DNA of 64,000 bases from an uncultured Chloroflexia bacterium (lineage in GTDB: Bacteria; Chloroflexota; Limnocylindria; Limnocylindrales; CSP1-4), in assembly GCA_963712745.1 (NCBI GenBank), contig CAVQJC010000011.1, forward strand, positions 289,617 through 353,616, read 5' to 3'. The notes under the pieces were generated by a model. The model was not told the origin of the DNA. It did not search any database and worked only from the letters and a program-made list of their open reading frames with translations. Within the stretch, counting starts at the first letter, position 1; each line of letters begins with the position of its first letter. This document shows, piece after piece, positions 1 to 64,000 of this stretch. The position numbers were made by a program, and so were the translations under genes.

Positions 1-432
1 GCGGTCGGGTTCCTGCTCAAGTACACCCGCATCGGTCGGCGCACCTACGCCGTCGGAGACAATCCCCGTGCGGCCTTCCTGGCCGGCATCGACGTCTCGC
101 GGACCACGGTGGGCCTGTTTGCCATCAACGGCGTCCTCGTCGGCATCGCGGCCATCGTGCTCATCTCGCGCATCGGCTCAGCACTGCCGGACACCGGCGC
201 CGGCCTGGAGCTGCGCGCCATCGGAGCGGTCGTCATCGGGGGTGTACCCATCACCGGCGGTCGTGGCGGCGTAGTCGGGACATTTTTCGGTGTGTTGCTG
301 TTGGGCGTCATCTCCAACATGCTCAACATGCTGCGCGTGGACCCATTCCTGCAGGACATCGCCTTCGGTCTGCTCATCGTCCTGGCCATCGGGGTGAGCT
401 GGCTGCGCACACGCGTCGGAGCGGACGGCTAG
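1..432 (+). CDS. Sugar ABC transporter permease (CUT2/RbsC-like), C-terminal part; 5' end lies outside the window
   Basis: Frame 1 is open from nt 1 (AVGFLLKYTRIGRRTYAVGDNPRAAFLAGI...) and continues into ORF 109..432. It has the typical C-terminal TM segments and the 'GG..ITGGRGGV.GT' motif of ribose-type permeases. Confidence 0.8.
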   Translation, partial: AVGFLLKYTRIGRRTYAVGDNPRAAFLAGIDVSRTTVGLFAINGVLVGIAAIVLISRIGSALPDTGAGLELRAIGAVVIGGVPITGGRGGVVGTFFGVLLLGVISNMLNMLRVDPFLQDIAFGLLIVLAIGVSWLRTRVGADG

Positions 433-480
433 CGGCCGACCACAGGCCGCCTCATACCCTCATACCCTGTCCACCCCACC

Positions 481-495
481 GGTTACCAAGTAACC
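481..495. promoter_or_regulatory. Perfect palindrome GGTTAC-CAA-GTAACC, 41 nt upstream of the 536 ATG; candidate operator
   Basis: Read directly from the sequence. A tandem CATACCCT x2 sits just upstream. There is no functional evidence. Confidence 0.25.
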
Positions 496-535
496 ATGGC
501 GATACCGGCTGTGCCGGACGCAGGCTCTCGGGGAT

Positions 536-1120
536 ATGGACCCCGTCACCCTGAGCCTCGTCCTCGAACGCCGGGCCGAGGAGATCCACGAGCCGGAGTT
601 CGCCGCCTACGCCCCACTCGTGAGCTTCGAAGCCTTCCTGCCCGCGGAGCGGGTGTTCGGCTGGGTGCGCCTCGACGCGGATCGCCTGACCGACCTGCTC
701 AACGTCCATGACCTCATCCGCCTCGCGAACGTGCTCGTCGAGGACCACCGCACCGGCAGGGCTGTTTCGGCCGACGAGACGCTTATCCCCCGGTCCGAGA
801 TCATCGCAGTCGTCGCCCGCGGCCCACGCGGCGACCCAGCCCGTCGCCGGGCGACTCGGGCTCATGCGGTGGTGTACCGATCAGGCATGTACAGCATCGG
901 TGGCTTCGTTCACGCCCCGGTCGGCCTGGACGCTCAGGAGCGATTGCAGGACGGGAGTCCGATGATCCCGCTGACCGACGCATGGGTCGAGTACCGCTGT
1001 GGTGAACAGCACCGCTGCCATCGCAGCGACACGGTCATCGTCAACCGTGAGCTGGCGACCACGTTCGAGCTGGCCGGCGAGCCGACCGACTTGACGCCGC
1101 GAGGGCCACACCAAGCCTGA
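536..1120 (+). CDS. Hypothetical protein (194 aa)
   Basis: Long ORF with an ATG start and G/C-rich third positions. No family recognised. Confidence 0.5.
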   Translation: MDPVTLSLVLERRAEEIHEPEFAAYAPLVSFEAFLPAERVFGWVRLDADRLTDLLNVHDLIRLANVLVEDHRTGRAVSADETLIPRSEIIAVVARGPRGDPARRRATRAHAVVYRSGMYSIGGFVHAPVGLDAQERLQDGSPMIPLTDAWVEYRCGEQHRCHRSDTVIVNRELATTFELAGEPTDLTPRGPHQA

Positions 1121-1386
1121 CACGCCGTGCTGGCGCGCCATGCCTTCCCGGGCCTACTTCACCTGTGGTAGCCGAGGGCGCGCCTCCTCCCGATCGATGA
1201 GGGCGCGACCATCCGACAGGAGCGCTGTGCGCCGCCTCGCGGGCCTCGGCGAGCGTGCCCGCCGGCGTGAAGCTACCCGCGGCTGCCGAGCTTACCCGCG
1301 GATGGATGACCTCCAGCACTCGACCAGGCTGGGACACCGGTCATGATTCAGACGGAGTCGCAGCCAGCACAGAAGGGGGGACTGGC

Positions 1387-2310
1387 ATGAGAGACCTGCG
1401 CGGCAAGAGCGCCATCGTCACCGGAGCATCCCGCGGCGTCGGAGTGAGCATCGCCCGTGCGCTCGCCTCTGAAGGCGTGAACCTGGTCCTGACGGCCCGG
1501 GCTGCCGACCAGCTCTCTCGGGTGACGGAGCAGATCCGCCGACAGGGAGTGCGCGTTGTGGAGGTCCCGGCCGATGTCACGGTAGCGGCCGATCGGGCTG
1601 CTATCGTGACCGCAGCCGAGCTGCACCTTGGGCAGGTCGACATCCTCGTCAACAACGCCGCCATCATCGAGTGGTCGCGTTTCGATGAGGAGGAACCCGA
1701 GGACATCAGCCTCATCATCGAGACGAACCTGGTGGCCCCGCTCCTTCTGACTCGAATGGTCCTGCCCGAGATGCTGAGGCGTCGTTCCGGGCACATCGTC
1801 AATCACGGCTCCCTGGCCGGCAAGGTCGCCATCCCCTTCGAAGCCACGTATGACGCCTCCAAGGGCGGGCTGCACCAGTGGGCCAGCGCGCTCCGACAGG
1901 AACTCGAGGGCAGCGGAGTCGGTGTGACCACCATCCTGCCCAGCTATATCACCGAGGTCGGCCAGGCGGCCGACCATGGGGTGGTCGCGCCCCGGTTGTC
2001 CGGGCCGGTGTCTCCCGCCCGGGTCGCGTCTGCGGTCATCGAGGCCGTGCGACGAGATCCACCCGAGATCGATCGTCCGCTCGGTCCCGACTCGACCCCT
2101 GCTCGCGCTCGGCGAGCTCATCCCGGGCTTCGGCGCCAGGGTCATGAAGTCCATGGGCATCGTCGGGCTGCACCGTGGCCTGGCCGATCGGCGCGAGCGG
2201 TCCTTCTGACCGCACGATCTCGCCATCCCGGGGGGATCACGGGTTCGGCCTGGTCGAAGTCGACCCCGATCGTCGTTTGCCCGCGGGCGTGCCCCGCTAG
2301 GTCTAGTTGA
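1387..2310 (+). CDS. Short-chain dehydrogenase/reductase (SDR). The C-terminal tail is frame-shifted as read; the likely true end is 2209 in the +1 frame.
   Basis: MRDLRGKSAIVTGASRGVG (TGxxxGxG) and an NNAA motif. ATG 1387 follows a GGGGGA Shine-Dalgarno (SD) sequence. After ~2070 the reading frame loses G/C at third positions, while the +1 frame gives an SDR-like tail (VRSVPTRPLLALGELIPGFGARV...) ending at 2209. Confidence 0.8.
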   Translation: MRDLRGKSAIVTGASRGVGVSIARALASEGVNLVLTARAADQLSRVTEQIRRQGVRVVEVPADVTVAADRAAIVTAAELHLGQVDILVNNAAIIEWSRFDEEEPEDISLIIETNLVAPLLLTRMVLPEMLRRRSGHIVNHGSLAGKVAIPFEATYDASKGGLHQWASALRQELEGSGVGVTTILPSYITEVGQAADHGVVAPRLSGPVSPARVASAVIEAVRRDPPEIDRPLGPDSTPARARRAHPGLRRQGHEVHGHRRAAPWPGRSARAVLLTARSRHPGGITGSAWSKSTPIVVCPRACPARSS

Positions 2311-2791
2311 GGCCGTCGCCCGCTCCGAAGAGTGCGCCAAGCAGCACGAGCGCGTGGGCGTCGGGGCACATCGCCATCTGTTGCGCCGCCTTCACCCCTT
2401 TCGAGGTGAGCGCGTGCTCCACGGCACCGTCGTCGCCCACCGTGGCCACTACCAGGCCAGCCGTGACGAGCTCGGTGATCAGCTCGGCGACTCTGATGGC
2501 ATCGTCGGCCGTGGCCCACGAGCGTCGCGTTGCGCTCCCGTGGATGAGAGTATCGGCTCGCACTGCACCCCTCGGCTTCGGGTGACGCGGCTCCGGAGTG
2601 GACCGCCGCGGTATCACCTCGCCCTTACTTGTAGCAGCGCCGGGCCGATACAGGTAGTGACCGCATCCCCACCGGACCATTGCGCTCCGCTCAATCGGTT
2701 GGTACCAATGGGCTATGAGATAGGACTTCTGGCCATTTCCCAGCCCAGCCGTCCAACAAGAGGGCGCGCTGACTGCACCGGCGATCGGCAT
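2303..2791 (-). CDS. Hypothetical protein, possibly a small winged-helix-like protein; start uncertain (alternative 2680)
   Basis: ORF only. The C-terminal 70 aa (AELITELVTAGLVVATVGDDGAVEHALTSKG) are reminiscent of a wHTH. Confidence 0.3.
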   Translation of the reverse strand: MPIAGAVSAPSCWTAGLGNGQKSYLIAHWYQPIERSAMVRWGCGHYLYRPGAATSKGEVIPRRSTPEPRHPKPRGAVRADTLIHGSATRRSWATADDAIRVAELITELVTAGLVVATVGDDGAVEHALTSKGVKAAQQMAMCPDAHALVLLGALFGAGDGLN

Positions 2792-3099
2792 GGAGCACCA
2801 GGCCTCTCGGGGCCTTGAGCTCGCTGCCGGTCATGCTGCCGAAGCCGCTGCAGATGGGCGGAGGACGGGCTGAGCGCCGGGTTGGGCTGCCTGCTGCGCT
2901 GGTGGCCTGGCGATGGCATGCTCAGGAGTGTCGGTGCCAGATCCGTGCACAAACGGCGCGAGGCTCGCGCGTGGCGGTCAAGTTCGGAAGGAGAGCAGTC
3001 GGTGAGGTTTGCCAGTCCCCTGGTAACCGCATTGGCTGACGGTTCGCTTGCTGCCGACTTGGGCCCGTTGTTCCCACCGCTCCTTGTTGGGCCTGCCTT

Positions 3100-4224
3100 C
3101 TACCCCGTCGCTCCCGCCCACGCCCCTCCGAGCATCACGCGTCCCACTCGGAGGTCGTCGTCGAGCTCGACCAAGTCGGCCCGCTGGCCAGCAGCCAGGC
3201 GACCACGATCGGCGATTCCGAGCAAGGTCGTGGGATTGAGTGTGGCGGCGGCCACCGCCTGTGGCAGCGGCACCCCGGAGCGAGCGAGGTTGCGTACGGC
3301 GGTATCCAGGCCGATGACGGAACCGGCCAGGACGTCACTTTCGACGAGTTCACAGCGGTCGCCTTGGACCTCGACCTCGAGACCGCCCAGCCGACCGCGG
3401 CCATTGCCCGTCCCGGCCAAGGAGATGGCGTCAGTGACCAGGAGCAGGCGATTCGCAGGCTTGGTGCGGACGATGAGCGGCCACAGTACAGGGTCCACGT
3501 GCTGACCATCCGCGATGAGCTCGATGAAGGCGCTGTCGTCGGCCAGGGCCGCTGTGGCCAAGCCCGGGGCGTGGTGGTGAACGCCGCTCATGGCATTGAA
3601 AAGGTGGGTGGTCGACGTGGCTCCCGCGGCGTACGCCTGCGCAGCCTCGTGAGCCGTCGCGCTCGAATGACCCAGCGAAACCACGACACCTCGTTCCCGG
3701 AGCCACCGGATCAGTTCCACCGCGCCGGGTAGCTCGGGGGCCATGGTCACGATCCGCCAGTCGTCGAGGAGTGGCTCGAGAACGTCGGCCGAGATGTCAG
3801 ACGGCGAAATGATGAACTCTGGGTTCTGGGCACCCTTGCGGGCGATGTTGATGAAGGGTCCCTCCAAGTTGAACCCCAGCGCTTGGGCCCCATCGGCCGG
3901 GGCCCGCTTGCGCCAGGTCCGGGCAACCTCAGCGAACAGGTGCAGCGTGGGCAGCGAGGCGGTCACCGCTGTGGGAAGGAAGGCGGTCACGCCTCGGCGA
4001 AGGAGCGCGCGGGCCATACCATCCAGGGCAGCAGGCCCATCCATGGCGTCGTGCCCACCATGGCCGTGTACGTGCACGTCAACGAGTCCAGGACAGATCA
4101 GGGGGCCGGACTCGCCCTCGTCGAGCTCGATGCGTTCGATCGCGTCACCGGACACGACGACTCTTCCGGGTGCTACCTGGTCCTCCAACACAAGTCGTCC
4201 CCGCACCGTCAGGGTTTCAGCCAT
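3100..4224 (-). CDS. nagA: N-acetylglucosamine-6-phosphate deacetylase
   Basis: 374 aa with the amidohydrolase metal motif PGLVDVHVHGHGG and NagA-like length and layout. AGGAGGAG SD precedes the ATG. Confidence 0.9.
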   Translation of the reverse strand: MAETLTVRGRLVLEDQVAPGRVVVSGDAIERIELDEGESGPLICPGLVDVHVHGHGGHDAMDGPAALDGMARALLRRGVTAFLPTAVTASLPTLHLFAEVARTWRKRAPADGAQALGFNLEGPFINIARKGAQNPEFIISPSDISADVLEPLLDDWRIVTMAPELPGAVELIRWLRERGVVVSLGHSSATAHEAAQAYAAGATSTTHLFNAMSGVHHHAPGLATAALADDSAFIELIADGQHVDPVLWPLIVRTKPANRLLLVTDAISLAGTGNGRGRLGGLEVEVQGDRCELVESDVLAGSVIGLDTAVRNLARSGVPLPQAVAAATLNPTTLLGIADRGRLAAGQRADLVELDDDLRVGRVMLGGAWAGATG

Positions 4225-4455
4225 CCGACCACTCCTCCTGTGTGCTCTGTGGTCCGTCGACGGGCACCCATCCCCCGGGTCGGCGCATGCCTTGTTCCGA
4301 CTGCTATCACGGAGTCGGCTGGGCGCGATCTCGAGGGCGGAGGTCGATCCTCCGGACGGTCGGGATCTTCTTCTCCGTACACCCAGCTGGGAAGGAGACG
4401 GCCGCGAACGCCACTGGCGTGTGTGATGGGGTCGCCTGCAGCGAGCTGGTGCGAC

Positions 4456-5238
4456 CTAGCGGCGCAAGTGGACATGGACCTCGTATCCCTCACCAACGAC
4501 CGTTGAAAGCGTCCACTCGACGCGTCGGGCGCCGGCGAACCCCACGCGTTCGACCACGAACACCGGTGAGTTGACAGGGATGCTCAAGATCCGCGCGGCA
4601 TCAGGCTCGGCTGTGGCGACACGATACGTCTCGTCCGCGCTGTCGACGTCGAGTGCGTGACGGCTCCGCAGGTACTCATAGAGCGACCCGCTCGAGGCCA
4701 GCGCCGCTTCGACGTCCATACCGAACTCTGCGGGCAGGTACGTGACCTGATGCGCGATGGCATGACCATCGGCCCGACGGATGCGCTCGATCCGGACGCA
4801 GCCTCGACCAGGGTCGAGGTCGATCGGCATCTTGCCGGGCCTCGACAGATGCTCCACGCCAATGAGATCGGAGCTCTGTTTGAGACCAAGCTCATGCAGT
4901 TCCTCCGAGAACGACGTCAAGCGGCGCGGACCGACCGCGATGGAGCGGGGACGGACGAATGAGCCCCGACCCTGCTCGCGGTGCAGCAATCCATCGCGCT
5001 CGAGCAGATCGAGGGCGTGGCGCACCGTGATCCGGGACGCTCGGTAATCGCGGGAGAGCTGAGCTTCCGTGGGGATCGACGATCCCACGTCGAACTCCTC
5101 GGCCAGGATGCGACGTCTGAGGTCGTCCGCGAGCTGCCGGTACAGCGGCTGTCCATCACGTACCAGCGCCCGGGTCGCGGCCGACGAGCCGCTTGCCTGG
5201 CGCGGGGCAGGAGGTCTGGTCCGTGAGGGGGTTGCCAT
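4456..5238 (-). CDS. GntR/HutC-family transcriptional regulator (wHTH + UTRA)
   Basis: PLYRQLADDLRRRILAEEF...LPTEAQLSRDYRASRITVRHALDLLERDGLLHREQGRGSFV is a canonical GntR HTH. It is divergent from the ABC operon. Confidence 0.9.
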   Translation of the reverse strand: MATPSRTRPPAPRQASGSSAATRALVRDGQPLYRQLADDLRRRILAEEFDVGSSIPTEAQLSRDYRASRITVRHALDLLERDGLLHREQGRGSFVRPRSIAVGPRRLTSFSEELHELGLKQSSDLIGVEHLSRPGKMPIDLDPGRGCVRIERIRRADGHAIAHQVTYLPAEFGMDVEAALASSGSLYEYLRSRHALDVDSADETYRVATAEPDAARILSIPVNSPVFVVERVGFAGARRVEWTLSTVVGEGYEVHVHLRR

Positions 5239-5240
5239 AG

Positions 5241-5270
5241 TTGTTATGACATCATATCATCTGGTAGCAT
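5241..5270 (+). promoter_or_regulatory. Candidate sigma70-type promoter TTGTTA-N18-TAGCAT in an AT-rich divergent region (GntR / ABC operon); probably also holds the GntR operator
   Basis: Hexamers read from the sequence. This is the only AT-rich patch in the 5239..5339 intergenic region. Confidence 0.35.
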
Positions 5271-5339
5271 CGTGCGGTCTCACCGCCCGATGGCCCGGGC
5301 GCACGTCCCAGGCTCTCGCAGGAGAAGGAGGAAGTCCGA

Positions 5340-6650
5340 ATGTCCAAGTCCCGAGGCGTAGCCGTCGGTCTGGCTGCGCTGTTTGCTGTGAGCCTGAGTG
5401 GCGCCGCGACAGCGCAGGATGAACCGGTGGAGATCTCGTACCTGACCCATTGGGGCCCTGACCAGGCCGCACAGCTGGAAGCGATCGCTGCGGCCTTCAG
5501 CGCAGAGAACCCCGACGTGAGCGTCGATATCCGGGCCGTACCGTTCGGCGACCTGTTGACCACCATCAAGACCCAGGCTGCGAGTCCTGGTGGGCCGACC
5601 ATCGCCGGTATCTACAACCTGTGGCTACCCGAGCTGGTCCGTGACGGGGTGGCGGCCGCAGCCCCAGACGAGTATGCGTCGGACATCTCCGCCAACTGGC
5701 CTGCCGGTGCGGTCGATGGCGCGTCGGTCGATGGCGTGAGCTATGGCTATCCGAACGAGATCAACGCGTACGCACTCAACTACAACAAGCGCCTCTTCGA
5801 GGAGGCCGGCATCGCGGCTCCCCCGGCGACCTGGGATGAGCTCGTGGATGCCGCCCAGAAGCTCACCGTCAAGGACGGCGACTTGATCATGCAGCAGGGC
5901 TTCGGCCTTATCAACAGCTGGCCTGCTGGCGTCGTGCACCCGTTCTACTCGATGGTCGCCTCTGATGGCGGCGACATCGTCGACGGTGTCACACCTACGC
6001 TGGACGCCGGCGCGACCGCCGAGACGCTGGCGTTCTACGAGAGCCTTGTGTCCGAGTACGGCGTGACCGCGCCAGAGATGGGCACCGCTGATGCCAACAC
6101 GGCGGGTCCGTTCATGGACAACTTCACCAGCGGCAACACCGCCATGATCATCATGGCCAACTGGTGGCAGAGTGCGCTGAAGGCGGCCATGGGCGATGCC
6201 TTCGCCGACGTCGCGACCGCGCCCATTCCTGTCGGTCCCAACGGTGAGGGGTCCAAGGCTGTCTCCTACGAGTGGCTGACCACCGTCAATGGTCTGGCCA
6301 CGCCGGAGCAGCAGGACGCCGCCTGGCGCTTCCTGCAGTACCTCCACGACGCTGCCAGCGGTGCGACCGGTTCGGGAATGGGTGAGATCCTCATCGGTAT
6401 GGGCATCATCCCCAGCCGCAGCAGCGATGCTGACGCGTTCGCCGAGCAACTGTCCGGCCCGTTCCTCCAGACCTACGTGGACAGCCTTGCCACCGCTGTG
6501 CCTTTCCCCATGATCCTGGGCGGGCAGGAGCTCAGCGAGATGCTCCAGAAGAAGATCGAAGGCGTGATGTTCGGAGAGCTGAGCGCAGATGATGCTGCCG
6601 CCCAGGCGCAAGCCGAAGCGGAGCAGATCCTGTCCCAGCACTACGAGTAG
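5340..6650 (+). CDS. ABC transporter extracellular sugar-binding protein (CUT1 family)
   Basis: Signal peptide (MSKSRGVAVGLAALFAVSLSGAATAQ), ~436 aa, followed by MalF/MalG-type permeases. GGAGAAGGAGGA SD. Confidence 0.9.
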   Translation: MSKSRGVAVGLAALFAVSLSGAATAQDEPVEISYLTHWGPDQAAQLEAIAAAFSAENPDVSVDIRAVPFGDLLTTIKTQAASPGGPTIAGIYNLWLPELVRDGVAAAAPDEYASDISANWPAGAVDGASVDGVSYGYPNEINAYALNYNKRLFEEAGIAAPPATWDELVDAAQKLTVKDGDLIMQQGFGLINSWPAGVVHPFYSMVASDGGDIVDGVTPTLDAGATAETLAFYESLVSEYGVTAPEMGTADANTAGPFMDNFTSGNTAMIIMANWWQSALKAAMGDAFADVATAPIPVGPNGEGSKAVSYEWLTTVNGLATPEQQDAAWRFLQYLHDAASGATGSGMGEILIGMGIIPSRSSDADAFAEQLSGPFLQTYVDSLATAVPFPMILGGQELSEMLQKKIEGVMFGELSADDAAAQAQAEAEQILSQHYE

Positions 6651-6784
6651 CGAGAACGAATCCGCAGGCAGCGCCCTGGTCGTTGCGCCGGTCACCTGAG
6701 ACCTGGTGATGACGACCAGGGCGCTGCCGCGATGTTGAGCGACCGTCGCGCCTCGGCGCTGACACGGGAGGATCGACTCACACG

Positions 6785-7702
6785 ATGACAGGGCACGCCG
6801 GCACGCCGGACGAGCGGCACGGAAGCATCCGCCCGACCTGGCGCACGCCGATCCTGTTCATCGCGCCGGCCGCACTGCTCATCTTCGCGACGGTACTGAC
6901 GCCCATCGTGCTTTCAGGCTGGATCAGCCTGCACGAGTGGAGCCTGTTGACGCCGATCACGGACATGGAGTGGGTCGGGCTCGACAACTACGCGGCCATC
7001 TTTCGCGACGCCTCGTTCACGCGGGCGCTCACCAACACCGCTGTCTTCGCGATCGCCTTCGTGTTGATCGGCATCCCGCTTGCGCTGGTGATCGCCGTCG
7101 TCATCGACGGCAGCGGCGTGCGCGGCGGCCGCGCCGTGCTGGCCGTGATGTTCACCACCTATGTCATCCCCACCGTGGCCGTTGCGCTGCTGTGGTCATA
7201 CCTGCTGTCGCCGAGGGGCGGGCCGGTCAACGAGCTGCTGAAGATCATCGGATTGCCCCCGCAGCCATGGCTGGGCTCTCCGCGGACAGCACTGGCCAGC
7301 CTGGTCCTGCTGACCATCTGGCAGTACCTGGGCTACTTCACCACCATCCTGGTCGCCGGCCTGACGCAGATCCCGCGCGAGCTCAACGAGGCTGCGTCCA
7401 TCGACGGCTGCGGGCCGGTGACACGACTATTCCGCATCACCATCCCGCTCCTTCGGCGCCCACTGACCTTCGCCATCGCCATCTGCCTGATCACCGGTCT
7501 CGGTGTCTTCGACTCGGTCAACGTGCTGACCCGAGGCGGGCCGGTCGATTCGACCAATGTCGTCACCTTCCACGCTGTCCGCACTGCCTTTGACTTCGGG
7601 TCGGCGGGCCGCGCGGCAGCGATGACGATGGTGCTCCTGGTCGGCGTAGTGCTGGCGGTCGGGAGCGTCCTCCTGCTCAGCCGCGATACCCACGACCAAT
7701 GA
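6785..7702 (+). CDS. Carbohydrate ABC transporter permease (MalF-like)
   Basis: Six TM segments and the EAA loop 'ELNEAASIDGCGPVTRLFRITIPLL'. Confidence 0.9.
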   Translation: MTGHAGTPDERHGSIRPTWRTPILFIAPAALLIFATVLTPIVLSGWISLHEWSLLTPITDMEWVGLDNYAAIFRDASFTRALTNTAVFAIAFVLIGIPLALVIAVVIDGSGVRGGRAVLAVMFTTYVIPTVAVALLWSYLLSPRGGPVNELLKIIGLPPQPWLGSPRTALASLVLLTIWQYLGYFTTILVAGLTQIPRELNEAASIDGCGPVTRLFRITIPLLRRPLTFAIAICLITGLGVFDSVNVLTRGGPVDSTNVVTFHAVRTAFDFGSAGRAAAMTMVLLVGVVLAVGSVLLLSRDTHDQ

Positions 7703-8547
7703 TTTCGGACCGGTCGATCATCCCTCGACGGTTGCGCAGGCTGCCTGCGGCGGCGGTGCTGTTGGTCACGCTGTTGTTCGCCGGCTTCCCGCTCTTCTGG
7801 CTAGCCTCCAACTCGCTGAAGCTGCCAGAGGAGATCACCGCACTGCCGCCGGTGTGGCTGCCAAGCGAGCCTTCACTGGACGCTTTCGTCGAGGCGTTCC
7901 GGCTGCTGCCTTTGGGCAATGCCTTCCTCAACTCGATGCTGATCGCAGGCATCTCGACGGCCGCGGTCGTGGCCACCAGCACCGCGGCAGGCTGGGCCTT
8001 TGCGGTCTATGAGTTTCGTGGACGCGAGCCGCTGTTCCTGCTGCTGCTGGCCACCATGTTCGTCCCACCGATCGCGACGCTGGTACCGCTGTATTGGCTC
8101 GTCCAGTCCGCGGGTCTGCTGGATTCGCTGGTAGGGGTTCTGGTACCGCAGTTGGCGAACGCGTTTGGCATCTTCCTGATCCGCCAGTTCGCTCGCGGGG
8201 TGCCCCGTGAACTCCTCGATGCTGCTCGTGTGGACGGCGCATCCGAGTGGCGCATCCTCATGTCCGTGGGCGTTCCGCTGCTACGCCCGGCCATCGCTAC
8301 CCTGGCGATGTTCGCGTTCGTCTTCTACTGGAACGCCTATCTGTGGCCGCTCGTCGTGCTGCAATCGCCCGACCACTTCACCGTCGTGCTCGTGGTCAAT
8401 CAGCTGCAGTCCTACACGTCCGCGGTACGGCTATCGAATGTCATCTTCGCCGGCACGCTGATGGCCATCCTGCCCAACATCCTGCTCTTCATCATCGTCC
8501 GGCGGGCCTATTCGGACGCAGGCTTCAGCAGCGCTGTGAAGGGGTAG
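7699..8547 (+). CDS. Carbohydrate ABC transporter permease (MalG-like)
   Basis: EAA loop 'ELLDAARVDGASEWRILMSVGVPLL'. 4-nt overlap with the upstream permease. Confidence 0.9.
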   Translation: MISDRSIIPRRLRRLPAAAVLLVTLLFAGFPLFWLASNSLKLPEEITALPPVWLPSEPSLDAFVEAFRLLPLGNAFLNSMLIAGISTAAVVATSTAAGWAFAVYEFRGREPLFLLLLATMFVPPIATLVPLYWLVQSAGLLDSLVGVLVPQLANAFGIFLIRQFARGVPRELLDAARVDGASEWRILMSVGVPLLRPAIATLAMFAFVFYWNAYLWPLVVLQSPDHFTVVLVVNQLQSYTSAVRLSNVIFAGTLMAILPNILLFIIVRRAYSDAGFSSAVKG

Positions 8548-8550
8548 CGG

Positions 8551-9456
8551 ATGAGCAACGTGGTAGCCATCGACATGGGTGGCACGAAGACCGCCATCGC
8601 GGTCTTCGACGTCGACGGGCGCCTGCTTGCTCGATCGGTGGAGGCTACCCCGAGGCTCACACCCCATGATGCTGTGCATCGTTTCGCGGAGCGGGCACGA
8701 CAGCTCGAGGGCATCGCCGAGGTCACGGCCGTCGGGATGGCGATGCCTGCCATCGTGGACGCCAACGGGCACGTAGCCTGGGCAGCGCAGAGCGTGTCCG
8801 CATGGGAAGGGGCTCCCGTCGGTGTGATGCTCGCGTCGGCCTTCGGCATTCCTGCGGTCGCGCTGTTCGATGGCTACGCCGCGACCCTCGGGGAGGCGAC
8901 CTTCGGCGCAGGCCGTGGCTATGACAGCGTGGCGACGCTGATCATCGGCACCGGTTTCGGCGCTGGCGTCTGGCTCGAGGGCAAGGTCATCGAGGGGCGG
9001 ACGGGTGTGGCCGGGGCGGTCGGCTGGAATCGCTGGCCGTTGACCGACGGGCTGCTCTCGGAGCCGGCTGAGGCCGTCGCTTCGGGAACGGGGATCCTGG
9101 CTGTGGCGCGCCTCGCTGGACGGCATCAGGACTACCCCGACACGGCGTCCGTGTTCCGACGAGCGTCCGAGGGAGATTCGGCGGCTCGACACGCCGTGGA
9201 CCAAGCCGCCCTCGTGGCTGGCACGGTGGCCGGGCACATCATCGATCTGTTGGCCCCGCAACTCGTGGTCTGGTCTGGAGGGGTTGGCTCGCGCGCTGAC
9301 TTCTCGGAGCTGGCCACCGCGGTCGCGCAGCAGAGCTGTCAACCGTACGCGGTCACGCGTACGAAGTTCACCACATCGGGGCTCGGCGCTGAGTCGAGCC
9401 TCGTCGGAGCGGCAGCCAAGGCGCTGTCGATAGCCAAGGGAGAGGATCCAGGATGA
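8551..9456 (+). CDS. ROK-family sugar kinase (GlcNAc-kinase-like)
   Basis: N-terminal 'VAIDMGGTKTAIAVFD' ASKHA phosphate-1 motif and ROK-like length. Confidence 0.85.
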   Translation: MSNVVAIDMGGTKTAIAVFDVDGRLLARSVEATPRLTPHDAVHRFAERARQLEGIAEVTAVGMAMPAIVDANGHVAWAAQSVSAWEGAPVGVMLASAFGIPAVALFDGYAATLGEATFGAGRGYDSVATLIIGTGFGAGVWLEGKVIEGRTGVAGAVGWNRWPLTDGLLSEPAEAVASGTGILAVARLAGRHQDYPDTASVFRRASEGDSAARHAVDQAALVAGTVAGHIIDLLAPQLVVWSGGVGSRADFSELATAVAQQSCQPYAVTRTKFTTSGLGAESSLVGAAAKALSIAKGEDPG

Positions 9457-10202
9457 GTGCACAACGTTACTTCGAAGCAGCGGCGGAGTTGGTCACCAAG
9501 ATCGAGCAGACGCAGACCGAAGCCATCGGTCAGGCCGCCCGCATGATGGCCGACGGCGTGAAGGAAGGTGGCTTGGTGAGCCTGTTCGGCAGCGGTCACT
9601 CGATCCTGCCTGTGATGGACGCCTTTCCTCGCTATGGCAGCTATCCGTGCCTGCGGCCGCTGACGGACCAGCGCCTGGGTTGGTCCAATGTGCTCGGCAC
9701 CGGCGGTGTGCGCGAGTTGTTGTGGCTCGAGCGCACGGAGGGCTACATCGCCAACTTTCTGGGCAATTACTCCTTCCAGGACGGTGACACGCTCGTGGCA
9801 TACAGCCACGGCGGCCTGAACGCCGCTGCGATCGATGCCGCCCTCTACGCGAAGGAGCGCGGTGCCTCGATCGTGGCTATCACCTCGGTCGCGAACCTGG
9901 ACCTCAATGCCGCCACGCATTCGTCTGGCAAGCGCCTCGCGGAGGTCGCTGACGTCGTCATCGACAACTGCTGTGATCCAGCCGATGCGGTGGTCGATAT
10001 CGACGGCTGGGGACCTCCGGTCGGGGCGACCTCCACGCTGGCTGTCATCGTCATCACGATGTGCCTCGTGAGCCAGCTGGCGCAGGAGTTGAAGGATCGC
10101 GGCATCGTGCTGCCGACGTTCGTGTCGCCGAATGACACGCGCTTCGGTCCTGACCACAACGTCGAGGTCTTCGCGGAGTACAAGCGTCGCGTCCATCGCT
10201 AG
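9453..10202 (+). CDS. SIS-domain protein (UPF0309-like sugar isomerase-domain protein)
   Basis: 'LFGSGHS' SIS nucleotide-loop context, ~249 aa, 4-nt overlap with the ROK gene. Confidence 0.8.
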   Translation: MSAQRYFEAAAELVTKIEQTQTEAIGQAARMMADGVKEGGLVSLFGSGHSILPVMDAFPRYGSYPCLRPLTDQRLGWSNVLGTGGVRELLWLERTEGYIANFLGNYSFQDGDTLVAYSHGGLNAAAIDAALYAKERGASIVAITSVANLDLNAATHSSGKRLAEVADVVIDNCCDPADAVVDIDGWGPPVGATSTLAVIVITMCLVSQLAQELKDRGIVLPTFVSPNDTRFGPDHNVEVFAEYKRRVHR

Positions 10203-10209
10203 CGTCGCA

Positions 10210-10383
10210 GCCATCCGATCTCCCGTGCCGGCGTGTACCGGTGGCGGGCTCGATGGCGTTCGCTGTCGGATGACCACTGAGGATAGGCTCGCCGGAGCGG
10301 CCGGATTCGCCGCTCTGCGTGCCATCAAGTCAGCGCCCGATCCCGACGGCATCCTCGACCCGGGCAAGGTGATGCCGGACTGA
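10210..10383 (+). pseudogene. Remnant of the extreme C-terminus of an FAD-linked (GlcD-type) oxidase
   Basis: The translation ends ...AALRAIKSAPDPDGILDPGKVMPD*, which resembles the conserved 'K..lDP.gilNPGK' tail of that family. No upstream FAD-binding domain is present. Confidence 0.35.
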
Positions 10384-10693
10384 TTGGTCGCTTTCAACGG
10401 GCCACCGGCGACCATCTTCCCGTCGTGCCGCTGTCTTCCGACCCGCTCCTGCTGAAATGGGGACGGATCAAGTGAGCATCGCATGCCCATGCGTGGCACG
10501 ATCAAGGCGGATGGAAACGCGGATCTGCTGACCAGACTTGCATCTGGAGGAGGAGCGGAGAGGCCCTGGCCGAGATCAGCGGGCTCGGCCGTGGCGCCCT
10601 TACCCCTATCGTCCCAGTCCACTAGATGGACGATGACGTTGCACAGCCATGTACCATCGAGCATCATCGCCGGTCCATGGGGTCACCAGCAGC

Positions 10694-11458
10694 ATGAGTG
10701 GTCGAAACAGCGAAGCGGGTCGATCGGTCCTCAGCAAGGCGTTCGCCATCCTCGATGCTCTGCGCGATGCCCAAGTCGACTTGACGCGAGCACAGCTGGC
10801 ACGTCGGACCGGACTACCCATGACCACCGTGCACCGATTGGCGACCGAACTGTGTGAGCACGGCGCGCTCGAGATGACGGAGCGACGGACCTACCGTGTC
10901 GGTCCGTGGCTGTGGGAGATCGGCACCCTCTCAGCGCACACCCGCACCTTTCGACATGTCGCTATCCCGTTCATGCAAGACCTCTACGACGCGACAAGGG
11001 AGAACGTGCAGCTGGCCGTGCCGGATGGTCTCGACGCACTCATCATCGAGCGCGTACGAGGTCGGACGTCCGTCCCCATCACCTCCCGAGTCGGAGGCCG
11101 CATCCCGATGCACTCGACAGGCGTAGGCAAGGCCATCCTGGCGTTCTCGCCGGATGATTTGCAGGAACAGGTGATCGCCCGGGGCCTCACGCCGCTGACG
11201 CCGTACACGATCACTGACCCTGATGTCTTCCGAGCCGAGTTAGCCGAGACACGAGAACGTGGCTACTCGGTCACGCGCATGGAGATGGCTCTCAATTCCG
11301 CGTCCGTTGGCGTGCCCATCTTCGACAGCGACGACATAGTGATCGGCGCGATCTCCTTGATCGTCGAGGCGAGTCGAGCTGACGTGGCCCGGCTGGCACC
11401 GCCGATCAAGGCCGTGGCGCGTGGTATCAGCCGAAACCTCGAGACCCGGAGGCCCTAG
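10694..11458 (+). CDS. IclR-family transcriptional regulator
   Basis: 'SVLSKAFAILDAL....LTRAQLARRTGLPMTTVHRLATEL' HTH plus a C-terminal IclR effector domain. Confidence 0.85.
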   Translation: MSGRNSEAGRSVLSKAFAILDALRDAQVDLTRAQLARRTGLPMTTVHRLATELCEHGALEMTERRTYRVGPWLWEIGTLSAHTRTFRHVAIPFMQDLYDATRENVQLAVPDGLDALIIERVRGRTSVPITSRVGGRIPMHSTGVGKAILAFSPDDLQEQVIARGLTPLTPYTITDPDVFRAELAETRERGYSVTRMEMALNSASVGVPIFDSDDIVIGAISLIVEASRADVARLAPPIKAVARGISRNLETRRP

Positions 11459-11589
11459 GCGGCGGCTCGTCTGGACCGCTGGCCACGCAGCGTAGTTGTC
11501 CACTGAGTGGTCGATACGGTTGACGCTGCCGGAACGCTCCTTCTACCGTCCGGCGAAGCTGCGACGCAGAGCACGGAGGTATCGGGGGA

Positions 11590-12618
11590 TTGGGGCAGTC
11601 CACGCAAGGCGGGAACGCGGGCGCATCGAACGGGAAGCCTGTTGACGGCTGGTCGATTCGCCGTCTGGCCATGGCTGACTGGTCCAGCGCCGTCCTCGCT
11701 CTGCTGGTCGTGCTCATGGTCGTCGGCATCGCCCACCCCAACTTCCTTGCGCCAGGGCAGCTCATCAACGTCGTGCAGAGCTCGGTCTACGCGGCCCTCA
11801 TCGCCGCGGGCCTGGTCTTCCTCATCCCTCAGAACGAGATCGACCTGTCCGTCGGCGGCAGCTACATCCTCACCGGCGTAGTGGCGGCCCTGCTCATGCG
11901 GGAGGGGTTGAACCCCTGGCTCGCTGCCACGGTCGCGATCGGCGTGGCCGTAAGCGTCGGACTGGCCAACGCCTTCACCAGCCAGGTCATCGGCATCCCC
12001 TCCCTGATCGGCACACTGGCCATGGGCTGGATGCTGCGTGGTCTCGCGCTCGCGCTAAGCAACGGGACCCAAGTGACCGGCCTCCCGATACAGGATCCCT
12101 TCTTCGAGATCCTCGGCGGCACCAAGCTCATGGGCATCCCGGTGTCGGTCATCCTGCTCGTCGTCGTCGGACTGATCCTGACCATCGTCATGCGCAACAC
12201 GCCGTTCGGCTTCCGGGTGCGAGAGATCGGCTCCAACCCCGATGCGGCTGAGTTCTCCGGTATCCCCATCCGGCGGACCAAGACCATGGGCTTCATGCTC
12301 GCCGGCTTCATGGCCGGTCTTGCCGGCGTCGTCGCCGTCGCATTCTTCACCACCGGAGATCCCCAGAGCGGCGGAGGCATCGAGCTCTACGCCGTGGCCG
12401 GCGCGGTCATCGGCGGCACGCCGCTCGCGGGCGGCAAGGCCACGGTCTTCGGCGCCATGGTCGGAGCCATCCTGCTGACCGCCGTGGCGGTCGGCCTCGT
12501 CTACTTCCAGATCCCAGCGGTCTGGGCCCAGTTCGCGACCGGCGCCGTCATCCTCGGTGCGGTCTCCGTAGATGGCCTCGTCCAGCGTCAGCGGCGCCGC
12601 GCGGCCCGGCAGGAGTAG
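11590..12618 (+). CDS. Sugar ABC transporter permease (CUT2/RbsC-like); start uncertain (TTG 11590 or ATG 11671)
   Basis: Multi-TM protein with 'NEIDLSVGG' and a C-terminal 'GGTPLAGGKATVFGA', as in ribose-type permeases. Confidence 0.85.
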   Translation: MGQSTQGGNAGASNGKPVDGWSIRRLAMADWSSAVLALLVVLMVVGIAHPNFLAPGQLINVVQSSVYAALIAAGLVFLIPQNEIDLSVGGSYILTGVVAALLMREGLNPWLAATVAIGVAVSVGLANAFTSQVIGIPSLIGTLAMGWMLRGLALALSNGTQVTGLPIQDPFFEILGGTKLMGIPVSVILLVVVGLILTIVMRNTPFGFRVREIGSNPDAAEFSGIPIRRTKTMGFMLAGFMAGLAGVVAVAFFTTGDPQSGGGIELYAVAGAVIGGTPLAGGKATVFGAMVGAILLTAVAVGLVYFQIPAVWAQFATGAVILGAVSVDGLVQRQRRRAARQE

Positions 12619-12709
12619 GACAGGTGCCGCCACCACATGCCGGATCGGCCGACCTTTCGGACCGGTCCAGGTGTCTCAACCCCTTCACAGGGACAAGGAG
12701 GAAGTGGAC

Positions 12710-13717
12710 ATGAGTCCTCGGATCGAGACTACGGGCCGGCGAAGCACGCGTCTGGGACGCGTCGCTATCGTTGCGGCCGCGACCCTCGTTCTTGCCGCCA
12801 TGGGCGGTGCCAGCGCGTTCGCACAGGACGAGGAGACGGCAGAGATCGGCTTCGTCTTCTGGGAGACGAAGACCGACGCCTTCGTGCAGATGGCCAACGG
12901 CGGTAAGGCCGTCGGCGATCTCGATCCGCGTGTCAACGTGGAGCGCGCCGCGCCCGACACCGGCGATCCGCAGCGCCAGGCGGCGCTGTTCGGGCCCATT
13001 GCCCAGACGCAGACGGACGGCATCGTCCTGCAGAGCCTGGCCGCTGACCCGCTGTTCCGCGTGGTCAAGGAAGCCACCGACAACGGGATCCCCGTCGCGG
13101 CCATCGACGCCCCACCGCCCAACGACGCGGGCGTGGGCCTCTTCATCACCGCTGACAACCACGGCCTCGGCATGCAGCTGGCGGAAGCCGTCCTGGCCCT
13201 GGTTCCTGAGGATGCCAGCGGCACGGTCATCATCGGCAACACCGGCGTCGGCGTCCCGCCGCTCGACCAGCGAGCACAGGGCATGATCGACAAGATCAGT
13301 GAGCTCCGCCCGGACCTCCAGATCGTTGGTCCCATCTCCACCATGGGCACGGCGGCCACCTCGGCCGAGGTCTACGCAGCCTGGGACGGACTGCTCAAGA
13401 ACAACCCCGATGCGGTCGCGGTCATGGCGCCTAGCGCGCAGGACGCGACGGCCATGGGATTGCTCGCCAAGCGCGCCGACTTCGATCTGCCGTCCGGTGG
13501 CTTCGACCTCGAGGCCGGCAACCTGCAGGCCGTCAAGGAAGGCACCGTCGACTACGTGATGTCTCCTGAGCACTGGCTCAGCGGCTACGTGGCCACGCGT
13601 GCACTGGCGAATGCGGCCCTCGCAGGTGAGGACCCCATCCAGGGCCTCATGCTCCTGCCGGGTCTGCTGGTGAGCTCCGAGAACGTGGACGAGATCGATC
13701 GCTCGCCAGGAGAGTGA
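12710..13717 (+). CDS. Sugar ABC substrate-binding protein (PBP type I). The C-terminus is probably truncated by a frame break (+1 frame continues to 13808).
   Basis: GGAGGAAG SD, signal peptide (...AAMGGASAFAQDEE), periplasmic-binding fold length. The +1 frame after 13706 stays G/C-rich at third positions for 33 more codons. Confidence 0.85.
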   Translation: MSPRIETTGRRSTRLGRVAIVAAATLVLAAMGGASAFAQDEETAEIGFVFWETKTDAFVQMANGGKAVGDLDPRVNVERAAPDTGDPQRQAALFGPIAQTQTDGIVLQSLAADPLFRVVKEATDNGIPVAAIDAPPPNDAGVGLFITADNHGLGMQLAEAVLALVPEDASGTVIIGNTGVGVPPLDQRAQGMIDKISELRPDLQIVGPISTMGTAATSAEVYAAWDGLLKNNPDAVAVMAPSAQDATAMGLLAKRADFDLPSGGFDLEAGNLQAVKEGTVDYVMSPEHWLSGYVATRALANAALAGEDPIQGLMLLPGLLVSSENVDEIDRSPGE

Positions 13718-13829
13718 GGAGACCGTATCGGCCGCCCTCGCTCCCGTCGGCGATGACATCGTGGCGAACGCGGAACAGTACATCGTGAACACCTGGCCGC
13801 CGAGCTGATCGGCTAGGACTCGCACTTCG

Positions 13830-15377
13830 ATGACCGCTTTCGAGGCGCAGGGCGTCCGCAAGACCTATGGAGGCGTCGTGGCACTCCACGGCGCCGACTT
13901 CGCCGTCCGCCCGGGCAGCGTGCACGCGCTGCTCGGGGAGAATGGGGCGGGGAAGTCCACGCTGGTCAAGGTCATGACCGGCGCCGTCCGGCCCGACTCG
14001 GGCACCGTGCGCCTCGATGGCAACGAGGTCAGCTTCAGGAACACCGCCGACGCCGTCTCGCACGGCGTCGCGGTCGTGGCCCAGGAGCTGAGCCTCTTTC
14101 CCCATCTCGACATCCTGGCCAACCTGTTCCCCATGCGTGAGCCGCGACGCGGACCTCTGGTCGATCGCAAACGCATGCTACAGCTGGCTACCCCGGTACT
14201 CGAACGACTCGGCGTCGAGCACCATCCTTCCACTCGCATCAGTGAACTCTCACTCGCCGATCGCCAGCTGGTCGAGATCGCCAAGGCACTCGTCGCTGAG
14301 CCGCGCGTTCTGCTGCTCGATGAGCCCACTTCAGCGCTGGAGACCGGTGACAGCGAACGGCTGCTGGGCATCCTGCGCGTGCTGCGCGAGCGCGACGTCG
14401 CTGTCGTCTACGTCTCGCACATCCTCGAGGAGGTCATGCGCCTCTGCGACGAAGTGACCGTGCTGCGTGACGGCTACGTCGTCATGAGTGGCGAGCAGCT
14501 CGCTGAGCTTAACCTTGAGACCATCGTCGCCGCCATGCTGGGGAAGGACGACGAGAGGGTGTCGAAGGGGCCGGGGGTCGATGTGGGCGTCCCGGCCATC
14601 AAGGCCAGCCCGCCACTGACCGCCGATGCCACTCCGGCCGAGCTGGTGCTCGATGGCGTCAGCTCGAAAGCGGGCCTGAACGACGTGAGCTTGCGGGTCG
14701 CGGCTGGCGAGGTCGTCGGACTCGCCGGCCTCCAGGGGTCCGGCCCCGGGGCCGTGCTCAGCGCGATCGCCGGGATATCGGACATCAGCGCCGGTGAGAT
14801 CCGCCTGCCCGGCGAGCAGGTACGCCCGACCTCCTTCCGCCAGGCCATCGACCGCGGGGTGGCTTTCGTCTCTGGCGACCGGCGCCGGTTGGGGCTCATG
14901 CTCGACAAGCCCATCTGGGAGAACATCGTCCAGGTCCGCACCATGGGCATGGCCCGCGACGGCATGCTGTTGCGAACCGGACAGCTGCGTGAACGTGCGG
15001 CCAAGTTGGCACAGGAGCTCGGCGTGAGAACGCCGTCGGTCACCATCAACGCCGGCAATCTCTCTGGTGGCAACCAACAGAAGGTCGTCATCGCCAAGTG
15101 GATGGACTCCGACCCGACCACGTTCTTGCTCGACGACCCCACCCGTGGCGTCGATGTCGGCGCCCGACAGGAGATCAATGCGCTCTTGCGCACCGCAGCG
15201 GCCGGAGGCGCCGTGGTCATGTTCCTGTCCACAGACCTCGAGGAGCTGGCCACCGGCTGCGACCGCGTCCTCGTCTTCTATCGGGGCTCGATCTGTGCCG
15301 AACTGAGTGGCCCAGGGCTGACCGCGCCGGCGCTGCTGCAGCTCATGAATACCGGCACCGTCGAGGAGGCTGCTTGA
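13830..15377 (+). CDS. Sugar ABC transporter ATP-binding protein (duplicated ATPase, RbsA-like)
   Basis: Walker A 'GENGAGKST', signature 'LSLADRQLVEI' / 'LSGGNQQKV', two NBD halves, 515 aa. Confidence 0.9.
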   Translation: MTAFEAQGVRKTYGGVVALHGADFAVRPGSVHALLGENGAGKSTLVKVMTGAVRPDSGTVRLDGNEVSFRNTADAVSHGVAVVAQELSLFPHLDILANLFPMREPRRGPLVDRKRMLQLATPVLERLGVEHHPSTRISELSLADRQLVEIAKALVAEPRVLLLDEPTSALETGDSERLLGILRVLRERDVAVVYVSHILEEVMRLCDEVTVLRDGYVVMSGEQLAELNLETIVAAMLGKDDERVSKGPGVDVGVPAIKASPPLTADATPAELVLDGVSSKAGLNDVSLRVAAGEVVGLAGLQGSGPGAVLSAIAGISDISAGEIRLPGEQVRPTSFRQAIDRGVAFVSGDRRRLGLMLDKPIWENIVQVRTMGMARDGMLLRTGQLRERAAKLAQELGVRTPSVTINAGNLSGGNQQKVVIAKWMDSDPTTFLLDDPTRGVDVGARQEINALLRTAAAGGAVVMFLSTDLEELATGCDRVLVFYRGSICAELSGPGLTAPALLQLMNTGTVEEAA

Positions 15378-15378
15378 G

Positions 15379-16275
15379 ATGGCATCACCTTGGCCACTGA
15401 CCACCGGGCCATTGCCCGAGATCCAGCTCCGCGATCACGGTGTACGCACCCGTGCGGGCGCGATCTACTCTGTGCTTGAGGGCTATCGTCCACTTCGCCT
15501 GGATCTCTACCTACCGCCAGTGACGCGAGCTCCGGCACCGGTGGTCGTGTGGATCCACGGCGGGGCGTTCATGCACGGTGACCGGACCGCGTTGCCGCCA
15601 CTGCTCGAGCAGGAGCGCCTGTTCACGCGGCTGCCGCTGGCCGGCTATGCGGTGGCCTCGATCGAGTATCGCCTGAGCGGCGAGGCGATCTTTCCGGCTC
15701 AGCTCGAGGACGTGCAGGCCGGCATCCGCTGGCTGCGCGCTCGGGCCCACGAGCTTGAGATCGACCCTGCGCGCATGGCCGCTTGGGGTGAGTCAGCCGG
15801 TGGCCACCTGGCAGCCTTCGCTGGAGTCGCCGGTCGCCTCGACGCGACCGATGACGACGTGGAGTTCGCCGAACAGCCCACGAACGTCTCGGCCGTCGTG
15901 GACTGGTATGGGCCGACCGACTTCTCATCGATGGACCGGCAGGCAGGCGAGATCTCACGCATGAATCACGACGACCCCAATTCGCCGGAGTCGCGGCTCA
16001 TCGGAGCCCCGGTCCAGGAACGTCTCGACCTCGTAGAGCGCGCGGACCCGGCGATGCGTGCTACGGCTGCGACTCCGCCGTTCCTGGTCATGCATGGCAC
16101 CCGGGATGGGCTGGTGCCCTTTGGCCAGAGCCAGCACCTAGTGAGCCGGCTGAACGAGCTCGGTGTTTCCGTGGAGTTCCGCCCGGTCGAAGGCGCCGAT
16201 CACGTCTTCGAGGGCTTCGAGAAGGGGGGTGTTTTGGTAGACGAGGTGGTCGACTTCCTCGAACGCACTCTGTGA
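15379..16275 (+). CDS. Alpha/beta-hydrolase (HSL/esterase-lipase type)
   Basis: 'VWIHGGAFMHGD' oxyanion-hole motif and 'GESAGGHLA' nucleophile elbow. Starts 1 nt after the ATPase stop. Confidence 0.85.
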   Translation: MASPWPLTTGPLPEIQLRDHGVRTRAGAIYSVLEGYRPLRLDLYLPPVTRAPAPVVVWIHGGAFMHGDRTALPPLLEQERLFTRLPLAGYAVASIEYRLSGEAIFPAQLEDVQAGIRWLRARAHELEIDPARMAAWGESAGGHLAAFAGVAGRLDATDDDVEFAEQPTNVSAVVDWYGPTDFSSMDRQAGEISRMNHDDPNSPESRLIGAPVQERLDLVERADPAMRATAATPPFLVMHGTRDGLVPFGQSQHLVSRLNELGVSVEFRPVEGADHVFEGFEKGGVLVDEVVDFLERTL

Positions 16276-16418
16276 CCCGGGACTGAACCGGGTAGCAACC
16301 GACCGTCGCACCTCCGCGGACGGTCGAGGGGCATCGACCTCATCGCCGCAGCGAACGCGTCACGCGACAGGGCATATCCCGCGTGCGTGCCTGTTCGACT
16401 TGCGCGCCAACGACACTG

Positions 16419-17387
16419 ATGAGCGCACCAAACACCCGCACCGACACCACCGGCGTGGCCATCGTCTTCGGGGCAGCGGCGGCGCTGGGCACCCTCGGCG
16501 TCATCTCCAACCTGGCCTACGACGCCGGTATGTCGGCCGCGGTCTTCACGGCCCTGCGCGCGGCGCTCGGGACGGTGATCCTGGGCACGCTGGTACTGCT
16601 TCACCTCCAGCCCAGCACCAGCATCCGAGCACTGCCACGGCGCGAGAAGCGCCTGTTCCTCATCGCCATCGTGACGAACGGCTCCATGAACCTGTTGCTC
16701 TTCGCGGGCTTCGAGGTGATGACGGTGGCCCTGGTCATGACGGTCTTCTACACGTACCCCTTGATGGTGATGGTCGTCCAGGCTGTGCGCGGTCAGGAGC
16801 TGGTCACGCCGACACGCGTAGCCGCTCTGATCGTGGCCATGGCTGGACTCCTGCTGGTCATCGGCAGCCAGGTCGGACCGGACGCACACGTCTCGCTGGC
16901 AGGCATCGCGCTGGGGCTGGCTGCGGCGATGTGCCAAGCGGCCTACCTGGTCGTGTCTCGCGACGGCTATCCCTCCGTGCCCGCGGTGCAGGCAACCTCG
17001 TTGGTGCTCGTCGGCGGCGTGCTCATTTCAGGCTCCGCCGCGATCCTCACGGGCGGGGTCGGGTCGGTCAGCACGTGGGCCTCGGAGCCGGTCGCCTGGC
17101 TGGCCGTGATCGTGGCGGGAACGCTCGGTGCTGCCATCCCCAAGGTCATGCTGCTGGTGGGCGTCCGCCGTATCGGCGGCACACGCACAGCCACGGTCAT
17201 GCTCTCCGAGCCGGTGATGGCTGCCGCCTTCGCCGCCGTCGCATTGGGCCAGGAGGTGACCGTGGCTGAGGTCATCGGCGGGGCGGCGATCCTCCTGGGT
17301 GCTGCGCTGGTGCAGCGTCCATCAAGGCGCGACGCCGAAGCCCCCGGTCCGCCCGGGGCCGAGAGTGCCTGGGCCCCTCACGAGTGA
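16419..17387 (+). CDS. DMT-superfamily (EamA-like) transporter
   Basis: About ten hydrophobic helices in two EamA-like halves. No other motif. Confidence 0.8.
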   Translation: MSAPNTRTDTTGVAIVFGAAAALGTLGVISNLAYDAGMSAAVFTALRAALGTVILGTLVLLHLQPSTSIRALPRREKRLFLIAIVTNGSMNLLLFAGFEVMTVALVMTVFYTYPLMVMVVQAVRGQELVTPTRVAALIVAMAGLLLVIGSQVGPDAHVSLAGIALGLAAAMCQAAYLVVSRDGYPSVPAVQATSLVLVGGVLISGSAAILTGGVGSVSTWASEPVAWLAVIVAGTLGAAIPKVMLLVGVRRIGGTRTATVMLSEPVMAAAFAAVALGQEVTVAEVIGGAAILLGAALVQRPSRRDAEAPGPPGAESAWAPHE

Positions 17388-17417
17388 GCGCACCGCGAAA
17401 GCTGCGGCGCAAAGGAA

Positions 17418-17465
17418 TGGTTGGCGAGGAAGGATTCGGGCCCTTCGATCCCCTGATCCCGAGGC
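17418..17465 (-). repeat. Degenerate copy of the 3' half of tRNA-Gln (anticodon loop to CCA); att-like relic
   Basis: Same orientation as the tRNA-Gln at 28434..28508. Perfect 17-nt block 17422-17438 = 28438-28454, and perfect 12-nt block 17448-17459 = 28463-28474. About 6 mismatches and 1 indel overall. Confidence 0.8.
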
Positions 17466-17636
17466 GCCACGCTCGATCCGGCTCTCCTGACTCGTGATCC
17501 TCGGATGCTGTAGTGGTGTCTCCACTGTGGGTCAGAGGAGACGATCGGATGTGCCGACCTTGGCGGCTCTCAGCCATGGCGGGCTTGGGCGTGCCTCGGT
17601 TGTTCCCATCGTTCCTCTTCGGCTCCGTCGGTCAGG

Positions 17637-19736
17637 TCAGGTCTCTGCGAACAGATGTCTGGAGATCACGTGGTCCTGATACTCAGGCGACAGATCACAG
17701 AAGTAGCCGCTCCAGCCCCAGACCCGAACGATGAGGTCACGGTGGTCCTCGGGATGCGCCTTGGCCTCGATGAGCTTGCTCGCGCTCAGCGCGTTCAGCT
17801 GCAGTTGCTGGCCGCCGAGCTGGGCGAACGTGCGCACGAGCGTCGCGACCTTGCCGATCGAGCCCTCGCCCCGGAAGACCGAGTCGGAGAGCTCCAGCGT
17901 GATAGGGCCACCGTTGCAGATGCGACCGTAGTCGAGCTTGGAGTAGGACTGCAGGACGCTGATCGGGCCCCGCAGCCGGGTCCCTGGCGTGGGCGCAAGG
18001 TTTGCGCCGAATGGATCCCCCCGCCGGCGTCCGTCCGCTGTCGGACCGACGACGGGCTCAGGCAGCGGCCCGTCGCTGCGCCCCCGTGCGAGCCACAGGT
18101 AGTACATGGCCGTACCAGTGCCCGGGCGGACCACCAGCCCAGACCGATCGAGCTCCGCCTCGCAGGCGTCCGCCAGCCAGTCGTAGAGCTTCACGAGCAA
18201 GTCATCCACGAGCGGCTCATTCAGGCCAACGTGAGGACTCTCATTGGCCAGCCGGTTCCGGAGCGCCTCGTGACCGACGAAGTCATCATCGAGCGCACGG
18301 AGCACGTCTGCCGGCTCCGTGTCCGCCAGCTCGAAGACGTGCCGCTGGATCGCTGCGAGCGAGTCGGCCGCGCTCGCAGCGGCCGCGCCGTGGATACCGA
18401 GATTGCGGTACCTCGCCCCGCGGCCGTGATCGACACCGCGTTCCAGAGCGTTGGTCATGAGGACGGAGTACCAGGGCGCGGGCGCCCAGAGGAGTCGTTC
18501 ATATGGAGTTGTCCGCTCGCGGACCTGAAGGGCGATCTGCTCTCTGGTCAGGTCGAGGATGTCCTCGAAGGAAGCACCCGCATCCAGCCCCTCACGGATG
18601 GCATGGTCGGCCGCGGCCGGGAACGACACGGCGCCGATGTTGCCGACATCCATGCCACGACCCGGGATGATGAACTCCCAGCACGCAGCCACGGTGTAGT
18701 CGCGCGCATCCTCGAGGTCGTAGCCATGGCTCGCAAGGGCGGGGATGACGACATCATCGTTGGCGTACTGGGGGAAGCCAAGGCCCTTTCGTGTGAGCTC
18801 GGTGGCGAGCTCCAGAAGGGACTGGTCGGTAGCGGCGTTGATACGCAGGTTGACCTTGGGGTCGATAAGCCCGACATCCCGGGCCACGCGAAGAGCCATC
18901 CAAGTCAGTGGATTGACTGCGGAGTCACCAGCCGGCGTGGTGCCACCGAGCGTCATCGACTGACCGTTGTCTCCCTGCTGGATACCGGGATAGAGGTCGG
19001 AATCCCGATTGAGGGCGATGAAGAACTCGGCCAGCAGTTCCTCGGCGTCGGCTTCATCGAGGCGGTCCGATCCAAGGTCGGCCGACAGGTACGGCCAGAG
19101 GTACTGATCCAGACGGCCAAGCCCGACATGATGGTGTCCCGACAGCCAGACGATCGCCTGGAGGAAGCGCAGCGACTGCAGGGCTTCGTGGAAGGTTCGT
19201 GCCCCGTGCGCCGGCACATGCTCCAGTACCCGGGCCACCTCTTCCTTGCCCAGACGACGTGCCTCCGCCGCGTACCTGCCAGCCAGTGCGATGACGGCGT
19301 CGACGGTCTCGACTGCCGCATCGGTGAACTCGATCGCGTCATCGTCGCCGACGGCCACAGCTCGCGCGCGGGTCTCCAAGGCGACTCGGCGCCGCCCGGC
19401 AAGGCCCTGTCCGAGGGCCATGGCCCAGTCGGCACAGACGTTGTTGATGACCCCACCCTCGTGCAGGGTCCGACCCTCAGTCAGGGCCGCGAGGTCCGAG
19501 GTCGTATAGACGTCCGGGATGTCACGGAGGGTCCGGGTGAAGACGATGCGTTCTTCGGGCTCGATGACGACCCGTTCCGCTTCACACATGCGCCTTGTGA
19601 GCCGGGCTCGCCGCATCGGCCAGGAGAGACCCTGGCCATCGCACTCGCTGATGAGCTCTGGGGAGGCGCTTTGCCGGAAGCGCACGAAGTACCCGTCGCG
19701 CGTCCGCGCGCGCAGTCCTGTCAGTCTCTCGTTCAT
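17637..19736 (-). CDS. Glycyl-radical enzyme, PFL2/dehydratase-lyase-like, unusually compact (~699 aa)
   Basis: C-terminal 'DLIVRVWGWSGYFCDLSPEYQDHVISR' (RVxG Gly-radical motif). Cys-x-Glu loop 'TVAACWEFIIPGRG'. ATGA overlap with the activase stop. The ORF-track N-terminal extension to 19910 overlaps the activase and is rejected. Confidence 0.85.
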   Translation of the reverse strand: MNERLTGLRARTRDGYFVRFRQSASPELISECDGQGLSWPMRRARLTRRMCEAERVVIEPEERIVFTRTLRDIPDVYTTSDLAALTEGRTLHEGGVINNVCADWAMALGQGLAGRRRVALETRARAVAVGDDDAIEFTDAAVETVDAVIALAGRYAAEARRLGKEEVARVLEHVPAHGARTFHEALQSLRFLQAIVWLSGHHHVGLGRLDQYLWPYLSADLGSDRLDEADAEELLAEFFIALNRDSDLYPGIQQGDNGQSMTLGGTTPAGDSAVNPLTWMALRVARDVGLIDPKVNLRINAATDQSLLELATELTRKGLGFPQYANDDVVIPALASHGYDLEDARDYTVAACWEFIIPGRGMDVGNIGAVSFPAAADHAIREGLDAGASFEDILDLTREQIALQVRERTTPYERLLWAPAPWYSVLMTNALERGVDHGRGARYRNLGIHGAAAASAADSLAAIQRHVFELADTEPADVLRALDDDFVGHEALRNRLANESPHVGLNEPLVDDLLVKLYDWLADACEAELDRSGLVVRPGTGTAMYYLWLARGRSDGPLPEPVVGPTADGRRRGDPFGANLAPTPGTRLRGPISVLQSYSKLDYGRICNGGPITLELSDSVFRGEGSIGKVATLVRTFAQLGGQQLQLNALSASKLIEAKAHPEDHRDLIVRVWGWSGYFCDLSPEYQDHVISRHLFAET

Positions 19737-20488
19737 GCGACTCGAACCTCGATTCCCTCGCGCCTGAATGGCTCCAGGAGCGCGTTCGGCTGTTGATCCT
19801 CGGCGAATCCGGGGCTGAAGGTCATTCCACAGGCGGCGTACTTCGCCCCGGCTGCCCGGTTGTACGGAAGCAGCTGGACTTCGACCAGGGTGGGCGTCGT
19901 CGTGAGCCACCGGGCGATGGCATCGAGGTTGTCCCTTGTGTCGGTCACGCCCGGCACGAGCGGGACCCGCGCTACGAACGGTCGTGAAAGCCGCTCCAGC
20001 AGCGCCACGTTCCTGAGGATCTGCCCGTTCTCCTGTCCCGTCCAGCGTCGATGGGCATGCGGGTCGATGAGCTTGAGGTCGAGGAACAGGAGGTCGCAGC
20101 GTCCGGCCACGGAACAGAAGCTGTCGGCGTCCGCGTATCCCGAGGTGTCGAGCACGACGTGCGTGTCACCGAGCAGGTCGATGACGTCGGCTACGAAGCC
20201 TGCCTGCATGAGGGGCTCCCCGCCGGAGAACGTGAAGCCGCCTCCGCCCGCGGCCAGGATGTCGACCTGCCCGTTCAGCAGGCCGGCCAGCTCCTCTGCC
20301 TCGTAGCTGCGTCCCACCGTGCGCTCGCCTGCTGGTGAGCGCATCACTTGTGGGGCCATCTCCAGGCCCTCCGGGTTGTGGCACCAGGTGCAGCGAAGCG
20401 GGCAGCCCTTCATGAACACGGTGGTACGGATACCAGGCCCGTCATGGACCGTGAACTCGCGGATGTCGAAGACGATGCCCTGACTCAT
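19733..20488 (-). CDS. Glycyl-radical-enzyme activating protein (radical SAM)
   Basis: 'FTVHDGPGIRTTVFMKGCPLRCTWCHNPE' (CxxxCxxC), 251 aa, no additional ferredoxin-type Cys clusters. Confidence 0.9.
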   Translation of the reverse strand: MSQGIVFDIREFTVHDGPGIRTTVFMKGCPLRCTWCHNPEGLEMAPQVMRSPAGERTVGRSYEAEELAGLLNGQVDILAAGGGGFTFSGGEPLMQAGFVADVIDLLGDTHVVLDTSGYADADSFCSVAGRCDLLFLDLKLIDPHAHRRWTGQENGQILRNVALLERLSRPFVARVPLVPGVTDTRDNLDAIARWLTTTPTLVEVQLLPYNRAAGAKYAACGMTFSPGFAEDQQPNALLEPFRREGIEVRVA

Positions 20489-20519
20489 GGTGTGCGATCC
20501 CCCGGGAGGTGTGGCCCAG

Positions 20520-22118
20520 TCACGCGTCTGCTCCGGCGGATCCGTTCGTGTCGCCCACGTTCCTGTCCGGCAGCATCAAGGTCAGGAGCGACTGCTCGGT
20601 GGCCTCATCGCGTGCGACCTCGGCCGAGATCGAACCCGCGCGCATCACGTAGATGCGATCGCTCATGCTGATGATCTCAGGCAGGTCGGAGGAGATCATG
20701 AGGACCGCTCCGCCCCGGTCGGCGATGGCTTCCATGAGCTGGTAGAGCGCATAGCGCGCCGAGACGTCTACGCCGCGGGTAGGTTCATCGAGGACGTAGA
20801 CGAGCCGGTCGCGAGCCAACCACTTGCCGATCGCCACGCGCTGCTGATTGCCGCCGCTCAGGGTGAACGCTGGCTGGCGCACCGTGCGGGCCACGATGCT
20901 CAGCTCCTCCACCAGCGAGCTTGCCAGTCCTTCCTCCCGACCGGGGCTGACGAGCGGCCCCGGGCCCAGGCGCGGCCACTCCGTGATGGCCAGGTTGCGC
21001 ACGATCGGTAGCGACAGGATGACGCCCTGGTCCTTGCGGTTCTCGGGGACGAAGGCGAATCCGGCGTCGAGACGACGGCGCATCGGCCACGACGTGACGT
21101 CAACTCCGTTGAGGAGCACCGAGCCTGACTCCGCCGGGTCCGCCCCCACGATGACGCGGGCCAGCTCAGTCCTGCCGGCGCCGACCAGTCCGGCGACACC
21201 GACGATCTCACCCCGTCTGACCGTGATCGAGACAGCTGCCGGAGCCCCGACCGGCAGCAGGTCCCGGGTCTCCAGGGCGATGTCACCCGGCGTCGACCGA
21301 CCACGCTGGTAGACCGAGTCGAGATGGCGGCCAACCATCCGCTCGACGATCTCGTCCTTGCTGGTCTCGCTGGTTCGAAGTGTTCCCGTGGAGCGACCAT
21401 CCTTCAGGACCGAGACCCGGTCAGAGATGGTGAAGACCTCGTCGAGTCGATGCGTGACGAAGAGGATGCCTAATCCCTCCGAGCGCAGCCGTCGCAGCAG
21501 TTCGAAGAGTCGCTCCGTCTCGAAACGGCTGAGGCTGGCCGTGGGTTCATCAAGGATGAGGATGCGCGAGCGTTCGTTCAGCGCCCGCGCGATCTCCACC
21601 AGCTGCTGCTGCGACGTCGAGAGTCGCTCGACCGGGGTGTCCGGATCGATGGCCACGCTGAGCGTGGCGATGGCGTCGGTCGCCTGCCGCCGCATCTCGC
21701 CCTTGTCCAGGCGGCGTCCCCGACGCAACTCCCGACCCAGGAACATGTTCTCCACGACCGTCAGGTGTGGCGCCAGGCTGAACTCCTGCCAGATGACCGC
21801 GATGCCCTCCTTGCGCACCCGGGAGATCGTGGTCTCCCCGCGGTAGCGGCCCATCACATGCAGGCTCCCGCCCTCGTAGGGGAGGGCCCCACCGAGGATC
21901 TTGATCAGCGTCGACTTGCCGGCGCCGTTCTCGCCTACGAGCGCGTGGACCTCGCCCGCTCGCAGCTCGAGGGAGGCATCCGCCAACAGCAGCACATCCG
22001 TGCCCCGGATCGGCCGACCTTCGTCGTCGTACGCGAACTTCTGCACGTGTTGGGCGTCAAGCAGGACGGTCTCTGCAGTCTCTTGAGTCGCCGCAGCGCC
22101 TTCTCCCACGGTCGTCAC
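20520..22118 (-). CDS. Sugar ABC transporter ATP-binding protein (duplicated ATPase)
   Basis: 'GENGAGKST', 'LSTSQQQLVEI', 'LSGGNQQRV', 532 aa. Confidence 0.9.
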   Translation of the reverse strand: MTTVGEGAAATQETAETVLLDAQHVQKFAYDDEGRPIRGTDVLLLADASLELRAGEVHALVGENGAGKSTLIKILGGALPYEGGSLHVMGRYRGETTISRVRKEGIAVIWQEFSLAPHLTVVENMFLGRELRRGRRLDKGEMRRQATDAIATLSVAIDPDTPVERLSTSQQQLVEIARALNERSRILILDEPTASLSRFETERLFELLRRLRSEGLGILFVTHRLDEVFTISDRVSVLKDGRSTGTLRTSETSKDEIVERMVGRHLDSVYQRGRSTPGDIALETRDLLPVGAPAAVSITVRRGEIVGVAGLVGAGRTELARVIVGADPAESGSVLLNGVDVTSWPMRRRLDAGFAFVPENRKDQGVILSLPIVRNLAITEWPRLGPGPLVSPGREEGLASSLVEELSIVARTVRQPAFTLSGGNQQRVAIGKWLARDRLVYVLDEPTRGVDVSARYALYQLMEAIADRGGAVLMISSDLPEIISMSDRIYVMRAGSISAEVARDEATEQSLLTLMLPDRNVGDTNGSAGADA

Positions 22119-23155
22119 GTCCGTTCGCCCAGGTATCGACTACGCGCGGCGTCGATGACCAGTGATGTGACGATGAGCAGGCCCATCACCGCCTGGTAGA
22201 GGAGTGGCGTGATGTTGAGCAGGACGATGCAGTTGCCGATGGTGCGGATGATGATGGCGCCGATGATCACCCCTACCACGGTGCCGCGGCCGCCGAAGAG
22301 GCTGGTGCCGCCGACGACCGCAGCAGTGATGGTCTCGAAGGTCGTGTTGAAGCCGCCGAGCGTCGGCACGCCGATCTGCACACGGGAGGTGAGCATCACT
22401 GCCGCCAGGGCGGCCATCCCGCTCCCGATGGCGAAGCAGGTCACGACGATCCTGGGGACGCGGATGCCGGAGAGGCCGGCGGTCACGCGGTTGTAGCCGA
22501 CAGCTACGACCGAGCGGCCGAACGTCGAGCGGTTGAGCACGATCCAGGCGAGAGCAGCCACTACTGCCGCCAAGACCACGAGATAGGGGATCCCGAAGAG
22601 GAATCCGGTCTGCAGACCGACGAACAGGTCGTCGGCCGGCATCGAGAGCATGCTGCCCGCCGAGATCATCTGCGCGATGGCGTAGGCGATGTAGAAGCTG
22701 CCCAGGGTCGTGATGAAGGCCGGGATACGGACCCACTGGACGAGGACGCCGTTGAACAGACCGAAGGCGACGCCTGTCCCGAGGGCCACTGTAAGCGACA
22801 AGGCAAAGTTGCCAGTCTCGATCATGACCGTCACGAGGACGACCGATGTCAGGCCGTACACCGCGCCCACCGACAGGTCGATGCCGCCGATAAGCAGTAC
22901 GAACAGGATGCCGATCGCCGCGACCGAGAGGTCAGAAGCCTGACGCAGGACATTGCGGATGTTGTCGAGGCTCCCGAAGTTCGGTACGAACAGGGCCGCC
23001 AGGATCCACATCACGATGAGGAGCCCCAACAGGCCCAAGGTCGGGTTCCGGCTGATCCGATCCCACATCGCGGCCAGGCGACCTCGCGAGGTCGCCGCGG
23101 CGGGCTCGGGGGTGGTCCGGGGCCCGCCTGTCACGGTCCTCTCGGGATCGCTCAT
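22115..23155 (-). CDS. Sugar ABC transporter permease (CUT2)
   Basis: Multi-TM with 'GGIDLSVGAV'. 4-nt overlaps on both sides. Confidence 0.9.
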   Translation of the reverse strand: MSDPERTVTGGPRTTPEPAAATSRGRLAAMWDRISRNPTLGLLGLLIVMWILAALFVPNFGSLDNIRNVLRQASDLSVAAIGILFVLLIGGIDLSVGAVYGLTSVVLVTVMIETGNFALSLTVALGTGVAFGLFNGVLVQWVRIPAFITTLGSFYIAYAIAQMISAGSMLSMPADDLFVGLQTGFLFGIPYLVVLAAVVAALAWIVLNRSTFGRSVVAVGYNRVTAGLSGIRVPRIVVTCFAIGSGMAALAAVMLTSRVQIGVPTLGGFNTTFETITAAVVGGTSLFGGRGTVVGVIIGAIIIRTIGNCIVLLNITPLLYQAVMGLLIVTSLVIDAARSRYLGERT

Positions 23156-24075
23156 GTGCTGCGGACGCCCCGGGCGCGCACGACTGCCCTGCTCAGGGCA
23201 TCACGAAGGACCGGACCCTGGACCGTCACGAGCACCGCCAGGATGATGAGCATGCCCGTGACGAGGTCCTGCATGAACGGTTGCACACCCTGCAGGTTCA
23301 GGATGTTGCGGATCGCGACCAGGAAGACGGCACCCGCGCCGGCGGCCCAGAGATGTCCGCGGCCGCCGAAGAGGTCGACTCCTCCGATGACGCAAGCGGC
23401 CACAGCGGACAGCGTGAACGGTTCCCCCTGCAGCGGGCTGGCCGTTCCCAGTCGCGCGGCCAGCATCGTTCCGGCCGTTGCGGCCAGCAGCCCGGACACG
23501 ACATAGGCACTTGACAGGATGCGGAGGACCGGGACACCGGATAGGCGGGCAACGGCCAGGTTGTCTCCCGTCGCTCGCAGGTGCACGCCCCAGCTCGTCA
23601 TGCGCCAGACAACCTCCAGCAGGACGAGGACGGTGACTGCCAAGACGACCAGGTAGGGGATCCCGAGGACGCCATCGTTACCGAGCGACACCAACTCGGG
23701 CGGGAGGAGCGGGCGACCGACCAGGTCGGCCAGATAGAGGGCCAGGCCGGCGGCGATGCCCAGCGTTCCAAAGGTAGCGATGAACGGCGGCAGCTTGAGG
23801 CGGGAGACGATGACGGCATTGATGGCTCCGAACGCCACGCCCGCCGCCAGGCCGGCGATCACGGCCAGCGGCCAGGCTACGCCGATGCTCACGAGCGCGA
23901 CCTCCAGCACGCCCACGAGAGACATCACGCCACCGATCGACAGATCGATACCGCCGGTGACGATGACGAGGGTCATGCCGAACGCCGCCACCGACAGGAT
24001 CGCTGCCTGGGACACGACGTTCTCGAGGTTGGGGAGCGTCGCGAAGTAGGGCACGAACTGGCCCACGAGCAGCAC
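23152..24075 (-). CDS. Sugar ABC transporter permease (CUT2); the 5' end appears frame-disrupted (likely original start ATG 24143)
   Basis: 'GGIDLSIGGV' permease body. As read from GTG 24075 the first TM helix is missing. It is encoded in another frame (SLPLLLIAVA) just upstream, behind an SD-ATG at 24143. Confidence 0.8.
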   Translation of the reverse strand: MLLVGQFVPYFATLPNLENVVSQAAILSVAAFGMTLVIVTGGIDLSIGGVMSLVGVLEVALVSIGVAWPLAVIAGLAAGVAFGAINAVIVSRLKLPPFIATFGTLGIAAGLALYLADLVGRPLLPPELVSLGNDGVLGIPYLVVLAVTVLVLLEVVWRMTSWGVHLRATGDNLAVARLSGVPVLRILSSAYVVSGLLAATAGTMLAARLGTASPLQGEPFTLSAVAACVIGGVDLFGGRGHLWAAGAGAVFLVAIRNILNLQGVQPFMQDLVTGMLIILAVLVTVQGPVLRDALSRAVVRARGVRST

Positions 24076-24169
24076 GCGCCACGGCGATCAGCAGCAACGG
24101 CAGCGATCGCGCGTGGCAGTCGGTCCCTCTGGCGGCTGGGCATCCCCAGGGCCTCCGCTGAAGAGCTGG

Positions 24170-24190
24170 CGCACCCCCGTGCGGGGTGCG
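24170..24190 (-). terminator. Intercistronic GC-rich stem-loop (8-bp stem, 5-nt loop) just after the binding-protein gene; attenuator or mRNA-stabiliser type
   Basis: On the minus strand CGCACCCC-gcacg-GGGGTGCG. No U-tract. It sits between the SBP stop (24216) and the permease start. Confidence 0.35.
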
Positions 24191-24215
24191 TCAGCGCACT
24201 TGGACTGGGTGGACC

Positions 24216-25184
24216 CTAGAAGGCCTTCTCCATGGCCTCTTCGGCGTTGTCGATCGTCACCGTGGTGGTGCCTGAATCGATGTACTTCTCGAGTGAGCCG
24301 GGCTCGATCTCACCGTTCGCGATGCCCACAGCGAACTCTGCCGCCATGGAGCCCATGGCCATCGGGTCCTGGGTGTTGTCAGCCAGGAGCTTGCCGTCGA
24401 GGACGCCCTGGATGCCGACCGTGGAACCGTCGATGGCGAGGACCGCCACGTCGGTCTTGCCTGCCCCGGCGAGTGCCTGGAGGATGCCGTCGACCATGAC
24501 GTCACTGGCCGAAAGGACGGCCTGGAGGTCGGGGTTGGCGGTCAGGATGTTCTCCATCGCGGCCAATGCCATGGCGTTGTCCCATTCCCCGGTGGCAGAC
24601 GCCACAGGCGTGATCCCGCCCGAGGCCAGGCCCTCGTTGAAGCCGGTGAGGCGGTCGTCGCCGGCAACCGAGCCGGGTGCGCCCTCGATGATGGCGACCT
24701 TGAGCTCGGGATCGGGCATCGCCGTGACGAGATACGTCGCCAACTCGCGCCCGGCATTCACGTTGTCGGTCGCGATGAGGGTCTCGTACAGCTCTTCGTT
24801 GCCGGCCGCGATGGGCTGGTCGACCAGGATGACCGGGACGCCGGCATCCTTGGCCTTCTGCAGCGCCGGCAGGACCGCCGAACCGTCGAGCGGGCTCACG
24901 ATGATGCCGTCGACCTGCTGCGTGACGAGGTCTTCCAGCTGGCTGGACTGGCTGGCCACAGCGGTCTGCCCACCAGCGACCAGCAGCTGGACCGTACCGC
25001 CCAGCTCCTCGACCTTGTCCGTTGCCGCCTGCACCCAGGCGGCCTGGAACGGATCGTTGGTGATGGTCTTGACGGACAGTCCGATGACCGGGCCGTCGTC
25101 CTGGGCGACCGCGCCCGCGGGCACCATCGCCACAACTAGTGCTGCTGCCGCAATGACAGCTGAGCTGACACCAAGACGTCGCAT
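24216..25184 (-). CDS. Sugar ABC substrate-binding protein (PBP type I, ribose/arabinose-like)
   Basis: GGAGA SD plus ATG 25184. Signal peptide MRRLGVSSAVIAAAALVVAMVPAGAVAQDD. Periplasmic-binding fold length (322 aa). Confidence 0.85.
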   Translation of the reverse strand: MRRLGVSSAVIAAAALVVAMVPAGAVAQDDGPVIGLSVKTITNDPFQAAWVQAATDKVEELGGTVQLLVAGGQTAVASQSSQLEDLVTQQVDGIIVSPLDGSAVLPALQKAKDAGVPVILVDQPIAAGNEELYETLIATDNVNAGRELATYLVTAMPDPELKVAIIEGAPGSVAGDDRLTGFNEGLASGGITPVASATGEWDNAMALAAMENILTANPDLQAVLSASDVMVDGILQALAGAGKTDVAVLAIDGSTVGIQGVLDGKLLADNTQDPMAMGSMAAEFAVGIANGEIEPGSLEKYIDSGTTTVTIDNAEEAMEKAF

Positions 25185-25378
25185 GAGTGATTCTCCGTTC
25201 TTGTGGTCTTTCGGCCACACTTCTGTCTTCGCCGTGGATGCCTCGGATGCCGTTGACTGGGTCCTGGGCGCCGATATCAGCGCCCGCCGCCGGCTCGGTT
25301 CATCCGTTACCATCCGGTGGTCTCGTTCGTAGTGGCCCGGTTCGTCACCCCCCTCCGCCTGCAGACTGTGATGAGTTC

Positions 25379-26881
25379 CTAGACGGCACCGGCAAGATGC
25401 CAGTAGGCGTTGCTCCACTGCACTTCCTTGCGGAAGCGGCGAGCCGTCGTGTCAGCGTCGATGGCGACCAGCTCGACCCCGACCATCTCGGCGAAGTCCT
25501 CGATGACCTCGAGACCGACCGCCTGCGAGTAGGCCGTGTGGTGCGGGCCGCCCGCCAACAGCCACGACTCGGCCGCGGTGGTGAAGTCCGGCTTGGGCAC
25601 CCACAACGCACGGGCCACAGGCAGCTTCGGCAGGTCCGAGGGCGGGTCGATGGCGTCGATCTCGTTGGCCACCAAGCGCAGGCGCGTGCCCATGTCGACC
25701 AGGCCCACCACGACACCCGGACCGGCGGCACCGCTGAACACGAGTCGCACCGGGTCCTCGCGTTCGCCCACGAAGAGGGGATGGATCTCGCATGCGGGCG
25801 TGGCGGCGGCGATGGTCGGACAGATCTCCAGCATGTGCGCCCCGAGCACGGCCGTCTGCGGTGCCCCGAAGTCGTAGGTGTAGTCCTCCATGAACGAGAC
25901 GCCACCCTCGAGCCCTTCGCTCATGGCCTTGACGATGCGCACGAGCATCGACGACTTCCAGTCGCCCTCCGCGCCGAAGCCATAGCCGTCGGCCATGAGC
26001 CGCTGGGCCCCGATGCCCGGCAGCTGCTTCAGGCCGCCCAGGTCCTCGAAGGTGTCGACGAAGGCCATCGAACCGCGCTCGGTGAGGAAGGCCCGCAGGC
26101 CCAGCTCGATGCGGGCCGCATCACGCAGGGACTCGCGCCGGTCGCCTCCGGGGCGCAGCTCGGGCACGACCTCGTAGCGCTCGTCGTACTCGGCGCAGAG
26201 TCGGTCGACCTCGGCATCGGCCACCTGGTCCACGACCGCGGCCAGCTCGTTGACCGGGTAGGTGTTGCAGGCGGCGCCGAAGCGGGCCTGCACCTCGACC
26301 TTGTCGCCGTCGGTGTCGGCCACCTCGCGCATGTTGTCGCCGAAGCGGATGACCCGCAGGTCGCGCGCCTCGTGGGCGCCGGCCGCCGCGCGCATCCAGG
26401 CGCCGACACGACGCTGCACGCCCGCCTCCTGCCAGTGGCCGGCCACGGTCTTGCGCGGTATCCGCAGGCGCGACACGATGTAGGCGAACTCGCGGTCGCC
26501 ATGGGCCGACTGGTTGAGGTTCATGAACTCCATGTCGATGGCGCCGTAGGGCAGGTCGGCGCCGTACTGGGTATGCAGGTGCAGGAACGGCTTGGTCAAC
26601 GCCTGCAGCCCCGCGATCCACATCTTGGCCGGGCTGAACGTGTGCATCCAGCCGATGACGCCGATGCAGCTGTCGTCCGCGGAGGCATCGATGCAGGCGC
26701 GGCGGATGCCATCAGGGTCGAGCAGCGTGGGTGTGTGAACGATCTCGACAGGGATGTCCGGAGCGGCCCCAAGGCCAGCGACGATACGTGCTGATTGCTC
26801 GGCGACTTGCCGCCGAGTCTCCTCGCCGTAGTAGTGCAGGCTCCCCGTCAGGAAGATGATCCGCAGCCCGTCGAACGCCAT
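25379..26881 (-). CDS. araA: L-arabinose isomerase
   Basis: 'WMHTFSPAKMWI.GL', 'IDMEFMNLNQSAHGDREF', 500 aa from ATG 26881 (GAGGAGGAAG SD). Confidence 0.9.
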   Translation of the reverse strand: MAFDGLRIIFLTGSLHYYGEETRRQVAEQSARIVAGLGAAPDIPVEIVHTPTLLDPDGIRRACIDASADDSCIGVIGWMHTFSPAKMWIAGLQALTKPFLHLHTQYGADLPYGAIDMEFMNLNQSAHGDREFAYIVSRLRIPRKTVAGHWQEAGVQRRVGAWMRAAAGAHEARDLRVIRFGDNMREVADTDGDKVEVQARFGAACNTYPVNELAAVVDQVADAEVDRLCAEYDERYEVVPELRPGGDRRESLRDAARIELGLRAFLTERGSMAFVDTFEDLGGLKQLPGIGAQRLMADGYGFGAEGDWKSSMLVRIVKAMSEGLEGGVSFMEDYTYDFGAPQTAVLGAHMLEICPTIAAATPACEIHPLFVGEREDPVRLVFSGAAGPGVVVGLVDMGTRLRLVANEIDAIDPPSDLPKLPVARALWVPKPDFTTAAESWLLAGGPHHTAYSQAVGLEVIEDFAEMVGVELVAIDADTTARRFRKEVQWSNAYWHLAGAV

Positions 26882-26925
26882 TCCGAACTTCCTCCTCGGC
26901 CTGGATGGGCCCAAGTCCCTATGAC

Positions 26926-26953
26926 TGCAAGCGATTGTATGCAAGCGCATGTG
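26926..26953. promoter_or_regulatory. Two adjacent TGCAAGCG-containing half-palindromes (TGCAAGCGATTGTA / TGCAAGCGCATGTG); candidate LacI-family operators between araA and lacI
   Basis: They resemble the TG-AA-CG..-TT-CA architecture of LacI/GalR operators and lie in the divergent intergenic region. Confidence 0.25.
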
Positions 26954-27052
26954 CCAGCGTCAACCAGTACGCTGGAGCCCCATAGGCGTCAATGACACGA
27001 CCCGATGCAGCCCGGCCGCTACGATGGGAGGCCGGAGGCACCAAGGACAGCC

Positions 27053-28165
27053 ATGACACGAGCCAAGCGGCGAGTTCACCCGAGTCCTGTCGACACCACG
27101 CCCGCCGTGTCCGCGAATGTCGCTGCGGGCGTGCCCACGATGCGTGACATCGCCAAGGCCACCAGCGTCTCGCAATCGACGGTGTCACGGATCCTGAGCG
27201 GCACTCCCACTGCCATCCCCATCGCGGAGGCGACACGCGAACGGGTCCTGGAGACGGCCAAGCGTCTCGGCTACAGACCCAACCCACTGGCGCGTGGACT
27301 GATGGGCGCACGGACCATGCTTCTCGGCGCCATCGTCCGAGACATCACCGACCCGAGCTTTCCAGCCATCATCGAGGCTGTCACCACCGAAGCCGGCAGA
27401 CACGGCTACAACGTCGTGCTGGGCCATGCCCGAGGGAGCGCAGGCGAAGCGGTCGAGCTCTGGGCCATCCTGGAATCGCGCCACTGCGACGCGATCCTGT
27501 TGCTTGGTGACTTGAGCAATCAGCCGGCGCTCATCGAAGGCCTTGAGAGCACGCGCGAGCCGGTCGTGGCGCTCTGGCACGGCTCACGTTCTACCGTGAT
27601 CCCGACCGTCAACGTCAACAACCGCAGCGCGATCACGACCCTGATGGAGCATCTCGCCTCGCTGGGGCACGAGCGCATCGCCTTCGTCGGCAGGAAGCAG
27701 TTGGGAGACATCGTAGAGCGTGGGGAGGCCTATGAGGCCTTCCTCGAGCGCCAAGGCTGGCAGATCAACCCGGAGTACATGCCAGACGCCATCAACGAGT
27801 ACGAAGGCGGCATGGAGGCGCTGCATCGTCTGATGGATCTGGAGGAGCCCCCGACGGCCATCGTCGGCGCGACCGATGTCCTTGCCATCGGCCTGGTGCA
27901 CGCGGCGCTCCAGCGGGGCCTCCGGGTGCCGGAGGATGTGTCGGTGACCGGTATCGACGACATCCCGGGGGCTCATGTGATCATGCCGCCCCTGACGACG
28001 ATGCGGATGCCCGTGCGGGCCATGGTCAAGGCCGCGATAGACATCGCCATCGGCTCGCTTGATCGAGAGTCCCACCCCGTGGTGGATGTCCACCCGGTGT
28101 TCGAGGCCGAACTCGTGGTTCGCGGTTCCACGGGGCCCCCACCTGATGCACCGACACGCGCATGA
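27053..28165 (+). CDS. LacI-family transcriptional regulator; start uncertain
   Basis: 'PTMRDIAKATSVSQSTVSRILSG' HTH plus a periplasmic-binding-like effector domain. Confidence 0.85.
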   Translation: MTRAKRRVHPSPVDTTPAVSANVAAGVPTMRDIAKATSVSQSTVSRILSGTPTAIPIAEATRERVLETAKRLGYRPNPLARGLMGARTMLLGAIVRDITDPSFPAIIEAVTTEAGRHGYNVVLGHARGSAGEAVELWAILESRHCDAILLLGDLSNQPALIEGLESTREPVVALWHGSRSTVIPTVNVNNRSAITTLMEHLASLGHERIAFVGRKQLGDIVERGEAYEAFLERQGWQINPEYMPDAINEYEGGMEALHRLMDLEEPPTAIVGATDVLAIGLVHAALQRGLRVPEDVSVTGIDDIPGAHVIMPPLTTMRMPVRAMVKAAIDIAIGSLDRESHPVVDVHPVFEAELVVRGSTGPPPDAPTRA

Positions 28166-28433
28166 CCGCGCCTCGCTTCGCCGTGCACCTCGATCGTTAG
28201 CCTGCCCGGCGCAACTCGGCTACCAGGGGCGACTCAGGTCATGCGGCCCCAACGGCGCCAACGGCCTCGCCGCCCGCCGTCTTCTCGCGCAGTATCCATC
28301 CGAGGGTCGCTCGCTCGATCGCGTCACCACGCACTGGACTGTCCGGTGGAGGCCAAGGTGGAGCTGACGGCCAAGAGGAAGCATCAAGGCCCCGAGAAGG
28401 TAGTCCCGAGGCCTGTGTCACGAATCGAAGAGT

Positions 28434-28508
28434 TGGCTGGCGAGGAAGGATTCGAACCTTCAATCCCCTGATCCAGAGTCAGGTGCCTTACCGTTTGGCC
28501 ACTCGCCA
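28434..28508 (-). tRNA. tRNA-Gln (anticodon CUG), CCA encoded
   Basis: Manual cloverleaf: acceptor TGGCGAG/CTCGCCA, D-arm GCC-AAACGGTAA-GGC, anticodon arm CCTGA-CTCTGGA-TCAGG, T-arm GAAGG-TTCGAAT-CCTTC, discriminator G, CCA. Confidence 0.9.
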
Positions 28509-28621
28509 GCGACGACGTCAGGATACCAAATCACCGCCACACCCCCTCTCGGCCGCCAGACGAGAGGCCCCCGCTCTTTGGTAGCGTTGGGGCACGCCCG
28601 AACGTCGTCGCTGGAGACCCC

Positions 28622-30241
28622 GTGCCCGAGATCATCCATGGCATCGAACGCCGCCCGTTGGAGTCCGGCAAATCGCTGTTCGATTATGCCGACGAGGTCT
28701 CGGTCGCCGTTCCCCAATCGTGTGGCCGCTCGGGCCGCTGCCGCGAGTGCGTGGTCGAGGTCCGCCAGGGCGGTGATGCCCTCTCGCCCCGCACCGAAGC
28801 GGAGGAGTACCTGCCCGCCGATTTCCGGCTTGCCTGCCAGGCGGAGATCGTCTCGCTCGACCACGACGTCGAGTTCGCCATCATCCGCCGGCGCATGCAT
28901 ATCCTCGAGGAGGCCGGTGAGCCCATCACCGAGATCGACCCCGTCGTCACCACCACCGAGCACGCGGTGCTCTACGACGGCGTCACGCTGGACCTGCGCC
29001 GCCAGCACGTGCTGGGCCTGGCCGTCGACGTGGGCACGACCACGGTCGTCTTCCGTCTCATCGACCTGACCGACGGCCACGTCGTGAGCGGCGGTGCCTT
29101 CGAGAACCCCCAGCGCTTTGGCGGCAGCGACGTGATGAGTCGCATCGGGTATGAGCGCGACCACCCCGGCACCTTGCGCAAGGCTCTCCGGCGTGCGCTC
29201 AACGCGGGCCTCAAGGACATCTACAAGGAGCTGAGCATCGACCGCCACGAGGTCTACGAGGCCATGGTCGTGGCCAACTCCACGATGCGCGATCTCTTCT
29301 TCGACATCGACGTCCGGCCCATCGGCGAGATGCCCTACAAGTCGGTGACCGAGCTGGCCGTGCTCCGTGGCGAGACCGACTCCACCTGGGTCAGCAAGCG
29401 CGCCTACGAGCTGGGCATCCTCATCCACCCGCAGGCCCGCGTGGTCGGTGCTCCGCTCATCGCCAGCCACGTGGGCGGGGATGTGGCGGCTGACCTGGTC
29501 GCTACCGACTTCGGCTCGGCGCCCGGCTCCAGCCTGCTCATCGACATCGGCACCAACACCGAGATCGTGGCCACCGACGGCAAGCACATCGTGGCCGCGT
29601 CGAGCCCGGCCGGTCCGGCCTTCGAGGGCGGCATGCTGCGCTTCGGCATGGCCGGCGCTGACGGCGCCATCGAGGCGGTCCACATCAACGACGACGAGTT
29701 CGTCTACCAGGTCATCGGTGGCTACGAGCCCGAGGGCATCTGCGGCTCCGGCCTGGTCGACATCATCGCCGAGCTGCGCCGCCTCGAATGGATGAGCCCG
29801 GAGGGTCGCTTCATCCACGGCGGCAGCGAGTACGCCATCGCACCCCTGCGCGGCATCACCTTCTCGCGTTCCGACGCCAGCCAGCTGGCCCAGGCCAAGG
29901 CCTCCAACGCCTCGGGCCAGCGCATCCTGCTGCGGCGACTGGGCCTGGCCGCGGACGAGGTCGACCACATCTACCTCGCCGGCGGCTTCGCCAATGCCAT
30001 CGACATCGAGAACGCCATCGCCATCGGCTTCCTGGCCCAGGTCCGGCCAGAGCGTGTGGAGCGGGTCGGCAACTCCGCCCTGCGTGGCGCCACCATGCTG
30101 CTGCTTTCACGTCGGCGGCGCGAGTCGCTGAGCGAGCTCATCGGCCGCATCGAACACGTCGAGCTGGAGACCGAACCCGATTTCTTCGACCTCTTCGTCG
30201 ACGGCTGCCTCTTCCATCCCATCCCCACCGCCGCCGCATAG
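28622..30241 (+). CDS. RACo-like reductive activator of corrinoid proteins (N-terminal [2Fe-2S] ferredoxin + ASKHA/DUF4445 ATPase)
   Basis: 'SCGRSGRCRECVVEV...RLACQA' Cys pattern. 'LGLAVDVGTTTVVFRLIDL' and 'LIDIGTNTEIV' ASKHA phosphate motifs. 539 aa, GTG start. Confidence 0.8.
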   Translation: MPEIIHGIERRPLESGKSLFDYADEVSVAVPQSCGRSGRCRECVVEVRQGGDALSPRTEAEEYLPADFRLACQAEIVSLDHDVEFAIIRRRMHILEEAGEPITEIDPVVTTTEHAVLYDGVTLDLRRQHVLGLAVDVGTTTVVFRLIDLTDGHVVSGGAFENPQRFGGSDVMSRIGYERDHPGTLRKALRRALNAGLKDIYKELSIDRHEVYEAMVVANSTMRDLFFDIDVRPIGEMPYKSVTELAVLRGETDSTWVSKRAYELGILIHPQARVVGAPLIASHVGGDVAADLVATDFGSAPGSSLLIDIGTNTEIVATDGKHIVAASSPAGPAFEGGMLRFGMAGADGAIEAVHINDDEFVYQVIGGYEPEGICGSGLVDIIAELRRLEWMSPEGRFIHGGSEYAIAPLRGITFSRSDASQLAQAKASNASGQRILLRRLGLAADEVDHIYLAGGFANAIDIENAIAIGFLAQVRPERVERVGNSALRGATMLLLSRRRRESLSELIGRIEHVELETEPDFFDLFVDGCLFHPIPTAAA

Positions 30242-30389
30242 GGCGGCCACGGCCGACGTCGCAGCGTGGGCTGGACCCCGGTCCCTCCGCCGAGGTCGTA
30301 GTCCGTTCGGCAGTCGACACCGTCGTGAGGGCGCTGGCACCATCGAGGCAGGGCGCCGAGCTGGTGTGCCCCGTTCCGGAGGAATGGAC

Positions 30390-32036
30390 ATGACCGGTCG
30401 GGTCGTTTCGATCCTGTGTGCCGTGATGCTGCTGGCCACCACGCTCACTCCCCCGGCTGCGGGCCAGTCGCCTGAGCCGTCGCCCCAGCCTGAGCCATCG
30501 TCTCCGCCCGCGAGTGAGCCGCTCCGGATGCTCGACGGCCGCTACTCGTTCACCGCGACACCGCTGCCCGATGGGTCCGTGCTGGTCATCGGTGGCTCGG
30601 ATGGATGGAGTGTGCTCGGCTCGGCCGAGACGTTCGATCCGGCCACCCGTCGGTTCAGTGCCGTCGGCGTCCTCGAGCAGCCCCGCTTCGGGCACCAGGC
30701 CACCTCGCTCCCGGACGGCCGGGTCCTCGTCACCGGTGGTGCCTTGGAGTACTCGCAAGGCCTGTCTCTTGTCGAGGTCTACGATCCCGAGACCGCGTCT
30801 TTCACTGCGCTCGGTCGGCTCGCCGAGCAGCGTTTCCTGCACACGGCGACCGCGCTCGACGACGGCCAGGTCCTCATCACCGGTGGCTTCGTCGACCTTG
30901 AGGACGGACGCCCAACCTCCTCGGCAGAGCTGTTCGACCCGGCAACAGGCACCTCCTCCGTGGTCGGTGAGATGCACGCGGCTCGCGTGGGGCACGCAGC
31001 TGTGCGCCTGGACGACGGCCGCGTGGTGGCCATCGGCAGCCTGGCGGGCACTCCCGGAGAGGGCACGATGGAGGTCTACGATCCGGACCTGCAGCGCTTC
31101 CTTGCCCCGCGCGAGCTGGCCGCAGCGGTCAGCGGTCCCCAAGCCGTCCGCCTGGACGACGGCCGGGTCCTCGCGGTTTCGGCTCGATCGGTCGTCATCG
31201 CCGCAGATGCCGAGACCAGCGAGCCCATCGAGCGTCCGGACACCGGGGGCATGATGACCGCGACCTCGCTCGACGACGGCCGCGTGGTCGTCATCGGCAG
31301 CGGGCGCGACGAGGGGCCGGCGCTAGTCGAGGTCTTCGATCCGTCGAACGATACGTTCAGCCCGGCCGACCCGATGCGACTGACGCGCCAGGGCCACGTC
31401 GCCGTCAAGCTCGACGATGGAAACGTCCTCGTCCTCGGCGGCCTGGGCTGCATGCAGGTGCTCGACACCGCCGAGATCTGGGATCCGGACCAGATGTCGG
31501 CGGTGGCCGGCGGCTCGGAGTCCGACTGCGACCCGTACGCCGAGTCGACACCGCCTCCGCTCCCGAAGCTGGGCGCCACTACCTCGGGCGGTCGTATCGA
31601 GATGCCCGCTTCGGCCTTCGCCATCACGGTCCCCGATGACTGGACCGTCGAGATCGCCGACCCGGACACCGACGTCTTCACCGCGGAGCCCGGCTCGGCG
31701 TGGGAGGCGCTGCGCGCGACGTCACCCGACCGGACGATGGCCTGCTCGGTCGCGGTCGGTGTAGCCGAAGTCGCGCTGGAAGAACAATCAGGGACGGGAT
31801 CGGGCGGGGTCGGGACCCCGATGTGGGACCCGAACGAGCCGGGCCTCCTGCGGGTGCCGTCCCCGGTCGTCGAGGAGGGCGAGTCGTCCATCTCGATGTC
31901 CATGCCCATGGAGCGGCTGCAGCGTGAGCACGAGGGGCTCGAGCACGATGCCATGTACTCGATCCACTGCGTCGGGGACTCAGAGAGCGCGATAGAACGC
32001 CTCGGTCTTTCGCTGGAGTTCCTGCCCCAGCAGTAG
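30390..32036 (+). CDS. Secreted Kelch-repeat beta-propeller protein with an unassigned C-terminal domain
   Basis: Signal peptide, a Pro/Ser-rich linker, then about 6-7 repeats of 'LpDGrVLv.GG......aE.yDP.t..f'. Confidence 0.75.
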   Translation: MTGRVVSILCAVMLLATTLTPPAAGQSPEPSPQPEPSSPPASEPLRMLDGRYSFTATPLPDGSVLVIGGSDGWSVLGSAETFDPATRRFSAVGVLEQPRFGHQATSLPDGRVLVTGGALEYSQGLSLVEVYDPETASFTALGRLAEQRFLHTATALDDGQVLITGGFVDLEDGRPTSSAELFDPATGTSSVVGEMHAARVGHAAVRLDDGRVVAIGSLAGTPGEGTMEVYDPDLQRFLAPRELAAAVSGPQAVRLDDGRVLAVSARSVVIAADAETSEPIERPDTGGMMTATSLDDGRVVVIGSGRDEGPALVEVFDPSNDTFSPADPMRLTRQGHVAVKLDDGNVLVLGGLGCMQVLDTAEIWDPDQMSAVAGGSESDCDPYAESTPPPLPKLGATTSGGRIEMPASAFAITVPDDWTVEIADPDTDVFTAEPGSAWEALRATSPDRTMACSVAVGVAEVALEEQSGTGSGGVGTPMWDPNEPGLLRVPSPVVEEGESSISMSMPMERLQREHEGLEHDAMYSIHCVGDSESAIERLGLSLEFLPQQ

Positions 32037-32145
32037 TGTGAATGGCGGATGCCCGGCGCGGCCGCGGTCCCCTCATGACCGGTGCGGCTGCGGTCACCTC
32101 AAGATCGGTATCCGGTCGCGCGGTCGCAGGGCTGAGGGTCTGCCG

Positions 32146-32919
32146 TCAGCGAGCGGTCCAGCCGCCGTCGACCATCAGCGTGGTGCCGCTCACCAGTGCC
32201 GAGGCCGGCGAGGCCAGGAAGACGACCGCCCCGGCCACGTCCACCGGTTCGCCGATGCGGTGCAGGGCCGCGATGCGCTCCTCCACGTCTGCCTTGAAGG
32301 CCTCATCGGCCAGTGCCGGTGCCGTGCCCGGCGTGCGGATGAACGTGGGTGCGATGGCGTTGACGTTGATGCCGTAGCGACCCCACTCCACGGCATGACA
32401 CTTGGTCAGGTGCGACACCGCCGCCTTGGAGGCGCAGTAGATGGCCTCACCCGGGAGCGCGATGAAGCCGGCCTGCGAGCTGAGGTTGACGATGCGTCCG
32501 CCGCCCTGCTCGATCATCACTCGGCCGACTGCCTGGCTGACGAAGAAGAGCCCCTTCACGTTGAGGTCGAAGGTGGCATCGAAGTCAGCCTCGGTCCAAT
32601 CCTCCGCGGCAGCCTCCGCGGGGCCGATGCCGGCGTTGTTGACGAGGATGTCGATGCGGCCGAAGGTAGACCGCACGCTCTCGACCGCGGTCGAGATCTG
32701 TCCCAGGTCGAGCAGATCCATCTGCACCCGAACCGCACGCCGTCCCATGGCCTCGATCTCGGCCGCCAGATCCTCCGCATCGGTGCCCACCCGCAAGCCC
32801 AGCGCCACATCGGCCCCGGCATCTGCCAGCGCCAGGGAGATCGCCCGGCCCAGACCGCGCGCGGCGCCGGTCACCAGTGCGGTCCGGCCGTCGAGTCGGA
32901 AGTCGGGATAGTCGGTCAT
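32146..32919 (-). CDS. SDR-family oxidoreductase (KduD/glucose-dehydrogenase-like)
   Basis: 'GRTALVTGAARGLGRAI', 'NNAG', 'YCASKAAV' (YxxxK). 257 aa from ATG 32919. Confidence 0.85.
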   Translation of the reverse strand: MTDYPDFRLDGRTALVTGAARGLGRAISLALADAGADVALGLRVGTDAEDLAAEIEAMGRRAVRVQMDLLDLGQISTAVESVRSTFGRIDILVNNAGIGPAEAAAEDWTEADFDATFDLNVKGLFFVSQAVGRVMIEQGGGRIVNLSSQAGFIALPGEAIYCASKAAVSHLTKCHAVEWGRYGINVNAIAPTFIRTPGTAPALADEAFKADVEERIAALHRIGEPVDVAGAVVFLASPASALVSGTTLMVDGGWTAR

Positions 32920-33173
32920 CGGTCTTCTCCTGCGTTGCTCTCGGACGCGGACGAGCGCGACAGCGCCATCTTCGCCAGGCCGATCGCACCTGGCGGCGCA
33001 GCACATGCCCCCGCGCTCCTCGCCAAGCGGTAACGTTAGGCCTCAGCGGCAAGGTCCGTACGCCGAGCCACGCAGCCCCGTCGGTCACGGACGTGCGGCC
33101 CGTCACCGACGAGCTCATCGCCAGCGTCCGCGACCGCATCGTCGAGACGTACGGATCCGGAGGAGGACGGCTG

Positions 33174-34059
33174 ATGAAGCTGGGGATCAACCCTGCCACA
33201 GGGCTGTGACCGCGAGTACGTGGGCCTCGAGCCTCGCGAGGCGTGGCGGCGAACCGTCGACATCGCGAGGCAGTGCGAGGCAGCTGGCTTTGATTCGCTC
33301 TGGCTGTACGACCACTTCCAGGTCGACCCGCCGGTCATCGAGGCGCCCATCTTCGAGCCTCTGGTGGAGCTGGCGGCGCTGGCGACCGTGACGGAGCGGG
33401 CTCGTCTTGGCCATCTCGTCCTGGCCGCCGGCTATCGCAACCCCGCGCTCACGGCCAAGGCCATCTCGAGCGTGGATGTCATCAGCGGCGGACGGGCCGT
33501 GCTTGGCATCGGCGCGGGCTGGAAGGAGGACGAGTGGATCGCCTATGGCTACGGCTTCCCCGACCTCAAGACACGCCTGGCCATGTTGCGCGACTCCCTT
33601 GAGGTCATCAGTCGGATGCTCGGTCCCGGGCGAGCCACGTATGCAGGTGAGCACGCGCACGTCATCGACGCGGTCCACGAGCCGGTCGGTGCGGACGGCC
33701 CCGTGCCCATCCTCATCGGCGGCAATGGCCCCAACGTCACCTGGCGACTCGCGGCGCGCTTCGCCGATGAGCTCAACCTCGACGGCATGACACCGGCCCA
33801 GGTCACCGCCGCGCTGCCCGTCATCCACCAGCGCTGCGAGGAGATCGGACGCCAGCCCGAGAGCCTCAGGGTCTCAGCCCACATGTGGGGCCCGGCGGCT
33901 GACGTACGACCGGGTCGGGAGCGCACCGACCGCCTCCTCGAGTTCGACGACACCGGCCTGGACATGGTCGTCGTCCAGGGTTTCGTGGGCACGACCGATC
34001 CGGCGGCCCTCGACTCGCTCATCGAGGACTGTCAAGCGACCGGGTTCCTGTCGGCCTGA
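33174..34059 (+). CDS. LLM-class F420-dependent oxidoreductase with an apparent +1 frame break after about codon 5-7 (longest intact ORF 33220..34059)
   Basis: GGAGGAGG SD plus ATG 33174 gives MKLGIN.., then a stop. The +1 frame continues LPQGCDREYVGLEPREAW...AAGFDSLWLYDHF (typical LLM N-terminus). Confidence 0.75.
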
Positions 34060-34073
34060 CCCTGTCTACCTGG

Positions 34074-34125
34074 AATCGTCCATGGGGTCGATAGCGTCGA
34101 ATCATCCATGGGGTCGATAGCGTCG
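34074..34125. repeat. Tandem 26-bp duplication (AATCRTCCATGGGGTCGATAGCGTCG x2, 1 mismatch) in a convergent intergenic region
   Basis: Read directly from the sequence. Confidence 0.9.
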
Positions 34126-34278
34126 CTGCCGGCGACGCCTGGCTACGAAGGATCGGCACCATCCCGGTCTGAGACGGCGGCGAGCAAGACGGCCCGAAGC
34201 GGCGACCGGCGGCCGAGCTCTGTGCTCGACCGCCGGTCAGAGGAGGAGGACGAAAGGGGAGGGCCGCAGCCCGGCTGG

Positions 34279-35574
34279 CTAGCCGAGCGGGACCTGGTTT
34301 CGGAAGCCGTCGGCGTCCTCGAGGCGACGCTTGACGGCGTTGACGAAGTCGGCGCCTATCGCGCCATCGACGATGCGGTGGTCGGCGGTGAGTGTGATGC
34401 GCATCATCTGGCGGATGGCCATGCCGCCCCCATGGGGGCGGACCTCCGGCGTCACGCTGGACACGGCCAGGATGCCCGACTCACCGGGGTTGATGATGGC
34501 CGTGAACTGCTCCACGCCGAACATGCCCATGTTGCTGACCGAGAAGGTCGAACCGCTGAGGGCGTCCGGGGCCAGCGCGCCGTCACGAGCCGCGGTCACC
34601 GTCTCGACGGTCTTGTCGTGCAGGCCCTTGACGCTGAGCATGTCCGCATCGCGAACGACCGGCACGAGCAGGCCCGCGGGCACCGACACGGCCACGCCCA
34701 GGTGGACGTGCTCGTGCTTCCACACGCTCACACCATCGGTCGAGGCATTGAGCATGGGGAACTCGCCCAGCGCCTGGACCACGGCCACGTGGACGAAGTC
34801 GGTGACACTGATCTTGGAGCCGGCCGCCTTGAGCTGCGCCCGATAGACCAGCAGGTCAGTCATGTCGACCGCCACGGTGACCGTGAAGGTGGGCACCGAG
34901 CTGTTCTCGGTGAGCCGGCGCGCGATGGTCTGGCGCATGCGGCTGAGCGTCTCGCCCTCGCTCGCCACGTTCGTCGGTGCCGGCGGAGCGGCGAGTGGAG
35001 CCGCTTGGGCAGGGGAGGCCGCAGCGGGCGCGACCGCGGGTGCGCCCTCGGTGGCGGCACGCACGTCTCGTTCGACGATGCGACCGCCGGGGCCAGTGCC
35101 GGTGACCGAGCGGGGATCGACGCCGAGCTCGGCCGCCACACGGCTGGCGCGCGGGCTGATCTTGAGCTTGCCAACGGCGGGCGGAGCTAGCGGGGCAGGG
35201 GAGGCAGCCGGCGCACCTGCGAGTACCGGCGCCACGGGAGCGGGCGCCGTCGCGGGGGCCGGCGGGGCTGCCCCTTCCGCCTCAGCCGCCGCAGGGGCAG
35301 CCCCGCCGGCCGGCTCCGCCTCGGGCAGGTCCTCGCCGGGCTGGCCGATCCAGGCCACGATGGACTCCACCGGCACCGTCGCCCCCTCGGGTGCGTCGAT
35401 GCGCAGCAGCGTGCCCTCGTCGAAAGCCTCGATCTCCATGTTCGACTTGTCGGTCTCGATCTCGAAGAGCGGGTCGCCCTTGGCGATGGTGTCACCCTCG
35501 GCCTTGTACCACTGGAGCACGGTGCACTCCTCGGTCATCTGGCCGGGCATCGGCATGCGGATGGGGATGGCCAT
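34279..35574 (-). CDS. Dihydrolipoamide acyltransferase (E2) of a 2-oxoacid dehydrogenase complex
   Basis: Lipoyl domain 'EIETDKSNMEIEA', Ala/Pro linkers, E3-binding segment, catalytic domain with 'LTADHRIVDG'. Confidence 0.9.
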   Translation of the reverse strand: MAIPIRMPMPGQMTEECTVLQWYKAEGDTIAKGDPLFEIETDKSNMEIEAFDEGTLLRIDAPEGATVPVESIVAWIGQPGEDLPEAEPAGGAAPAAAEAEGAAPPAPATAPAPVAPVLAGAPAASPAPLAPPAVGKLKISPRASRVAAELGVDPRSVTGTGPGGRIVERDVRAATEGAPAVAPAAASPAQAAPLAAPPAPTNVASEGETLSRMRQTIARRLTENSSVPTFTVTVAVDMTDLLVYRAQLKAAGSKISVTDFVHVAVVQALGEFPMLNASTDGVSVWKHEHVHLGVAVSVPAGLLVPVVRDADMLSVKGLHDKTVETVTAARDGALAPDALSGSTFSVSNMGMFGVEQFTAIINPGESGILAVSSVTPEVRPHGGGMAIRQMMRITLTADHRIVDGAIGADFVNAVKRRLEDADGFRNQVPLG

Positions 35575-36560
35575 CAGATCAGCCCCTGCACGGCCGAGGC
35601 GATGTCGCTGGCGTTGGGCAGGAAGGCCGCCTCGAGCCCCTCGGCCTGCGGGCTGATGCCGTTGGCGGCACCGATGCGCGCGACCGGGGCGTCGAGATCG
35701 TCGAAGGCCTCAGCCACCACGCGGGCCACGATCTCGTTGACGTAGCTGCCCGAGAGGATGGCCTGGGCCGCGACGACGCAGCGGCCGGTCTTGGCCACCG
35801 AGGCCAGCACCGGCTCCATGTCCAGCGGCACCAGCGTGCGCAGGTCGATGACGTCGCACTCGATGCCCTCGCCGGCCAGCGTATCGGCCGCCTTGAGCGC
35901 ATCGGGCACAGCGGGACCCCAGGCCACGATGGTGGCGTCGCCACCCTCGCGCACCAGCTTGGACTTGCCCAGCGGCACGGTGTACTCACCCTCCGGCACC
36001 GGGCCGCGCGCCGCGTACAGGCCCTGGCTCTCACAGAAGAGCACCGGGTCGTCGGAGCGGATGGCGGACTTGAGCATGCCCTTGGCATCCTCGGCCGACG
36101 AGGGGTACACGACCACGAGCCCGGGCAGATGGGTGAAGAGCGACTCGAGCGATTGCGAGTGCTGGCCGCCGTAGCCCTTGCCTGCACCGACCGAGGCGCG
36201 GATGACCATGGGCACGGTCGTCTGGCCGCCGCTCATGAAGTGCCACTTGCCGGCCTGGTTGGCGATCTGGTCGCTGGCCATGAGCGCGAAGTCCATGTAC
36301 ATCAGCTCGACCACCGGACGCAGCCCGGCCATGGCCGCGCCCACGCCGGTGCCGATGATGGCGGCCTCGGAGATGGGGGTGTTGAAGACGCGGTCTCGGC
36401 CGAAGCGCTCCATCAGGCCCTTGCTGGCCTTGAAAGCACCGCCGTAGTCGGCCACGTCCTCGCCGTAGAAGATGACGCGCTCGTCGCGCTCCATCTCCTC
36501 GATCATGGCCTCACGCAGGGCGTCCTTCTGGAGCATGCCCGCCTCGGTGACCTTGGGCAC
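35574..36560 (-). CDS. 2-oxoacid dehydrogenase E1 component beta subunit (start GTG 36560 or ATG 36536)
   Basis: 'VIFYGEDVADYGGAFKASKGL...FGRDRVFNTPISEAAIIG'. TGATG overlap with the E2 start. Confidence 0.9.
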   Translation of the reverse strand: MPKVTEAGMLQKDALREAMIEEMERDERVIFYGEDVADYGGAFKASKGLMERFGRDRVFNTPISEAAIIGTGVGAAMAGLRPVVELMYMDFALMASDQIANQAGKWHFMSGGQTTVPMVIRASVGAGKGYGGQHSQSLESLFTHLPGLVVVYPSSAEDAKGMLKSAIRSDDPVLFCESQGLYAARGPVPEGEYTVPLGKSKLVREGGDATIVAWGPAVPDALKAADTLAGEGIECDVIDLRTLVPLDMEPVLASVAKTGRCVVAAQAILSGSYVNEIVARVVAEAFDDLDAPVARIGAANGISPQAEGLEAAFLPNASDIASAVQGLI

Positions 36561-36585
36561 GGGCGCGTCATCGTAGAGCGTGGGC

Positions 36586-37875
36586 TTAGCGTACTGCCCG
36601 GGCACCGACGTCGGTGGAGGTGCCGGCGTACATGAACTTGAGCACGTCCTCGGGCGCGGGGTCGGTGGCCTCCGAGGCGCGTTTGGCAGCCTTGGCGTTT
36701 CGCTCGGCGGCGGCCTTCCTGACCTTGGCCAGGCCCTCCTCATCGAGGATCTTGGTGTCAACCAGCTGGCGGCCCAGGTTCTCGATGGGGTCGACTGCTT
36801 TCCAGGCCTCTTCCTCCTCCTTGGTCCGGTATTCGTTGCGCGGGTCGGAGAGGGAGTGGCCGTAGTAGCGGTAGGTGGAGGCTTCGATGAGCACCGGGCC
36901 CTCGCCGTTGCGGCACATCTCCGCCGCCCGCGTGACGGCGTCGCGCACGGCCAGAACGTCCATGCCGTTGACGACCTCAGCGTGCATGCCATCGTCGGCG
37001 AAGCCGGCCCCTCGCTGGGCCAGGGTGCGCACGCCCATGACCTCGTCGTCGGTGCGGTGGGTCATGCCGTAATGGTTGTTCTGGATGACGTAGATGACGG
37101 GCAGGCCGTAGGTCTTGTCGCCGGCGAGGAAGTTCTTCCACTGGTACTGGCTGGCCCAGTTGAGCAATTCGAGTACCACGCCATTGGCGTAGGCGCCGTC
37201 ACCGGCGAAGCAGACGACGACGTCGTCGGTCTGCAGGTAGCGCTGGGCCATGGCGGCACCAGTAGCGATGGGCACCGAGCCACCCACGATGGCATTGGCG
37301 CCGAGATGGCCGGTCGACCAGTCACCGATGTGCATGCCGCCGCCGCGGCCGGCGCAGTAGCCCTCGTCCTTGCCGAAGAGCTCGGCGATGACGCGGTAGA
37401 TGTGCTCCTCGAGCGCATCGGCCAGCAGGCCGGCGCGGTCCTTGGCCTTCGACCAGGGCGCACGCTCCCTGAGCTGCTCGTCGGTCATCTGGCGGATGGC
37501 GCTGAAGCCCTTGGCGATGGCGTCGCCGTGCCCGCGGTGAGACGAGCTGATGCGGTCGGTGATGCCCAGCACCGATGAGGCGCCGACGGCCGTGCCCTCC
37601 TGGCCGATGGACACATGCGTGGGTCCGCGATAGGCGAAGCCCTGCAGCGGCTCGTAGCCGCCCGAGCGCAGCCGGACGATCATCTCCTCCAGCTCGCGGA
37701 TGGCGAGCATGTCGTCGAGCAGGTCGACTGCCGACTTGCCGTCGAGGTGATGGCCGCGCAGCTCGTAGGCCAGGTCGCCGCTGTACTGGAAGGCCTTGAC
37801 GGCCGGCGGCTGCACCGCGAACGGTTCGAACTCCGGACGCATGTCCGACTTGTAGAGCGTGCGGGTATCGGTCAT
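36586..37875 (-). CDS. 2-oxoacid dehydrogenase E1 component alpha subunit (TPP-dependent), with an N-terminal extension
   Basis: TPP motif region 'GDGAYANGVVLELLNWA'. 429 aa. Confidence 0.9.
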   Translation of the reverse strand: MTDTRTLYKSDMRPEFEPFAVQPPAVKAFQYSGDLAYELRGHHLDGKSAVDLLDDMLAIRELEEMIVRLRSGGYEPLQGFAYRGPTHVSIGQEGTAVGASSVLGITDRISSSHRGHGDAIAKGFSAIRQMTDEQLRERAPWSKAKDRAGLLADALEEHIYRVIAELFGKDEGYCAGRGGGMHIGDWSTGHLGANAIVGGSVPIATGAAMAQRYLQTDDVVVCFAGDGAYANGVVLELLNWASQYQWKNFLAGDKTYGLPVIYVIQNNHYGMTHRTDDEVMGVRTLAQRGAGFADDGMHAEVVNGMDVLAVRDAVTRAAEMCRNGEGPVLIEASTYRYYGHSLSDPRNEYRTKEEEEAWKAVDPIENLGRQLVDTKILDEEGLAKVRKAAAERNAKAAKRASEATDPAPEDVLKFMYAGTSTDVGARAVR

Positions 37876-37884
37876 CGATCCTCC

Positions 37885-38697
37885 TCAGGCGACCAGGACG
37901 CGGACGCCGGCGTTTGCGAACGTGCTCAGGGCTTCGTCGTCCAGCTCGGCGTCGGTGATGACGACGTCGACCTGATCGAGTCGGCCTGCATGGGCGAATG
38001 AACGGGTGCCGAGCTTGGTGCCGTCCACCAGGAGCACGACCTCACGCGCTCTGGTGAGCGCTCGCTCCTTGGTGAAGGCCTCGGCGGGGTCGGTCGTGGT
38101 CAGTCCAGCATCGAGCGAGAGGCTGAACGTACCCACGAAGGCGTGGTCGACGTAGAGCTCGTCGAGCACCGGGGTGCTCAACGGGCCCACCAGCGCCTGG
38201 GAGAGGGGTCGCAGCTCACCGCCGATGACGATGAGCCGGGGGCCCTGTCCGGCCAGCTCGACGATGGCTGGCAGGCTGTTGGTGACGACGGTGATGTCGG
38301 TGCGCGACGCGAGCAGCCTGGCCAGCTCCAGACAGGTCGAGCCGGCGTCGATGTAGACGGTCGCGTCGGGGGCCACCAGCTCCGCGGCGCGCTCCGCGAT
38401 GCGCTGCTTCTCGGCGGCGTGCCTGGCAGCCTTGGCCTCGAAACGCGCCTCGATGGGGCGGGTGTCCACGCTGATGGCACCGCCGTGGACGCGCCGCAGC
38501 TCGCCCTCCTCCTCCAACTCGTGGAGGTCACGGCGGATGGTGGCGGTCGACACGCCCAGCTCTGCCTTGAGGTCCTCGACGCGCACGGCATGGCGCGACC
38601 TGACGATCTGCTTGACGCGCTCACGCCGTTCGGGCGCGAACGCCACGACGTTGCTGGGGGGAGGGGGTGGAGCGCCGTGGCGCTCATAATCGCTCAT
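37885..38697 (-). CDS. DeoR-family transcriptional regulator
   Basis: 'VRVEDLKAELGVSTATIRRDLHELEEEGELRRVHGGA' HTH plus a DeoR C-terminal sugar-phosphate-binding domain. Confidence 0.85.
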   Translation of the reverse strand: MSDYERHGAPPPPPSNVVAFAPERRERVKQIVRSRHAVRVEDLKAELGVSTATIRRDLHELEEEGELRRVHGGAISVDTRPIEARFEAKAARHAAEKQRIAERAAELVAPDATVYIDAGSTCLELARLLASRTDITVVTNSLPAIVELAGQGPRLIVIGGELRPLSQALVGPLSTPVLDELYVDHAFVGTFSLSLDAGLTTTDPAEAFTKERALTRAREVVLLVDGTKLGTRSFAHAGRLDQVDVVITDAELDDEALSTFANAGVRVLVA

Positions 38698-38881
38698 GAA
38701 CATCCTATATTCGAGCACAAACGAGCATGTTCTGTCAACCTGCCGAGTGACAGGGACCCGAATGCCGCAAACGAGAACGGGCCATCGGTTACTTGCCGTG
38801 GTCGAGAGCGTAGTCGAGGATTTCCGCGAGACCCCGATGCCACTAGACCACGTGGCAGGATCTCCGGTCTGGGGGGCCGTG

Positions 38882-39727
38882 ATGTCGGATGCGCCCAGCG
38901 GACAACCAGTGATCCCTCGCGCGCGCCCAGCCTCGGGGAGACCGGATGCTGCCGACGGGGCAAGCGCGGGCGACTACCGACGGGTGGTCCTCGTTCCTCG
39001 CCGACCATCACTCCTGCGCGAGTACGAAGCGGCCGAGCAGCGGCAGCGCGATGAGCTCGACGATTTCATCGACGAGCTGTTTGGCGGCACGACCGATGAG
39101 CCGCCTGGTCGCTTCGACGCGATCCTCGTCGTGGTCGGACTCGTCCTTGTCGCATGGGCCGGCATCCTGGGCGGCCCTGCCCTCGCTGCGTGGGTCGGCA
39201 TCGCCGGGATCGTGCTGGGTCTGGCGCTCCCGATACGGGCCGCTCTGCGCAAGTACGGTTCCTTGAGGACCGGGGTGAAGCGAGGGCGCCTCTTCGGCGG
39301 CGGGCAGATGCTTGACGCTTCGCATCCGGCCACGGTCGCCCTGATCGACGCCTACGCGCACCTCATCCAGATGTCATGCCTTCAAGGCACCGGCGAGCCC
39401 AAACGAGCGGTGGCGGCCGGCCACATGGCCGTGACGGAGGTTGCCAACTACCTCGATGGCAAGCCCCCCGAGGGCCCGGCCAAGACTCGCTTCGTGACCA
39501 TGCGCACGGAGGCCATCGAGGCTCTCTCGCGACAGATGATGCGGTCGCACGATCGCTGGGCGGCGAAGACGGCTGCCGAGCAGTCGCTGGGCACCGAGAC
39601 TGGCCTCGAGCCGGCTGGGGCATCGCAGTTCGAGTCGCTGAACGCACTGGCACGCAGCGGTGCCGTCGCAGAGTTGGAGGCATTGAACCACCAGCTCCGG
39701 CGAGAGACCGCCGATGAACCGCACTGA
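38882..39727 (+). CDS. Hypothetical membrane protein (two adjacent TM helices); start uncertain (38696/38762/38882)
   Basis: ORF with G/C-rich third positions. Hydrophobic stretch 'FDAILVVVGLVLVAWAGILGGPALAAWVGIAGIVLGLALPI'. Confidence 0.5.
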   Translation: MSDAPSGQPVIPRARPASGRPDAADGASAGDYRRVVLVPRRPSLLREYEAAEQRQRDELDDFIDELFGGTTDEPPGRFDAILVVVGLVLVAWAGILGGPALAAWVGIAGIVLGLALPIRAALRKYGSLRTGVKRGRLFGGGQMLDASHPATVALIDAYAHLIQMSCLQGTGEPKRAVAAGHMAVTEVANYLDGKPPEGPAKTRFVTMRTEAIEALSRQMMRSHDRWAAKTAAEQSLGTETGLEPAGASQFESLNALARSGAVAELEALNHQLRRETADEPH

Positions 39728-41372
39728 TGATCCCCGGCCCTCGGTCTCTCTAGCAGTCAGGGCCCTGACCTGGGTCGCACTGCCATTCGTCCTCGCCTGG
39801 ATGACCGTCAAGGCGACCTTCTCCACCCTGCGCCGCGGGGGGCGCTTCGCACTCTCCGTGCTACGGGTCGCGGCCCAGGAGTTCGCAGCCACGGTGCGGC
39901 GGCTGGGCACGCGCCTCGCGGCCGTCTTGCGCGCGGCGGCCCAGGCCCTCGCGGCCATGGCCCGCCGGGTCGGTCACGCCATCCGCATCGTGCTGGCCAC
40001 GATGGCCGACGGCCTGCGCCGCATCGGCACCCGCCTGCGCGTGTTCGCCCGGGCCGTGGCCGAGCTGGTGGCACGGCCGCTGCGCCTGGCCCTGGCCACG
40101 GTGCGCCGGCTGGGCACGCGCCTCGCGGCCGTCTTGCGCGCGGCGGCCCAGGCCCTCGCGGCCATGGCCCGCCGGGTCGGTCACGCCATCCGCATCGTGC
40201 TGGCCACGATGGCCGACGGCCTGCGCCGCATCGGCACCCGCCTGCGCGTGTTCGCCCGGGCCGTGGCCGAGCTGGTGGCACGGCCGCTGCGCCTGGCCCT
40301 GGCCACGGTGCGCCGGCTGGGCACGCGCCTCGCGGCCGTCTTGCGCGCGGCGGCCCAGGCCCTCGCGGCCATGGCCCGCCGGGTCGGTCACGCCATCCGC
40401 ATCGTGCTGGCCACGATGGCCGACGGCCTGCGCCGCATCGGCACCCGCCTGCGCGTGTTCGCCCGGGCCGTGGCCGAGCTGGTGGCACGGCCGCTGCGCC
40501 TGGCCCTGGCCACGGTGCGCCGGCTGGGCAGAGGCGTACTCGGTCGCGCCATGGTCCTGTTCTTCGACGTCATCGGGCTGATCTCGGTCTTGGTCTTCTG
40601 GCTCCACGAGGTCACGCGCCGCTCGACTGGCGCCATCTGGCCTCGGGTCACGGCTGCAGTGAGCCTGGCCGCAGGTCTGGGGCGAACGGTCATCCGATCC
40701 GTTCACACCTTGGTAGCCAAGATCTGGACGCTCGCGTCCGCCGCTATCGGGCGCGCTGCCAGGGCCATCGTCGCGACCGCCGCAACGGCGTGGCGACCCC
40801 TCCGCGAGGGTATCGTCGCGGCGTCGCGCGTGGTGAGCAGGATCGCGCTCGCGGCATGGAGCCTGTTGCGAGCCGCCGCCGGCGCAGTCATGCGGGCCAT
40901 CCGGCGCGCGCTCGCTGGAGCAGGCGCCTGGGCTCGTCGCGCCTTCGGGGCCGTGCGCACCGCTGCCTCCAGCGCCCGGGACGCGGTCGTCCGTACCCTC
41001 GCTCCGGTAGCGCGGCTCGTCACGCTGAGTGTCGGGGCCGTGGCCCTGGTGACCATCCGGGCGCTCGCCAGGACGCGCTCACTGGTGGCCTCGTTGGGGC
41101 GGGTCATCGCTGCCGCCGCCCGCCGTGCCGCGCAGCGCGTCCGGGCTGCCGTGTCAGCCGTACGGGTAGCGATGATGCAGTCGGCTCGCCGGGCGGCCAC
41201 AGCGGTCCGAGGTTCGGCGGCCTCCCTGAGAGAAGCCGTCGGGCGCGCCAAGGGGTCGATCGTGGCCTCGGGCAGCGCCGCACGCGAGACGGCTCGCGAG
41301 ATCCTGGGTCGCCTGCGGCACGAGCGCCCACCCGAAGGCCACGATGCCCCCCGGCGCCATGGGCCGCACTGA
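39714..41372 (+). CDS. Ala/Arg/Val-rich helical-repeat membrane protein (552 aa) containing three identical 69-aa repeats
   Basis: Third positions are almost uniformly G/C in this frame. One TM segment (MVLFFDVIGLISVLVFWL). 14-nt overlap with the upstream gene. Confidence 0.65.
   Translation: MNRTDDPRPSVSLAVRALTWVALPFVLAWMTVKATFSTLRRGGRFALSVLRVAAQEFAATVRRLGTRLAAVLRAAAQALAAMARRVGHAIRIVLATMADGLRRIGTRLRVFARAVAELVARPLRLALATVRRLGTRLAAVLRAAAQALAAMARRVGHAIRIVLATMADGLRRIGTRLRVFARAVAELVARPLRLALATVRRLGTRLAAVLRAAAQALAAMARRVGHAIRIVLATMADGLRRIGTRLRVFARAVAELVARPLRLALATVRRLGRGVLGRAMVLFFDVIGLISVLVFWLHEVTRRSTGAIWPRVTAAVSLAAGLGRTVIRSVHTLVAKIWTLASAAIGRAARAIVATAATAWRPLREGIVAASRVVSRIALAAWSLLRAAAGAVMRAIRRALAGAGAWARRAFGAVRTAASSARDAVVRTLAPVARLVTLSVGAVALVTIRALARTRSLVASLGRVIAAAARRAAQRVRAAVSAVRVAMMQSARRAATAVRGSAASLREAVGRAKGSIVASGSAARETAREILGRLRHERPPEGHDAPRRHGPH
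39891..40530 (+). repeat. 207-bp tandem repeat, ~3.1 copies, in frame inside CDS 39714..41372
   Basis: Copies at 39891, 40098 and 40305 are identical apart from one synonymous difference near 39899. The period is confirmed by identical antisense ORFs at 39974, 40181 and 40388. Confidence 0.95.
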
Positions 41373-41386
41373 GCGGCTCCGCCGAC

Positions 41387-41782
41387 TCAGGGACGCAGGA
41401 CGATCACGCGCCAGTCCACCAGCCCCTCGGTCGGGCACGATGCGCTCGTGGTGATGAGGATGCGTTCGTCGGACTCCCCGGCCTCCACATGGTCGTTGAT
41501 GCCTGCAAAGCCACACGGTGCATATGGGGCCGGCGCGCGCAAGGTGAGCGAGTCCTGCCACGAGTGGACCAACCCCTTCTCGGTGGCCAGCGCGTACTCG
41601 GCGTAACCCTCGTTCTCGAGCTCGTCAAGTACGCCTGGTACCTGGCTCCAGAGACCACGCATCGGGAACGAGTCGTCGACCACGACGAACACACGTTCTG
41701 TGGGGCGTGAAAGCACGATCAGCGCCGCGACAAGGCCGAAGGCGACGAGCACACCGATGAGGAAGATGGCGAGCGGACGCAC
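41387..41782 (-). CDS. Hypothetical membrane-anchored protein (131 aa)
   Basis: GTG start 6 nt after the upstream stop. N-terminal TM helix, then 'VFVVVDDSFPM'. Confidence 0.5.
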   Translation of the reverse strand: MRPLAIFLIGVLVAFGLVAALIVLSRPTERVFVVVDDSFPMRGLWSQVPGVLDELENEGYAEYALATEKGLVHSWQDSLTLRAPAPYAPCGFAGINDHVEAGESDERILITTSASCPTEGLVDWRVIVLRP

Positions 41783-41788
41783 CCGGAG

Positions 41789-43483
41789 CTAGACCCCGGC
41801 GTTGAAGAGCGCCGAGAGTTTGAACTCGACGTCACCTTCGCCCGCGTTGATGGTCGCTGCCTCCACGAGCGACGCCAGCTGTCCAAGCTCCTCGAGGTCC
41901 GCCTCGAAGCCGACCGTGACCACCGGGATGCGTAGCCCCTCGATGACCTCGTCGACGTCCCCGTACGTGAGCCCTTCGTTGGTCTCGCCGTCGGTCAGCA
42001 CGATCAGCATGTACTTGCCTCGTGGGTCGATGGCACGCTGTTCAGCGAGCATGGACAGACCCAGCATGACGCCGTCATACATCGCGGTGCCTCCCACCGG
42101 ATCCATGTCCTGAACAGCCGCCGCGAAGCGTGCCTGCTGATTGAGGTCGAACGGAGCGATGTCCAGGCGCTTCCTGGCCTGGTCGCCGAACTCGACCATG
42201 CCCACCGAGGCTTCGGGGTTGATGAACTGGCGTGAGGACTCGAGCGCCCGTTGAACGGCGTTGATACGCGACCCGGACATCGACCCGCTCGTGTCGGTCA
42301 CGAAGACGGCGTAGACCGGGCGGCCGGCGTCCTTCTTGTCCTTCCACAGTTGCTGCGCCGCGATGAGCGTCTGCCCTGACGGGATGGCCACATCGGAGAC
42401 GTAGTCCGGGGGGTCGAAGCCGAACTCTGCGGCCTCGCCTCGCAGCTCATCGTCGTCGAGATGGTCGGCGAACAGCTCGAGCACCTCACGCTCCTGGGGC
42501 GTCGCCGAGTCGAAGGCGTAGAGCGGATTGTCGTGACGGACGCCGAAGGGGATGAACTCGAACCCGGAGCGCAGTGAGTCGGTATTGATGAACGTCTGCC
42601 ACTCCATGACGAAGGCGTCCAGCGATCCGTTGTCCTTTTCTACCGACTCGCGCATCTGCAGTGTCGTGAAAGCCACGAACGGGACCTGCTCCTGGAATGT
42701 CTCGAAGACGCTGGCCACGTCGGGTGCAACGAGTCTGGCCTCATCGCCCTCGGCGAACGAATCGAGGACCGTGAGCAGGAAGTTGAGTCCCGTGGACGAC
42801 GCGAACGGATCCGTGTAGCCCATCACCAGCTCGCCGGCGATCACCGCCTGCAGTAGTACCTTGGCATCGAGCTCGCCGTACTGCTCGCGCAACTGGTCAG
42901 CGGTCTCGTCCTTCATCACGATGCCGGCCACGTTGGGGACCGTCCGGTCCGTAACCACGGACATGGGACTGTGCACCCGCGCCATCTCGATCCACAGATG
43001 GTTCGAGGGGCTGAAGCCTGCCGGGATGGCATCGCCGGCAGCGATGAACTGGTATCCGGTCCCTGAGGGGATCCTGCGGATGGCTACCTTGGCAGCGGAC
43101 CCGTCAGCGAGCGTCGCGCCCGAGCGGTTGAACGACTCCGCCGCCTCGACCATCCAGCCGTCGGTGCCTGCTCCGGACTTCTCGGTGGAGGCGAAGACTT
43201 CGGCGACCACCTCACCGGCGCCGATACCGGGGTCCACCGAGAGCGCGAACTCGCTGATGTCCGGCAGCGTATCCGCTAGAGTCCGGTCTCCGCCCGGCTC
43301 CACGCTGGCCTTGCGGTCGATGAGCTCATCAGCCCAATCCAGCTGGCCGGCGATCTCCGCGACGCGCTGTTCCGCCTCGGCCTGACCGAGTGGTTCGCTA
43401 CCGCCCAGGTCCTCCGTACAGGCCGCGGCCACGAAGACGATACTGACCAGGGCGGCAAGGAGCGCCGACCGATGCTGTCCCAC
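41789..43483 (-). CDS. Lipoprotein with a solute-binding-like domain and a C-terminal von Willebrand factor A domain
   Basis: Lipobox 'FVAAAC'. MIDAS 'VFVTDTSGSMSG'. 'LIVLTDGETNEG'. GGAGGGAG SD. Confidence 0.8.
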   Translation of the reverse strand: MGQHRSALLAALVSIVFVAAACTEDLGGSEPLGQAEAEQRVAEIAGQLDWADELIDRKASVEPGGDRTLADTLPDISEFALSVDPGIGAGEVVAEVFASTEKSGAGTDGWMVEAAESFNRSGATLADGSAAKVAIRRIPSGTGYQFIAAGDAIPAGFSPSNHLWIEMARVHSPMSVVTDRTVPNVAGIVMKDETADQLREQYGELDAKVLLQAVIAGELVMGYTDPFASSTGLNFLLTVLDSFAEGDEARLVAPDVASVFETFQEQVPFVAFTTLQMRESVEKDNGSLDAFVMEWQTFINTDSLRSGFEFIPFGVRHDNPLYAFDSATPQEREVLELFADHLDDDELRGEAAEFGFDPPDYVSDVAIPSGQTLIAAQQLWKDKKDAGRPVYAVFVTDTSGSMSGSRINAVQRALESSRQFINPEASVGMVEFGDQARKRLDIAPFDLNQQARFAAAVQDMDPVGGTAMYDGVMLGLSMLAEQRAIDPRGKYMLIVLTDGETNEGLTYGDVDEVIEGLRIPVVTVGFEADLEELGQLASLVEAATINAGEGDVEFKLSALFNAGV

Positions 43484-43513
43484 GTGTCGTTCTCCCTCCG
43501 CTGCCGTGCCTGA

Positions 43514-44746
43514 CTACTCTGTCGTTGGGTCGGCCCCAGGGCCGACCTCGAGGTCGAGCATGCCCGTGCTGGCCGCGCTCCGCTCATGCCTCTCGATCGC
43601 CTTCTCCGCTTCGATCGTGAGCTTGTCCATCTCGACGATGGAGCTGGCCATCTCCGGCAGTGCTTCACGGCGGTAGCGTGAGATCTCGTCGAGCGCGATG
43701 TTGATGTCGCGGAAGGCCGACTGCAGGGCGTCCATGTCGAGCATCGCGCTCGATGCCTGCTGGTGGATCTGGCTGCCTTGCGACTTGAGTCGCGCGGCAG
43801 TACCGGCGATCATGTCCGACGTCGTCCGGTTGAGCGCCTCGACCTTGTCCAGCACCACCTTCTGGTGGGCTACGGCCATGGCCACCGACACGGCCACCTG
43901 GAGGGCACTGATGGTGACGTCCAGGGCGCGGTTGACGCCACGGACGAGTTCACGGTTGTTGCGCACGATGATGGCGGTCGCGAGCACGCCCTGCTGATTC
44001 ACCGCCAGTTGCTGCTGCAGGTCCATCGTCCGCTGTCGCAGCACGAAGAGCAGCTCCTCCTCGATGAACGCCCGTCGAGGGTCGTCAGGTCCGATCTCGC
44101 GGTCGAGCTTGGCGCTGATGGCGGAGTCGAGCGCCTGGGCGAGTGCGACCTGCTCGGTGATCGTGACCGTCAGCTCGCGCATGTTCTTCTGATCGTCGTT
44201 GAGCGTGACGTTGTCGCGTTTCAGTTGGTCACGCCCACTCTCGAGCGAGCGGATGATGGCGTCGATGACGCCTTGCGAGGTCTCGAACTGCATGAAGTAG
44301 CGCTGCAGCGGCGTGCCCACGCCGGGAATCAGCCCAAGCGTGCGATTGAACCAGCCCGGGTCGAGGTTGAGCGAGGTTGGGTCGAGCTTCTCGACCTCGA
44401 TGCGCAAGTCCGAGAGCGACTTGGCCACGGGCCCGCCCTCCTCGCTCTCGCGAGCGAGGTCGCGCAACGGCGCCTGCAGCAGCCGGCTTCGCGTGGCGGC
44501 ACGTCGTTGCAGGTCCCGGCCCATGCCTTCGACAGCTTCGATCGAGGTGACGCGGGCATCCTGGTCGTCAGGATCGATAGTGATGAGCTGGTCAGCCACC
44601 GCAAGCGCACGCTCCTGGAGCTCATCGCTGACATCGGGTTCAGGAACGATGACCTCCGCCTTCGTGCCCTCAACGTCAAGGTCCAACCGCAGGGCCAGAG
44701 CCGTCTCGTCGTTGGCGTTGCCGTGCGTATCGCTCGCATCACTCAT
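43514..44746 (-). CDS. TelA/YaaN-family toxic-anion-resistance protein
   Basis: TelA-like length and coiled-coil layout: 'LDPGWFNR.LG.IPG', 'YF.QFETSQGVIDAII.SL..GRDQLKRDN'. Confidence 0.85.
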   Translation of the reverse strand: MSDASDTHGNANDETALALRLDLDVEGTKAEVIVPEPDVSDELQERALAVADQLITIDPDDQDARVTSIEAVEGMGRDLQRRAATRSRLLQAPLRDLARESEEGGPVAKSLSDLRIEVEKLDPTSLNLDPGWFNRTLGLIPGVGTPLQRYFMQFETSQGVIDAIIRSLESGRDQLKRDNVTLNDDQKNMRELTVTITEQVALAQALDSAISAKLDREIGPDDPRRAFIEEELLFVLRQRTMDLQQQLAVNQQGVLATAIIVRNNRELVRGVNRALDVTISALQVAVSVAMAVAHQKVVLDKVEALNRTTSDMIAGTAARLKSQGSQIHQQASSAMLDMDALQSAFRDINIALDEISRYRREALPEMASSIVEMDKLTIEAEKAIERHERSAASTGMLDLEVGPGADPTTE

Positions 44747-44805
44747 CGTTGCTCTCCCTCATGGTCGGGCCTTGGTCGTCTCGGTAGTGCATCACATCGA
44801 CGAGG

Positions 44806-45558
44806 TCATGTCGCGGCGTACCTGCCCGCTCGGTCGGCCAGCTCCTTGAGCGCATCCATGGCGGCTTCCGCGTCCTGCGGAGCGACGCCGATGGGTGCGT
44901 CTGCGAGTGCGGTGGAGGTGCGATCGAGCAGCGTCATGGCCGACTCATTCTGGGCCAGCAAGTAGGTCACCTTGGCCTCCTGTGCCGTGGCCAGCGCGCG
45001 ACGATCCTGGAGCGAGGTGATCTCAGCCTGCGCCCCGGATGCGTCGCCGGCGGACAGCTCTGCGAGCCGGACGTCGATGTAGTCGGTGTCGATGGCACTG
45101 ACGCTCTTCTTGGCGATGGCGACCTCGCGCAGGTTGGTGACGACTGCCAGGTAGACCTGCTGGGCGGTCGAGCGGTAGCGTGCGTACGTCAGCTCCCCGG
45201 TGTCGAGGCGGCTCCCGAGGATGGCCACCAGGGTGTCGCGCTTCTCGCCGATGGCATGGAGCTGGTAGGCGGGGCGCGGGTCCTCGAGTCGGTCCAGGTC
45301 GTCAGACAGCGCACGCAGCTCGATCGTACTGACCTCAGGCAGCCTCGGCGCCTGGAACTGGAGCCGGCGCAGTGTCCCGGTGGCGGACAGGGTGATCGGC
45401 CACAGGACGATGGCGACCGCGCCGATGCCGATGACGACGATCGCCAGCAACGTGGGCGGTTCGAGGAGCAGCAGGATCAGGACGACCGCCACCACGACCG
45501 CGGCGACGGCGATCCAGGACGGCGGATATCCGGCGACGGCGCGCCACCACGTTCTCAT
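44806..45558 (-). CDS. XpaC-like (5-bromo-4-chloroindolyl-phosphate-hydrolysis family) membrane protein
   Basis: Two N-terminal TM helices plus a helical C-domain. Its position directly upstream of telA mirrors B. subtilis xpaC-yaaN. The assignment rests on architecture and context only. Confidence 0.5.
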   Translation of the reverse strand: MRTWWRAVAGYPPSWIAVAAVVVAVVLILLLLEPPTLLAIVVIGIGAVAIVLWPITLSATGTLRRLQFQAPRLPEVSTIELRALSDDLDRLEDPRPAYQLHAIGEKRDTLVAILGSRLDTGELTYARYRSTAQQVYLAVVTNLREVAIAKKSVSAIDTDYIDVRLAELSAGDASGAQAEITSLQDRRALATAQEAKVTYLLAQNESAMTLLDRTSTALADAPIGVAPQDAEAAMDALKELADRAGRYAAT

Positions 45559-45796
45559 CTCGATACCCCTTCTGACAATCGAACCCAAGTGTGGTGCATG
45601 CAAGGGCCTTTCGGCAGGGAACAAGGAAGTGCGACTGCCCGACGGCAACGGCCGGCTGAACCTCCCTCGAGCCGCGCCGGTGCCGAAGTAGTCCCGGCGA
45701 CCGCCGGCTGAAGGGCGTGGCCGAGATCGGCGGCCACCCCGAACTCAAGCCGCCGCGCGCGATCGGGAGTGGTTCTCGTCCGTCCACTCTCTCTCA

Positions 45797-46150
45797 GTGC
45801 ATGCTGTGCACGAGTCCGACCCAGCGATCGTCCGATCCTGCAGGGGCCTGTGCACCCCGTGCACGAGCCCGTCCCGTCCGCTCTGGCCGTGCACCCAGTG
45901 CACGAGTCCGACCCAGCGATCGTCCGATCCTGCAGGGGCCTGTGCACCCCGTGCACGAGCCCGTCCCGTCCGCTCTGGCCGTGCACCCAGTGCACGAGTC
46001 CGACCCAGCGATCGTCCGATCCTGCAGGGGCCTGTGCACCCCGTGCACGAGCCCGTCCCGTCCGCTCTGGCCGTGCACCCCGTGCACGAGTCCGACCCAT
46101 CCGTCGCCCGATCCTGCAGGGGCCTGTGCACCCCGTGCACGAGCCCGTCC
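45797..46150. repeat. Non-coding tandem array: 92-bp unit x ~3.9, each unit carrying two GTGCAC-N3-GTGCACGAG modules
   Basis: The period was measured from CAGGGGCC at 45841, 45933, 46025 and 46117. 92 is not a multiple of 3, and all six frames are open across the array. Confidence 0.95.
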
Positions 46151-46218
46151 AGAATGTCCGGTGCCGATCACCCGGCGGGTGGGAACCCGCAGCGCGGGGC
46201 CACGACGACGGCTGCCCG

Positions 46219-46252
46219 GTCGAGTTCGGTCACCCGGTGATCGGCTGGTCGG
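46219..46252 (+). repeat. Left copy of a 34-bp imperfect direct repeat (GTCGAGTTCGGTCACCCGGTGATCGGCTGGTCGG)
   Basis: 32/34 identical to 54951..54984. Both copies are preceded by CTGCCCG. Confidence 0.85.
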
Positions 46253-46345
46253 ATGTCGTCAACGCAGCCCCATGGGACGCTACCTACGGGTCGACTGACC
46301 TTGGCCCGCCGCCGCACCCGGCGGTCGATCGAGGCCATACGACCC

Positions 46346-46374
46346 TTGAGTGGTGGAGTGCCAGCGGCTAGGCT
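46346..46374 (+). promoter_or_regulatory. Candidate promoter TTGAGT-N17-TAGGCT for the first STAND gene
   Basis: Hexamers and spacing read from the sequence. The -10 lies 35 nt upstream of ATG 46410, with a GAGAGGA SD. Confidence 0.45.
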
Positions 46375-46409
46375 GGCCAGACGCCAATCATCTAGACGCG
46401 AGAGGACGT

Positions 46410-49400
46410 ATGACTCAGCGGCAGCCCTCATCGCGGCGGGGTCAGGCGGACGTACGGCAGACGCGAACGGGCTCCGCCGCCAGCGGTCGGCGCGCGCCCC
46501 GACTGGCCACCTTCATGGTCGTCGACCTGGCCGGATCGGACGCCGTCCTGGCGGGGCTCGGTGAGGGCCGTGCGGAGGCTTCGCGCCCGGCCTACGTCAC
46601 GCTCCTGCGCAACGCGGTCGCGGCACACGAGGGGAGCGAGCTGGTGCTGCTGGACGACCGAGCGTTGGTCGCCTTCGCCACCCCCTCGTCGGCGGTGGCT
46701 TCCGCCGTCTCGATCCAGCGAGCGGCCGAGCGGCACAATCGGTCCCACGACGATCGGCTCGATCCCCGCATCGGCATCCAGTTGGGCGAAGCCACCGAGC
46801 CCGTCTTCGCCTCAGGAGGTGGCGAGTACGTCGCACAGCCCGCGATCCAGGCCCGCCAGCTGTGTGAGGCTGCGCTCGCCGGTCACATCCTGGTGTCTGA
46901 ATGGGTCTCCGCCCTGGCTCGGCCGGAGCCATCGCTCTCCTTCGAACGAGCTGGGCTGATCGACCTCTCCGGGGCCCCGGAGCCAGTACCGACGTTCGAG
47001 GTCCGATTCCAGGACGCCCCGGACCGCCGGCCCTCGCTCCCGCCCGAGCTCGCCGCCCGGCCCAGGGGTCGCTGTTCCTTCGTGGGGCGGTCGTCGGAGC
47101 GAGAGCGGTTGCGCGCCGTGTGGAAGGCGGCGGCTGGCGGCAGGCGCCGGCTGGTCTTCGCAGTGGGCGAGCCCGGCATCGGCAAGAGCCGTCTGGCGGC
47201 GGAGTTCGCCATCGAGGCACATGCTGACGGCGCGGTCGTGTTCTCCGGCCGCTCGTTCGAGGAATCGGTCGTCCCGTACCAGCCGTTCGTCGAGGCGCTG
47301 CGCCAGTACGTCAACGACTGCGACCCGGTCGAGCTCGAAGCGCAGCTCGGTGCCGATCCGTCACCGCTGGTCACGCTGCTCCCTGAGCTGGCGGCACGTC
47401 TGCCGGGCCACACGGAGCTGCAGGCTGCGGAGGGCGAGCGTCATCGGCTCTTCGATGCCGTGGCCACACTGCTCTCGACCGTCTCGACCTCCTCGCCCGT
47501 CCTGCTCGTACTCGACGACCTGCAGTGGGCCGATCCGGCCACGCTGCTCCTGCTCAAGCATGTCGTACTCGACCCGCGGCCGGCCTCGATGCTCATCCTC
47601 GGGCTCTATCGCGACACCGAGGTCGGCGAGTCGCATCCACTGGCCCGGCTGCAGGCCGACGTCGAGCGCGACTTCACCGTCGACCGAGTCACCCTCACCG
47701 GCCTTGCCGACGCCGACGTCGCGAGCATGCTCGACGAGATGTTCGGTTGGTCGCCGCCGGTCACGGTCGCCCACGGCCTGCGCGAGGAGACCGAGGGCAA
47801 CCCGTTCTTCCTGCAGGAGGTCATCCATCAGCTCCACGAGACCGGCATCGCGGACGACCGCGAACGCCTGCTGCGGGGGCACCTCGTCTCGGATGGGATG
47901 GGGGTTCCCGAGCGGGTCCGGGACTTCGTGGCCAGGCGCATGCAGCGGCTTTCGACAGGCGCGCTCGAGATCCTCGCGGTCGCGGCCGTGGTGGGCACGG
48001 AGTTCGGCCTCGACATCCTCGCTAGCGTCCTCTCGGCAGACCCCGACCGACTCGTCGACGATCTCGAGGAGGCCGTCGAGGCGCGGCTCGTGGTAGAGGT
48101 TCCCGGTCGGCTCGGCACGTACTCCTTCGCCCATGCATTCTTCCAGGGCGCTCTCCATGAACGTCAGGGCGCCAATCGGCGTGCGCTGCTCCACGCGCGT
48201 GTGGCTGAGGCCATCGAGGATCTGCAGCCCGATGACCCCACGACGCTCTCAGAACTCGCGCGCCACTACGCGTTGACCGCCGGTCGCTACGCGCAGAAGG
48301 TCGTCCACTACGGCGCGGCTGCCGGCGATCGTGCGTTCGCGCAGCTAGCCTTCGAGGACGCCATCGCGGAGTACACCCGTGCGCTCGACGCACTCCCGCT
48401 GGTGGCTACTGCCCCCGAGTCGACCCAGGCCAACCTGCTCGTGCGCTTGGGTGAAGCCCAGACGCGTGTCGGTGACGCCGCGGCGGCCAAGGGATACTTC
48501 CTCGCGGCGGCCGATCTCTGCGTCAGGGAGAACTCGTTCGAACCCCTCGCGCGCGCCGCACTGGGCTACGGGGGGACCGGCAAGTTCGGAGCGATCTTCG
48601 ACCCATTCGGAGTCGTCAACGAGACGCTGGTCGATCTGCTCGAGCACGCCATCGCGGCTTGCCCGAGTGGCCAGGAACACGACCGCGTCCGACTGCTGGG
48701 CTGGCTGGCCCAGGCGCTCTACTGGTCGGACCAGGACGAGCGCCGGCATGTGCTGAGCCAGGAGGCGCTCGACACCGCACGCCGGATCGGCGAGCCCGCG
48801 GTCATCGCCCACGCCCTCCACAGCCGGCATGTCGCGCTGTGGGGGCCCGGCCACCTGCCTGAGCTTCGGGCGGCCGCCGAGGAGATGCTCGCGCTAGGCC
48901 GGTCCCTGGGCGATCGCGACATCCAGCTGAAGGCCTACACCTGGCTCATCACCGACGCCCTGCAGACAGATCCCATCGAGGTCGTGGACGGGTACATCGC
49001 GGACTATGCGGGCCTCGCAGAGGAGTTGCATCGACCGTACTTGCTGGGGTACGCCGAATCGATGCGCGCGGCGCGAGCGCACCTGGAAGGGCGATTCGAC
49101 GACATGATGCGGTCGATGTCTGCGCAACTCGCGCACTCCGAGGGTGCCGATGCTGATCGCGCGCAGGAGGCCCATCGCTGGCAGATGGGACTGTTCATGC
49201 TGGACCTCGATCGTGTCGACGACGCCTTGATAGGCACCCTCGCGGAACAGAGTGCACGCTATCCGGGACTGACCTTCGACGTGATGCTGGCGCTGGCCTA
49301 CGCCATCGTCGACCTCCGCGAGGAAGCCTGGGTGAAGCTGGCCCGGCTGGCGCCCGAGGATCTGGCCTCGATCCCCAGGGACTGCATGTGGGCCGGCACG

Positions 49401-49841
49401 ATGGCCATGCTCTCGAGGGTCGTCTACAAGCTTGGGGCGGTCGAGTACGCGCGACCCCTCTACGACCTCTTGGCCCCCTACGCTGAGCGCAACAGCATCT
49501 GGGGTTCAGGATTCATCGTCTTTGGCCCCACCAGTCGGTTCCTGGGCCTGCTCGCGACCACCTTCGGCGAACCGGACCTGGCCATCCCTCGCCTCGAACA
49601 CGCGATCCAGCGCTGCCAGGACCTCCACTCGCCCCCACTGGCGGCACGAGTGAGGACCGACATGGCGAGAGCGTTCCTGGCACGTGGCGCCGACGGCGAC
49701 GTGGAGCGGGCCCGTCGGTCGCTCGAGGACGCCCGGCTCACCGCTGCGGAGCTTGGCTTGTCCGGCCTGGGACAGGAGGTAGTCGACCTCCTGTCGACTG
49801 CCACGCTGCCGGGCGCGCGCACGGCCTCGGATGCCACTTGA
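46410..49841 (+). CDS. STAND-type NTPase: class-III-cyclase-like domain + P-loop NTPase + TPR/helical-repeat region; no C-terminal HTH seen
   Basis: 'VVDLAGS...LLDDRALVAF...RIGIQLGEA' cyclase-homology layout. Walker A 'GEPGIGKSRL'. Walker B 'VLLVLDDLQWAD'. Long helical-repeat tail. Confidence 0.85.
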   Translation: MTQRQPSSRRGQADVRQTRTGSAASGRRAPRLATFMVVDLAGSDAVLAGLGEGRAEASRPAYVTLLRNAVAAHEGSELVLLDDRALVAFATPSSAVASAVSIQRAAERHNRSHDDRLDPRIGIQLGEATEPVFASGGGEYVAQPAIQARQLCEAALAGHILVSEWVSALARPEPSLSFERAGLIDLSGAPEPVPTFEVRFQDAPDRRPSLPPELAARPRGRCSFVGRSSERERLRAVWKAAAGGRRRLVFAVGEPGIGKSRLAAEFAIEAHADGAVVFSGRSFEESVVPYQPFVEALRQYVNDCDPVELEAQLGADPSPLVTLLPELAARLPGHTELQAAEGERHRLFDAVATLLSTVSTSSPVLLVLDDLQWADPATLLLLKHVVLDPRPASMLILGLYRDTEVGESHPLARLQADVERDFTVDRVTLTGLADADVASMLDEMFGWSPPVTVAHGLREETEGNPFFLQEVIHQLHETGIADDRERLLRGHLVSDGMGVPERVRDFVARRMQRLSTGALEILAVAAVVGTEFGLDILASVLSADPDRLVDDLEEAVEARLVVEVPGRLGTYSFAHAFFQGALHERQGANRRALLHARVAEAIEDLQPDDPTTLSELARHYALTAGRYAQKVVHYGAAAGDRAFAQLAFEDAIAEYTRALDALPLVATAPESTQANLLVRLGEAQTRVGDAAAAKGYFLAAADLCVRENSFEPLARAALGYGGTGKFGAIFDPFGVVNETLVDLLEHAIAACPSGQEHDRVRLLGWLAQALYWSDQDERRHVLSQEALDTARRIGEPAVIAHALHSRHVALWGPGHLPELRAAAEEMLALGRSLGDRDIQLKAYTWLITDALQTDPIEVVDGYIADYAGLAEELHRPYLLGYAESMRAARAHLEGRFDDMMRSMSAQLAHSEGADADRAQEAHRWQMGLFMLDLDRVDDALIGTLAEQSARYPGLTFDVMLALAYAIVDLREEAWVKLARLAPEDLASIPRDCMWAGTMAMLSRVVYKLGAVEYARPLYDLLAPYAERNSIWGSGFIVFGPTSRFLGLLATTFGEPDLAIPRLEHAIQRCQDLHSPPLAARVRTDMARAFLARGADGDVERARRSLEDARLTAAELGLSGLGQEVVDLLSTATLPGARTASDAT

Positions 49842-49866
49842 GCGGCGACGAGGAGCGGGCTAGGCT
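49838..49866 (+). promoter_or_regulatory. Candidate promoter TTGAGC-N17-TAGGCT for the second STAND gene; the -35 overlaps the stop codon of the first
   Basis: Same hexamers and spacing as 46346..46374. GAGGGAGGG SD before ATG 49904. Confidence 0.45.
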
Positions 49867-49903
49867 GGCACTCACGCGGGACGCTACGTGCGAGGGAGGG
49901 CGG

Positions 49904-52900
49904 ATGACGCCGAGGCAGCCCCGGTTCGATGTCGATGAGGCCGATCTACCGTCGGCTGAACCTGCATCCCTGGGCGACGGTCACGGGCCATCCCAGCTGG
50001 TCACCTGCCTGGTCATCGACCTCGCCGAGTCGAACGCGGTCCTTGAGCGGCTCGGCGAGGGGCGTGGGGATGCCTCGCGTAGCGCATACCCGACGCTTCT
50101 GCGCAACGCTCTTGTCGCTCAGCATGGCCGGGAGCTTTCACGCCGCGACGATCGCGTGCTGGCTGCGTTCGACGTGCCTACGGAGGCCGTGGCCTGTGCC
50201 GTGGCCGTGGTGCGCTCAGCCGAGCGGCACAACCGGCGGCAGGCTGGCAGGCTCGACGTCCGCGTCGGGATCCAGATCGGCGAAGCTGACGAAGCGGCGT
50301 TGACCTCCGAGCGCGGCGACCTCATCGCTCGTCCCGCGATACAAGCAGCGCAATTGTGCGCTGCAGCCGCCGACGGCCAGATCCTGGTCTCCGATCTGGT
50401 GGCGGTCCTGACCCGCGCCGACTTGTCCATCCGCTTCGAGCGCGCCGGCCTCCTCGACATCGCCGAGGCGACCGATCCGTTGCCCACCTTCGAGGTGGTC
50501 CACCGCGAGCTTCCCAGCGACCGCCCGCCGTTGCCGCCGGGGCTGGCTGCGCGGCCCTCCGGCCGCTGTTCGTTCGTGGGCCGCGGAGCGGAGCGCGAAC
50601 ACCTGTTGAGGCTGTGGGCCGCGGCCGCCGACGGCGAGCGCCGCCTGGTCTTCGCGCTGGGCGAGCCCGGCATCGGCAAGAGCCGTCTGGCGGCCGAGTT
50701 CGCGGCCGAAGCGCACGCCGACGGGGCCGTCGTACTCTCCGGCCGCTCGTTCGAGGAGTCGATCGTCCCCTACCAGCCATTCGTCGAGGCCCTGCGTCAG
50801 TACGTCGCCGACTGCGATCCTGCCGGGCTCGAGGCACAGCTGAGCCCCGACCCGACCGCGCTCCTGACGCTCGTGCCGGAGCTCGCGGCTCGCATCCCGT
50901 CGCCCGCGACCCGCGAAACGAACGAGGGCGATCGCTACCGGCTATTCGATGCGGTCGCCGCCTTGCTCTCGACCATCTCCGTCAGTTCGCCGGTGCTGCT
51001 CGTGCTCGACGACCTGCAGTGGGCCGATCCGGCCACACTGCTCCTGCTCAAGCACATCGCGCTCGATCCACGCCCCGCCTCGATGCTCATCCTTGGGCTC
51101 TACCGCGACACCGAGGTCGGGATGTCGCACCCGCTGACCCAGCTGCAGGCCGACGTCGAGCGGGATCTCGCCATCGACCGCGTCTCGCTGGCCGGCCTTG
51201 CCGACGCCGACGTCGCCAGCATGCTCGACGAGATGATCGGCTGGTCACCACCATCAGCCGTGGCCCGTGGGCTACGCGAAGAGACCGAGGGCAATCCGTT
51301 CTTCCTGCAGGAGGTCATCCACCAGCTCGACGAGTCGGGTATCACGACCGACCGCGAACGCCTGCTTCGCGGGCACCTCGTCTCGGGGGGGCTCGAGGTA
51401 CCCGATCGCGTCCGGGACTTCGTCGCCCGGCGCCTGCAGCGTCTTGCGCCCGCTGCGCTCGAGATCCTCGGCGCGGCCGCGATTGTGGGCACGGAGTTCA
51501 GCCTCGACGTCCTTGCACGGGTGCTGGTGGCCGATCCGAGCCGACTCGTCGACGACCTCGAGGAGGCCGTGGAGGCACGCCTGGTCATCGAGATCCCCGG
51601 TCGCGCCGGCACGTACGCCTTCACGCATGCGCTCTTCCAGCAGACGCTCCACGACCGGCACGGCAGCAACCGACGGGCCTCGCTCCATGCGCGCGTGGCC
51701 GATGCCATCGAGACGCTGCACCCGGACGATCCATCGGCGCTGTCGGACCTGGCCCGGCACTACGCACTGACCGCCGGACGCTACGCGGAGAAGGTCGTCC
51801 TCTACGGTGCAGCGGCTGGTGACCGCGCCTTCGCGCAGCTGGCGTACGAAGATGCGCTACAGGAGTACGGCCGGGCGCTCGACGCGCTTCCGCTGGTGGC
51901 TTCGGCCGACGAGCTGACAAAGGCTGACCTGCTGGTGCGTCTGGGTGAGGCCCAGACGCGTGTCGGCGACGCGGCAGCTGCCAAGCGGTCCTTCCTCGCG
52001 GCCGCCGAACACTGCGTCGACGAGGGCTCGTCCAGCATCCTCGCTCGGGCTGCACTGGGCTACGGGGGCACCGGCAAGTTCGGCGGCATCTTCGATTCCT
52101 TCCAGGTGGTCAACGAGACCCTGGTGGGTCTGCTCGAGCGTGCCATCGAGGCCTGTCCGCACGACGAGCAAGCCACACGCGTCCGACTGCTGGGACGCCT
52201 GGCACAGGCGCTGTACTGGTCGGACGACCGGGAGCGCATGCTCACGCTGAGCCAGGAGGCACTCGACTCCGCTCGCTGCATCGGCGACCCTACGGTCATC
52301 GCTCATGCCCTCCACAGCCGCCATGTCGCGCTGTGGCATCCCGACCACCTCCCGCAGATCCGCGCGGCTGCCGAGGAGATGCTCGCGCTGGGCGAGTCGG
52401 AGGGCGACCGGGACATCCAGCTGAAGGCCTACACCTGGCTCATCACCGACGCCTTGGAGACCGATCCATTCGAGGTCGTGGACCAGTACGTCGCGGGCTA
52501 TGTCGGGCTTGCCGAGGAGCTCCACCGGCCCTACCTGCTTGGATACGCGGACGCCATCCGCGCAGCACGCGCACATCTCGAGGGTCGTTTCGACGAGATG
52601 GCCCGGCTGATGGGCGCCCAGCTCGCCCATACCGATGGGGCCTACGCGCGCCGCGCGAAGGAGGCGCACCGCTGGCAGCTGGGGTTGCTCCTGCTGGACA
52701 TCGGTCGTGTCGACGATGCCCTGATCGTCGAGCTCTCCGAGCGTGCGGCCCGTCACCCGGGGCCCACGTTCAGGGCGATGCTGGCGTTGGCCTACGCTAC
52801 AGTGGACCGCCGGGACGAAGCCGCCGCGGAGCTGGCCGGGTTGGCCAACGGAGACCTTGGCTCGATCGCGAGGGATTGCATGTGGGCAGCCACGCTGGCC

Positions 52901-53329
52901 ATGCTTGCGCGGGTCGTCTCTAGGCTCGAGGCGGTCGAGCACGCCCGTTCCCTGTACGACCTGCTTGCGCCCTATGCCGACCGCAACTGCCTGTGGGGCT
53001 CCGGGTTCATGATCCTGGGACCCATCAGCCGCTATCTGGGCAGGCTGGCCACGACATTCGGCGAGCCCGACCAGGCTCTGGCGCACCTCGAGCATGCACT
53101 TGGACGCTGCCACGAACTGGGCTCGCCTCCGCTGATCGCGAGGACGAAGGTCTCGATGGCGCGGGCGCTGTCACGACGCGGCCTCGAAGGCGATGAGGCG
53201 CGCGCGCGCATCCTGCTCGCGGAAGCGAGCCGTAGTGCTTCCGAGATGGGGATGCCCGGGCTGGCCGATAGTTGCAGGCAAGTGTTCGCGGAGATCGGAC
53301 CCCGCGTGAGCGAGGCCCCAGCCCGATGA
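49904..53329 (+). CDS. STAND-type NTPase paralog (cyclase-like + P-loop + TPR)
   Basis: Colinear with 46410..49841 and highly similar by eye (for example SRLAAEFA.EAHADGAVV.SGRSFEES.VPYQPFVEALRQYV). Same Walker motifs. Confidence 0.85.
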   Translation: MTPRQPRFDVDEADLPSAEPASLGDGHGPSQLVTCLVIDLAESNAVLERLGEGRGDASRSAYPTLLRNALVAQHGRELSRRDDRVLAAFDVPTEAVACAVAVVRSAERHNRRQAGRLDVRVGIQIGEADEAALTSERGDLIARPAIQAAQLCAAAADGQILVSDLVAVLTRADLSIRFERAGLLDIAEATDPLPTFEVVHRELPSDRPPLPPGLAARPSGRCSFVGRGAEREHLLRLWAAAADGERRLVFALGEPGIGKSRLAAEFAAEAHADGAVVLSGRSFEESIVPYQPFVEALRQYVADCDPAGLEAQLSPDPTALLTLVPELAARIPSPATRETNEGDRYRLFDAVAALLSTISVSSPVLLVLDDLQWADPATLLLLKHIALDPRPASMLILGLYRDTEVGMSHPLTQLQADVERDLAIDRVSLAGLADADVASMLDEMIGWSPPSAVARGLREETEGNPFFLQEVIHQLDESGITTDRERLLRGHLVSGGLEVPDRVRDFVARRLQRLAPAALEILGAAAIVGTEFSLDVLARVLVADPSRLVDDLEEAVEARLVIEIPGRAGTYAFTHALFQQTLHDRHGSNRRASLHARVADAIETLHPDDPSALSDLARHYALTAGRYAEKVVLYGAAAGDRAFAQLAYEDALQEYGRALDALPLVASADELTKADLLVRLGEAQTRVGDAAAAKRSFLAAAEHCVDEGSSSILARAALGYGGTGKFGGIFDSFQVVNETLVGLLERAIEACPHDEQATRVRLLGRLAQALYWSDDRERMLTLSQEALDSARCIGDPTVIAHALHSRHVALWHPDHLPQIRAAAEEMLALGESEGDRDIQLKAYTWLITDALETDPFEVVDQYVAGYVGLAEELHRPYLLGYADAIRAARAHLEGRFDEMARLMGAQLAHTDGAYARRAKEAHRWQLGLLLLDIGRVDDALIVELSERAARHPGPTFRAMLALAYATVDRRDEAAAELAGLANGDLGSIARDCMWAATLAMLARVVSRLEAVEHARSLYDLLAPYADRNCLWGSGFMILGPISRYLGRLATTFGEPDQALAHLEHALGRCHELGSPPLIARTKVSMARALSRRGLEGDEARARILLAEASRSASEMGMPGLADSCRQVFAEIGPRVSEAPAR

Positions 53330-54936
53330 GCGAGTCTGGAGCGGCGGGCGCCGCACTCACCATCGCGGACGAGGTGGAGCGCATCGCACCAGGCGCGACC
53401 TGGCGGGAGCTGTGCCGATGGCCGCCCGACGTCTTCGCAGCCACCGGTTCGATCCTGGCGGACTCGGGCGCCTACCGCAGCGTTGTCTGCCCACCGGAGG
53501 GGAGGTCTTGGCCGCCGCCGATCGATGGCGATGGCGAGACGGAGTGGGAGCGGGCGATCCCGCGCGCGGGTGGCGAGTGGGCCGAGTGGTCCTCGGCGTC
53601 GGAGCTCATCGGCGATCCGCCGGCGCCTGTGGACCGGTTCGTCACTGCCCTTGACGCGGCCGGCGACACGCCCATCACTGAGCTCGACGAGCCGCCCAGC
53701 TGGGAGACGGTGACGGCGCTGTTCGGTCTCCATGCCATGGCCGACGAGGCCAGTGCCGGGGCTGGTCTCGACTCGGCCACGAAGTTCCAAAGAGTGGCCC
53801 TCGAGACGCTCGAGGCGACCGGCTCGCTCTCGCGCCTGCCCACCGATCGCGTGCGCGTGCTGCCCAAGCTCAGGCCCCCCGAATCCGGGATCACGCTGCG
53901 CTCGATCTCTCACAACCTTGCGCTCGATCGTTCGGAGGTGCGCACTACCTGGCTGCGGGCACCGGCACCACGGTCCAACGCTCCGGCCTCACAACGTGGT
54001 CGTCTGACGCTCCTGCTCGTGCCTTTCCCGTCCAACGTGCATGCCAATGACTTCCGTCCCGTCCGCGGTCCGCTGCTGAACATGGACAGCAGCCGCTACG
54101 GCTTCTTCGAGTACGCTCCCACCGAGCCGCTCGACCTCGAACGCATCATCGCTCTGGTGAGGTCCGCGCAGCTGCGTGTCGGTGCCATCGACGCGGTCGT
54201 GCTGCCGGAGGCCGCCCTCGACGAATCGGTCGTGGCGGATCTCCAGGAGCTCGTGTGCGGGGTCGGAGTCCCATATCTCATCGCCGGCGTCCGCCGGGCG
54301 GCGACCGAGGACGAGCCGTTCGCCACGAACTACGCCTACTTTGGTGGCGCCGGCTGGCACGCGGCCCAGCACAAGCACCACCGCTGGTGCCTGGACCCGA
54401 CCCAGGTGCACCAGTACCACCTTGGCGCGGCGCTCGAGCCGAACCACCGCTGGTGGGAGGCCATCCGCATCCAGCGGCGGAGTCTCAACTTCATCACCAC
54501 CGCCGAGCCTGAGGGCCTGACCATCTGCCCGCTCGTGTGCGAGGACCTCGCGCGGCCGGACCCGGTAACCGACGTCATCCGGGCAGTGGCGCCGACGCTG
54601 GTGGTCGGGCTCCTGCTCGATGGGCCGCAGCTGGTGGCTCGCTGGCCGGCACGCTACGCCAGCGTGCTCGCGGACGACCCGGGCAGCTCAGTGCTGACGC
54701 TGACCGCGCTGGGCATGGCCTGGCGCAGCCAGCCGTCGGGCTTCGACGCATCCCGCGTCATCGCCCTGTGGAAGGACCCGCACCGCGGCCTCCAGCAGAT
54801 CGCCCTCGCTCGGGATGCGCGAGCGGTAGCGTTGACCGCGCACCGCCGTGAGGTGGAGGTGGTCTCGGCCGACGGACGTACGAGCTCGCATCCGGTCTCC
54901 GAGCTGGTCCTGTCGGGGCTGGAGCAGATCGATTGA
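53326..54936 (+). CDS. Hypothetical protein (536 aa), translationally coupled to the STAND paralog; the C-terminal half has a possible nitrilase/C-N-hydrolase-like Glu-Lys-Cys pattern
   Basis: ATGA start/stop overlap at 53326-53329. G/C-rich third positions. Segments 'IDAVVLPEAAL', 'AQHKHHRW', 'GLTICPLVCEDL'. The functional guess is weak. Confidence 0.6.
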   Translation: MSESGAAGAALTIADEVERIAPGATWRELCRWPPDVFAATGSILADSGAYRSVVCPPEGRSWPPPIDGDGETEWERAIPRAGGEWAEWSSASELIGDPPAPVDRFVTALDAAGDTPITELDEPPSWETVTALFGLHAMADEASAGAGLDSATKFQRVALETLEATGSLSRLPTDRVRVLPKLRPPESGITLRSISHNLALDRSEVRTTWLRAPAPRSNAPASQRGRLTLLLVPFPSNVHANDFRPVRGPLLNMDSSRYGFFEYAPTEPLDLERIIALVRSAQLRVGAIDAVVLPEAALDESVVADLQELVCGVGVPYLIAGVRRAATEDEPFATNYAYFGGAGWHAAQHKHHRWCLDPTQVHQYHLGAALEPNHRWWEAIRIQRRSLNFITTAEPEGLTICPLVCEDLARPDPVTDVIRAVAPTLVVGLLLDGPQLVARWPARYASVLADDPGSSVLTLTALGMAWRSQPSGFDASRVIALWKDPHRGLQQIALARDARAVALTAHRREVEVVSADGRTSSHPVSELVLSGLEQID

Positions 54937-54950
54937 CTGCCCGCAGGCCA

Positions 54951-54984
54951 GTCGAGTTCGGACACCCGGTGACCGGCTGGTCGG
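54951..54984 (+). repeat. Right copy of the 34-bp imperfect direct repeat
   Basis: GTCGAGTTCGGACACCCGGTGACCGGCTGGTCGG. It starts 15 nt after the stop of CDS 53326..54936. Confidence 0.85.
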
Positions 54985-55078
54985 GCGACCGGCCACGTGC
55001 CCTGAGAAGACTCCCCGCGTCCGAGACAGGGAGGGGCGGCGCCCGTGGGTCCGGGAGCCGCCTGGAGGAGGTCGCATA

Positions 55079-55094
55079 GGGGCGTTGGCGCCCC
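55079..55094. terminator. GC hairpin GGGGCG-TTGG-CGCCCC between convergent genes; possible bidirectional terminator
   Basis: Read from the sequence. No clear U-tract. Confidence 0.3.
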
Positions 55095-55102
55095 GGCATG
55101 CC

Positions 55103-56415
55103 CTACGCCAGCAGCTCTTGGGCCACGGTAGCGGCCGTGGCGGCGTCCTTGGCGAAGCCGTCGGCCCTGATCTCGGCCGCGAACTCGTCGGTCACCGGGA
55201 CGCCACCGACCATGACCTTGGCCGCGGGCGCCGCCGCGCGCATGGCGCTGACCGCGTCCTTCATGCCCATCATCGTGGTGGTCAGGAGGGCGCTGATGCC
55301 GACGATGTCGGCGCCGTGCTCCACCGCGCTGTCGGCGAAGGCCGCGGGCCAGCCGTTGGTGACGAGATCGACGATCTCGTGCACGGTTTCATACAACTCG
55401 ATGGTGTTCTCGATGGGCGTTTCGGGCAGAACGTAGTCGTGGCTGGGGGAGGCGACATAGCCGCCACCGGGCATCATGACCTCCAGGACCTCGCGAGTCC
55501 TGCTCCTCACGAGGTCGGGAGTGCCCTCGAGGACGAACTTGGTATCGATGCAGCCGTTCATCAGGATCCGGTCGCCGAACGCCGCCTTCAGTTCAGACGG
55601 CTCCATGCCCCCGGCGGATGGCTGCAGTGCCTGCAAGCCATCCAGGCCGATCTCGATCATCGTGGGGATGAGGGGCGCAAAGCCGCCGTAGCAATGCATC
55701 ATCACCTTCAGGCCGTAGTCATGACCGAGCTCCACCAGGCGCTTCAGGTGCGGGGCGAAGAAGCGACGGAAGGTGGCTTCGCTCATCAGCGGCCCGTTCA
55801 TGCCGCCGAAATCGTTGCCGATGAAGAAGATGTCGATGAGATCGGCCGCCGCGTCGAAGATGCGCTCGCTGACCCCGAAGTAGTAGTCCACGATGTCCTC
55901 GTGGAGGGCTTCCACCAGCTCGGGTTCCTCGTACATCTTGACGAGGAGGTTCTCCATGTCGAGCAGGTCGATGGCGTCGCGCCAGAAGGGGGACCAGTCC
56001 CCCCAGGATCGCGTACTCCCCCTGCCAGTCTCCGATCTCCGCCCGGATGCCAGCGGCACTCATCCAGGCCGGATCGGGCCAGGGATAGTCGTGCACCTCT
56101 CGTAGCGTGGCGCCGGCTAGCGGGTGACTCCGGGGCATGCCACAGCCGTAACCGTGCCGCTCCACGCCGAAGGGCAAGCGCTACGTGAAGCCCGGGGCCA
56201 GGTTCGCATCGGGGCCGGATCCGATAGGCCCCGCGTAGGTCGCGTGCACGCGCCTGAAGTCATCTCCCAGGAAGACCGACAGGGCTTCGTCATCCGGCAA
56301 CCCCAGGTGGTCGAACATCGCCTGCCTGGTCTCAGGGGCAGCGCCGAACCATGCTGGCACCGCGGTCCGGTTCCTCGAAGGCGAAGGCTGCCAACACGCG
56401 GTCCCTGGATGTCAT
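55103..56415 (-). pseudogene. Decayed uroporphyrinogen-decarboxylase-family (MtaA/CmuA-like) methyltransferase fused to the distal part of a B12-binding domain
   Basis: Reconstructed reading MTSRDRVLAAFAFEEPDR|VPAWFGAAPE...GFT*RLPFGVERHGYG...EYAILGG|DWSPFWRDAIDLLDMENLL... It needs a frameshift near 56357-56368, read-through of TAG 56181-56183, and a frameshift at the C6 run 55999-56004. The tail 'ADIVGISALLTTTM...VMVGGVPVTDEFAAEIRADGFAKDA' is B12-domain-like, but no DxHxxG is visible. Confidence 0.8.
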
Positions 56416-56464
56416 GGTGCCCCATCAGCCACGTCAGTCCCCCTCGCTGCGCCCCGTATCCACG

Positions 56465-58168
56465 CTAGAACAGGCCGACCGGGCGTCCCTGCTCGTCGAT
56501 GTCGACGTTCTCACCGGCAGGACGGCTGGGCAGGCCCGGCATCGTGCGCATGTCGCCCGCGAGCGGGTAGATGAAGCCCGCGCCCGCGGCCAGCTTGACC
56601 TCGCGGATGGGCACCCGGAAGCCGGACGGCCGGCCCAGCAGCGCCGGATCGTGCGACATCGAGAGGTGGGTCTTGGCCATGCACACCGGCAGGTGGCTGT
56701 AGCCCAGCCGGTCGTACTCGGCCAGGGCCTTGGCCGCGGCCGGCGCGAGGTCGATGCCGTCGGCCCCATAGACCTTCGTGGCGATGGTCTCGATCTTCTC
56801 GAGCAGCGGCATCGCGTCGGGGTAGAGCAGCCTGAACTCGGACGGCTCGGACGCCGCCTCCCACACCGCCGCGGCCAGCGCTTCTGACCCGGCCCCGCCG
56901 TCGGCCCAGTGGGTGGTCACGACCGCATCGCGGGCGCCGGCTGCCAGCGCCACCTCGCGGATGACCTCGAACTCCGAGGCGGCGTCACCCGGGAAGGCGT
57001 TGATGGCCACCACCACCGGCACGCCGTACTGGCGCACCAGCTCGATCTGGGCGGCGAGGTTCTGGCCACCCGCGCGCACCGCCTCGGGGTCCTCCGCCAG
57101 CAGCGCCGGGTCGAGCGGCTTGCCGGCCACGATGCGACCCACGCCACCGTGCATCTTCAGGGCCCGCACCGTGGCCACCACCACCGCGGCATCGGGCGCC
57201 ATGCCCGAGGCGCGGCACTTGATGTCGAAGAACTTCTCTGCCCCCATGTCCGCGCCGAAGCCGGCCTCGGTGACGACGATGTCGCTGGTCGCCAGGGCGA
57301 CCCGGTCGGCGAGGATGGAGCTGTTGCCATGGGCGATGTTGGCGAAGGGCCCGGCATGGACGAAGGCCGGCCCGCCCTCGAGGGTCTGCAGCAGGTTGGG
57401 CTTGATGGCATCGAGCAGGAGCACGGTCATGGCCCCGGCCACGCCCAGGTCCTCGGTCGTGACCGCTTTCCCCGACCGGTCGGTGGCGAGCACGATGCGA
57501 CCCAGCCGCGCGCGCAGGTCGAAGACGTCGGTGGCGAGGGCCAGGATGGCCATGACCTCGCTGGCCACGGTGATGACGAACTCGCTCTCGCGCGGCACCC
57601 CGTTGACCTTGCCGCCGAGGCCGATGTTGACCTTGCGCAGGGCGCGGTCGCTGATGTCGACCACCCGCGGCCAGGTGATCGAATAGGGGTCGATGTCGAG
57701 CGGATCGCCATGGTGGAGGCTGTTGTCGAGGAAGGCGCTCGCGAGGTTGTGCGCGGCGCCGATGGCGTGCACGTCACCGGTGAGGTGGAGGTTGAAGTCC
57801 TCCATGGGGATGATCTGCGAATAGCCGCCGCCGGCGGCCCCGCCCTTGATGCCGAAGACCGGGCCCAGCGAGGGCTGGCGGATGGCGACCGCGGCCGTGT
57901 GGCCGATGCGGTTGAGACCCTGCACCACACCGACGGTGGTGGTGGTCTTGCCCTCGCCCAGCGGGGTCGGCGTGATGGCGGTCATGACCACGTACCGGCC
58001 GCGCGGGTTCTCGCGCTCGACACGTCTGAGCCCCTCGAGCGTGACCTTGGCCTTGGTCGCGCCGTAGGGTTCGATCTCATCGGGCCGCAGCCCGAGCTCG
58101 GCAGCGATGTCGGTGATGGGCCGGGGGGTGACCGAGCGGGCGATGTCGAGGTCGGTCAGGGCGGTCAT
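56465..58168 (-). CDS. fhs: Formate--tetrahydrofolate ligase
   Basis: 567 aa. 'TAITPTPLGEGKTTTTVG' P-loop region and family-typical sequence throughout. Confidence 0.95.
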   Translation of the reverse strand: MTALTDLDIARSVTPRPITDIAAELGLRPDEIEPYGATKAKVTLEGLRRVERENPRGRYVVMTAITPTPLGEGKTTTTVGVVQGLNRIGHTAAVAIRQPSLGPVFGIKGGAAGGGYSQIIPMEDFNLHLTGDVHAIGAAHNLASAFLDNSLHHGDPLDIDPYSITWPRVVDISDRALRKVNIGLGGKVNGVPRESEFVITVASEVMAILALATDVFDLRARLGRIVLATDRSGKAVTTEDLGVAGAMTVLLLDAIKPNLLQTLEGGPAFVHAGPFANIAHGNSSILADRVALATSDIVVTEAGFGADMGAEKFFDIKCRASGMAPDAAVVVATVRALKMHGGVGRIVAGKPLDPALLAEDPEAVRAGGQNLAAQIELVRQYGVPVVVAINAFPGDAASEFEVIREVALAAGARDAVVTTHWADGGAGSEALAAAVWEAASEPSEFRLLYPDAMPLLEKIETIATKVYGADGIDLAPAAAKALAEYDRLGYSHLPVCMAKTHLSMSHDPALLGRPSGFRVPIREVKLAAGAGFIYPLAGDMRTMPGLPSRPAGENVDIDEQGRPVGLF

Positions 58169-58205
58169 GGATGGTCGTCCTCCTCGTCGTGTGATGGCGC
58201 CGGGC

Positions 58206-60998
58206 CTATGGGCCCGTCACCTTCGTGCTCACCGGCTTGTCATCACCATCGAGCTCGGCGGTGACGGACTCTGGCGGAGCAGCCGCCTTGGTGACCCGGG
58301 CAGCACACACCTTGTACTCCGCGGTCCGGGTGACGTCGTCGAAGACGTCGTTCGTGATGCGGTTCGTGGGCTGGTCGACGAAGTGGAATGGCATCCACAG
58401 CGCTCCGGGTCGGGTGCGTCGACCGACCTTGGCCCGCACTGTCACCTCCCCGCGGCGGGTCGCCACGGTGACGGCGTCAGCATCGGCCACGCCCAGCTCG
58501 GCGGCGTCATGCTCGTGCATCTCGACGAAGTTGCGACGCTGCTTCTGGCGGATCGCTCCTACCTTCTGAGTCATGTTCCCGATGTTGTAGTTGTAGAGCG
58601 TCCGCCCGGTGGAGAGGATGTATGGGTACTCGTCGTCAGGCAGCTCCGCCGCGGGCCGGAAGCCGATCTCGTGGAATGCTCCGAGGCCCCGGGTGAAGGT
58701 GCCTTCATGGAGGAACGGTGTCCCGGCATGGTCGGCGGTCGGGCAGGGCCACTGCAGGCCGACCTCGTCGATGCGCTCGTAGCTCATGCCGGCGTAGCTC
58801 GGGGTCAAGCTCGCCATCTCATCGAAGATCTCGCCGGCGTGCCCGTATGACATGGGGTAGCCCATCGCCGTCGACATGAGGCAGAGGATCTCCCAGTCCG
58901 GCTTCGCCTGGCCCGGCGGGTCGACGGCCTTGCGTACCCGCTGCACCCGCCGCTCGGTGTTGGTGAACGTCCCGTCCTTCTCGGCGAAGCTGGTCGCCGG
59001 GAAGACCACATCAGCCAACTTCGCGGTCTCGGTCATGAAGATCTCCTGGCACACCAGGAAGTCCAGTCTCTCGAGGTCGGCGATGACCTTCGCCTGATTG
59101 GGCTCCGACAGCACGGGATCCTCGCCGAACACGTAGAAGCCTCGCAGCACACCGTCGCCTGCGGCCTCGATGAAGTCAGGGATGCGGCCGCCTCTGTTGG
59201 TGGGAATCTCCACGCCCCACGCCTCTGCGAACTTGAGCCGCGCCACCTCGTCGGTGACCTTCTGGTAGCCGGGGAAGTCGCCGTGCATGGCGCCCATGTC
59301 ACAGCCGCCCTGCACGTTGTTCTGCCCTCGCAGCGGGTTCACGCCGCTGGAAGGCTTGCCGATCTGGCCACACAGCATCGCTAGGTTCGCCAGGTTCTGC
59401 ACGTTCTCGGTGCCGCAGGTGTGCTCGGTGATGCCGAGCGTGTAGAAGATGGCCGAGGGCTGTCCTTGTGCGTACGTCTCGGCGGCCCGCCTGATCAGAT
59501 CGGCATCGACGTCGCACACCCTGGCCGCCTGCTCGACGCTATAGCCGTCGAGGTTGCCGCGGAAGGCGTCGAAGCCCTCGCAGCGGGACGCGATGAACTC
59601 GACGTCGTGCAGGCCCCGGTCGAGGATGTGGCGCATCATCGCGTTGACCAGCATGTTGTCGGTGCCGGGCTTGTGCTGGATGTGGATGGCGGCGTGCTCG
59701 GCCACCCAGGTGCGGCGCGGGTCACACACGATCATCTTCGCCCCGCGCTTGAGTGCCTTCTTCATCTCGAGACCGATGATGGGATGCGCCTCGGTCGGAT
59801 TCGACCCGATGATGAGCATCGTGTCGACATCCTTGATCTCGCCGATGGGATTGGTCATCGCCCCCGACCCGAACGAGCTGGCCAGCCCGGCCACGGACGG
59901 GGCGTGGCAGGTGGTGGCGCATTGGTCGACGTTGTTGGTAGCGCCGGCGGATCGGGCCATCTTCTGCAGGAGGTAGTTCTCCTCGTTGGTGCAGCGGCAC
60001 GAGCTGAGGAAGGCCACGGCGTCCGGGCCATGTTCCCGGCGGATCTCCCGCAGCCGCCGGCCCGCCAGCTTCAGTGCCTCATCCCAGCTCGCTTCACGGA
60101 ACTCACCGTTCTCCTTGATGAGCGGCGTCGTCAGCCGCTCGGGTGAGTGGATGTATTCGAACCCGAACTTGCCCTTGACGCATAGGTTGCCGTCGTTGGG
60201 CACACAGCCGACCGGGGAGGTCACCCGCACGACACGGTTGGCCGACCTGTCGACATTCAGGTCCAGGACGCAGCCGACGCCACAGTACGGGCAGACCGTG
60301 CGAACCGACTCGAGGTCCTTGCACTGACCCTTGCCCAGCGCTGCCCGCTCGTACATGGCCCCGGTCGGGCAGGTCGAGATGCACATGCCGCAGAGCACGC
60401 ACGAGGTGTCATTCAAGGCCATGTCGAACGGCGTAGTCACCGCCGCCTGCGCGGCTCTCTGCGTGAACGTCAGCGCGCTGGCCATCACCACCTCGTCACA
60501 GATGCGCACGCAGCGGCCGCAAGTGATGCACAGCTGAGGGTCGAAGGCGATGGCTTCGTTGCCGGTGGTGAAGTTCGGGACGGCCGGATCTGGCTGGTAC
60601 GATCCGAATGCGAACTGGTCGACCCCGTAGCGGTACGCGTAGTCCATCAGGGCGCACTCGCCGTTCTTGTCACACGTGGGGCAGCTGACCCGGTGGTCGC
60701 CGAGTATCAGCTCCAGCACCGACTCGCGCATCGACGCCAGTTCGTCGCTCTCGGTGCGAATGACCATGCCCTCCTCGATCTGGGTGGTACATGCCGTCGG
60801 CAGGCCGGGGTGACCATCGACCTCCACGATGCACAGCCGGCACGCCCCCACCGGCTTCAGTCGGGGATCGAAGCACAGGCGGGGTACGTCGATGCCGGCC
60901 GCAAGGGCGGCTTCCAGCACCGTCTCGCCTTCGGCGGCAGAGACCGGCTGGCCGTCGATGGTGAGGGTCACCGTACCCGGCGCTGTCGCTACGGCCAT
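58206..60998 (-). CDS. fdhA: NAD-linked formate dehydrogenase catalytic (alpha) subunit, Cys-type molybdopterin enzyme
   Basis: N-terminal 2Fe-2S ('GACRLCIVEV') and 4Fe-4S motifs. Mo-bisPGD domain with 'TTCHAPSVAGL' (Cys at the Sec/Cys position). No in-frame TGA. Confidence 0.9.
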   Translation of the reverse strand: MAVATAPGTVTLTIDGQPVSAAEGETVLEAALAAGIDVPRLCFDPRLKPVGACRLCIVEVDGHPGLPTACTTQIEEGMVIRTESDELASMRESVLELILGDHRVSCPTCDKNGECALMDYAYRYGVDQFAFGSYQPDPAVPNFTTGNEAIAFDPQLCITCGRCVRICDEVVMASALTFTQRAAQAAVTTPFDMALNDTSCVLCGMCISTCPTGAMYERAALGKGQCKDLESVRTVCPYCGVGCVLDLNVDRSANRVVRVTSPVGCVPNDGNLCVKGKFGFEYIHSPERLTTPLIKENGEFREASWDEALKLAGRRLREIRREHGPDAVAFLSSCRCTNEENYLLQKMARSAGATNNVDQCATTCHAPSVAGLASSFGSGAMTNPIGEIKDVDTMLIIGSNPTEAHPIIGLEMKKALKRGAKMIVCDPRRTWVAEHAAIHIQHKPGTDNMLVNAMMRHILDRGLHDVEFIASRCEGFDAFRGNLDGYSVEQAARVCDVDADLIRRAAETYAQGQPSAIFYTLGITEHTCGTENVQNLANLAMLCGQIGKPSSGVNPLRGQNNVQGGCDMGAMHGDFPGYQKVTDEVARLKFAEAWGVEIPTNRGGRIPDFIEAAGDGVLRGFYVFGEDPVLSEPNQAKVIADLERLDFLVCQEIFMTETAKLADVVFPATSFAEKDGTFTNTERRVQRVRKAVDPPGQAKPDWEILCLMSTAMGYPMSYGHAGEIFDEMASLTPSYAGMSYERIDEVGLQWPCPTADHAGTPFLHEGTFTRGLGAFHEIGFRPAAELPDDEYPYILSTGRTLYNYNIGNMTQKVGAIRQKQRRNFVEMHEHDAAELGVADADAVTVATRRGEVTVRAKVGRRTRPGALWMPFHFVDQPTNRITNDVFDDVTRTAEYKVCAARVTKAAAPPESVTAELDGDDKPVSTKVTGP

Positions 60999-62699
60999 CT
61001 ATGCCTGACCTCCCGCCAGCGCAGGCTCGCGCGGACCCAGCGCCTTGCAGACCCCAGCCGGACAGGTCCCCTCGACCACGTGCGCCAGGTATTCGTCGCG
61101 GAAGTGGCGCAGCGTAGAGAGCACCGGGTTGGGCGCGGTCTGCCCCAGGCCGCACAGTGACGTGCGGCGTACCACGTCGCTGAGCTGTTCCAGCCTGTCC
61201 AGGTCGGCGGCCGTGCCCTCGCCACCGCAGATGCGGTCGAGGATCTCCTGCAGTCGCACCGTACCCAATCGACACGGCGCGCAAAGCCCACAGCTCTCGG
61301 CAGCGCAGAAGCTGATGAAGTAGCGGGCGATGTCCACGATGCAGGTCGTGTCGTCCATCACGATCATGCCGCCGGATCCCATGATCGCCCCGACCTCGCG
61401 CAGCGAGTCGTAGTCGATGGGCAGGTCGAGATGGGCTGCCGGCACGCAGCCGCCTGAGGGCCCGCCCATCTGCACCGCCTTGAACTCCCGGTCGCGGGGC
61501 AGGCCGCCACCGACCCCGAACACGATGTCGCGGATCGTCGCCCCCATCGGCACCTCCACCAGGCCGGTGTTCTTCACCTGGCCCGCGAGGGCGAAGATCT
61601 TGGTGCCCTTCGACCCTTGCGTCCCGCGCTCGGCGAAGGCGGCGCCGCCTTCGGCCACGATCAGCGGGATGTTCGCGAACGTCTCGACGTTGTTGATGAT
61701 CGTCGGCTGGCCCAGGTAGCCCCTCGCTGCGGGGTACGGCGGCTTGGGTCGGGCGATGCCTCGATGTCCCTCCAGCGAGGCGATCATGGCAGTCTCCTCA
61801 CCGCACACGAACGCCCCGGCGCCCTCACGCACCTCGATGTCCAGCGAGAACCCACTGCCCAGGATGTCGTCGCCCAGCAGACCCCATTCTCTCGCCTGGT
61901 CGATGGCCAGCCGCACGTGATGCACGGCGATGGGATACTCGGCCCGGACGTAGATGAAGCCCCTGGTGGCCCCGACTGCGAAGGCGGCGATGATCATGCC
62001 CTCGATGACGCTGTGCGGGTCGCCCTCCAGCAGGGCCCGATCCATGAAGGCGCCCGGGTCACCCTCGTCGGCGTTGCAGATGAGGTACCGATCCCCGGCG
62101 AAGAAGCGCTTGCAGATCTCCCACTTGAGCCCGGTCGGGAAGCCACCACCACCGCGGCCGCGGATGGCGCTCGCCTTCACCTCCTCGACGACCTCATCGG
62201 GCTGCATATCGAGGAAGGCCTTGGCGGCTGCCTGGTAGACGTCGCGCCCGATGGCGTCTTCGATGCGCTGCGGATCGACCCGGCCGACGTTGCGCAGCAC
62301 CCGCTTGGTCTGGTGCTGGTAGAAGGGGATGTCATGCATGTGCGCCATGGTCTCGTCGCGCTCGTAGCACAAGCGGGCGACGACCTCGCCTTTCTGCACG
62401 GTCTGGGAGATGACGTCGGGCACGAACTTCACCCGGTTGCGGCCGTAGAGGACATCGCCGGGTTCGATGACGGCTACTGGGGCCATGGCGCACAGGCCGT
62501 GGCAGCCAGTGGCGACGATGTCGACCTCCTCTTCAAGGCCGGCGAGAGCGACCTCCTCTCGGAACGCCGCCTCGATCTCCCGGGCTCCGATGGCGAGGCA
62601 TCCGGTGGAGCACACCAGCACCCGCTTCCTTCCCTCCGCGGCAGCGACCAGCCTGTCGCGGAGCGCGGTCAGCTCGTCCGAAGACCCGATCCTGGTCAT
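60999..62699 (-). CDS. NuoF-like NAD(H)/FMN/Fe-S subunit of formate dehydrogenase
   Basis: 'GRGGGGFPTGLKW' FMN/NADH motif, 'ESCGLCAPCR' N3 cluster, N-terminal thioredoxin-like 2Fe-2S domain. ATGA overlap with the NuoE-like gene. Confidence 0.9.
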   Translation of the reverse strand: MTRIGSSDELTALRDRLVAAAEGRKRVLVCSTGCLAIGAREIEAAFREEVALAGLEEEVDIVATGCHGLCAMAPVAVIEPGDVLYGRNRVKFVPDVISQTVQKGEVVARLCYERDETMAHMHDIPFYQHQTKRVLRNVGRVDPQRIEDAIGRDVYQAAAKAFLDMQPDEVVEEVKASAIRGRGGGGFPTGLKWEICKRFFAGDRYLICNADEGDPGAFMDRALLEGDPHSVIEGMIIAAFAVGATRGFIYVRAEYPIAVHHVRLAIDQAREWGLLGDDILGSGFSLDIEVREGAGAFVCGEETAMIASLEGHRGIARPKPPYPAARGYLGQPTIINNVETFANIPLIVAEGGAAFAERGTQGSKGTKIFALAGQVKNTGLVEVPMGATIRDIVFGVGGGLPRDREFKAVQMGGPSGGCVPAAHLDLPIDYDSLREVGAIMGSGGMIVMDDTTCIVDIARYFISFCAAESCGLCAPCRLGTVRLQEILDRICGGEGTAADLDRLEQLSDVVRRTSLCGLGQTAPNPVLSTLRHFRDEYLAHVVEGTCPAGVCKALGPREPALAGGQA

Positions 62700-63178
62700 C
62701 GGTACCGCTCCAGGATCCCCGTGACCTTGTCCGCGGTCACGCTGCCGAAGTAGTCGTGGCCGATCATCACTACCGGCGCCAGGAAGCATGTGCCCAGGCA
62801 GGCCACGGTCTCGATGCCGTAGCGGCCATCTTCGGTGATCTCCCCTTCGTGGATGCCAAGGCGAGACTCCACGGCATCCTGGATCGCTTGGCGGCCCCGC
62901 ACGTGGCAAGCCGTACCACGGCACACCCGGACGGTATTGCGGGCGTGTGGCTCGAGATAGAACTGCGCGTAGAAGGTCGCGACCCCGTACAGATGGCTGA
63001 GTGGGACACCCGCAACGGCGCTCGCCTCGAGCAGCACCTCTTCCGGCAAATAGCCGTAGGTGCCCTGGATCGCCTGGAGCAGCGGTACGACGTGCCCATG
63101 ACCGATGGGCGCCATCTCATCGAGGACGCGCCGTGCCGGAGCCAGGTCTACCGTGTCGGCGACCGAAGATCCGACCAT
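62696..63178 (-). CDS. NuoE-like [2Fe-2S] subunit of formate dehydrogenase
   Basis: 'VRVCRGTACHVRG...ETVACLGTCFLAPV' Cys pattern. 160 aa from ATG 63178. Confidence 0.85.
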   Translation of the reverse strand: MVGSSVADTVDLAPARRVLDEMAPIGHGHVVPLLQAIQGTYGYLPEEVLLEASAVAGVPLSHLYGVATFYAQFYLEPHARNTVRVCRGTACHVRGRQAIQDAVESRLGIHEGEITEDGRYGIETVACLGTCFLAPVVMIGHDYFGSVTADKVTGILERYR

Positions 63179-63493
63179 CGAGGGGCAGCGTATCTCGAGG
63201 CTCTGACCTCGGGGCGTGGCAAAGGTCCCGAGTCCTCGGGATATGAGGCACCATTCCGCTCGTAGCGTCTGGGAACCAGGGCTGGATGGGACGCTCCGGT
63301 CGACCATCGCGTGGACCCGTCGGAGGTCGACGCCCGCTGCCCGTCGCCACACGAGGGGCAGGTTCGACCGTCGCGCGAGGTGGGCCGAACGGCCCTGCGA
63401 TTCGGGCCCGCGCAGCCTAGCCAGCCTAACCGTTTGCCTGACACTCTGGGTCGACAAGCCTTCTGATCAGCGCTCTGCACGAGGTAGGCTCGG

Positions 63494-63859
63494 ATGGGGT
63501 CGTCGACTGAGGCGTCGATGCTCGCTGCGCTCGAGCAGGCCGAGATGGCCGCTCGCGAGCGCCGGCTTGCCGCGTCCAGTGAGGCGGAGGCGGTCCTGTC
63601 CGCAGCGCAGGCGCGTGCGTCTGAGATCGGCGCGAGCGCGGGTCGACGTGTGGACGATGCCCTGGCCGACTTACGCCACTCGGCGGAAGCTGCGGCTGAC
63701 GCGGCGATCGTGGATCTCGAACGGGTCGCGGCCAAGCGTGCAGGTGCGAGCACGAGCCGCGCACGGGACGATCGGGTCGTCGGGAGCGCTGTGGCCATGG
63801 TCGTCGCCCGCGTCCTTGGCGAATTGTCCTCCGACCCCGACGACGGGGATCGAGCCTGA
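63494..63859 (+). CDS. Small Ala/Glu-rich coiled-coil protein, possibly a V/A-type ATPase peripheral-stalk subunit (G/H-like)
   Basis: 121 aa, helical composition. It sits immediately upstream of, and overlaps (TGATG), a subunit-I-like gene, as in Thermus-type V-ATPase operons. Confidence 0.4.
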   Translation: MGSSTEASMLAALEQAEMAARERRLAASSEAEAVLSAAQARASEIGASAGRRVDDALADLRHSAEAAADAAIVDLERVAAKRAGASTSRARDDRVVGSAVAMVVARVLGELSSDPDDGDRA

Positions 63860-64000
63860 TGCTCGTCCCCATGCGCCGCGTCGAGATCGTCGTCCCGCGC
63901 TCGACCGCGAGCGCCGCGCTGAAGCTGATACACCGCGCGGGCGCTGTGCACCTCGAGACCTTCGACCAGCTGGACGGGGCGCACCCAGGTATGTTCGTCA
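63859..64000 (+). CDS. V/A-type ATP synthase subunit I, N-terminal fragment (continues beyond the window)
   Basis: 'MLVPMRRVEIVVPRSTASAALKLIHRAGAVHLE' matches the typical subunit-I N-terminus pattern (M..M.rv.i......l..L...G.vh.e). Confidence 0.55.
   Translation, partial: MLVPMRRVEIVVPRSTASAALKLIHRAGAVHLETFDQLDGAHPGMFV

What the first reader, a model, noticed from the sequence alone, without database searches (positions are those of the whole stretch)
46212..54984. A 34-bp imperfect direct repeat (plus a shared CTGCCCG) precisely brackets the STAND module
GTCGAGTTCGG(T/A)CACCCGGTGA(T/C)CGGCTGGTCGG occurs at 46219-46252, upstream of the first promoter, and again at 54951-54984, 15 nt after the third gene's stop. 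Identity is 32/34, both copies have the same orientation, and each is preceded by CTGCCCG. The enclosed 8.7 kb contains exactly the two promoters and three genes. This suggests site-specific insertion, excision potential, or a duplication junction. In other words, the module behaves as a discrete cassette rather than core sequence.
Basis: seen in the sequence. Interest (0 to 1): 0.6.

Follow-up and report, generated by a model that had tools for sequence, protein, structure and literature searches.

The report
Direct repeat brackets accessory STAND islet
A real, genome-unique 34-base direct repeat sits at both ends of an 8.7-kb three-gene block found in only one of 49 species of the genus, so the block is probably an inserted, recombinase-less gene islet, although no empty site or excised form could be shown.

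Summary
The 34-mer lies at 46219-46252 and 54951-54984, matches at 32 of 34 bases, and runs in the same orientation. These are its only two copies in the 4.2-Mb genome. It is absent from 48 congeneric genomes and from the public collections scanned.

It encloses exactly two paralogous STAND NTPase genes and a translationally coupled 537-aa gene. I show here that this third gene has a nitrilase-superfamily fold.

The block is accessory. The third gene occurs in 1 of 49 genus genomes. Relatives have different, shorter junctions at this locus. Homologous STAND-plus-partner pairs sit in unrelated neighbourhoods elsewhere. Three islets containing a homologue of the third gene are bounded by duplicated 3' ends of tmRNA, tRNA-Ser or tRNA-SeC and contain no integrase.

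My best reading (about 0.45) is an attL/attR-like scar of a decayed or trans-mobilised integrative islet.

Four results count against it:
- No recombinase lies on the contig.
- No single-copy "empty" 34-mer was found anywhere.
- The left edge of the lineage-specific DNA lies about 590 bp outside copy 1.
- The closest module-bearing relatives lack such repeats.

The main rival (about 0.3) is a by-product of local rearrangement at a visibly unstable locus.

The parts
46212..46218 (+). CTGCCCG heptamer directly abutting repeat copy 1; probable degenerate 5' extension of the repeat
46219..46252 (+). Direct repeat copy 1 (putative attL-like site). It contains the 11-bp palindrome TCACCCGGTGA and lies 93 nt upstream of the -35-like hexamer of STAND1.
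   Evidence: (D14)
46346..46374 (+). Promoter-like element P1 (TTGAGT-N17-TAGGCT), conserved upstream of the L022 STAND gene
46410..49841 (+). STAND1: degenerate cyclase-like N-terminus + AAA_16 P-loop NTPase + TPR-like C-terminus. Start taken at the ATG with a Shine-Dalgarno-like GAGAGGA upstream.
49838..49866 (+). Promoter-like element P2 (TTGAGC-N17-TAGGCT), overlapping the STAND1 stop codon
49904..53329 (+). STAND2: tandem paralogue of STAND1 (70% aa identity, no gaps over 1122 aa; 3494-bp period)
53323..54936 (+). Gene 3: 537-aa protein overlapping the STAND2 stop by 7 nt. N-terminal helical domain plus a C-terminal nitrilase-superfamily fold, with invariant Glu295/Lys350/Cys405.
54937..54943 (+). 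CTGCCCG heptamer starting immediately after the gene 3 stop codon, 7 nt upstream of repeat copy 2
54951..54984 (+). Direct repeat copy 2 (putative attR-like site). It lies about 25 nt inside the point (~55010) where homology to congeners resumes.
45806..46150 (.). Context: 92-bp x 3.8 non-coding tandem array between the left edge of lineage-specific DNA (~45627) and repeat copy 1
   Evidence: (D1)
55103..56421 (-). Context: decayed URO-D-family methyltransferase fused to a partial corrinoid (B12-binding) gene. It lacks 423 bp that are present in congeners.

Best explanation
The two 34-mers (about 41-48 nt if the CTGCCCG extension is included) are the left and right junction scars, attL- and attR-like, of an 8.7-kb gene islet inserted by recombination across a short shared sequence. 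The insertion could have been made by a tyrosine-type site-specific recombinase supplied in trans or since lost. It could also have been a Campbell-type single crossover of a circular intermediate.

The islet consists only of its cargo: two STAND NTPase paralogues with their own promoters, plus a translationally coupled nitrilase-fold protein. That makes it today a recombinase-less, CIME-like remnant.

The two substitutions split the repeat into identity blocks of 11, 10 and 11 bp. Spontaneous RecA-dependent loss should therefore be rare, and excision would need a dedicated recombinase.

Shown: the repeat, its uniqueness, the exact bracketing, the accessory status of the block, and att-bounded homologous islets elsewhere.

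Inferred: that the repeat arose at insertion, and that a recombinase made it.
For: 1. The repeat is real, directly oriented, and present only twice in 4.2 Mb.
2. It starts right after the last stop codon and ends upstream of the first promoter. It encloses three genes and nothing else.
3. Gene 3 is in 1 of 49 genus genomes. Congeners show module-free junctions at this locus.
4. Homologous STAND+gene-3 pairs occur in many unrelated neighbourhoods.
5. I scanned 62 gene-3 loci, including the window. After excluding L121, whose repeat is a coding paralogue, strong direct repeats (50 bits or more) flank the gene in four loci. The inverted-orientation control gave no hit above 36 bits. Three of the four are duplicated 3' ends of a tmRNA (L029), tRNA-Ser (L110) or tRNA-SeC (L108) gene. 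The fourth is this window.
6. None of these three intervals holds an integrase. L029 keeps a truncated Phage_integrase ORF next to the tmRNA gene in the neighbouring islet of the same array.
7. This matches the published definition of a cis-mobilizable element: attL and attR retained, integration genes lost (PMC5704250).
Against: - No integrase or other recombinase lies in the block or on the 401-kb contig. The genome has only four PF00589 hits, all on other contigs.
- No relative or public contig carries a single-copy 34-mer that could be the unoccupied target.
- The lineage-specific DNA starts at about 45627, roughly 590 bp left of copy 1, with a 92-bp tandem array in between. The repeat therefore does not coincide with the left comparative breakpoint.
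- The closest module carriers (L022 at the same DeoR locus, L028, L134, L135) lack flanking repeats.
- The 34-mer is not tRNA- or tmRNA-derived.
- GC content does not differ from the flanks.
Confidence: 0.45

Rival explanations
1. The repeat is a by-product of local rearrangement. One route is the remnant of the first about 40 nt of a second tandem copy of the 8.7-kb unit, most of which was later deleted. Another is a short templated patch copied from 8.7 kb upstream while the right-hand junction was being repaired. On this reading the repeat has no role in mobility.
For: The locus is visibly unstable:
- an old 3494-bp tandem duplication produced STAND1 and STAND2
- a 92-bp x 3.8 array lies next to copy 1
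- 423 bp are missing from the neighbouring corrinoid/URO-D genes
- at least three different gene orders exist between DeoR and fhs within the genus

Copy 2 lies only about 25 nt from the right comparative breakpoint. No recombinase is nearby. Most close homologous modules have no flanking repeats.
Against: No similarity continues beyond the repeat on either side, so the deletion end point would have to fall just 34 nt into the second copy. The repeat boundaries coincide neatly with the gene-block boundaries, from the base after the stop codon to just upstream of the promoter. A random deletion or patch does not predict this. Templated patches this long are not an established outcome of bacterial end joining (my own knowledge).
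Confidence: 0.3
2. The two 34-mers are functional cis-elements, such as operator sites for a dimeric regulator centred on the palindrome TCACCCGGTGA. One lies upstream of the operon and one downstream, perhaps allowing DNA looping.
For: Copy 1 contains an 11-bp perfect palindrome, TCACC-C-GGTGA, which occurs only 6 times in the genome. It lies about 95 nt upstream of the promoter-like element. A DeoR-family regulator is encoded 7.5 kb away.
Against: - The palindrome is broken in copy 2 (ACACCCGGTGAC).
- The duplicated second promoter, the homologous L022 promoter region, and the flanks of L023, L028, L029 and L110 all lack the motif.
- 34 nt of near identity is far more than an operator needs.
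- These STAND proteins have no detectable DNA-binding domain.
Confidence: 0.08
3. The repeats are the two halves of a gene that the insertion split, with 34 nt of its coding sequence duplicated.
For: Both copies are open in one frame, and one of the two substitutions is synonymous in that frame. The central 23 nt also occur in a conserved WEFGHPVSG coding motif in three unrelated genomes.
Against: - The frame has no partner ORF at copy 2. At copy 1 it runs only through the non-coding 92-bp array, where all frames are open.
- No paralogous peptide exists anywhere in the genome.
- The three foreign hits share only the residues forced by the search pattern, and their flanking residues differ.
Confidence: 0.04

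Closest known systems
Cis-mobilizable elements (CIMEs) and decayed integrative islets bounded by attL/attR, as defined for streptococcal ICE/IME tandems (PMC5704250)
   Same: Direct repeats at both ends, cargo genes only, and no integration or transfer genes inside. The block is accessory within the genus. Three islets with gene-3 homologues (a STAND+gene-3 pair in L029, a divergent LuxR-type STAND in L110, no STAND in L108) sit in tRNA- or tmRNA-bounded intervals, one of them in a tandem array with a decayed integrase.
   Different: The repeat here is not the 3' end of a tRNA, tmRNA or recognisable gene. No cognate integrase, partner element or unoccupied attB has been identified. The left repeat is not at the comparative breakpoint. 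Mobilisation is untested.
ssrA (tmRNA)-specific genomic islands in tandem, such as the Dehalococcoides vcr islands (PMC3146451; title and abstract only)
   Same: Locus L029 shows the same pattern. The tmRNA 3' end occurs as four copies (the gene's own end plus partial copies at about 5151, 5795 and 11984), delimiting successive islets. The last islet is a STAND+gene-3 pair homologous to the window's module.
   Different: The window's own repeat has no similarity to tmRNA, and no tmRNA gene lies in the window. The only tRNA is 18 kb away.
Integron gene cassettes (ORF followed by attC, arrays of cassettes)
   Same: A compact unit with a recombination-site-like repeat that starts immediately after the last stop codon, no recombinase inside, and identical orientation of the flanking sites.
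   Different: No IntI or attI is present. The 34-mer has no R''/L''-L'/R' imperfect palindrome or GTTRRRY core, and no significant hairpin (z = -0.66). The unit is 8.7 kb with its own promoters, far larger than typical cassettes.
Transposon or IS target-site duplications
   Same: Direct repeats flanking inserted DNA.
   Different: Target duplications are typically 2-14 bp (my own knowledge). There are no terminal inverted repeats inside the 34-mers and no transposase.

Membership tests
CIME / decayed integrative element | Direct repeats (attL, attR) at both ends of the element | tested here: met
   32/34 direct repeat at 46219-46252 and 54951-54984, unique in the genome
CIME / decayed integrative element | No integration or transfer genes between the att sites | tested here: met
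   Only two STAND NTPases and a nitrilase-fold protein lie inside. There is no PF00589 hit on the contig. Serine recombinases were not searched for separately.
CIME / decayed integrative element | An unoccupied target (single-copy att core) exists in genomes lacking the element | tested here: not met
   No 34-mer in 48 congeners at up to 3 mismatches, or by BLAST of 64 nt. None in genome contigs or metagenome contigs. The module-free junctions of G063, G001 and G010 contain nothing similar. Sampling has no same-species genome, so this is weak negative evidence.
CIME / decayed integrative element | Excision or circularisation by a cognate integrase acting on the att sites | not testable with these tools
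tRNA/tmRNA-targeting genomic island | The flanking repeat is the 3' part of a tRNA or tmRNA gene | tested here: not met
   ARAGORN finds only a tRNA-Gln at 28434-28508. Rfam finds nothing at either copy. The feature is met for homologous islets L029, L108 and L110.
Integron cassette | attC imperfect palindrome with conserved core sites, plus an integron integrase and attI nearby | tested here: not met
   Folding of both copies on both strands is no better than shuffles. No tyrosine recombinase lies on the contig.
Dispersed REP-like or MITE repeat | Many copies scattered through the genome | tested here: not met
   Exactly two copies in the genome
Nitrilase superfamily (for gene 3) | Alpha-beta-beta-alpha sandwich fold with a Glu-Lys-Cys catalytic triad | tested here: met
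   The AlphaFold model has pLDDT 81.7. The Foldseek top 50 are all nitrilase-superfamily enzymes, with E down to 1e-6. Glu295, Lys350 and Cys405 are invariant in 32 homologues. No Pfam or PDB sequence-level hit. Mapping these three residues onto the triad is my inference; catalysis is untested.

The most novel reading that the evidence does not exclude
The STAND + nitrilase-fold pair is the cargo of a family of minimal, recombinase-less cassettes that are moved in trans between short specific sites: a non-tRNA 34-mer here, and tmRNA or tRNA 3' ends elsewhere. These cassettes can accumulate in arrays, as at the tmRNA gene of L029. That would be a cassette-capture system outside integrons, and it may mark the pair as a new mobile defence or signalling module.
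Probability: 0.1. Interest if true: 0.7.

Novelty: new member of a known kind. Interest (0 to 1): 0.35.

Why it matters
If the repeat is an att scar, it marks the exact limits of a self-contained three-gene unit. The unit pairs STAND NTPases with an uncharacterised nitrilase-fold enzyme found at 383 loci in species-representative genomes across several phyla, and it shows that this unit moves between genomes as one piece. That makes the module easy to clone and test as a unit, for example for anti-phage or signalling function in a laboratory actinobacterium. It also gives a concrete 48-nt substrate for looking for the recombinase. If the repeat is only a rearrangement relic, the finding is an ordinary footprint of an unstable locus.

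Tried and rejected
- **Dispersed repeat:** rejected. There are two copies only.
- **Structured RNA or terminator:** rejected. There is no Rfam hit, folding z-scores run from -0.66 to +0.38, and no terminator-like site lies at either copy.
- **tRNA- or tmRNA-derived att site:** rejected for the window.
- **Homologue of the 34-mer in the flanks of the closest modules (L022, L023):** local alignments are no better than shuffles, p = 0.05-0.46.
- **A third CTGCCCG-containing motif (GACTGCCCG) at the left comparative breakpoint, 45633-45641:** not significant. 188 of 300 shuffles scored at least as well.
- **Gene 3 as a hidden recombinase:** rejected. It has a nitrilase fold.
- **Coding relic of a WEFGHPVSG-motif gene:** the three foreign hits match only where the search pattern forces a match.
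- **L121 flanking repeat:** it proved to be the Walker-B coding region of two STAND paralogues, not an att site (my reading of the sequence).
- **Compositional evidence for foreign origin:** none.
- **Same-species contigs from other samples:** exact look-ups of TelA and Fhs returned nothing.
- **STAND adjacency across distant gene-3 loci:** tblastn with STAND1 was too insensitive to judge this. It missed the Pfam-confirmed STAND of L110.
Full report
**1. The observation**

Reading the sequence and searching for the pattern confirm two copies of a 34-mer at 46219-46252 and 54951-54984. Both lie on the + strand. They differ at two positions (T/A at base 12, T/C at base 23). None of 100 dinucleotide-preserving shuffles of the window gave a match.

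In the whole 4.2-Mb assembly (20 contigs) these are the only two copies, at up to 3 mismatches. A sensitive blastn of both intergenic regions against the genome returns only the reciprocal hit (E = 5e-8) above noise. The repeat is therefore real, non-random and not a dispersed element.

CTGCCCG abuts copy 1. At copy 2 it is separated by CAGGCCA and starts at the base after the gene 3 stop codon (TGA, 54934-54936). The heptamer occurs 0.26 times per kb per strand, so its presence next to both copies is probably part of the repeat, about 41-48 nt with a 7-nt indel. No similarity continues further on either side.

**2. What is enclosed**

The interval holds three genes and two promoter-like elements:
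- STAND1 (46410-49841) and STAND2 (49904-53329). They are 70% identical, gap-free paralogues with a 3494-bp period.
- Each STAND protein has a weak cyclase-like N-terminus, an AAA_16 NTPase domain and a TPR-like tail.
- Each is preceded by TTGAG(T/C)-N17-TAGGCT.
- Gene 3 (53323-54936) overlaps the STAND2 stop codon.

Gene 3 has no Pfam, NCBIfam, PADLOC or PDB sequence match. It does have more than 5,000 homologues and 383 loci among species-representative genomes of Actinomycetota, Myxococcota, Acidobacteriota and other phyla.

A model built on 32 homologues (pLDDT 81.7) matches only nitrilase-superfamily enzymes in the PDB. Glu295, Lys350 and Cys405 are invariant. Gene 3 is therefore a divergent nitrilase-fold enzyme with an extra N-terminal helical domain. 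It is not a recombinase.

**3. The locus in relatives**

- Gene 3 is present in 1 of 49 genomes of the genus.
- Three congeners (G063, G001, G010) have DeoR, about 2.3 kb, the vWA-TelA-XpaC-like block (window 41402-45626), and then fhs (window 56465 onward) after only 14-366 bp.
- G013 and G009 have DeoR, 2.8 kb, then intact corrinoid, URO-D-type methyltransferase and fhs genes.

Homology on the right of the module resumes at about 55010, roughly 25 nt after copy 2. On the left it ends at about 45627. That is roughly 590 bp before copy 1, with a 92-bp x 3.8 tandem array in between.

None of the module-free junctions contains anything like the 34-mer. A BLAST of 64 nt around copy 2 gives only noise in all 48 congeners.

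A metagenome contig from a relative (L022; 83% nucleotide identity in the E1-dehydrogenase and DeoR genes) carries one STAND gene plus gene 3 directly beside DeoR. It is about 75% identical to the window's module and has no 34-mer.

The stretch between DeoR and the C1-metabolism genes is thus a rearrangement hot spot. The module is an accessory occupant of it in two lineages.

**4. The module elsewhere**

STAND+gene-3 pairs with the same 4-nt overlap occur in unrelated neighbourhoods (L028, L029, L134, L135, L136). L023 shares the two-STAND form.

I scanned 62 gene-3 loci, including the window, for matches between the 6 kb that lies 3-9 kb upstream of the gene and the 1.5 kb downstream. Five loci had direct matches of 50 bits or more. 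The inverted-orientation control never exceeded 36 bits.
- L121 is a coding paralogue (the STAND Walker-B region) and was discarded.
- The window is one of the remaining four.
- L029, L110 and L108 are duplicated 3' ends of a tmRNA, tRNA-Ser and tRNA-SeC gene respectively.

In L029 the tmRNA 3' end occurs at four places (the gene's own end plus partial copies at about 5151, 5795 and 11984) and delimits successive islets. The first islet keeps a truncated integrase ORF next to the tmRNA gene. The last contains only a STAND gene and gene 3.

In L110 the interval between tRNA-Ser and its 56-nt partial copy holds a cyclase-AAA-TPR-LuxR STAND protein, LtrA and the gene-3 homologue.

None of these intervals contains an integrase. 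This fits the published description of cis-mobilizable elements and their tandem accretion (PMC5704250).

Flanking repeats are not a constant property of the module, however. Among the six close modules with both flanks available, only the window and L029 have them.

**5. Mechanism**

The most economical reading is that the 34-mers are junction scars of an insertion made by recombination across a shared short sequence. The islet is now recombinase-less. I put this at about 0.45.

Weaknesses of this reading:
- No tyrosine recombinase lies on the contig.
- No unoccupied target was found anywhere.
- The left comparative breakpoint does not coincide with copy 1.
- The repeat is not tRNA-derived.
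- Composition is not deviant.

The main rival (about 0.3) is a footprint of local rearrangement, either a truncated second tandem copy or a templated patch at the right-hand junction. It is plausible because the locus also carries an old 3.5-kb tandem duplication, a 92-bp array and a 423-bp loss in the adjacent methyltransferase/corrinoid genes.

An operator role (about 0.08) is weakened for three reasons. The palindrome TCACCCGGTGA is broken in copy 2. It is absent from the second promoter. It is absent from all homologous modules examined.

The split-gene idea (about 0.04) has no supporting ORF or paralogue.

Whatever its origin, the two substitutions leave identity blocks of only 11, 10 and 11 bp. 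Spontaneous homologous deletion should therefore be rare (inference from general knowledge of minimal homology requirements).

**6. What could not be done**

No reads could be laid on the locus to look for circular or deleted forms. No same-species genome is available in the collections.

**7. Verdict**

The "discrete cassette" reading is supported by distribution and by analogy with att-bounded homologous islets. Insertion at, or excision through, the 34-mer is unproven.

This is a new member of a known kind: a small genomic islet with flanking direct repeats. Interest is moderate to low. The nitrilase-fold identity of gene 3 and the tRNA/tmRNA-bounded homologous islets are useful by-products.

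Noticed in passing
window 53323-54936: Gene 3 has no Pfam or PDB sequence match, but it folds as a nitrilase-superfamily enzyme with invariant Glu295/Lys350/Cys405 and an extra N-terminal helical domain. The family has more than 5,000 members and 383 loci in species-representative genomes across several phyla. Some Gaiellaceae members carry N-terminal PAS domains.
   Followed up: partly
L029 2208-12012: A tmRNA gene is followed by three further partial copies of its 3' end (at about 5151, 5795 and 11984), which delimit successive small islets. The first islet has a truncated integrase ORF (2713-3423, minus strand). The last holds only a STAND gene and a gene-3 homologue.
   Followed up: partly
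L110 4863-12268 and L108 5609-12381: Gene-3 homologues lie between a tRNA gene and a partial downstream copy of it: tRNA-Ser with a 56-nt, 91% copy in L110, and tRNA-SeC with a 65-nt, 100% copy in L108. Neither interval has an integrase. L108 has a second tRNA-SeC at 17755-17846.
   Followed up: partly
window 55103-56421 (minus strand): The URO-D-type methyltransferase and the corrinoid-protein gene are fused by loss of 423 bp that congeners retain (L016 6154-6576: the methyltransferase 3' end, the spacer, and the B12-binding cap domain). In a long-read MAG some of them could be assembly errors.
   Followed up: partly
window 45806-46150: The 92-bp x 3.8 tandem array (98% matches) has weak relatives (66-70% identity) at three other places in the genome: C17:281411-281641, C20:632071-632345 and C15:33276-33530.
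   Followed up: no
window 38978-40530: The genes for the 343-aa and 552-aa proteins are 97-99% identical to G029:C56:2905-4657. The rest of the locus is about 82% identical to congeners. This suggests recent exchange of that segment between species of the genus.
   Followed up: no
window 38727-56465: The stretch between DeoR and fhs exists in at least four gene orders within the genus: the G063 type, the G013 type, the L022 type and this window. It is a rearrangement hot spot.
   Followed up: partly
L022 9130-9276: A 48-aa ORF (MAKELGVSPAKVKKTLAALGIEPDF...) follows gene 3 in the closest module-bearing relative. It has no counterpart in the window.
   Followed up: no

What the first reader, a model, noticed from the sequence alone, without database searches (positions are those of the whole stretch)
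46346..54936. Three-gene module: two tandem cyclase-like/P-loop/TPR STAND paralogs plus a translationally coupled unknown protein
Two ~1140-aa paralogs are colinear and highly similar by eye. Each has a class-III cyclase-homology domain, a Walker A/B NTPase and a long TPR-like region. This resembles the mycobacterial cyclase-ATPase-TPR-LuxR regulators but has no recognisable C-terminal HTH. The second paralog's stop overlaps (ATGA) the start of a 536-aa protein with no family I can name. That protein's C-terminal half shows a beta-strand/Glu (VVLPEAAL), Lys (HKHHRW) and Cys (ICPLVCEDL) succession reminiscent of the nitrilase/C-N-hydrolase triad. A sensor-STAND pair coupled to a putative hydrolase is the layout of many signal-triggered effector or conflict systems. 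I am not aware of this particular combination being described.
Basis: partly seen in the sequence, partly recalled or inferred. Interest (0 to 1): 0.75.

Follow-up and report, generated by a model that had tools for sequence, protein, structure and literature searches.

The report
STAND-coupled divergent nitrilase-fold enzyme operon
Two duplicated ATP-switch sensor proteins whose cyclase domain has lost key catalytic residues are co-translated with an unannotated enzyme that has a nitrilase (carbon-nitrogen hydrolase) fold and an intact Glu-Lys-Cys triad. This pairing recurs in related bacteria and looks like a signal-gated amidase, not an established phage-defence system.

Summary
Genes A (46410-49841) and B (49904-53329) are 70% identical over 1122 residues without gaps. 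Both have the layout class-III cyclase-homology domain, AAA_16 STAND NTPase, TPR-like repeats, and neither has an HTH. B's stop overlaps (ATGA) the start of C (53326-54936, 536 aa).

C has no Pfam, NCBIfam, PADLOC or PHROG hit. Its AlphaFold model (pLDDT 89) matches only nitrilase-superfamily structures in the PDB. A profile alignment to E. coli YafV places E295, K350 and C405 on the catalytic triad, and these residues are invariant in 84 homologues. The N-terminal 170-residue helical domain has no structural match.

The STAND-to-C pair, with its 4-bp overlap, recurs in at least 8 independent contigs. The full trio recurs in one (L107). In this C-linked STAND clade the cyclase substrate Lys and transition-state Arg are mostly lost, whereas unlinked relatives keep them.

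C belongs to a large dark family (about 2,600 clusters at 50% identity). Elsewhere it is fused to PAS domains or lies near LuxR-STAND, cyclase-TPR or GAF-kinase genes.

The neighbourhood is metabolic and syntenic, not a defence island. My best reading is a STAND-gated amidase-type enzyme. The defence reading is not excluded but has little support.

The parts
46410..49841 (+). STAND paralog A (1143 aa from the ATG; the longest ORF starts at GTG 46350). Cyclase-homology domain about 46503-47024, AAA_16 NTPase about 47079-47588 (Walker A 47166-47189), TPR-like helical repeats about 48267-49769. No HTH.
49904..53329 (+). STAND paralog B (1141 aa; SD-like GGAGGG lies upstream of the ATG). Cyclase-homology domain about 49997-50518, AAA_16 about 50573-51085 (Walker A 50660-50683), TPR-like repeats about 51761-53263. 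The stop TGA at 53327-53329 overlaps C's ATG.
53326..54936 (+). Gene C, 536 aa. It belongs to an unannotated family and is translationally coupled to B through an ATGA overlap.
53326..53835 (+). N-terminal all-helical domain of C (residues 1 to about 170). W32 is invariant and P33-P34-D35 nearly so (76-83 of 84); R51 and D140 are invariant, E141 is in 80 of 84. No structural match was found in the PDB.
53848..54933 (+). Nitrilase-superfamily-like domain of C (residues about 175-536). Catalytic codons are E295 (54208-54210), K350 (54373-54375) and C405 (54538-54540). A family-specific insert between the Lys and the Cys carries a WWE motif (376-378).
46211..46252 (+). Left copy of a 42-nt direct repeat that brackets the A-B-C module. 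It lies 158 nt upstream of A's ATG.
   Evidence: D7
54943..54984 (+). Right copy of the 42-nt direct repeat (88% identical). It lies 7 nt after C's stop codon.
45806..46150 (.). 92-bp tandem repeat, 3.8 copies, 98% identical, rich in GTGCAC. It lies in the upstream intergenic region, and whether it relates to the module is unknown.

Best explanation
A-B-C is an operon encoding a signal-gated enzyme.

Gene C is a very divergent member of the nitrilase (carbon-nitrogen hydrolase) superfamily. It has an intact Glu295-Lys350-Cys405 triad and a family-specific N-terminal helical domain. By analogy with the superfamily, it should cleave or transfer an amide, carbamoyl or nitrile C-N bond through a thioacyl-enzyme intermediate. 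Its substrate is unknown, but the many invariant polar and aromatic residues suggest it is highly specific.

A and B are STAND ATP switches. They descend from cyclase-AAA_16-TPR cAMP-signalling proteins. In the C-linked clade the cyclase-homology domain has lost the purine-specifying Lys and the transition-state Arg, so cAMP is probably no longer the output.

The inferred mechanism is as follows. A ligand binds the TPR array and drives ATP-dependent oligomerisation. This controls C by direct protein-protein contact, with translational coupling setting the stoichiometry. Nitrilase-fold enzymes generally need oligomerisation to be active, which makes such control plausible. The two diverged paralogs would give two input specificities or form a hetero-oligomer.

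Shown here: the gene structure, domain homologies, predicted fold, triad conservation, operon conservation and decay of the cyclase residues. Inferred: enzymatic activity, physical interaction between the STANDs and C, and the direction of control.
For: C fold and triad:
- The AF2 model has pLDDT 89 and pTM 0.90.
- All top 50 Foldseek PDB hits are nitrilase-superfamily enzymes (Nit2, Nit3, beta-ureidopropionase, AmiF, PH0642 amidase). E-values reach 4.5e-7, probability is 1.0, and target-normalised TM reaches 0.59.
- hhalign of the family profile against E. coli YafV aligns VLPE to VLPE, QHKHHRW to YDKRHLF and PLVCEDLARP to PLVCYDLRFP.
- E295, K350, C405, E406 and D407 are invariant in 84 of 84 homologues from several phyla.

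Linkage:
- A STAND lies immediately upstream of C, mostly with a 4-bp overlap, in L002, L003/L004, L087, L090, L102, L105 and L106.
- Two tandem STANDs plus C occur in L107.
- Across pairs, STAND identity (44-70%) tracks C identity (58-76%).

Cyclase decay:
- Canonical relatives at 40% identity or less keep D-K-D-D-[V/I]-R, as does the active cyclase Ma1120 (K101, D157, A164, R168; PMC4215837).
- A and B have D-V/S-D-E/D-I-Q, and most of the C-linked clade has lost the Lys and the Arg.

Variable regulatory inputs on a constant catalytic core:
- PAS fusions occur at either end of the protein.
- A conserved 130-aa C-terminal extension is present in 58 of about 80 distant homologues and absent from the window.
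- LuxR-STAND genes lie within about 6 kb in roughly 25 of 80 loci.
- Cyclase-TPR genes are convergently adjacent in L019 and L064, and GAF-HisKA_3 kinases lie upstream in L009, L012 and L013.

Both paralogs are under purifying selection (dN/dS 0.24).
Against: - No sequence profile (Pfam CN_hydrolase) matches any of 49 family members, even at E <= 10. A PDB sequence-profile search also found nothing. Superfamily assignment therefore rests on a predicted structure and a weak profile alignment (hhalign E 0.022).
- No experiment or complex model shows contact between a STAND and C.
- Some close C homologues lack a STAND. L001 is standalone, L096 has none, and P0075 is paired with an unknown 720-aa protein.
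- At least one C-linked STAND (P0134 in L087) keeps all cyclase residues, so loss of cyclase activity is not universal.
- The two metal-binding Asp residues are retained in A and B, so residual or altered nucleotide chemistry cannot be excluded.
- The substrate is unknown.
Confidence: 0.5

Rival explanations
1. This is an NLR-like conflict or anti-phage system. The STAND pair would act as sensor and helper that recognise an invader protein through their TPRs, oligomerise, and release the nitrilase-fold protein as a toxic, abortive-infection effector.
For: - The layout of a STAND NTPase plus a separate enzymatic partner is typical of Avs/bNACHT-like systems.
- Nitrilase domains occur in validated defence systems, such as the RT-nitrilase system described as reminiscent of type-I DRT (PMC9122126).
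- Distribution is patchy and spans several phyla: 333 of about 185,000 species genomes.
- Some genomes carry multiple copies (L033/L034, L048/L050).
- STAND relatives at 42-44% identity swap the cyclase domain for DUF4062, and L104 holds two of them.
- A TelA/VWA block and repeats have been inserted just upstream.
- A 42-nt direct repeat brackets the module.
Against: - PADLOC gives no hit for A or C. B gets only a weak PycC hit (E 0.0024), which reflects generic cyclase homology.
- Neighbours in every locus examined are metabolic or regulatory and differ between loci. I recognised no restriction, toxin-antitoxin, integrase or other defence genes, apart from one PIN-domain gene about 5 kb downstream of the standalone C homologue in L001.
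- The module sits in a syntenic chromosomal position in the window and in L002, between DeoR/E1 dehydrogenase and the URO-D/B12 genes.
- C is strongly conserved, with about 50 invariant residues across phyla, unlike fast-evolving effectors.
- No viral structural relatives were found.
Confidence: 0.12
2. This is a metabolic feedback unit. C produces or destroys a small molecule that is itself the ligand sensed by the STAND TPRs. The STANDs then signal to other targets and do not regulate C itself.
For: - Co-transcription of an enzyme with the sensor of its substrate or product is common.
- LuxR-type STANDs near distant C homologues fit the logic of a regulator placed beside a metabolic gene.
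- SDR and aldo-keto reductase genes lie next to C in several loci (L022, L026, L031, L054), and further off in L048.
Against: - A and B have no DNA-binding or other recognisable output domain, and their cyclase output is degraded. No downstream path is therefore visible.
- The conserved 4-bp overlap points to stoichiometric co-production, which is more typical of complexes.
- No metabolic neighbour is consistently conserved across loci.
Confidence: 0.15
3. A and B are ordinary cAMP-producing cyclase-STAND sensors or LAL-type transcription regulators, and C is merely an unrelated downstream gene.
For: - The architecture matches the abundant group that sources name 'class 3 adenylate cyclase/TPR repeat protein'.
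- The two metal-binding Asp residues are retained.
Against: - No HTH is present.
- The substrate Lys and transition-state Arg are lost specifically in the clade linked to C.
- The pair, with overlapping stop and start codons, is retained from 70% down to 44% STAND identity. It is absent from the two nearest relatives examined outside the pseudo-cyclase group: L103, which still scores as a Pfam cyclase, and L104, which carries DUF4062 instead.
Confidence: 0.05

Closest known systems
Nitrilase / carbon-nitrogen hydrolase superfamily (for example Nit2/Nit3 omega-amidases, E. coli YafV, AmiF formamidase, beta-ureidopropionase)
   Same: C has the predicted alpha-beta-beta-alpha fold. Its Glu-Lys-Cys triad lies in the same strand-end motifs: VLPE, a Lys followed by a basic or aromatic stretch, and PLVC-x-D-L. 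The acid two residues after the Cys is also conserved.
   Different: No sequence-profile membership could be shown: PF00795 is not hit by any member. C carries an extra 170-residue helical N-terminal domain with no fold match. It has a roughly 20-residue insert between the Lys and the Cys with an invariant WWE motif, and it has Glu in place of the usual Tyr/Trp after the Cys. It is coupled to STAND or PAS sensor modules. The substrate is unknown.
   Same: The domain order is the same: CHD, then STAND NTPase, then helical or TPR repeats. Identity to canonical members is 36-40% over about 95% of the length. The Walker A and B motifs are intact.
   Different: A and B lack the C-terminal LuxR HTH. 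They lack the substrate Lys and the transition-state Arg that canonical members and Ma1120 keep. They are translationally coupled to the nitrilase-fold gene.
Bacterial STAND/NLR-like defence systems (Avs, bNACHT) and RT-nitrilase (DRT1-like) systems
   Same: Both combine a STAND NTPase with repeat sensors and an enzymatic partner. A nitrilase fold is used in some defence systems.
   Different: There is no homology to the PADLOC models. The genomic context is not a defence island. The effector is a separate, highly conserved gene, not a variable fused domain. The STAND clade derives from signalling cyclases.

Membership tests
Nitrilase (CN-hydrolase) superfamily | Alpha-beta-beta-alpha sandwich fold | tested here: met
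   The AF2 model (pLDDT 89) was searched with Foldseek. All top 50 PDB hits are nitrilase-superfamily enzymes, with probability 1.0, E down to 4.5e-7 and TMt up to 0.59. This rests on a predicted, not a solved, structure.
Nitrilase (CN-hydrolase) superfamily | Catalytic Glu-Lys-Cys triad at the conserved motif positions | tested here: met
   hhalign to YafV aligns E295, K350 and C405 with the YafV triad motifs. All three are invariant in 84 of 84 homologues. Conservation of C405 is partly biased, because the scan pattern used to collect homologues contained it.
Nitrilase (CN-hydrolase) superfamily | Match to the family sequence profile (Pfam PF00795 CN_hydrolase) | tested here: not met
   No hit for C or for any of 49 homologues, even at E <= 10. 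The PDB profile search was also empty. The hhalign E-value is only 0.022.
Nitrilase (CN-hydrolase) superfamily | Second catalytic Glu (tetrad) and hydrolytic or acyl-transfer activity | not testable with these tools
No biochemistry is available.
STAND NTPases (AAA_16 type) | P-loop NTPase with Walker A and B, flanked by an N-terminal output domain and C-terminal repeats | tested here: met
   PF13191 matches at E 8e-27 and 2e-27. GEPGIGKS and VLLVLDD are present. TPR_12 is weak here but clear in homologues.
Catalytically competent class-III nucleotidyl cyclases | Two metal-binding Asp residues, the substrate-specifying Lys/Asp pair, and a transition-state Arg (with or without Asn) | tested here: not met
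   Homology is clear (Ma1120 E 5e-13). However, Lys is replaced by Val (A) or Ser (B), and Arg by Gln in both. Canonical relatives keep D-K-D-D-x-R. Pfam PF00211 scores below its cutoff (E 0.037).
LAL / LuxR-type large ATP-binding regulators | C-terminal GerE/LuxR helix-turn-helix | tested here: not met
   No GerE or other HTH hit in A or B. Neighbouring LAL proteins in other loci score GerE at E 1e-12 to 1e-20 with the same tool.
Known anti-phage systems (PADLOC-DB v2) | Match to a defence-system protein model and location among defence genes | tested here: not met
   Only B gets a weak PycC hit (E 0.0024) through generic cyclase similarity. A and C have none. The flanking genes are metabolic.

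The most novel reading that the evidence does not exclude
The module is a previously unrecognised NLR-like immune or stress system. A paired sensor/helper STAND, with a pseudo-cyclase adaptor domain, assembles on a trigger and activates a nitrilase-fold effector of a new deep branch. That effector would kill or arrest the cell by deamidating or de-acylating an essential metabolite or protein. More broadly, the roughly 2,600-cluster C family would then be a new class of signal-gated C-N hydrolase output shared by STAND, PAS and two-component inputs.
Probability: 0.12. Interest if true: 0.85.

Novelty: new variant of a known kind. Interest (0 to 1): 0.55.

Why it matters
This assigns a fold and a probable catalytic mechanism to a large protein family that currently has no annotation. 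The family has about 2,600 clusters at 50% identity, occurs in 333 species genomes, and spans Actinomycetota, Myxococcota, Acidobacteriota, Planctomycetota and Bdellovibrionota. It would extend the nitrilase superfamily by a branch that sequence profiles miss.

It also documents an apparent output swap in evolution. Cyclase-STAND sensors that acquired this partner mostly lost their cyclase catalytic residues. This makes testable the idea that STAND switches can gate a separate enzyme post-translationally.

If the minority defence reading were true, it would add a new effector chemistry to bacterial NLR-like immunity.

Tried and rejected
- Pfam, NCBIfam, PADLOC and PHROGs searches on C, whole and split into halves, at relaxed thresholds: nothing.
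- PDB sequence-profile search with the family alignment: no hits at E <= 10.
- Fold search of the N-terminal domain alone: no credible match, best E 2.5.
- Fold search of the full model against viral structures: nothing at E <= 0.001.
- The idea that the STAND supplies the C-terminal helical extension seen in long-form homologues: a six-frame HMM search of the window found no trace of it.
- Apparent N-terminal extensions of C homologues (L061, L072, L005, L056, L053): no domains, so these are probably over-extended ORFs in high-GC DNA.
- The 42-nt flanking repeat: absent from the other fetched loci (searched with up to 7 substitutions), and no analogous repeats around the module in L002, L003, L105 or L106. 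It remains unexplained.
- Exact look-up of the window's own C protein, and cluster names, to identify the organism: no record and no names.
- Literature searches for nitrilase together with STAND found only the RT-nitrilase defence systems and no description of this pairing.
- The LAL-regulator reading was rejected because there is no HTH.
- The active-cyclase reading was rejected on the residue analysis.
Full report
**1. What is there**

The region holds three co-directional genes.
- Gene A is the ORF 46350..49841, with a probable ATG at 46410.
- Gene B is the ORF 49838..53329, with a probable ATG at 49904 preceded by GGAGGG.
- Gene C runs 53326..54936, and its ATG overlaps B's TGA as ATGA.

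A and B are 70% identical over 1122 residues without a single gap. A Nei-Gojobori calculation gives dS 0.86 and dN/dS 0.24. The cyclase-like domain (55% identity) and the distal repeats (64%) are the most diverged parts. The duplication is therefore old and both copies are maintained by selection. About 45 nt of 5' leader, including CTAGGCTGGC, was duplicated along with the gene. The next gene downstream lies on the opposite strand, so A-B-C is the whole unit.

**2. The STAND paralogs**

Both match AAA_16 (E about 1e-27) and carry Walker A GEPGIGKS and Walker B VLLVLDD. NCBIfam aligns residues 115-696 to the cyclase-AAA-TPR part of the TOMM kinase/cyclase fusion model, far below that model's cutoff.

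The N-terminal 180 residues are homologous to class-III cyclases of known structure: Mycobacterium avium Ma1120 (E 5e-13) and LipJ/Rv1900c (E 5e-7). Pfam's Guanylate_cyc model, however, is only marginal (E 0.037). No HTH is detected. LuxR-type STANDs in other loci are detected easily with the same tool.

The database search shows that A and B belong to the very common family of about 1100-aa proteins that sources name 'class 3 adenylate cyclase/TPR repeat protein'.

**3. The cyclase domain has lost catalytic residues**

Ma1120 is an active adenylyl cyclase. Its substrate residues are K101 and D157, its transition-state residue is R168, and it has Ala in place of the usual Asn (PMC4215837). I aligned Ma1120 to about 115 family members.
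- Every relative at 40% identity or less has D-K-D-D-[V/I]-R, the Ma1120 pattern.
- A has D-V-D-E-I-Q and B has D-S-D-D-I-Q.
- Most of the 44-71% identity clade has lost the Lys and the Arg. The more distant members of that clade also change the first metal Asp to Glu.
- A few members keep the full set (P0134, P0135, P0138, P0155, P0159, P0161).

Given what is established about class-III cyclases, loss of the Arg and the Lys should severely impair catalysis. This is an inference and was not measured.

**4. Gene C is a divergent nitrilase-fold protein**

C has no Pfam, NCBIfam, PADLOC or PHROG match. None of 49 homologues hits CN_hydrolase even at E <= 10. A PDB sequence-profile search was also empty.

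With a 49-sequence alignment, AlphaFold2 gives a confident model (pLDDT 89, pTM 0.90). Foldseek against the PDB returns 68 hits at E <= 0.001. All of the top 50 are nitrilase-superfamily enzymes: Nit2, Nit3, mouse Nit2, beta-ureidopropionase, AmiF and BceAmiF formamidases, Pyrococcus amidase, vanin and N-carbamoylputrescine amidohydrolase. Probability is 1.0 and target-normalised TM reaches 0.59.

A profile alignment to E. coli YafV (2-oxoglutaramate amidase, fetched) is statistically weak (E 0.022). It nevertheless superposes exactly the three catalytic motifs: VVLPE on VIVLPE, QHKHHRW on YDKRHLF, and ICPLVCEDLARP on ILPLVCYDLRFP. E295, K350, C405, E406 and D407 are invariant in 84 of 84 homologues. 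C401 varies, so the nucleophile is C405.

Between the Lys and the Cys there is a family-specific insert with a near-invariant WWE motif and a well-conserved R385 (75 of 84).

The first roughly 170 residues form a well-predicted helical domain (pLDDT 93). W32 is invariant and P33, P34 and D35 nearly so; R51 and D140 are invariant, and E141 is conserved in 80 of 84. The domain has no structural match in the PDB, best E 2.5.

**5. The family**

The word-indexed search finds more than 3,650 clusters at 90% identity. The exhaustive profile search finds 2,591 clusters at 50% identity with E <= 0.001, of which 1,499 have E <= 1e-30. A pattern scan of species-representative genomes finds relatives in 333 species. 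Most are Actinomycetota (Gaiellaceae, Thermoleophilia, Acidimicrobiia, Streptosporangiaceae, Kribbella, Mycobacterium). Others are Myxococcota, Planctomycetota, Acidobacteriota and Bdellovibrionota. None carries an informative functional name; the only names sources give reflect the fused PAS domain.

Most distant members are about 690 aa. They have an extra conserved helical extension of about 130 aa at the C-terminus (58 of about 80 loci). Gaiellaceae members carry a C-terminal PAS domain instead, and some members carry an N-terminal PAS. The window's C is a short form. The extension is not encoded anywhere in the window.

**6. Linkage**

Starting from C, within the short-form clade (57% identity or more), a STAND orthologue lies directly upstream in these loci. 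Identities are to the window's B and C.

| Locus | STAND identity | C identity |
|---|---|---|
| L002 | 70% | 76% |
| L003/L004 (same lineage as L088/L089) | 45% | 62.5% |
| L087 | 50% | 63% |
| L090 | 46% | 61% |

Starting from the STAND:
- L102 has C downstream (65-68% over the part present).
- L105 and L106 have C downstream with a 4-bp overlap.
- L107 carries an A-like copy, a B-like copy and C. The trio therefore predates the split between L107 and the window.
- Thirteen further pairs have matching contig lengths in the two hit lists.

Counter-examples are L001 (C alone), L096 (frameshifted C beside a P-type ATPase) and P0075 (C overlapping an unknown 720-aa gene). STAND relatives just outside the clade are not followed by C. 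These are L103, which still scores as a Pfam cyclase, and L104, which has DUF4062 in place of the cyclase domain.

None of the 80 distant C homologues has this STAND type upstream. However:
- About 25 have a STAND-TPR-LuxR regulator within roughly 6 kb.
- L019 and L064 have a convergent cyclase-TPR gene 5-128 nt away.
- L009, L012 and L013 have a GAF-HisKA_3 kinase and a LuxR-type response regulator upstream.

These associations are suggestive. I could not correct them for phylogeny or for the high background of such regulators in Actinomycetota.

**7. Context**

Downstream of C lie a URO-D/B12-binding methyltransferase-like gene, formate-THF ligase, a formate-dehydrogenase-like molybdoenzyme and a Nuo51-like subunit. 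Upstream lie TelA, a VWA protein and several unknowns. Beyond them are a DeoR regulator and E1 dehydrogenase/transketolase-like genes.

L002 has DeoR and E1 immediately upstream of its single STAND, and URO-D/B12/THF genes downstream. The module therefore sits at a syntenic chromosomal position. Window 38.7-46.3 kb is an insertion relative to L002. Neighbours in the other loci are unrelated metabolic or regulatory genes. I saw no integrases, restriction systems or other defence genes, and the only toxin-like gene is a PIN-domain ORF about 5 kb downstream of the standalone C homologue in L001.

**8. Interpretation**

The constant part is the catalytic core plus the helical domain. The variable part is the regulatory input: PAS in cis, a helical extension in cis, a STAND in trans, or nearby LuxR-STAND, cyclase-TPR or kinase genes. 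That pattern fits a tightly regulated enzyme acting as an output of signal transduction.

In the window's clade, three things coincide: conserved translational coupling, the lack of any other output domain in the STAND, and decay of the cyclase catalytic residues. Together they argue that C has replaced cAMP synthesis as the functional output of the switch. Nitrilase-fold enzymes are generally active only as oligomers (established knowledge of the superfamily). STAND-driven assembly is therefore a plausible activation route. That step is inference.

The conflict-system reading is not excluded. In its favour are nitrilase domains in RT-nitrilase (DRT1-like) defence systems, DUF4062-STAND cousins, patchy distribution, and the flanking 42-nt repeat. 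It lacks positive support from context, from PADLOC, or from evolutionary rate.

**9. Unexplained features**

A 42-nt direct repeat (88% identical, none expected by chance) brackets the module precisely, at 46211-46252 and 54943-54984. It is absent from the other fetched loci. A 92-bp tandem array of 3.8 copies, rich in GTGCAC, lies just upstream at 45806-46150.

**10. Verdict**

The structural guess about the third protein was right. The module is a conserved functional unit. It is best filed as a new variant that combines two known kinds: a pseudo-cyclase STAND switch and a deep-branching nitrilase-fold enzyme. The substrate and physiological role are unknown. Interest is moderate to high (0.55).

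Noticed in passing
window 45806-46150: A 92-bp tandem repeat of 3.8 copies, 98% identical, with four GTGCAC palindromes per unit. It lies in the intergenic region about 260 nt upstream of gene A. The motif GTGCACGAGYCCGWCCC occurs 8 times here and nowhere else in the window.
   Followed up: partly
window 46211-46252 and 54943-54984: A 42-nt direct repeat (88% identical; the 34-nt core has 2 mismatches) brackets the A-B-C module exactly. It contains a CACCnGGTG palindrome. It is absent from the other fetched loci, and related modules have no analogous flanking repeats. It could be an operator pair or an insertion or duplication scar.
   Followed up: partly
window 38696-45648: A block of about 7 kb is absent from the syntenic locus L002, so it is an insertion next to the module. 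It holds a 343-aa unknown, a 552-aa unknown with weak tape-measure PHROG hits, a VWA protein (41789-43483, minus strand), TelA (43514-44746, minus strand) and a 280-aa unknown.
   Followed up: partly
L104 609-3188 and 7338-11165: Two STAND genes whose N-terminal domain is DUF4062 in place of the cyclase-homology domain. One is 42% identical to A and B over the NTPase and TPR parts. This is an effector-domain swap within the same STAND lineage, and neither gene is followed by a C homologue.
   Followed up: partly
L006, L016, L020, L066 and others (about 58 of 80 genome loci), just after the C-homologous region: Long-form C homologues carry a conserved helical C-terminal extension of about 130 aa (ELTILTxWAEA...APWR...EPS...VRRVLRSALE) with no Pfam match. 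Gaiellaceae members carry a PAS domain there instead.
   Followed up: partly
L019 9724-11511 (minus strand), L064 1793-3919 (minus strand): Cyclase (PF00211) plus TPR proteins without a detected NTPase domain lie convergently 5-128 nt from C homologues in Acidimicrobiia. This is a second, independent association of the C family with cyclase-TPR sensors.
   Followed up: no
window 55103-62924 (minus strand): A C1-metabolism cluster: a URO-D/B12-binding fusion, formate-tetrahydrofolate ligase, a formate-dehydrogenase-like molybdopterin oxidoreductase and a Nuo51-like subunit. It is partly syntenic with L002.
   Followed up: no
window 30366-32036 (plus strand): A 556-aa protein with multiple Kelch repeats, which are uncommon in bacteria. 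It lies next to a luciferase-like monooxygenase (33220-34059).
   Followed up: no
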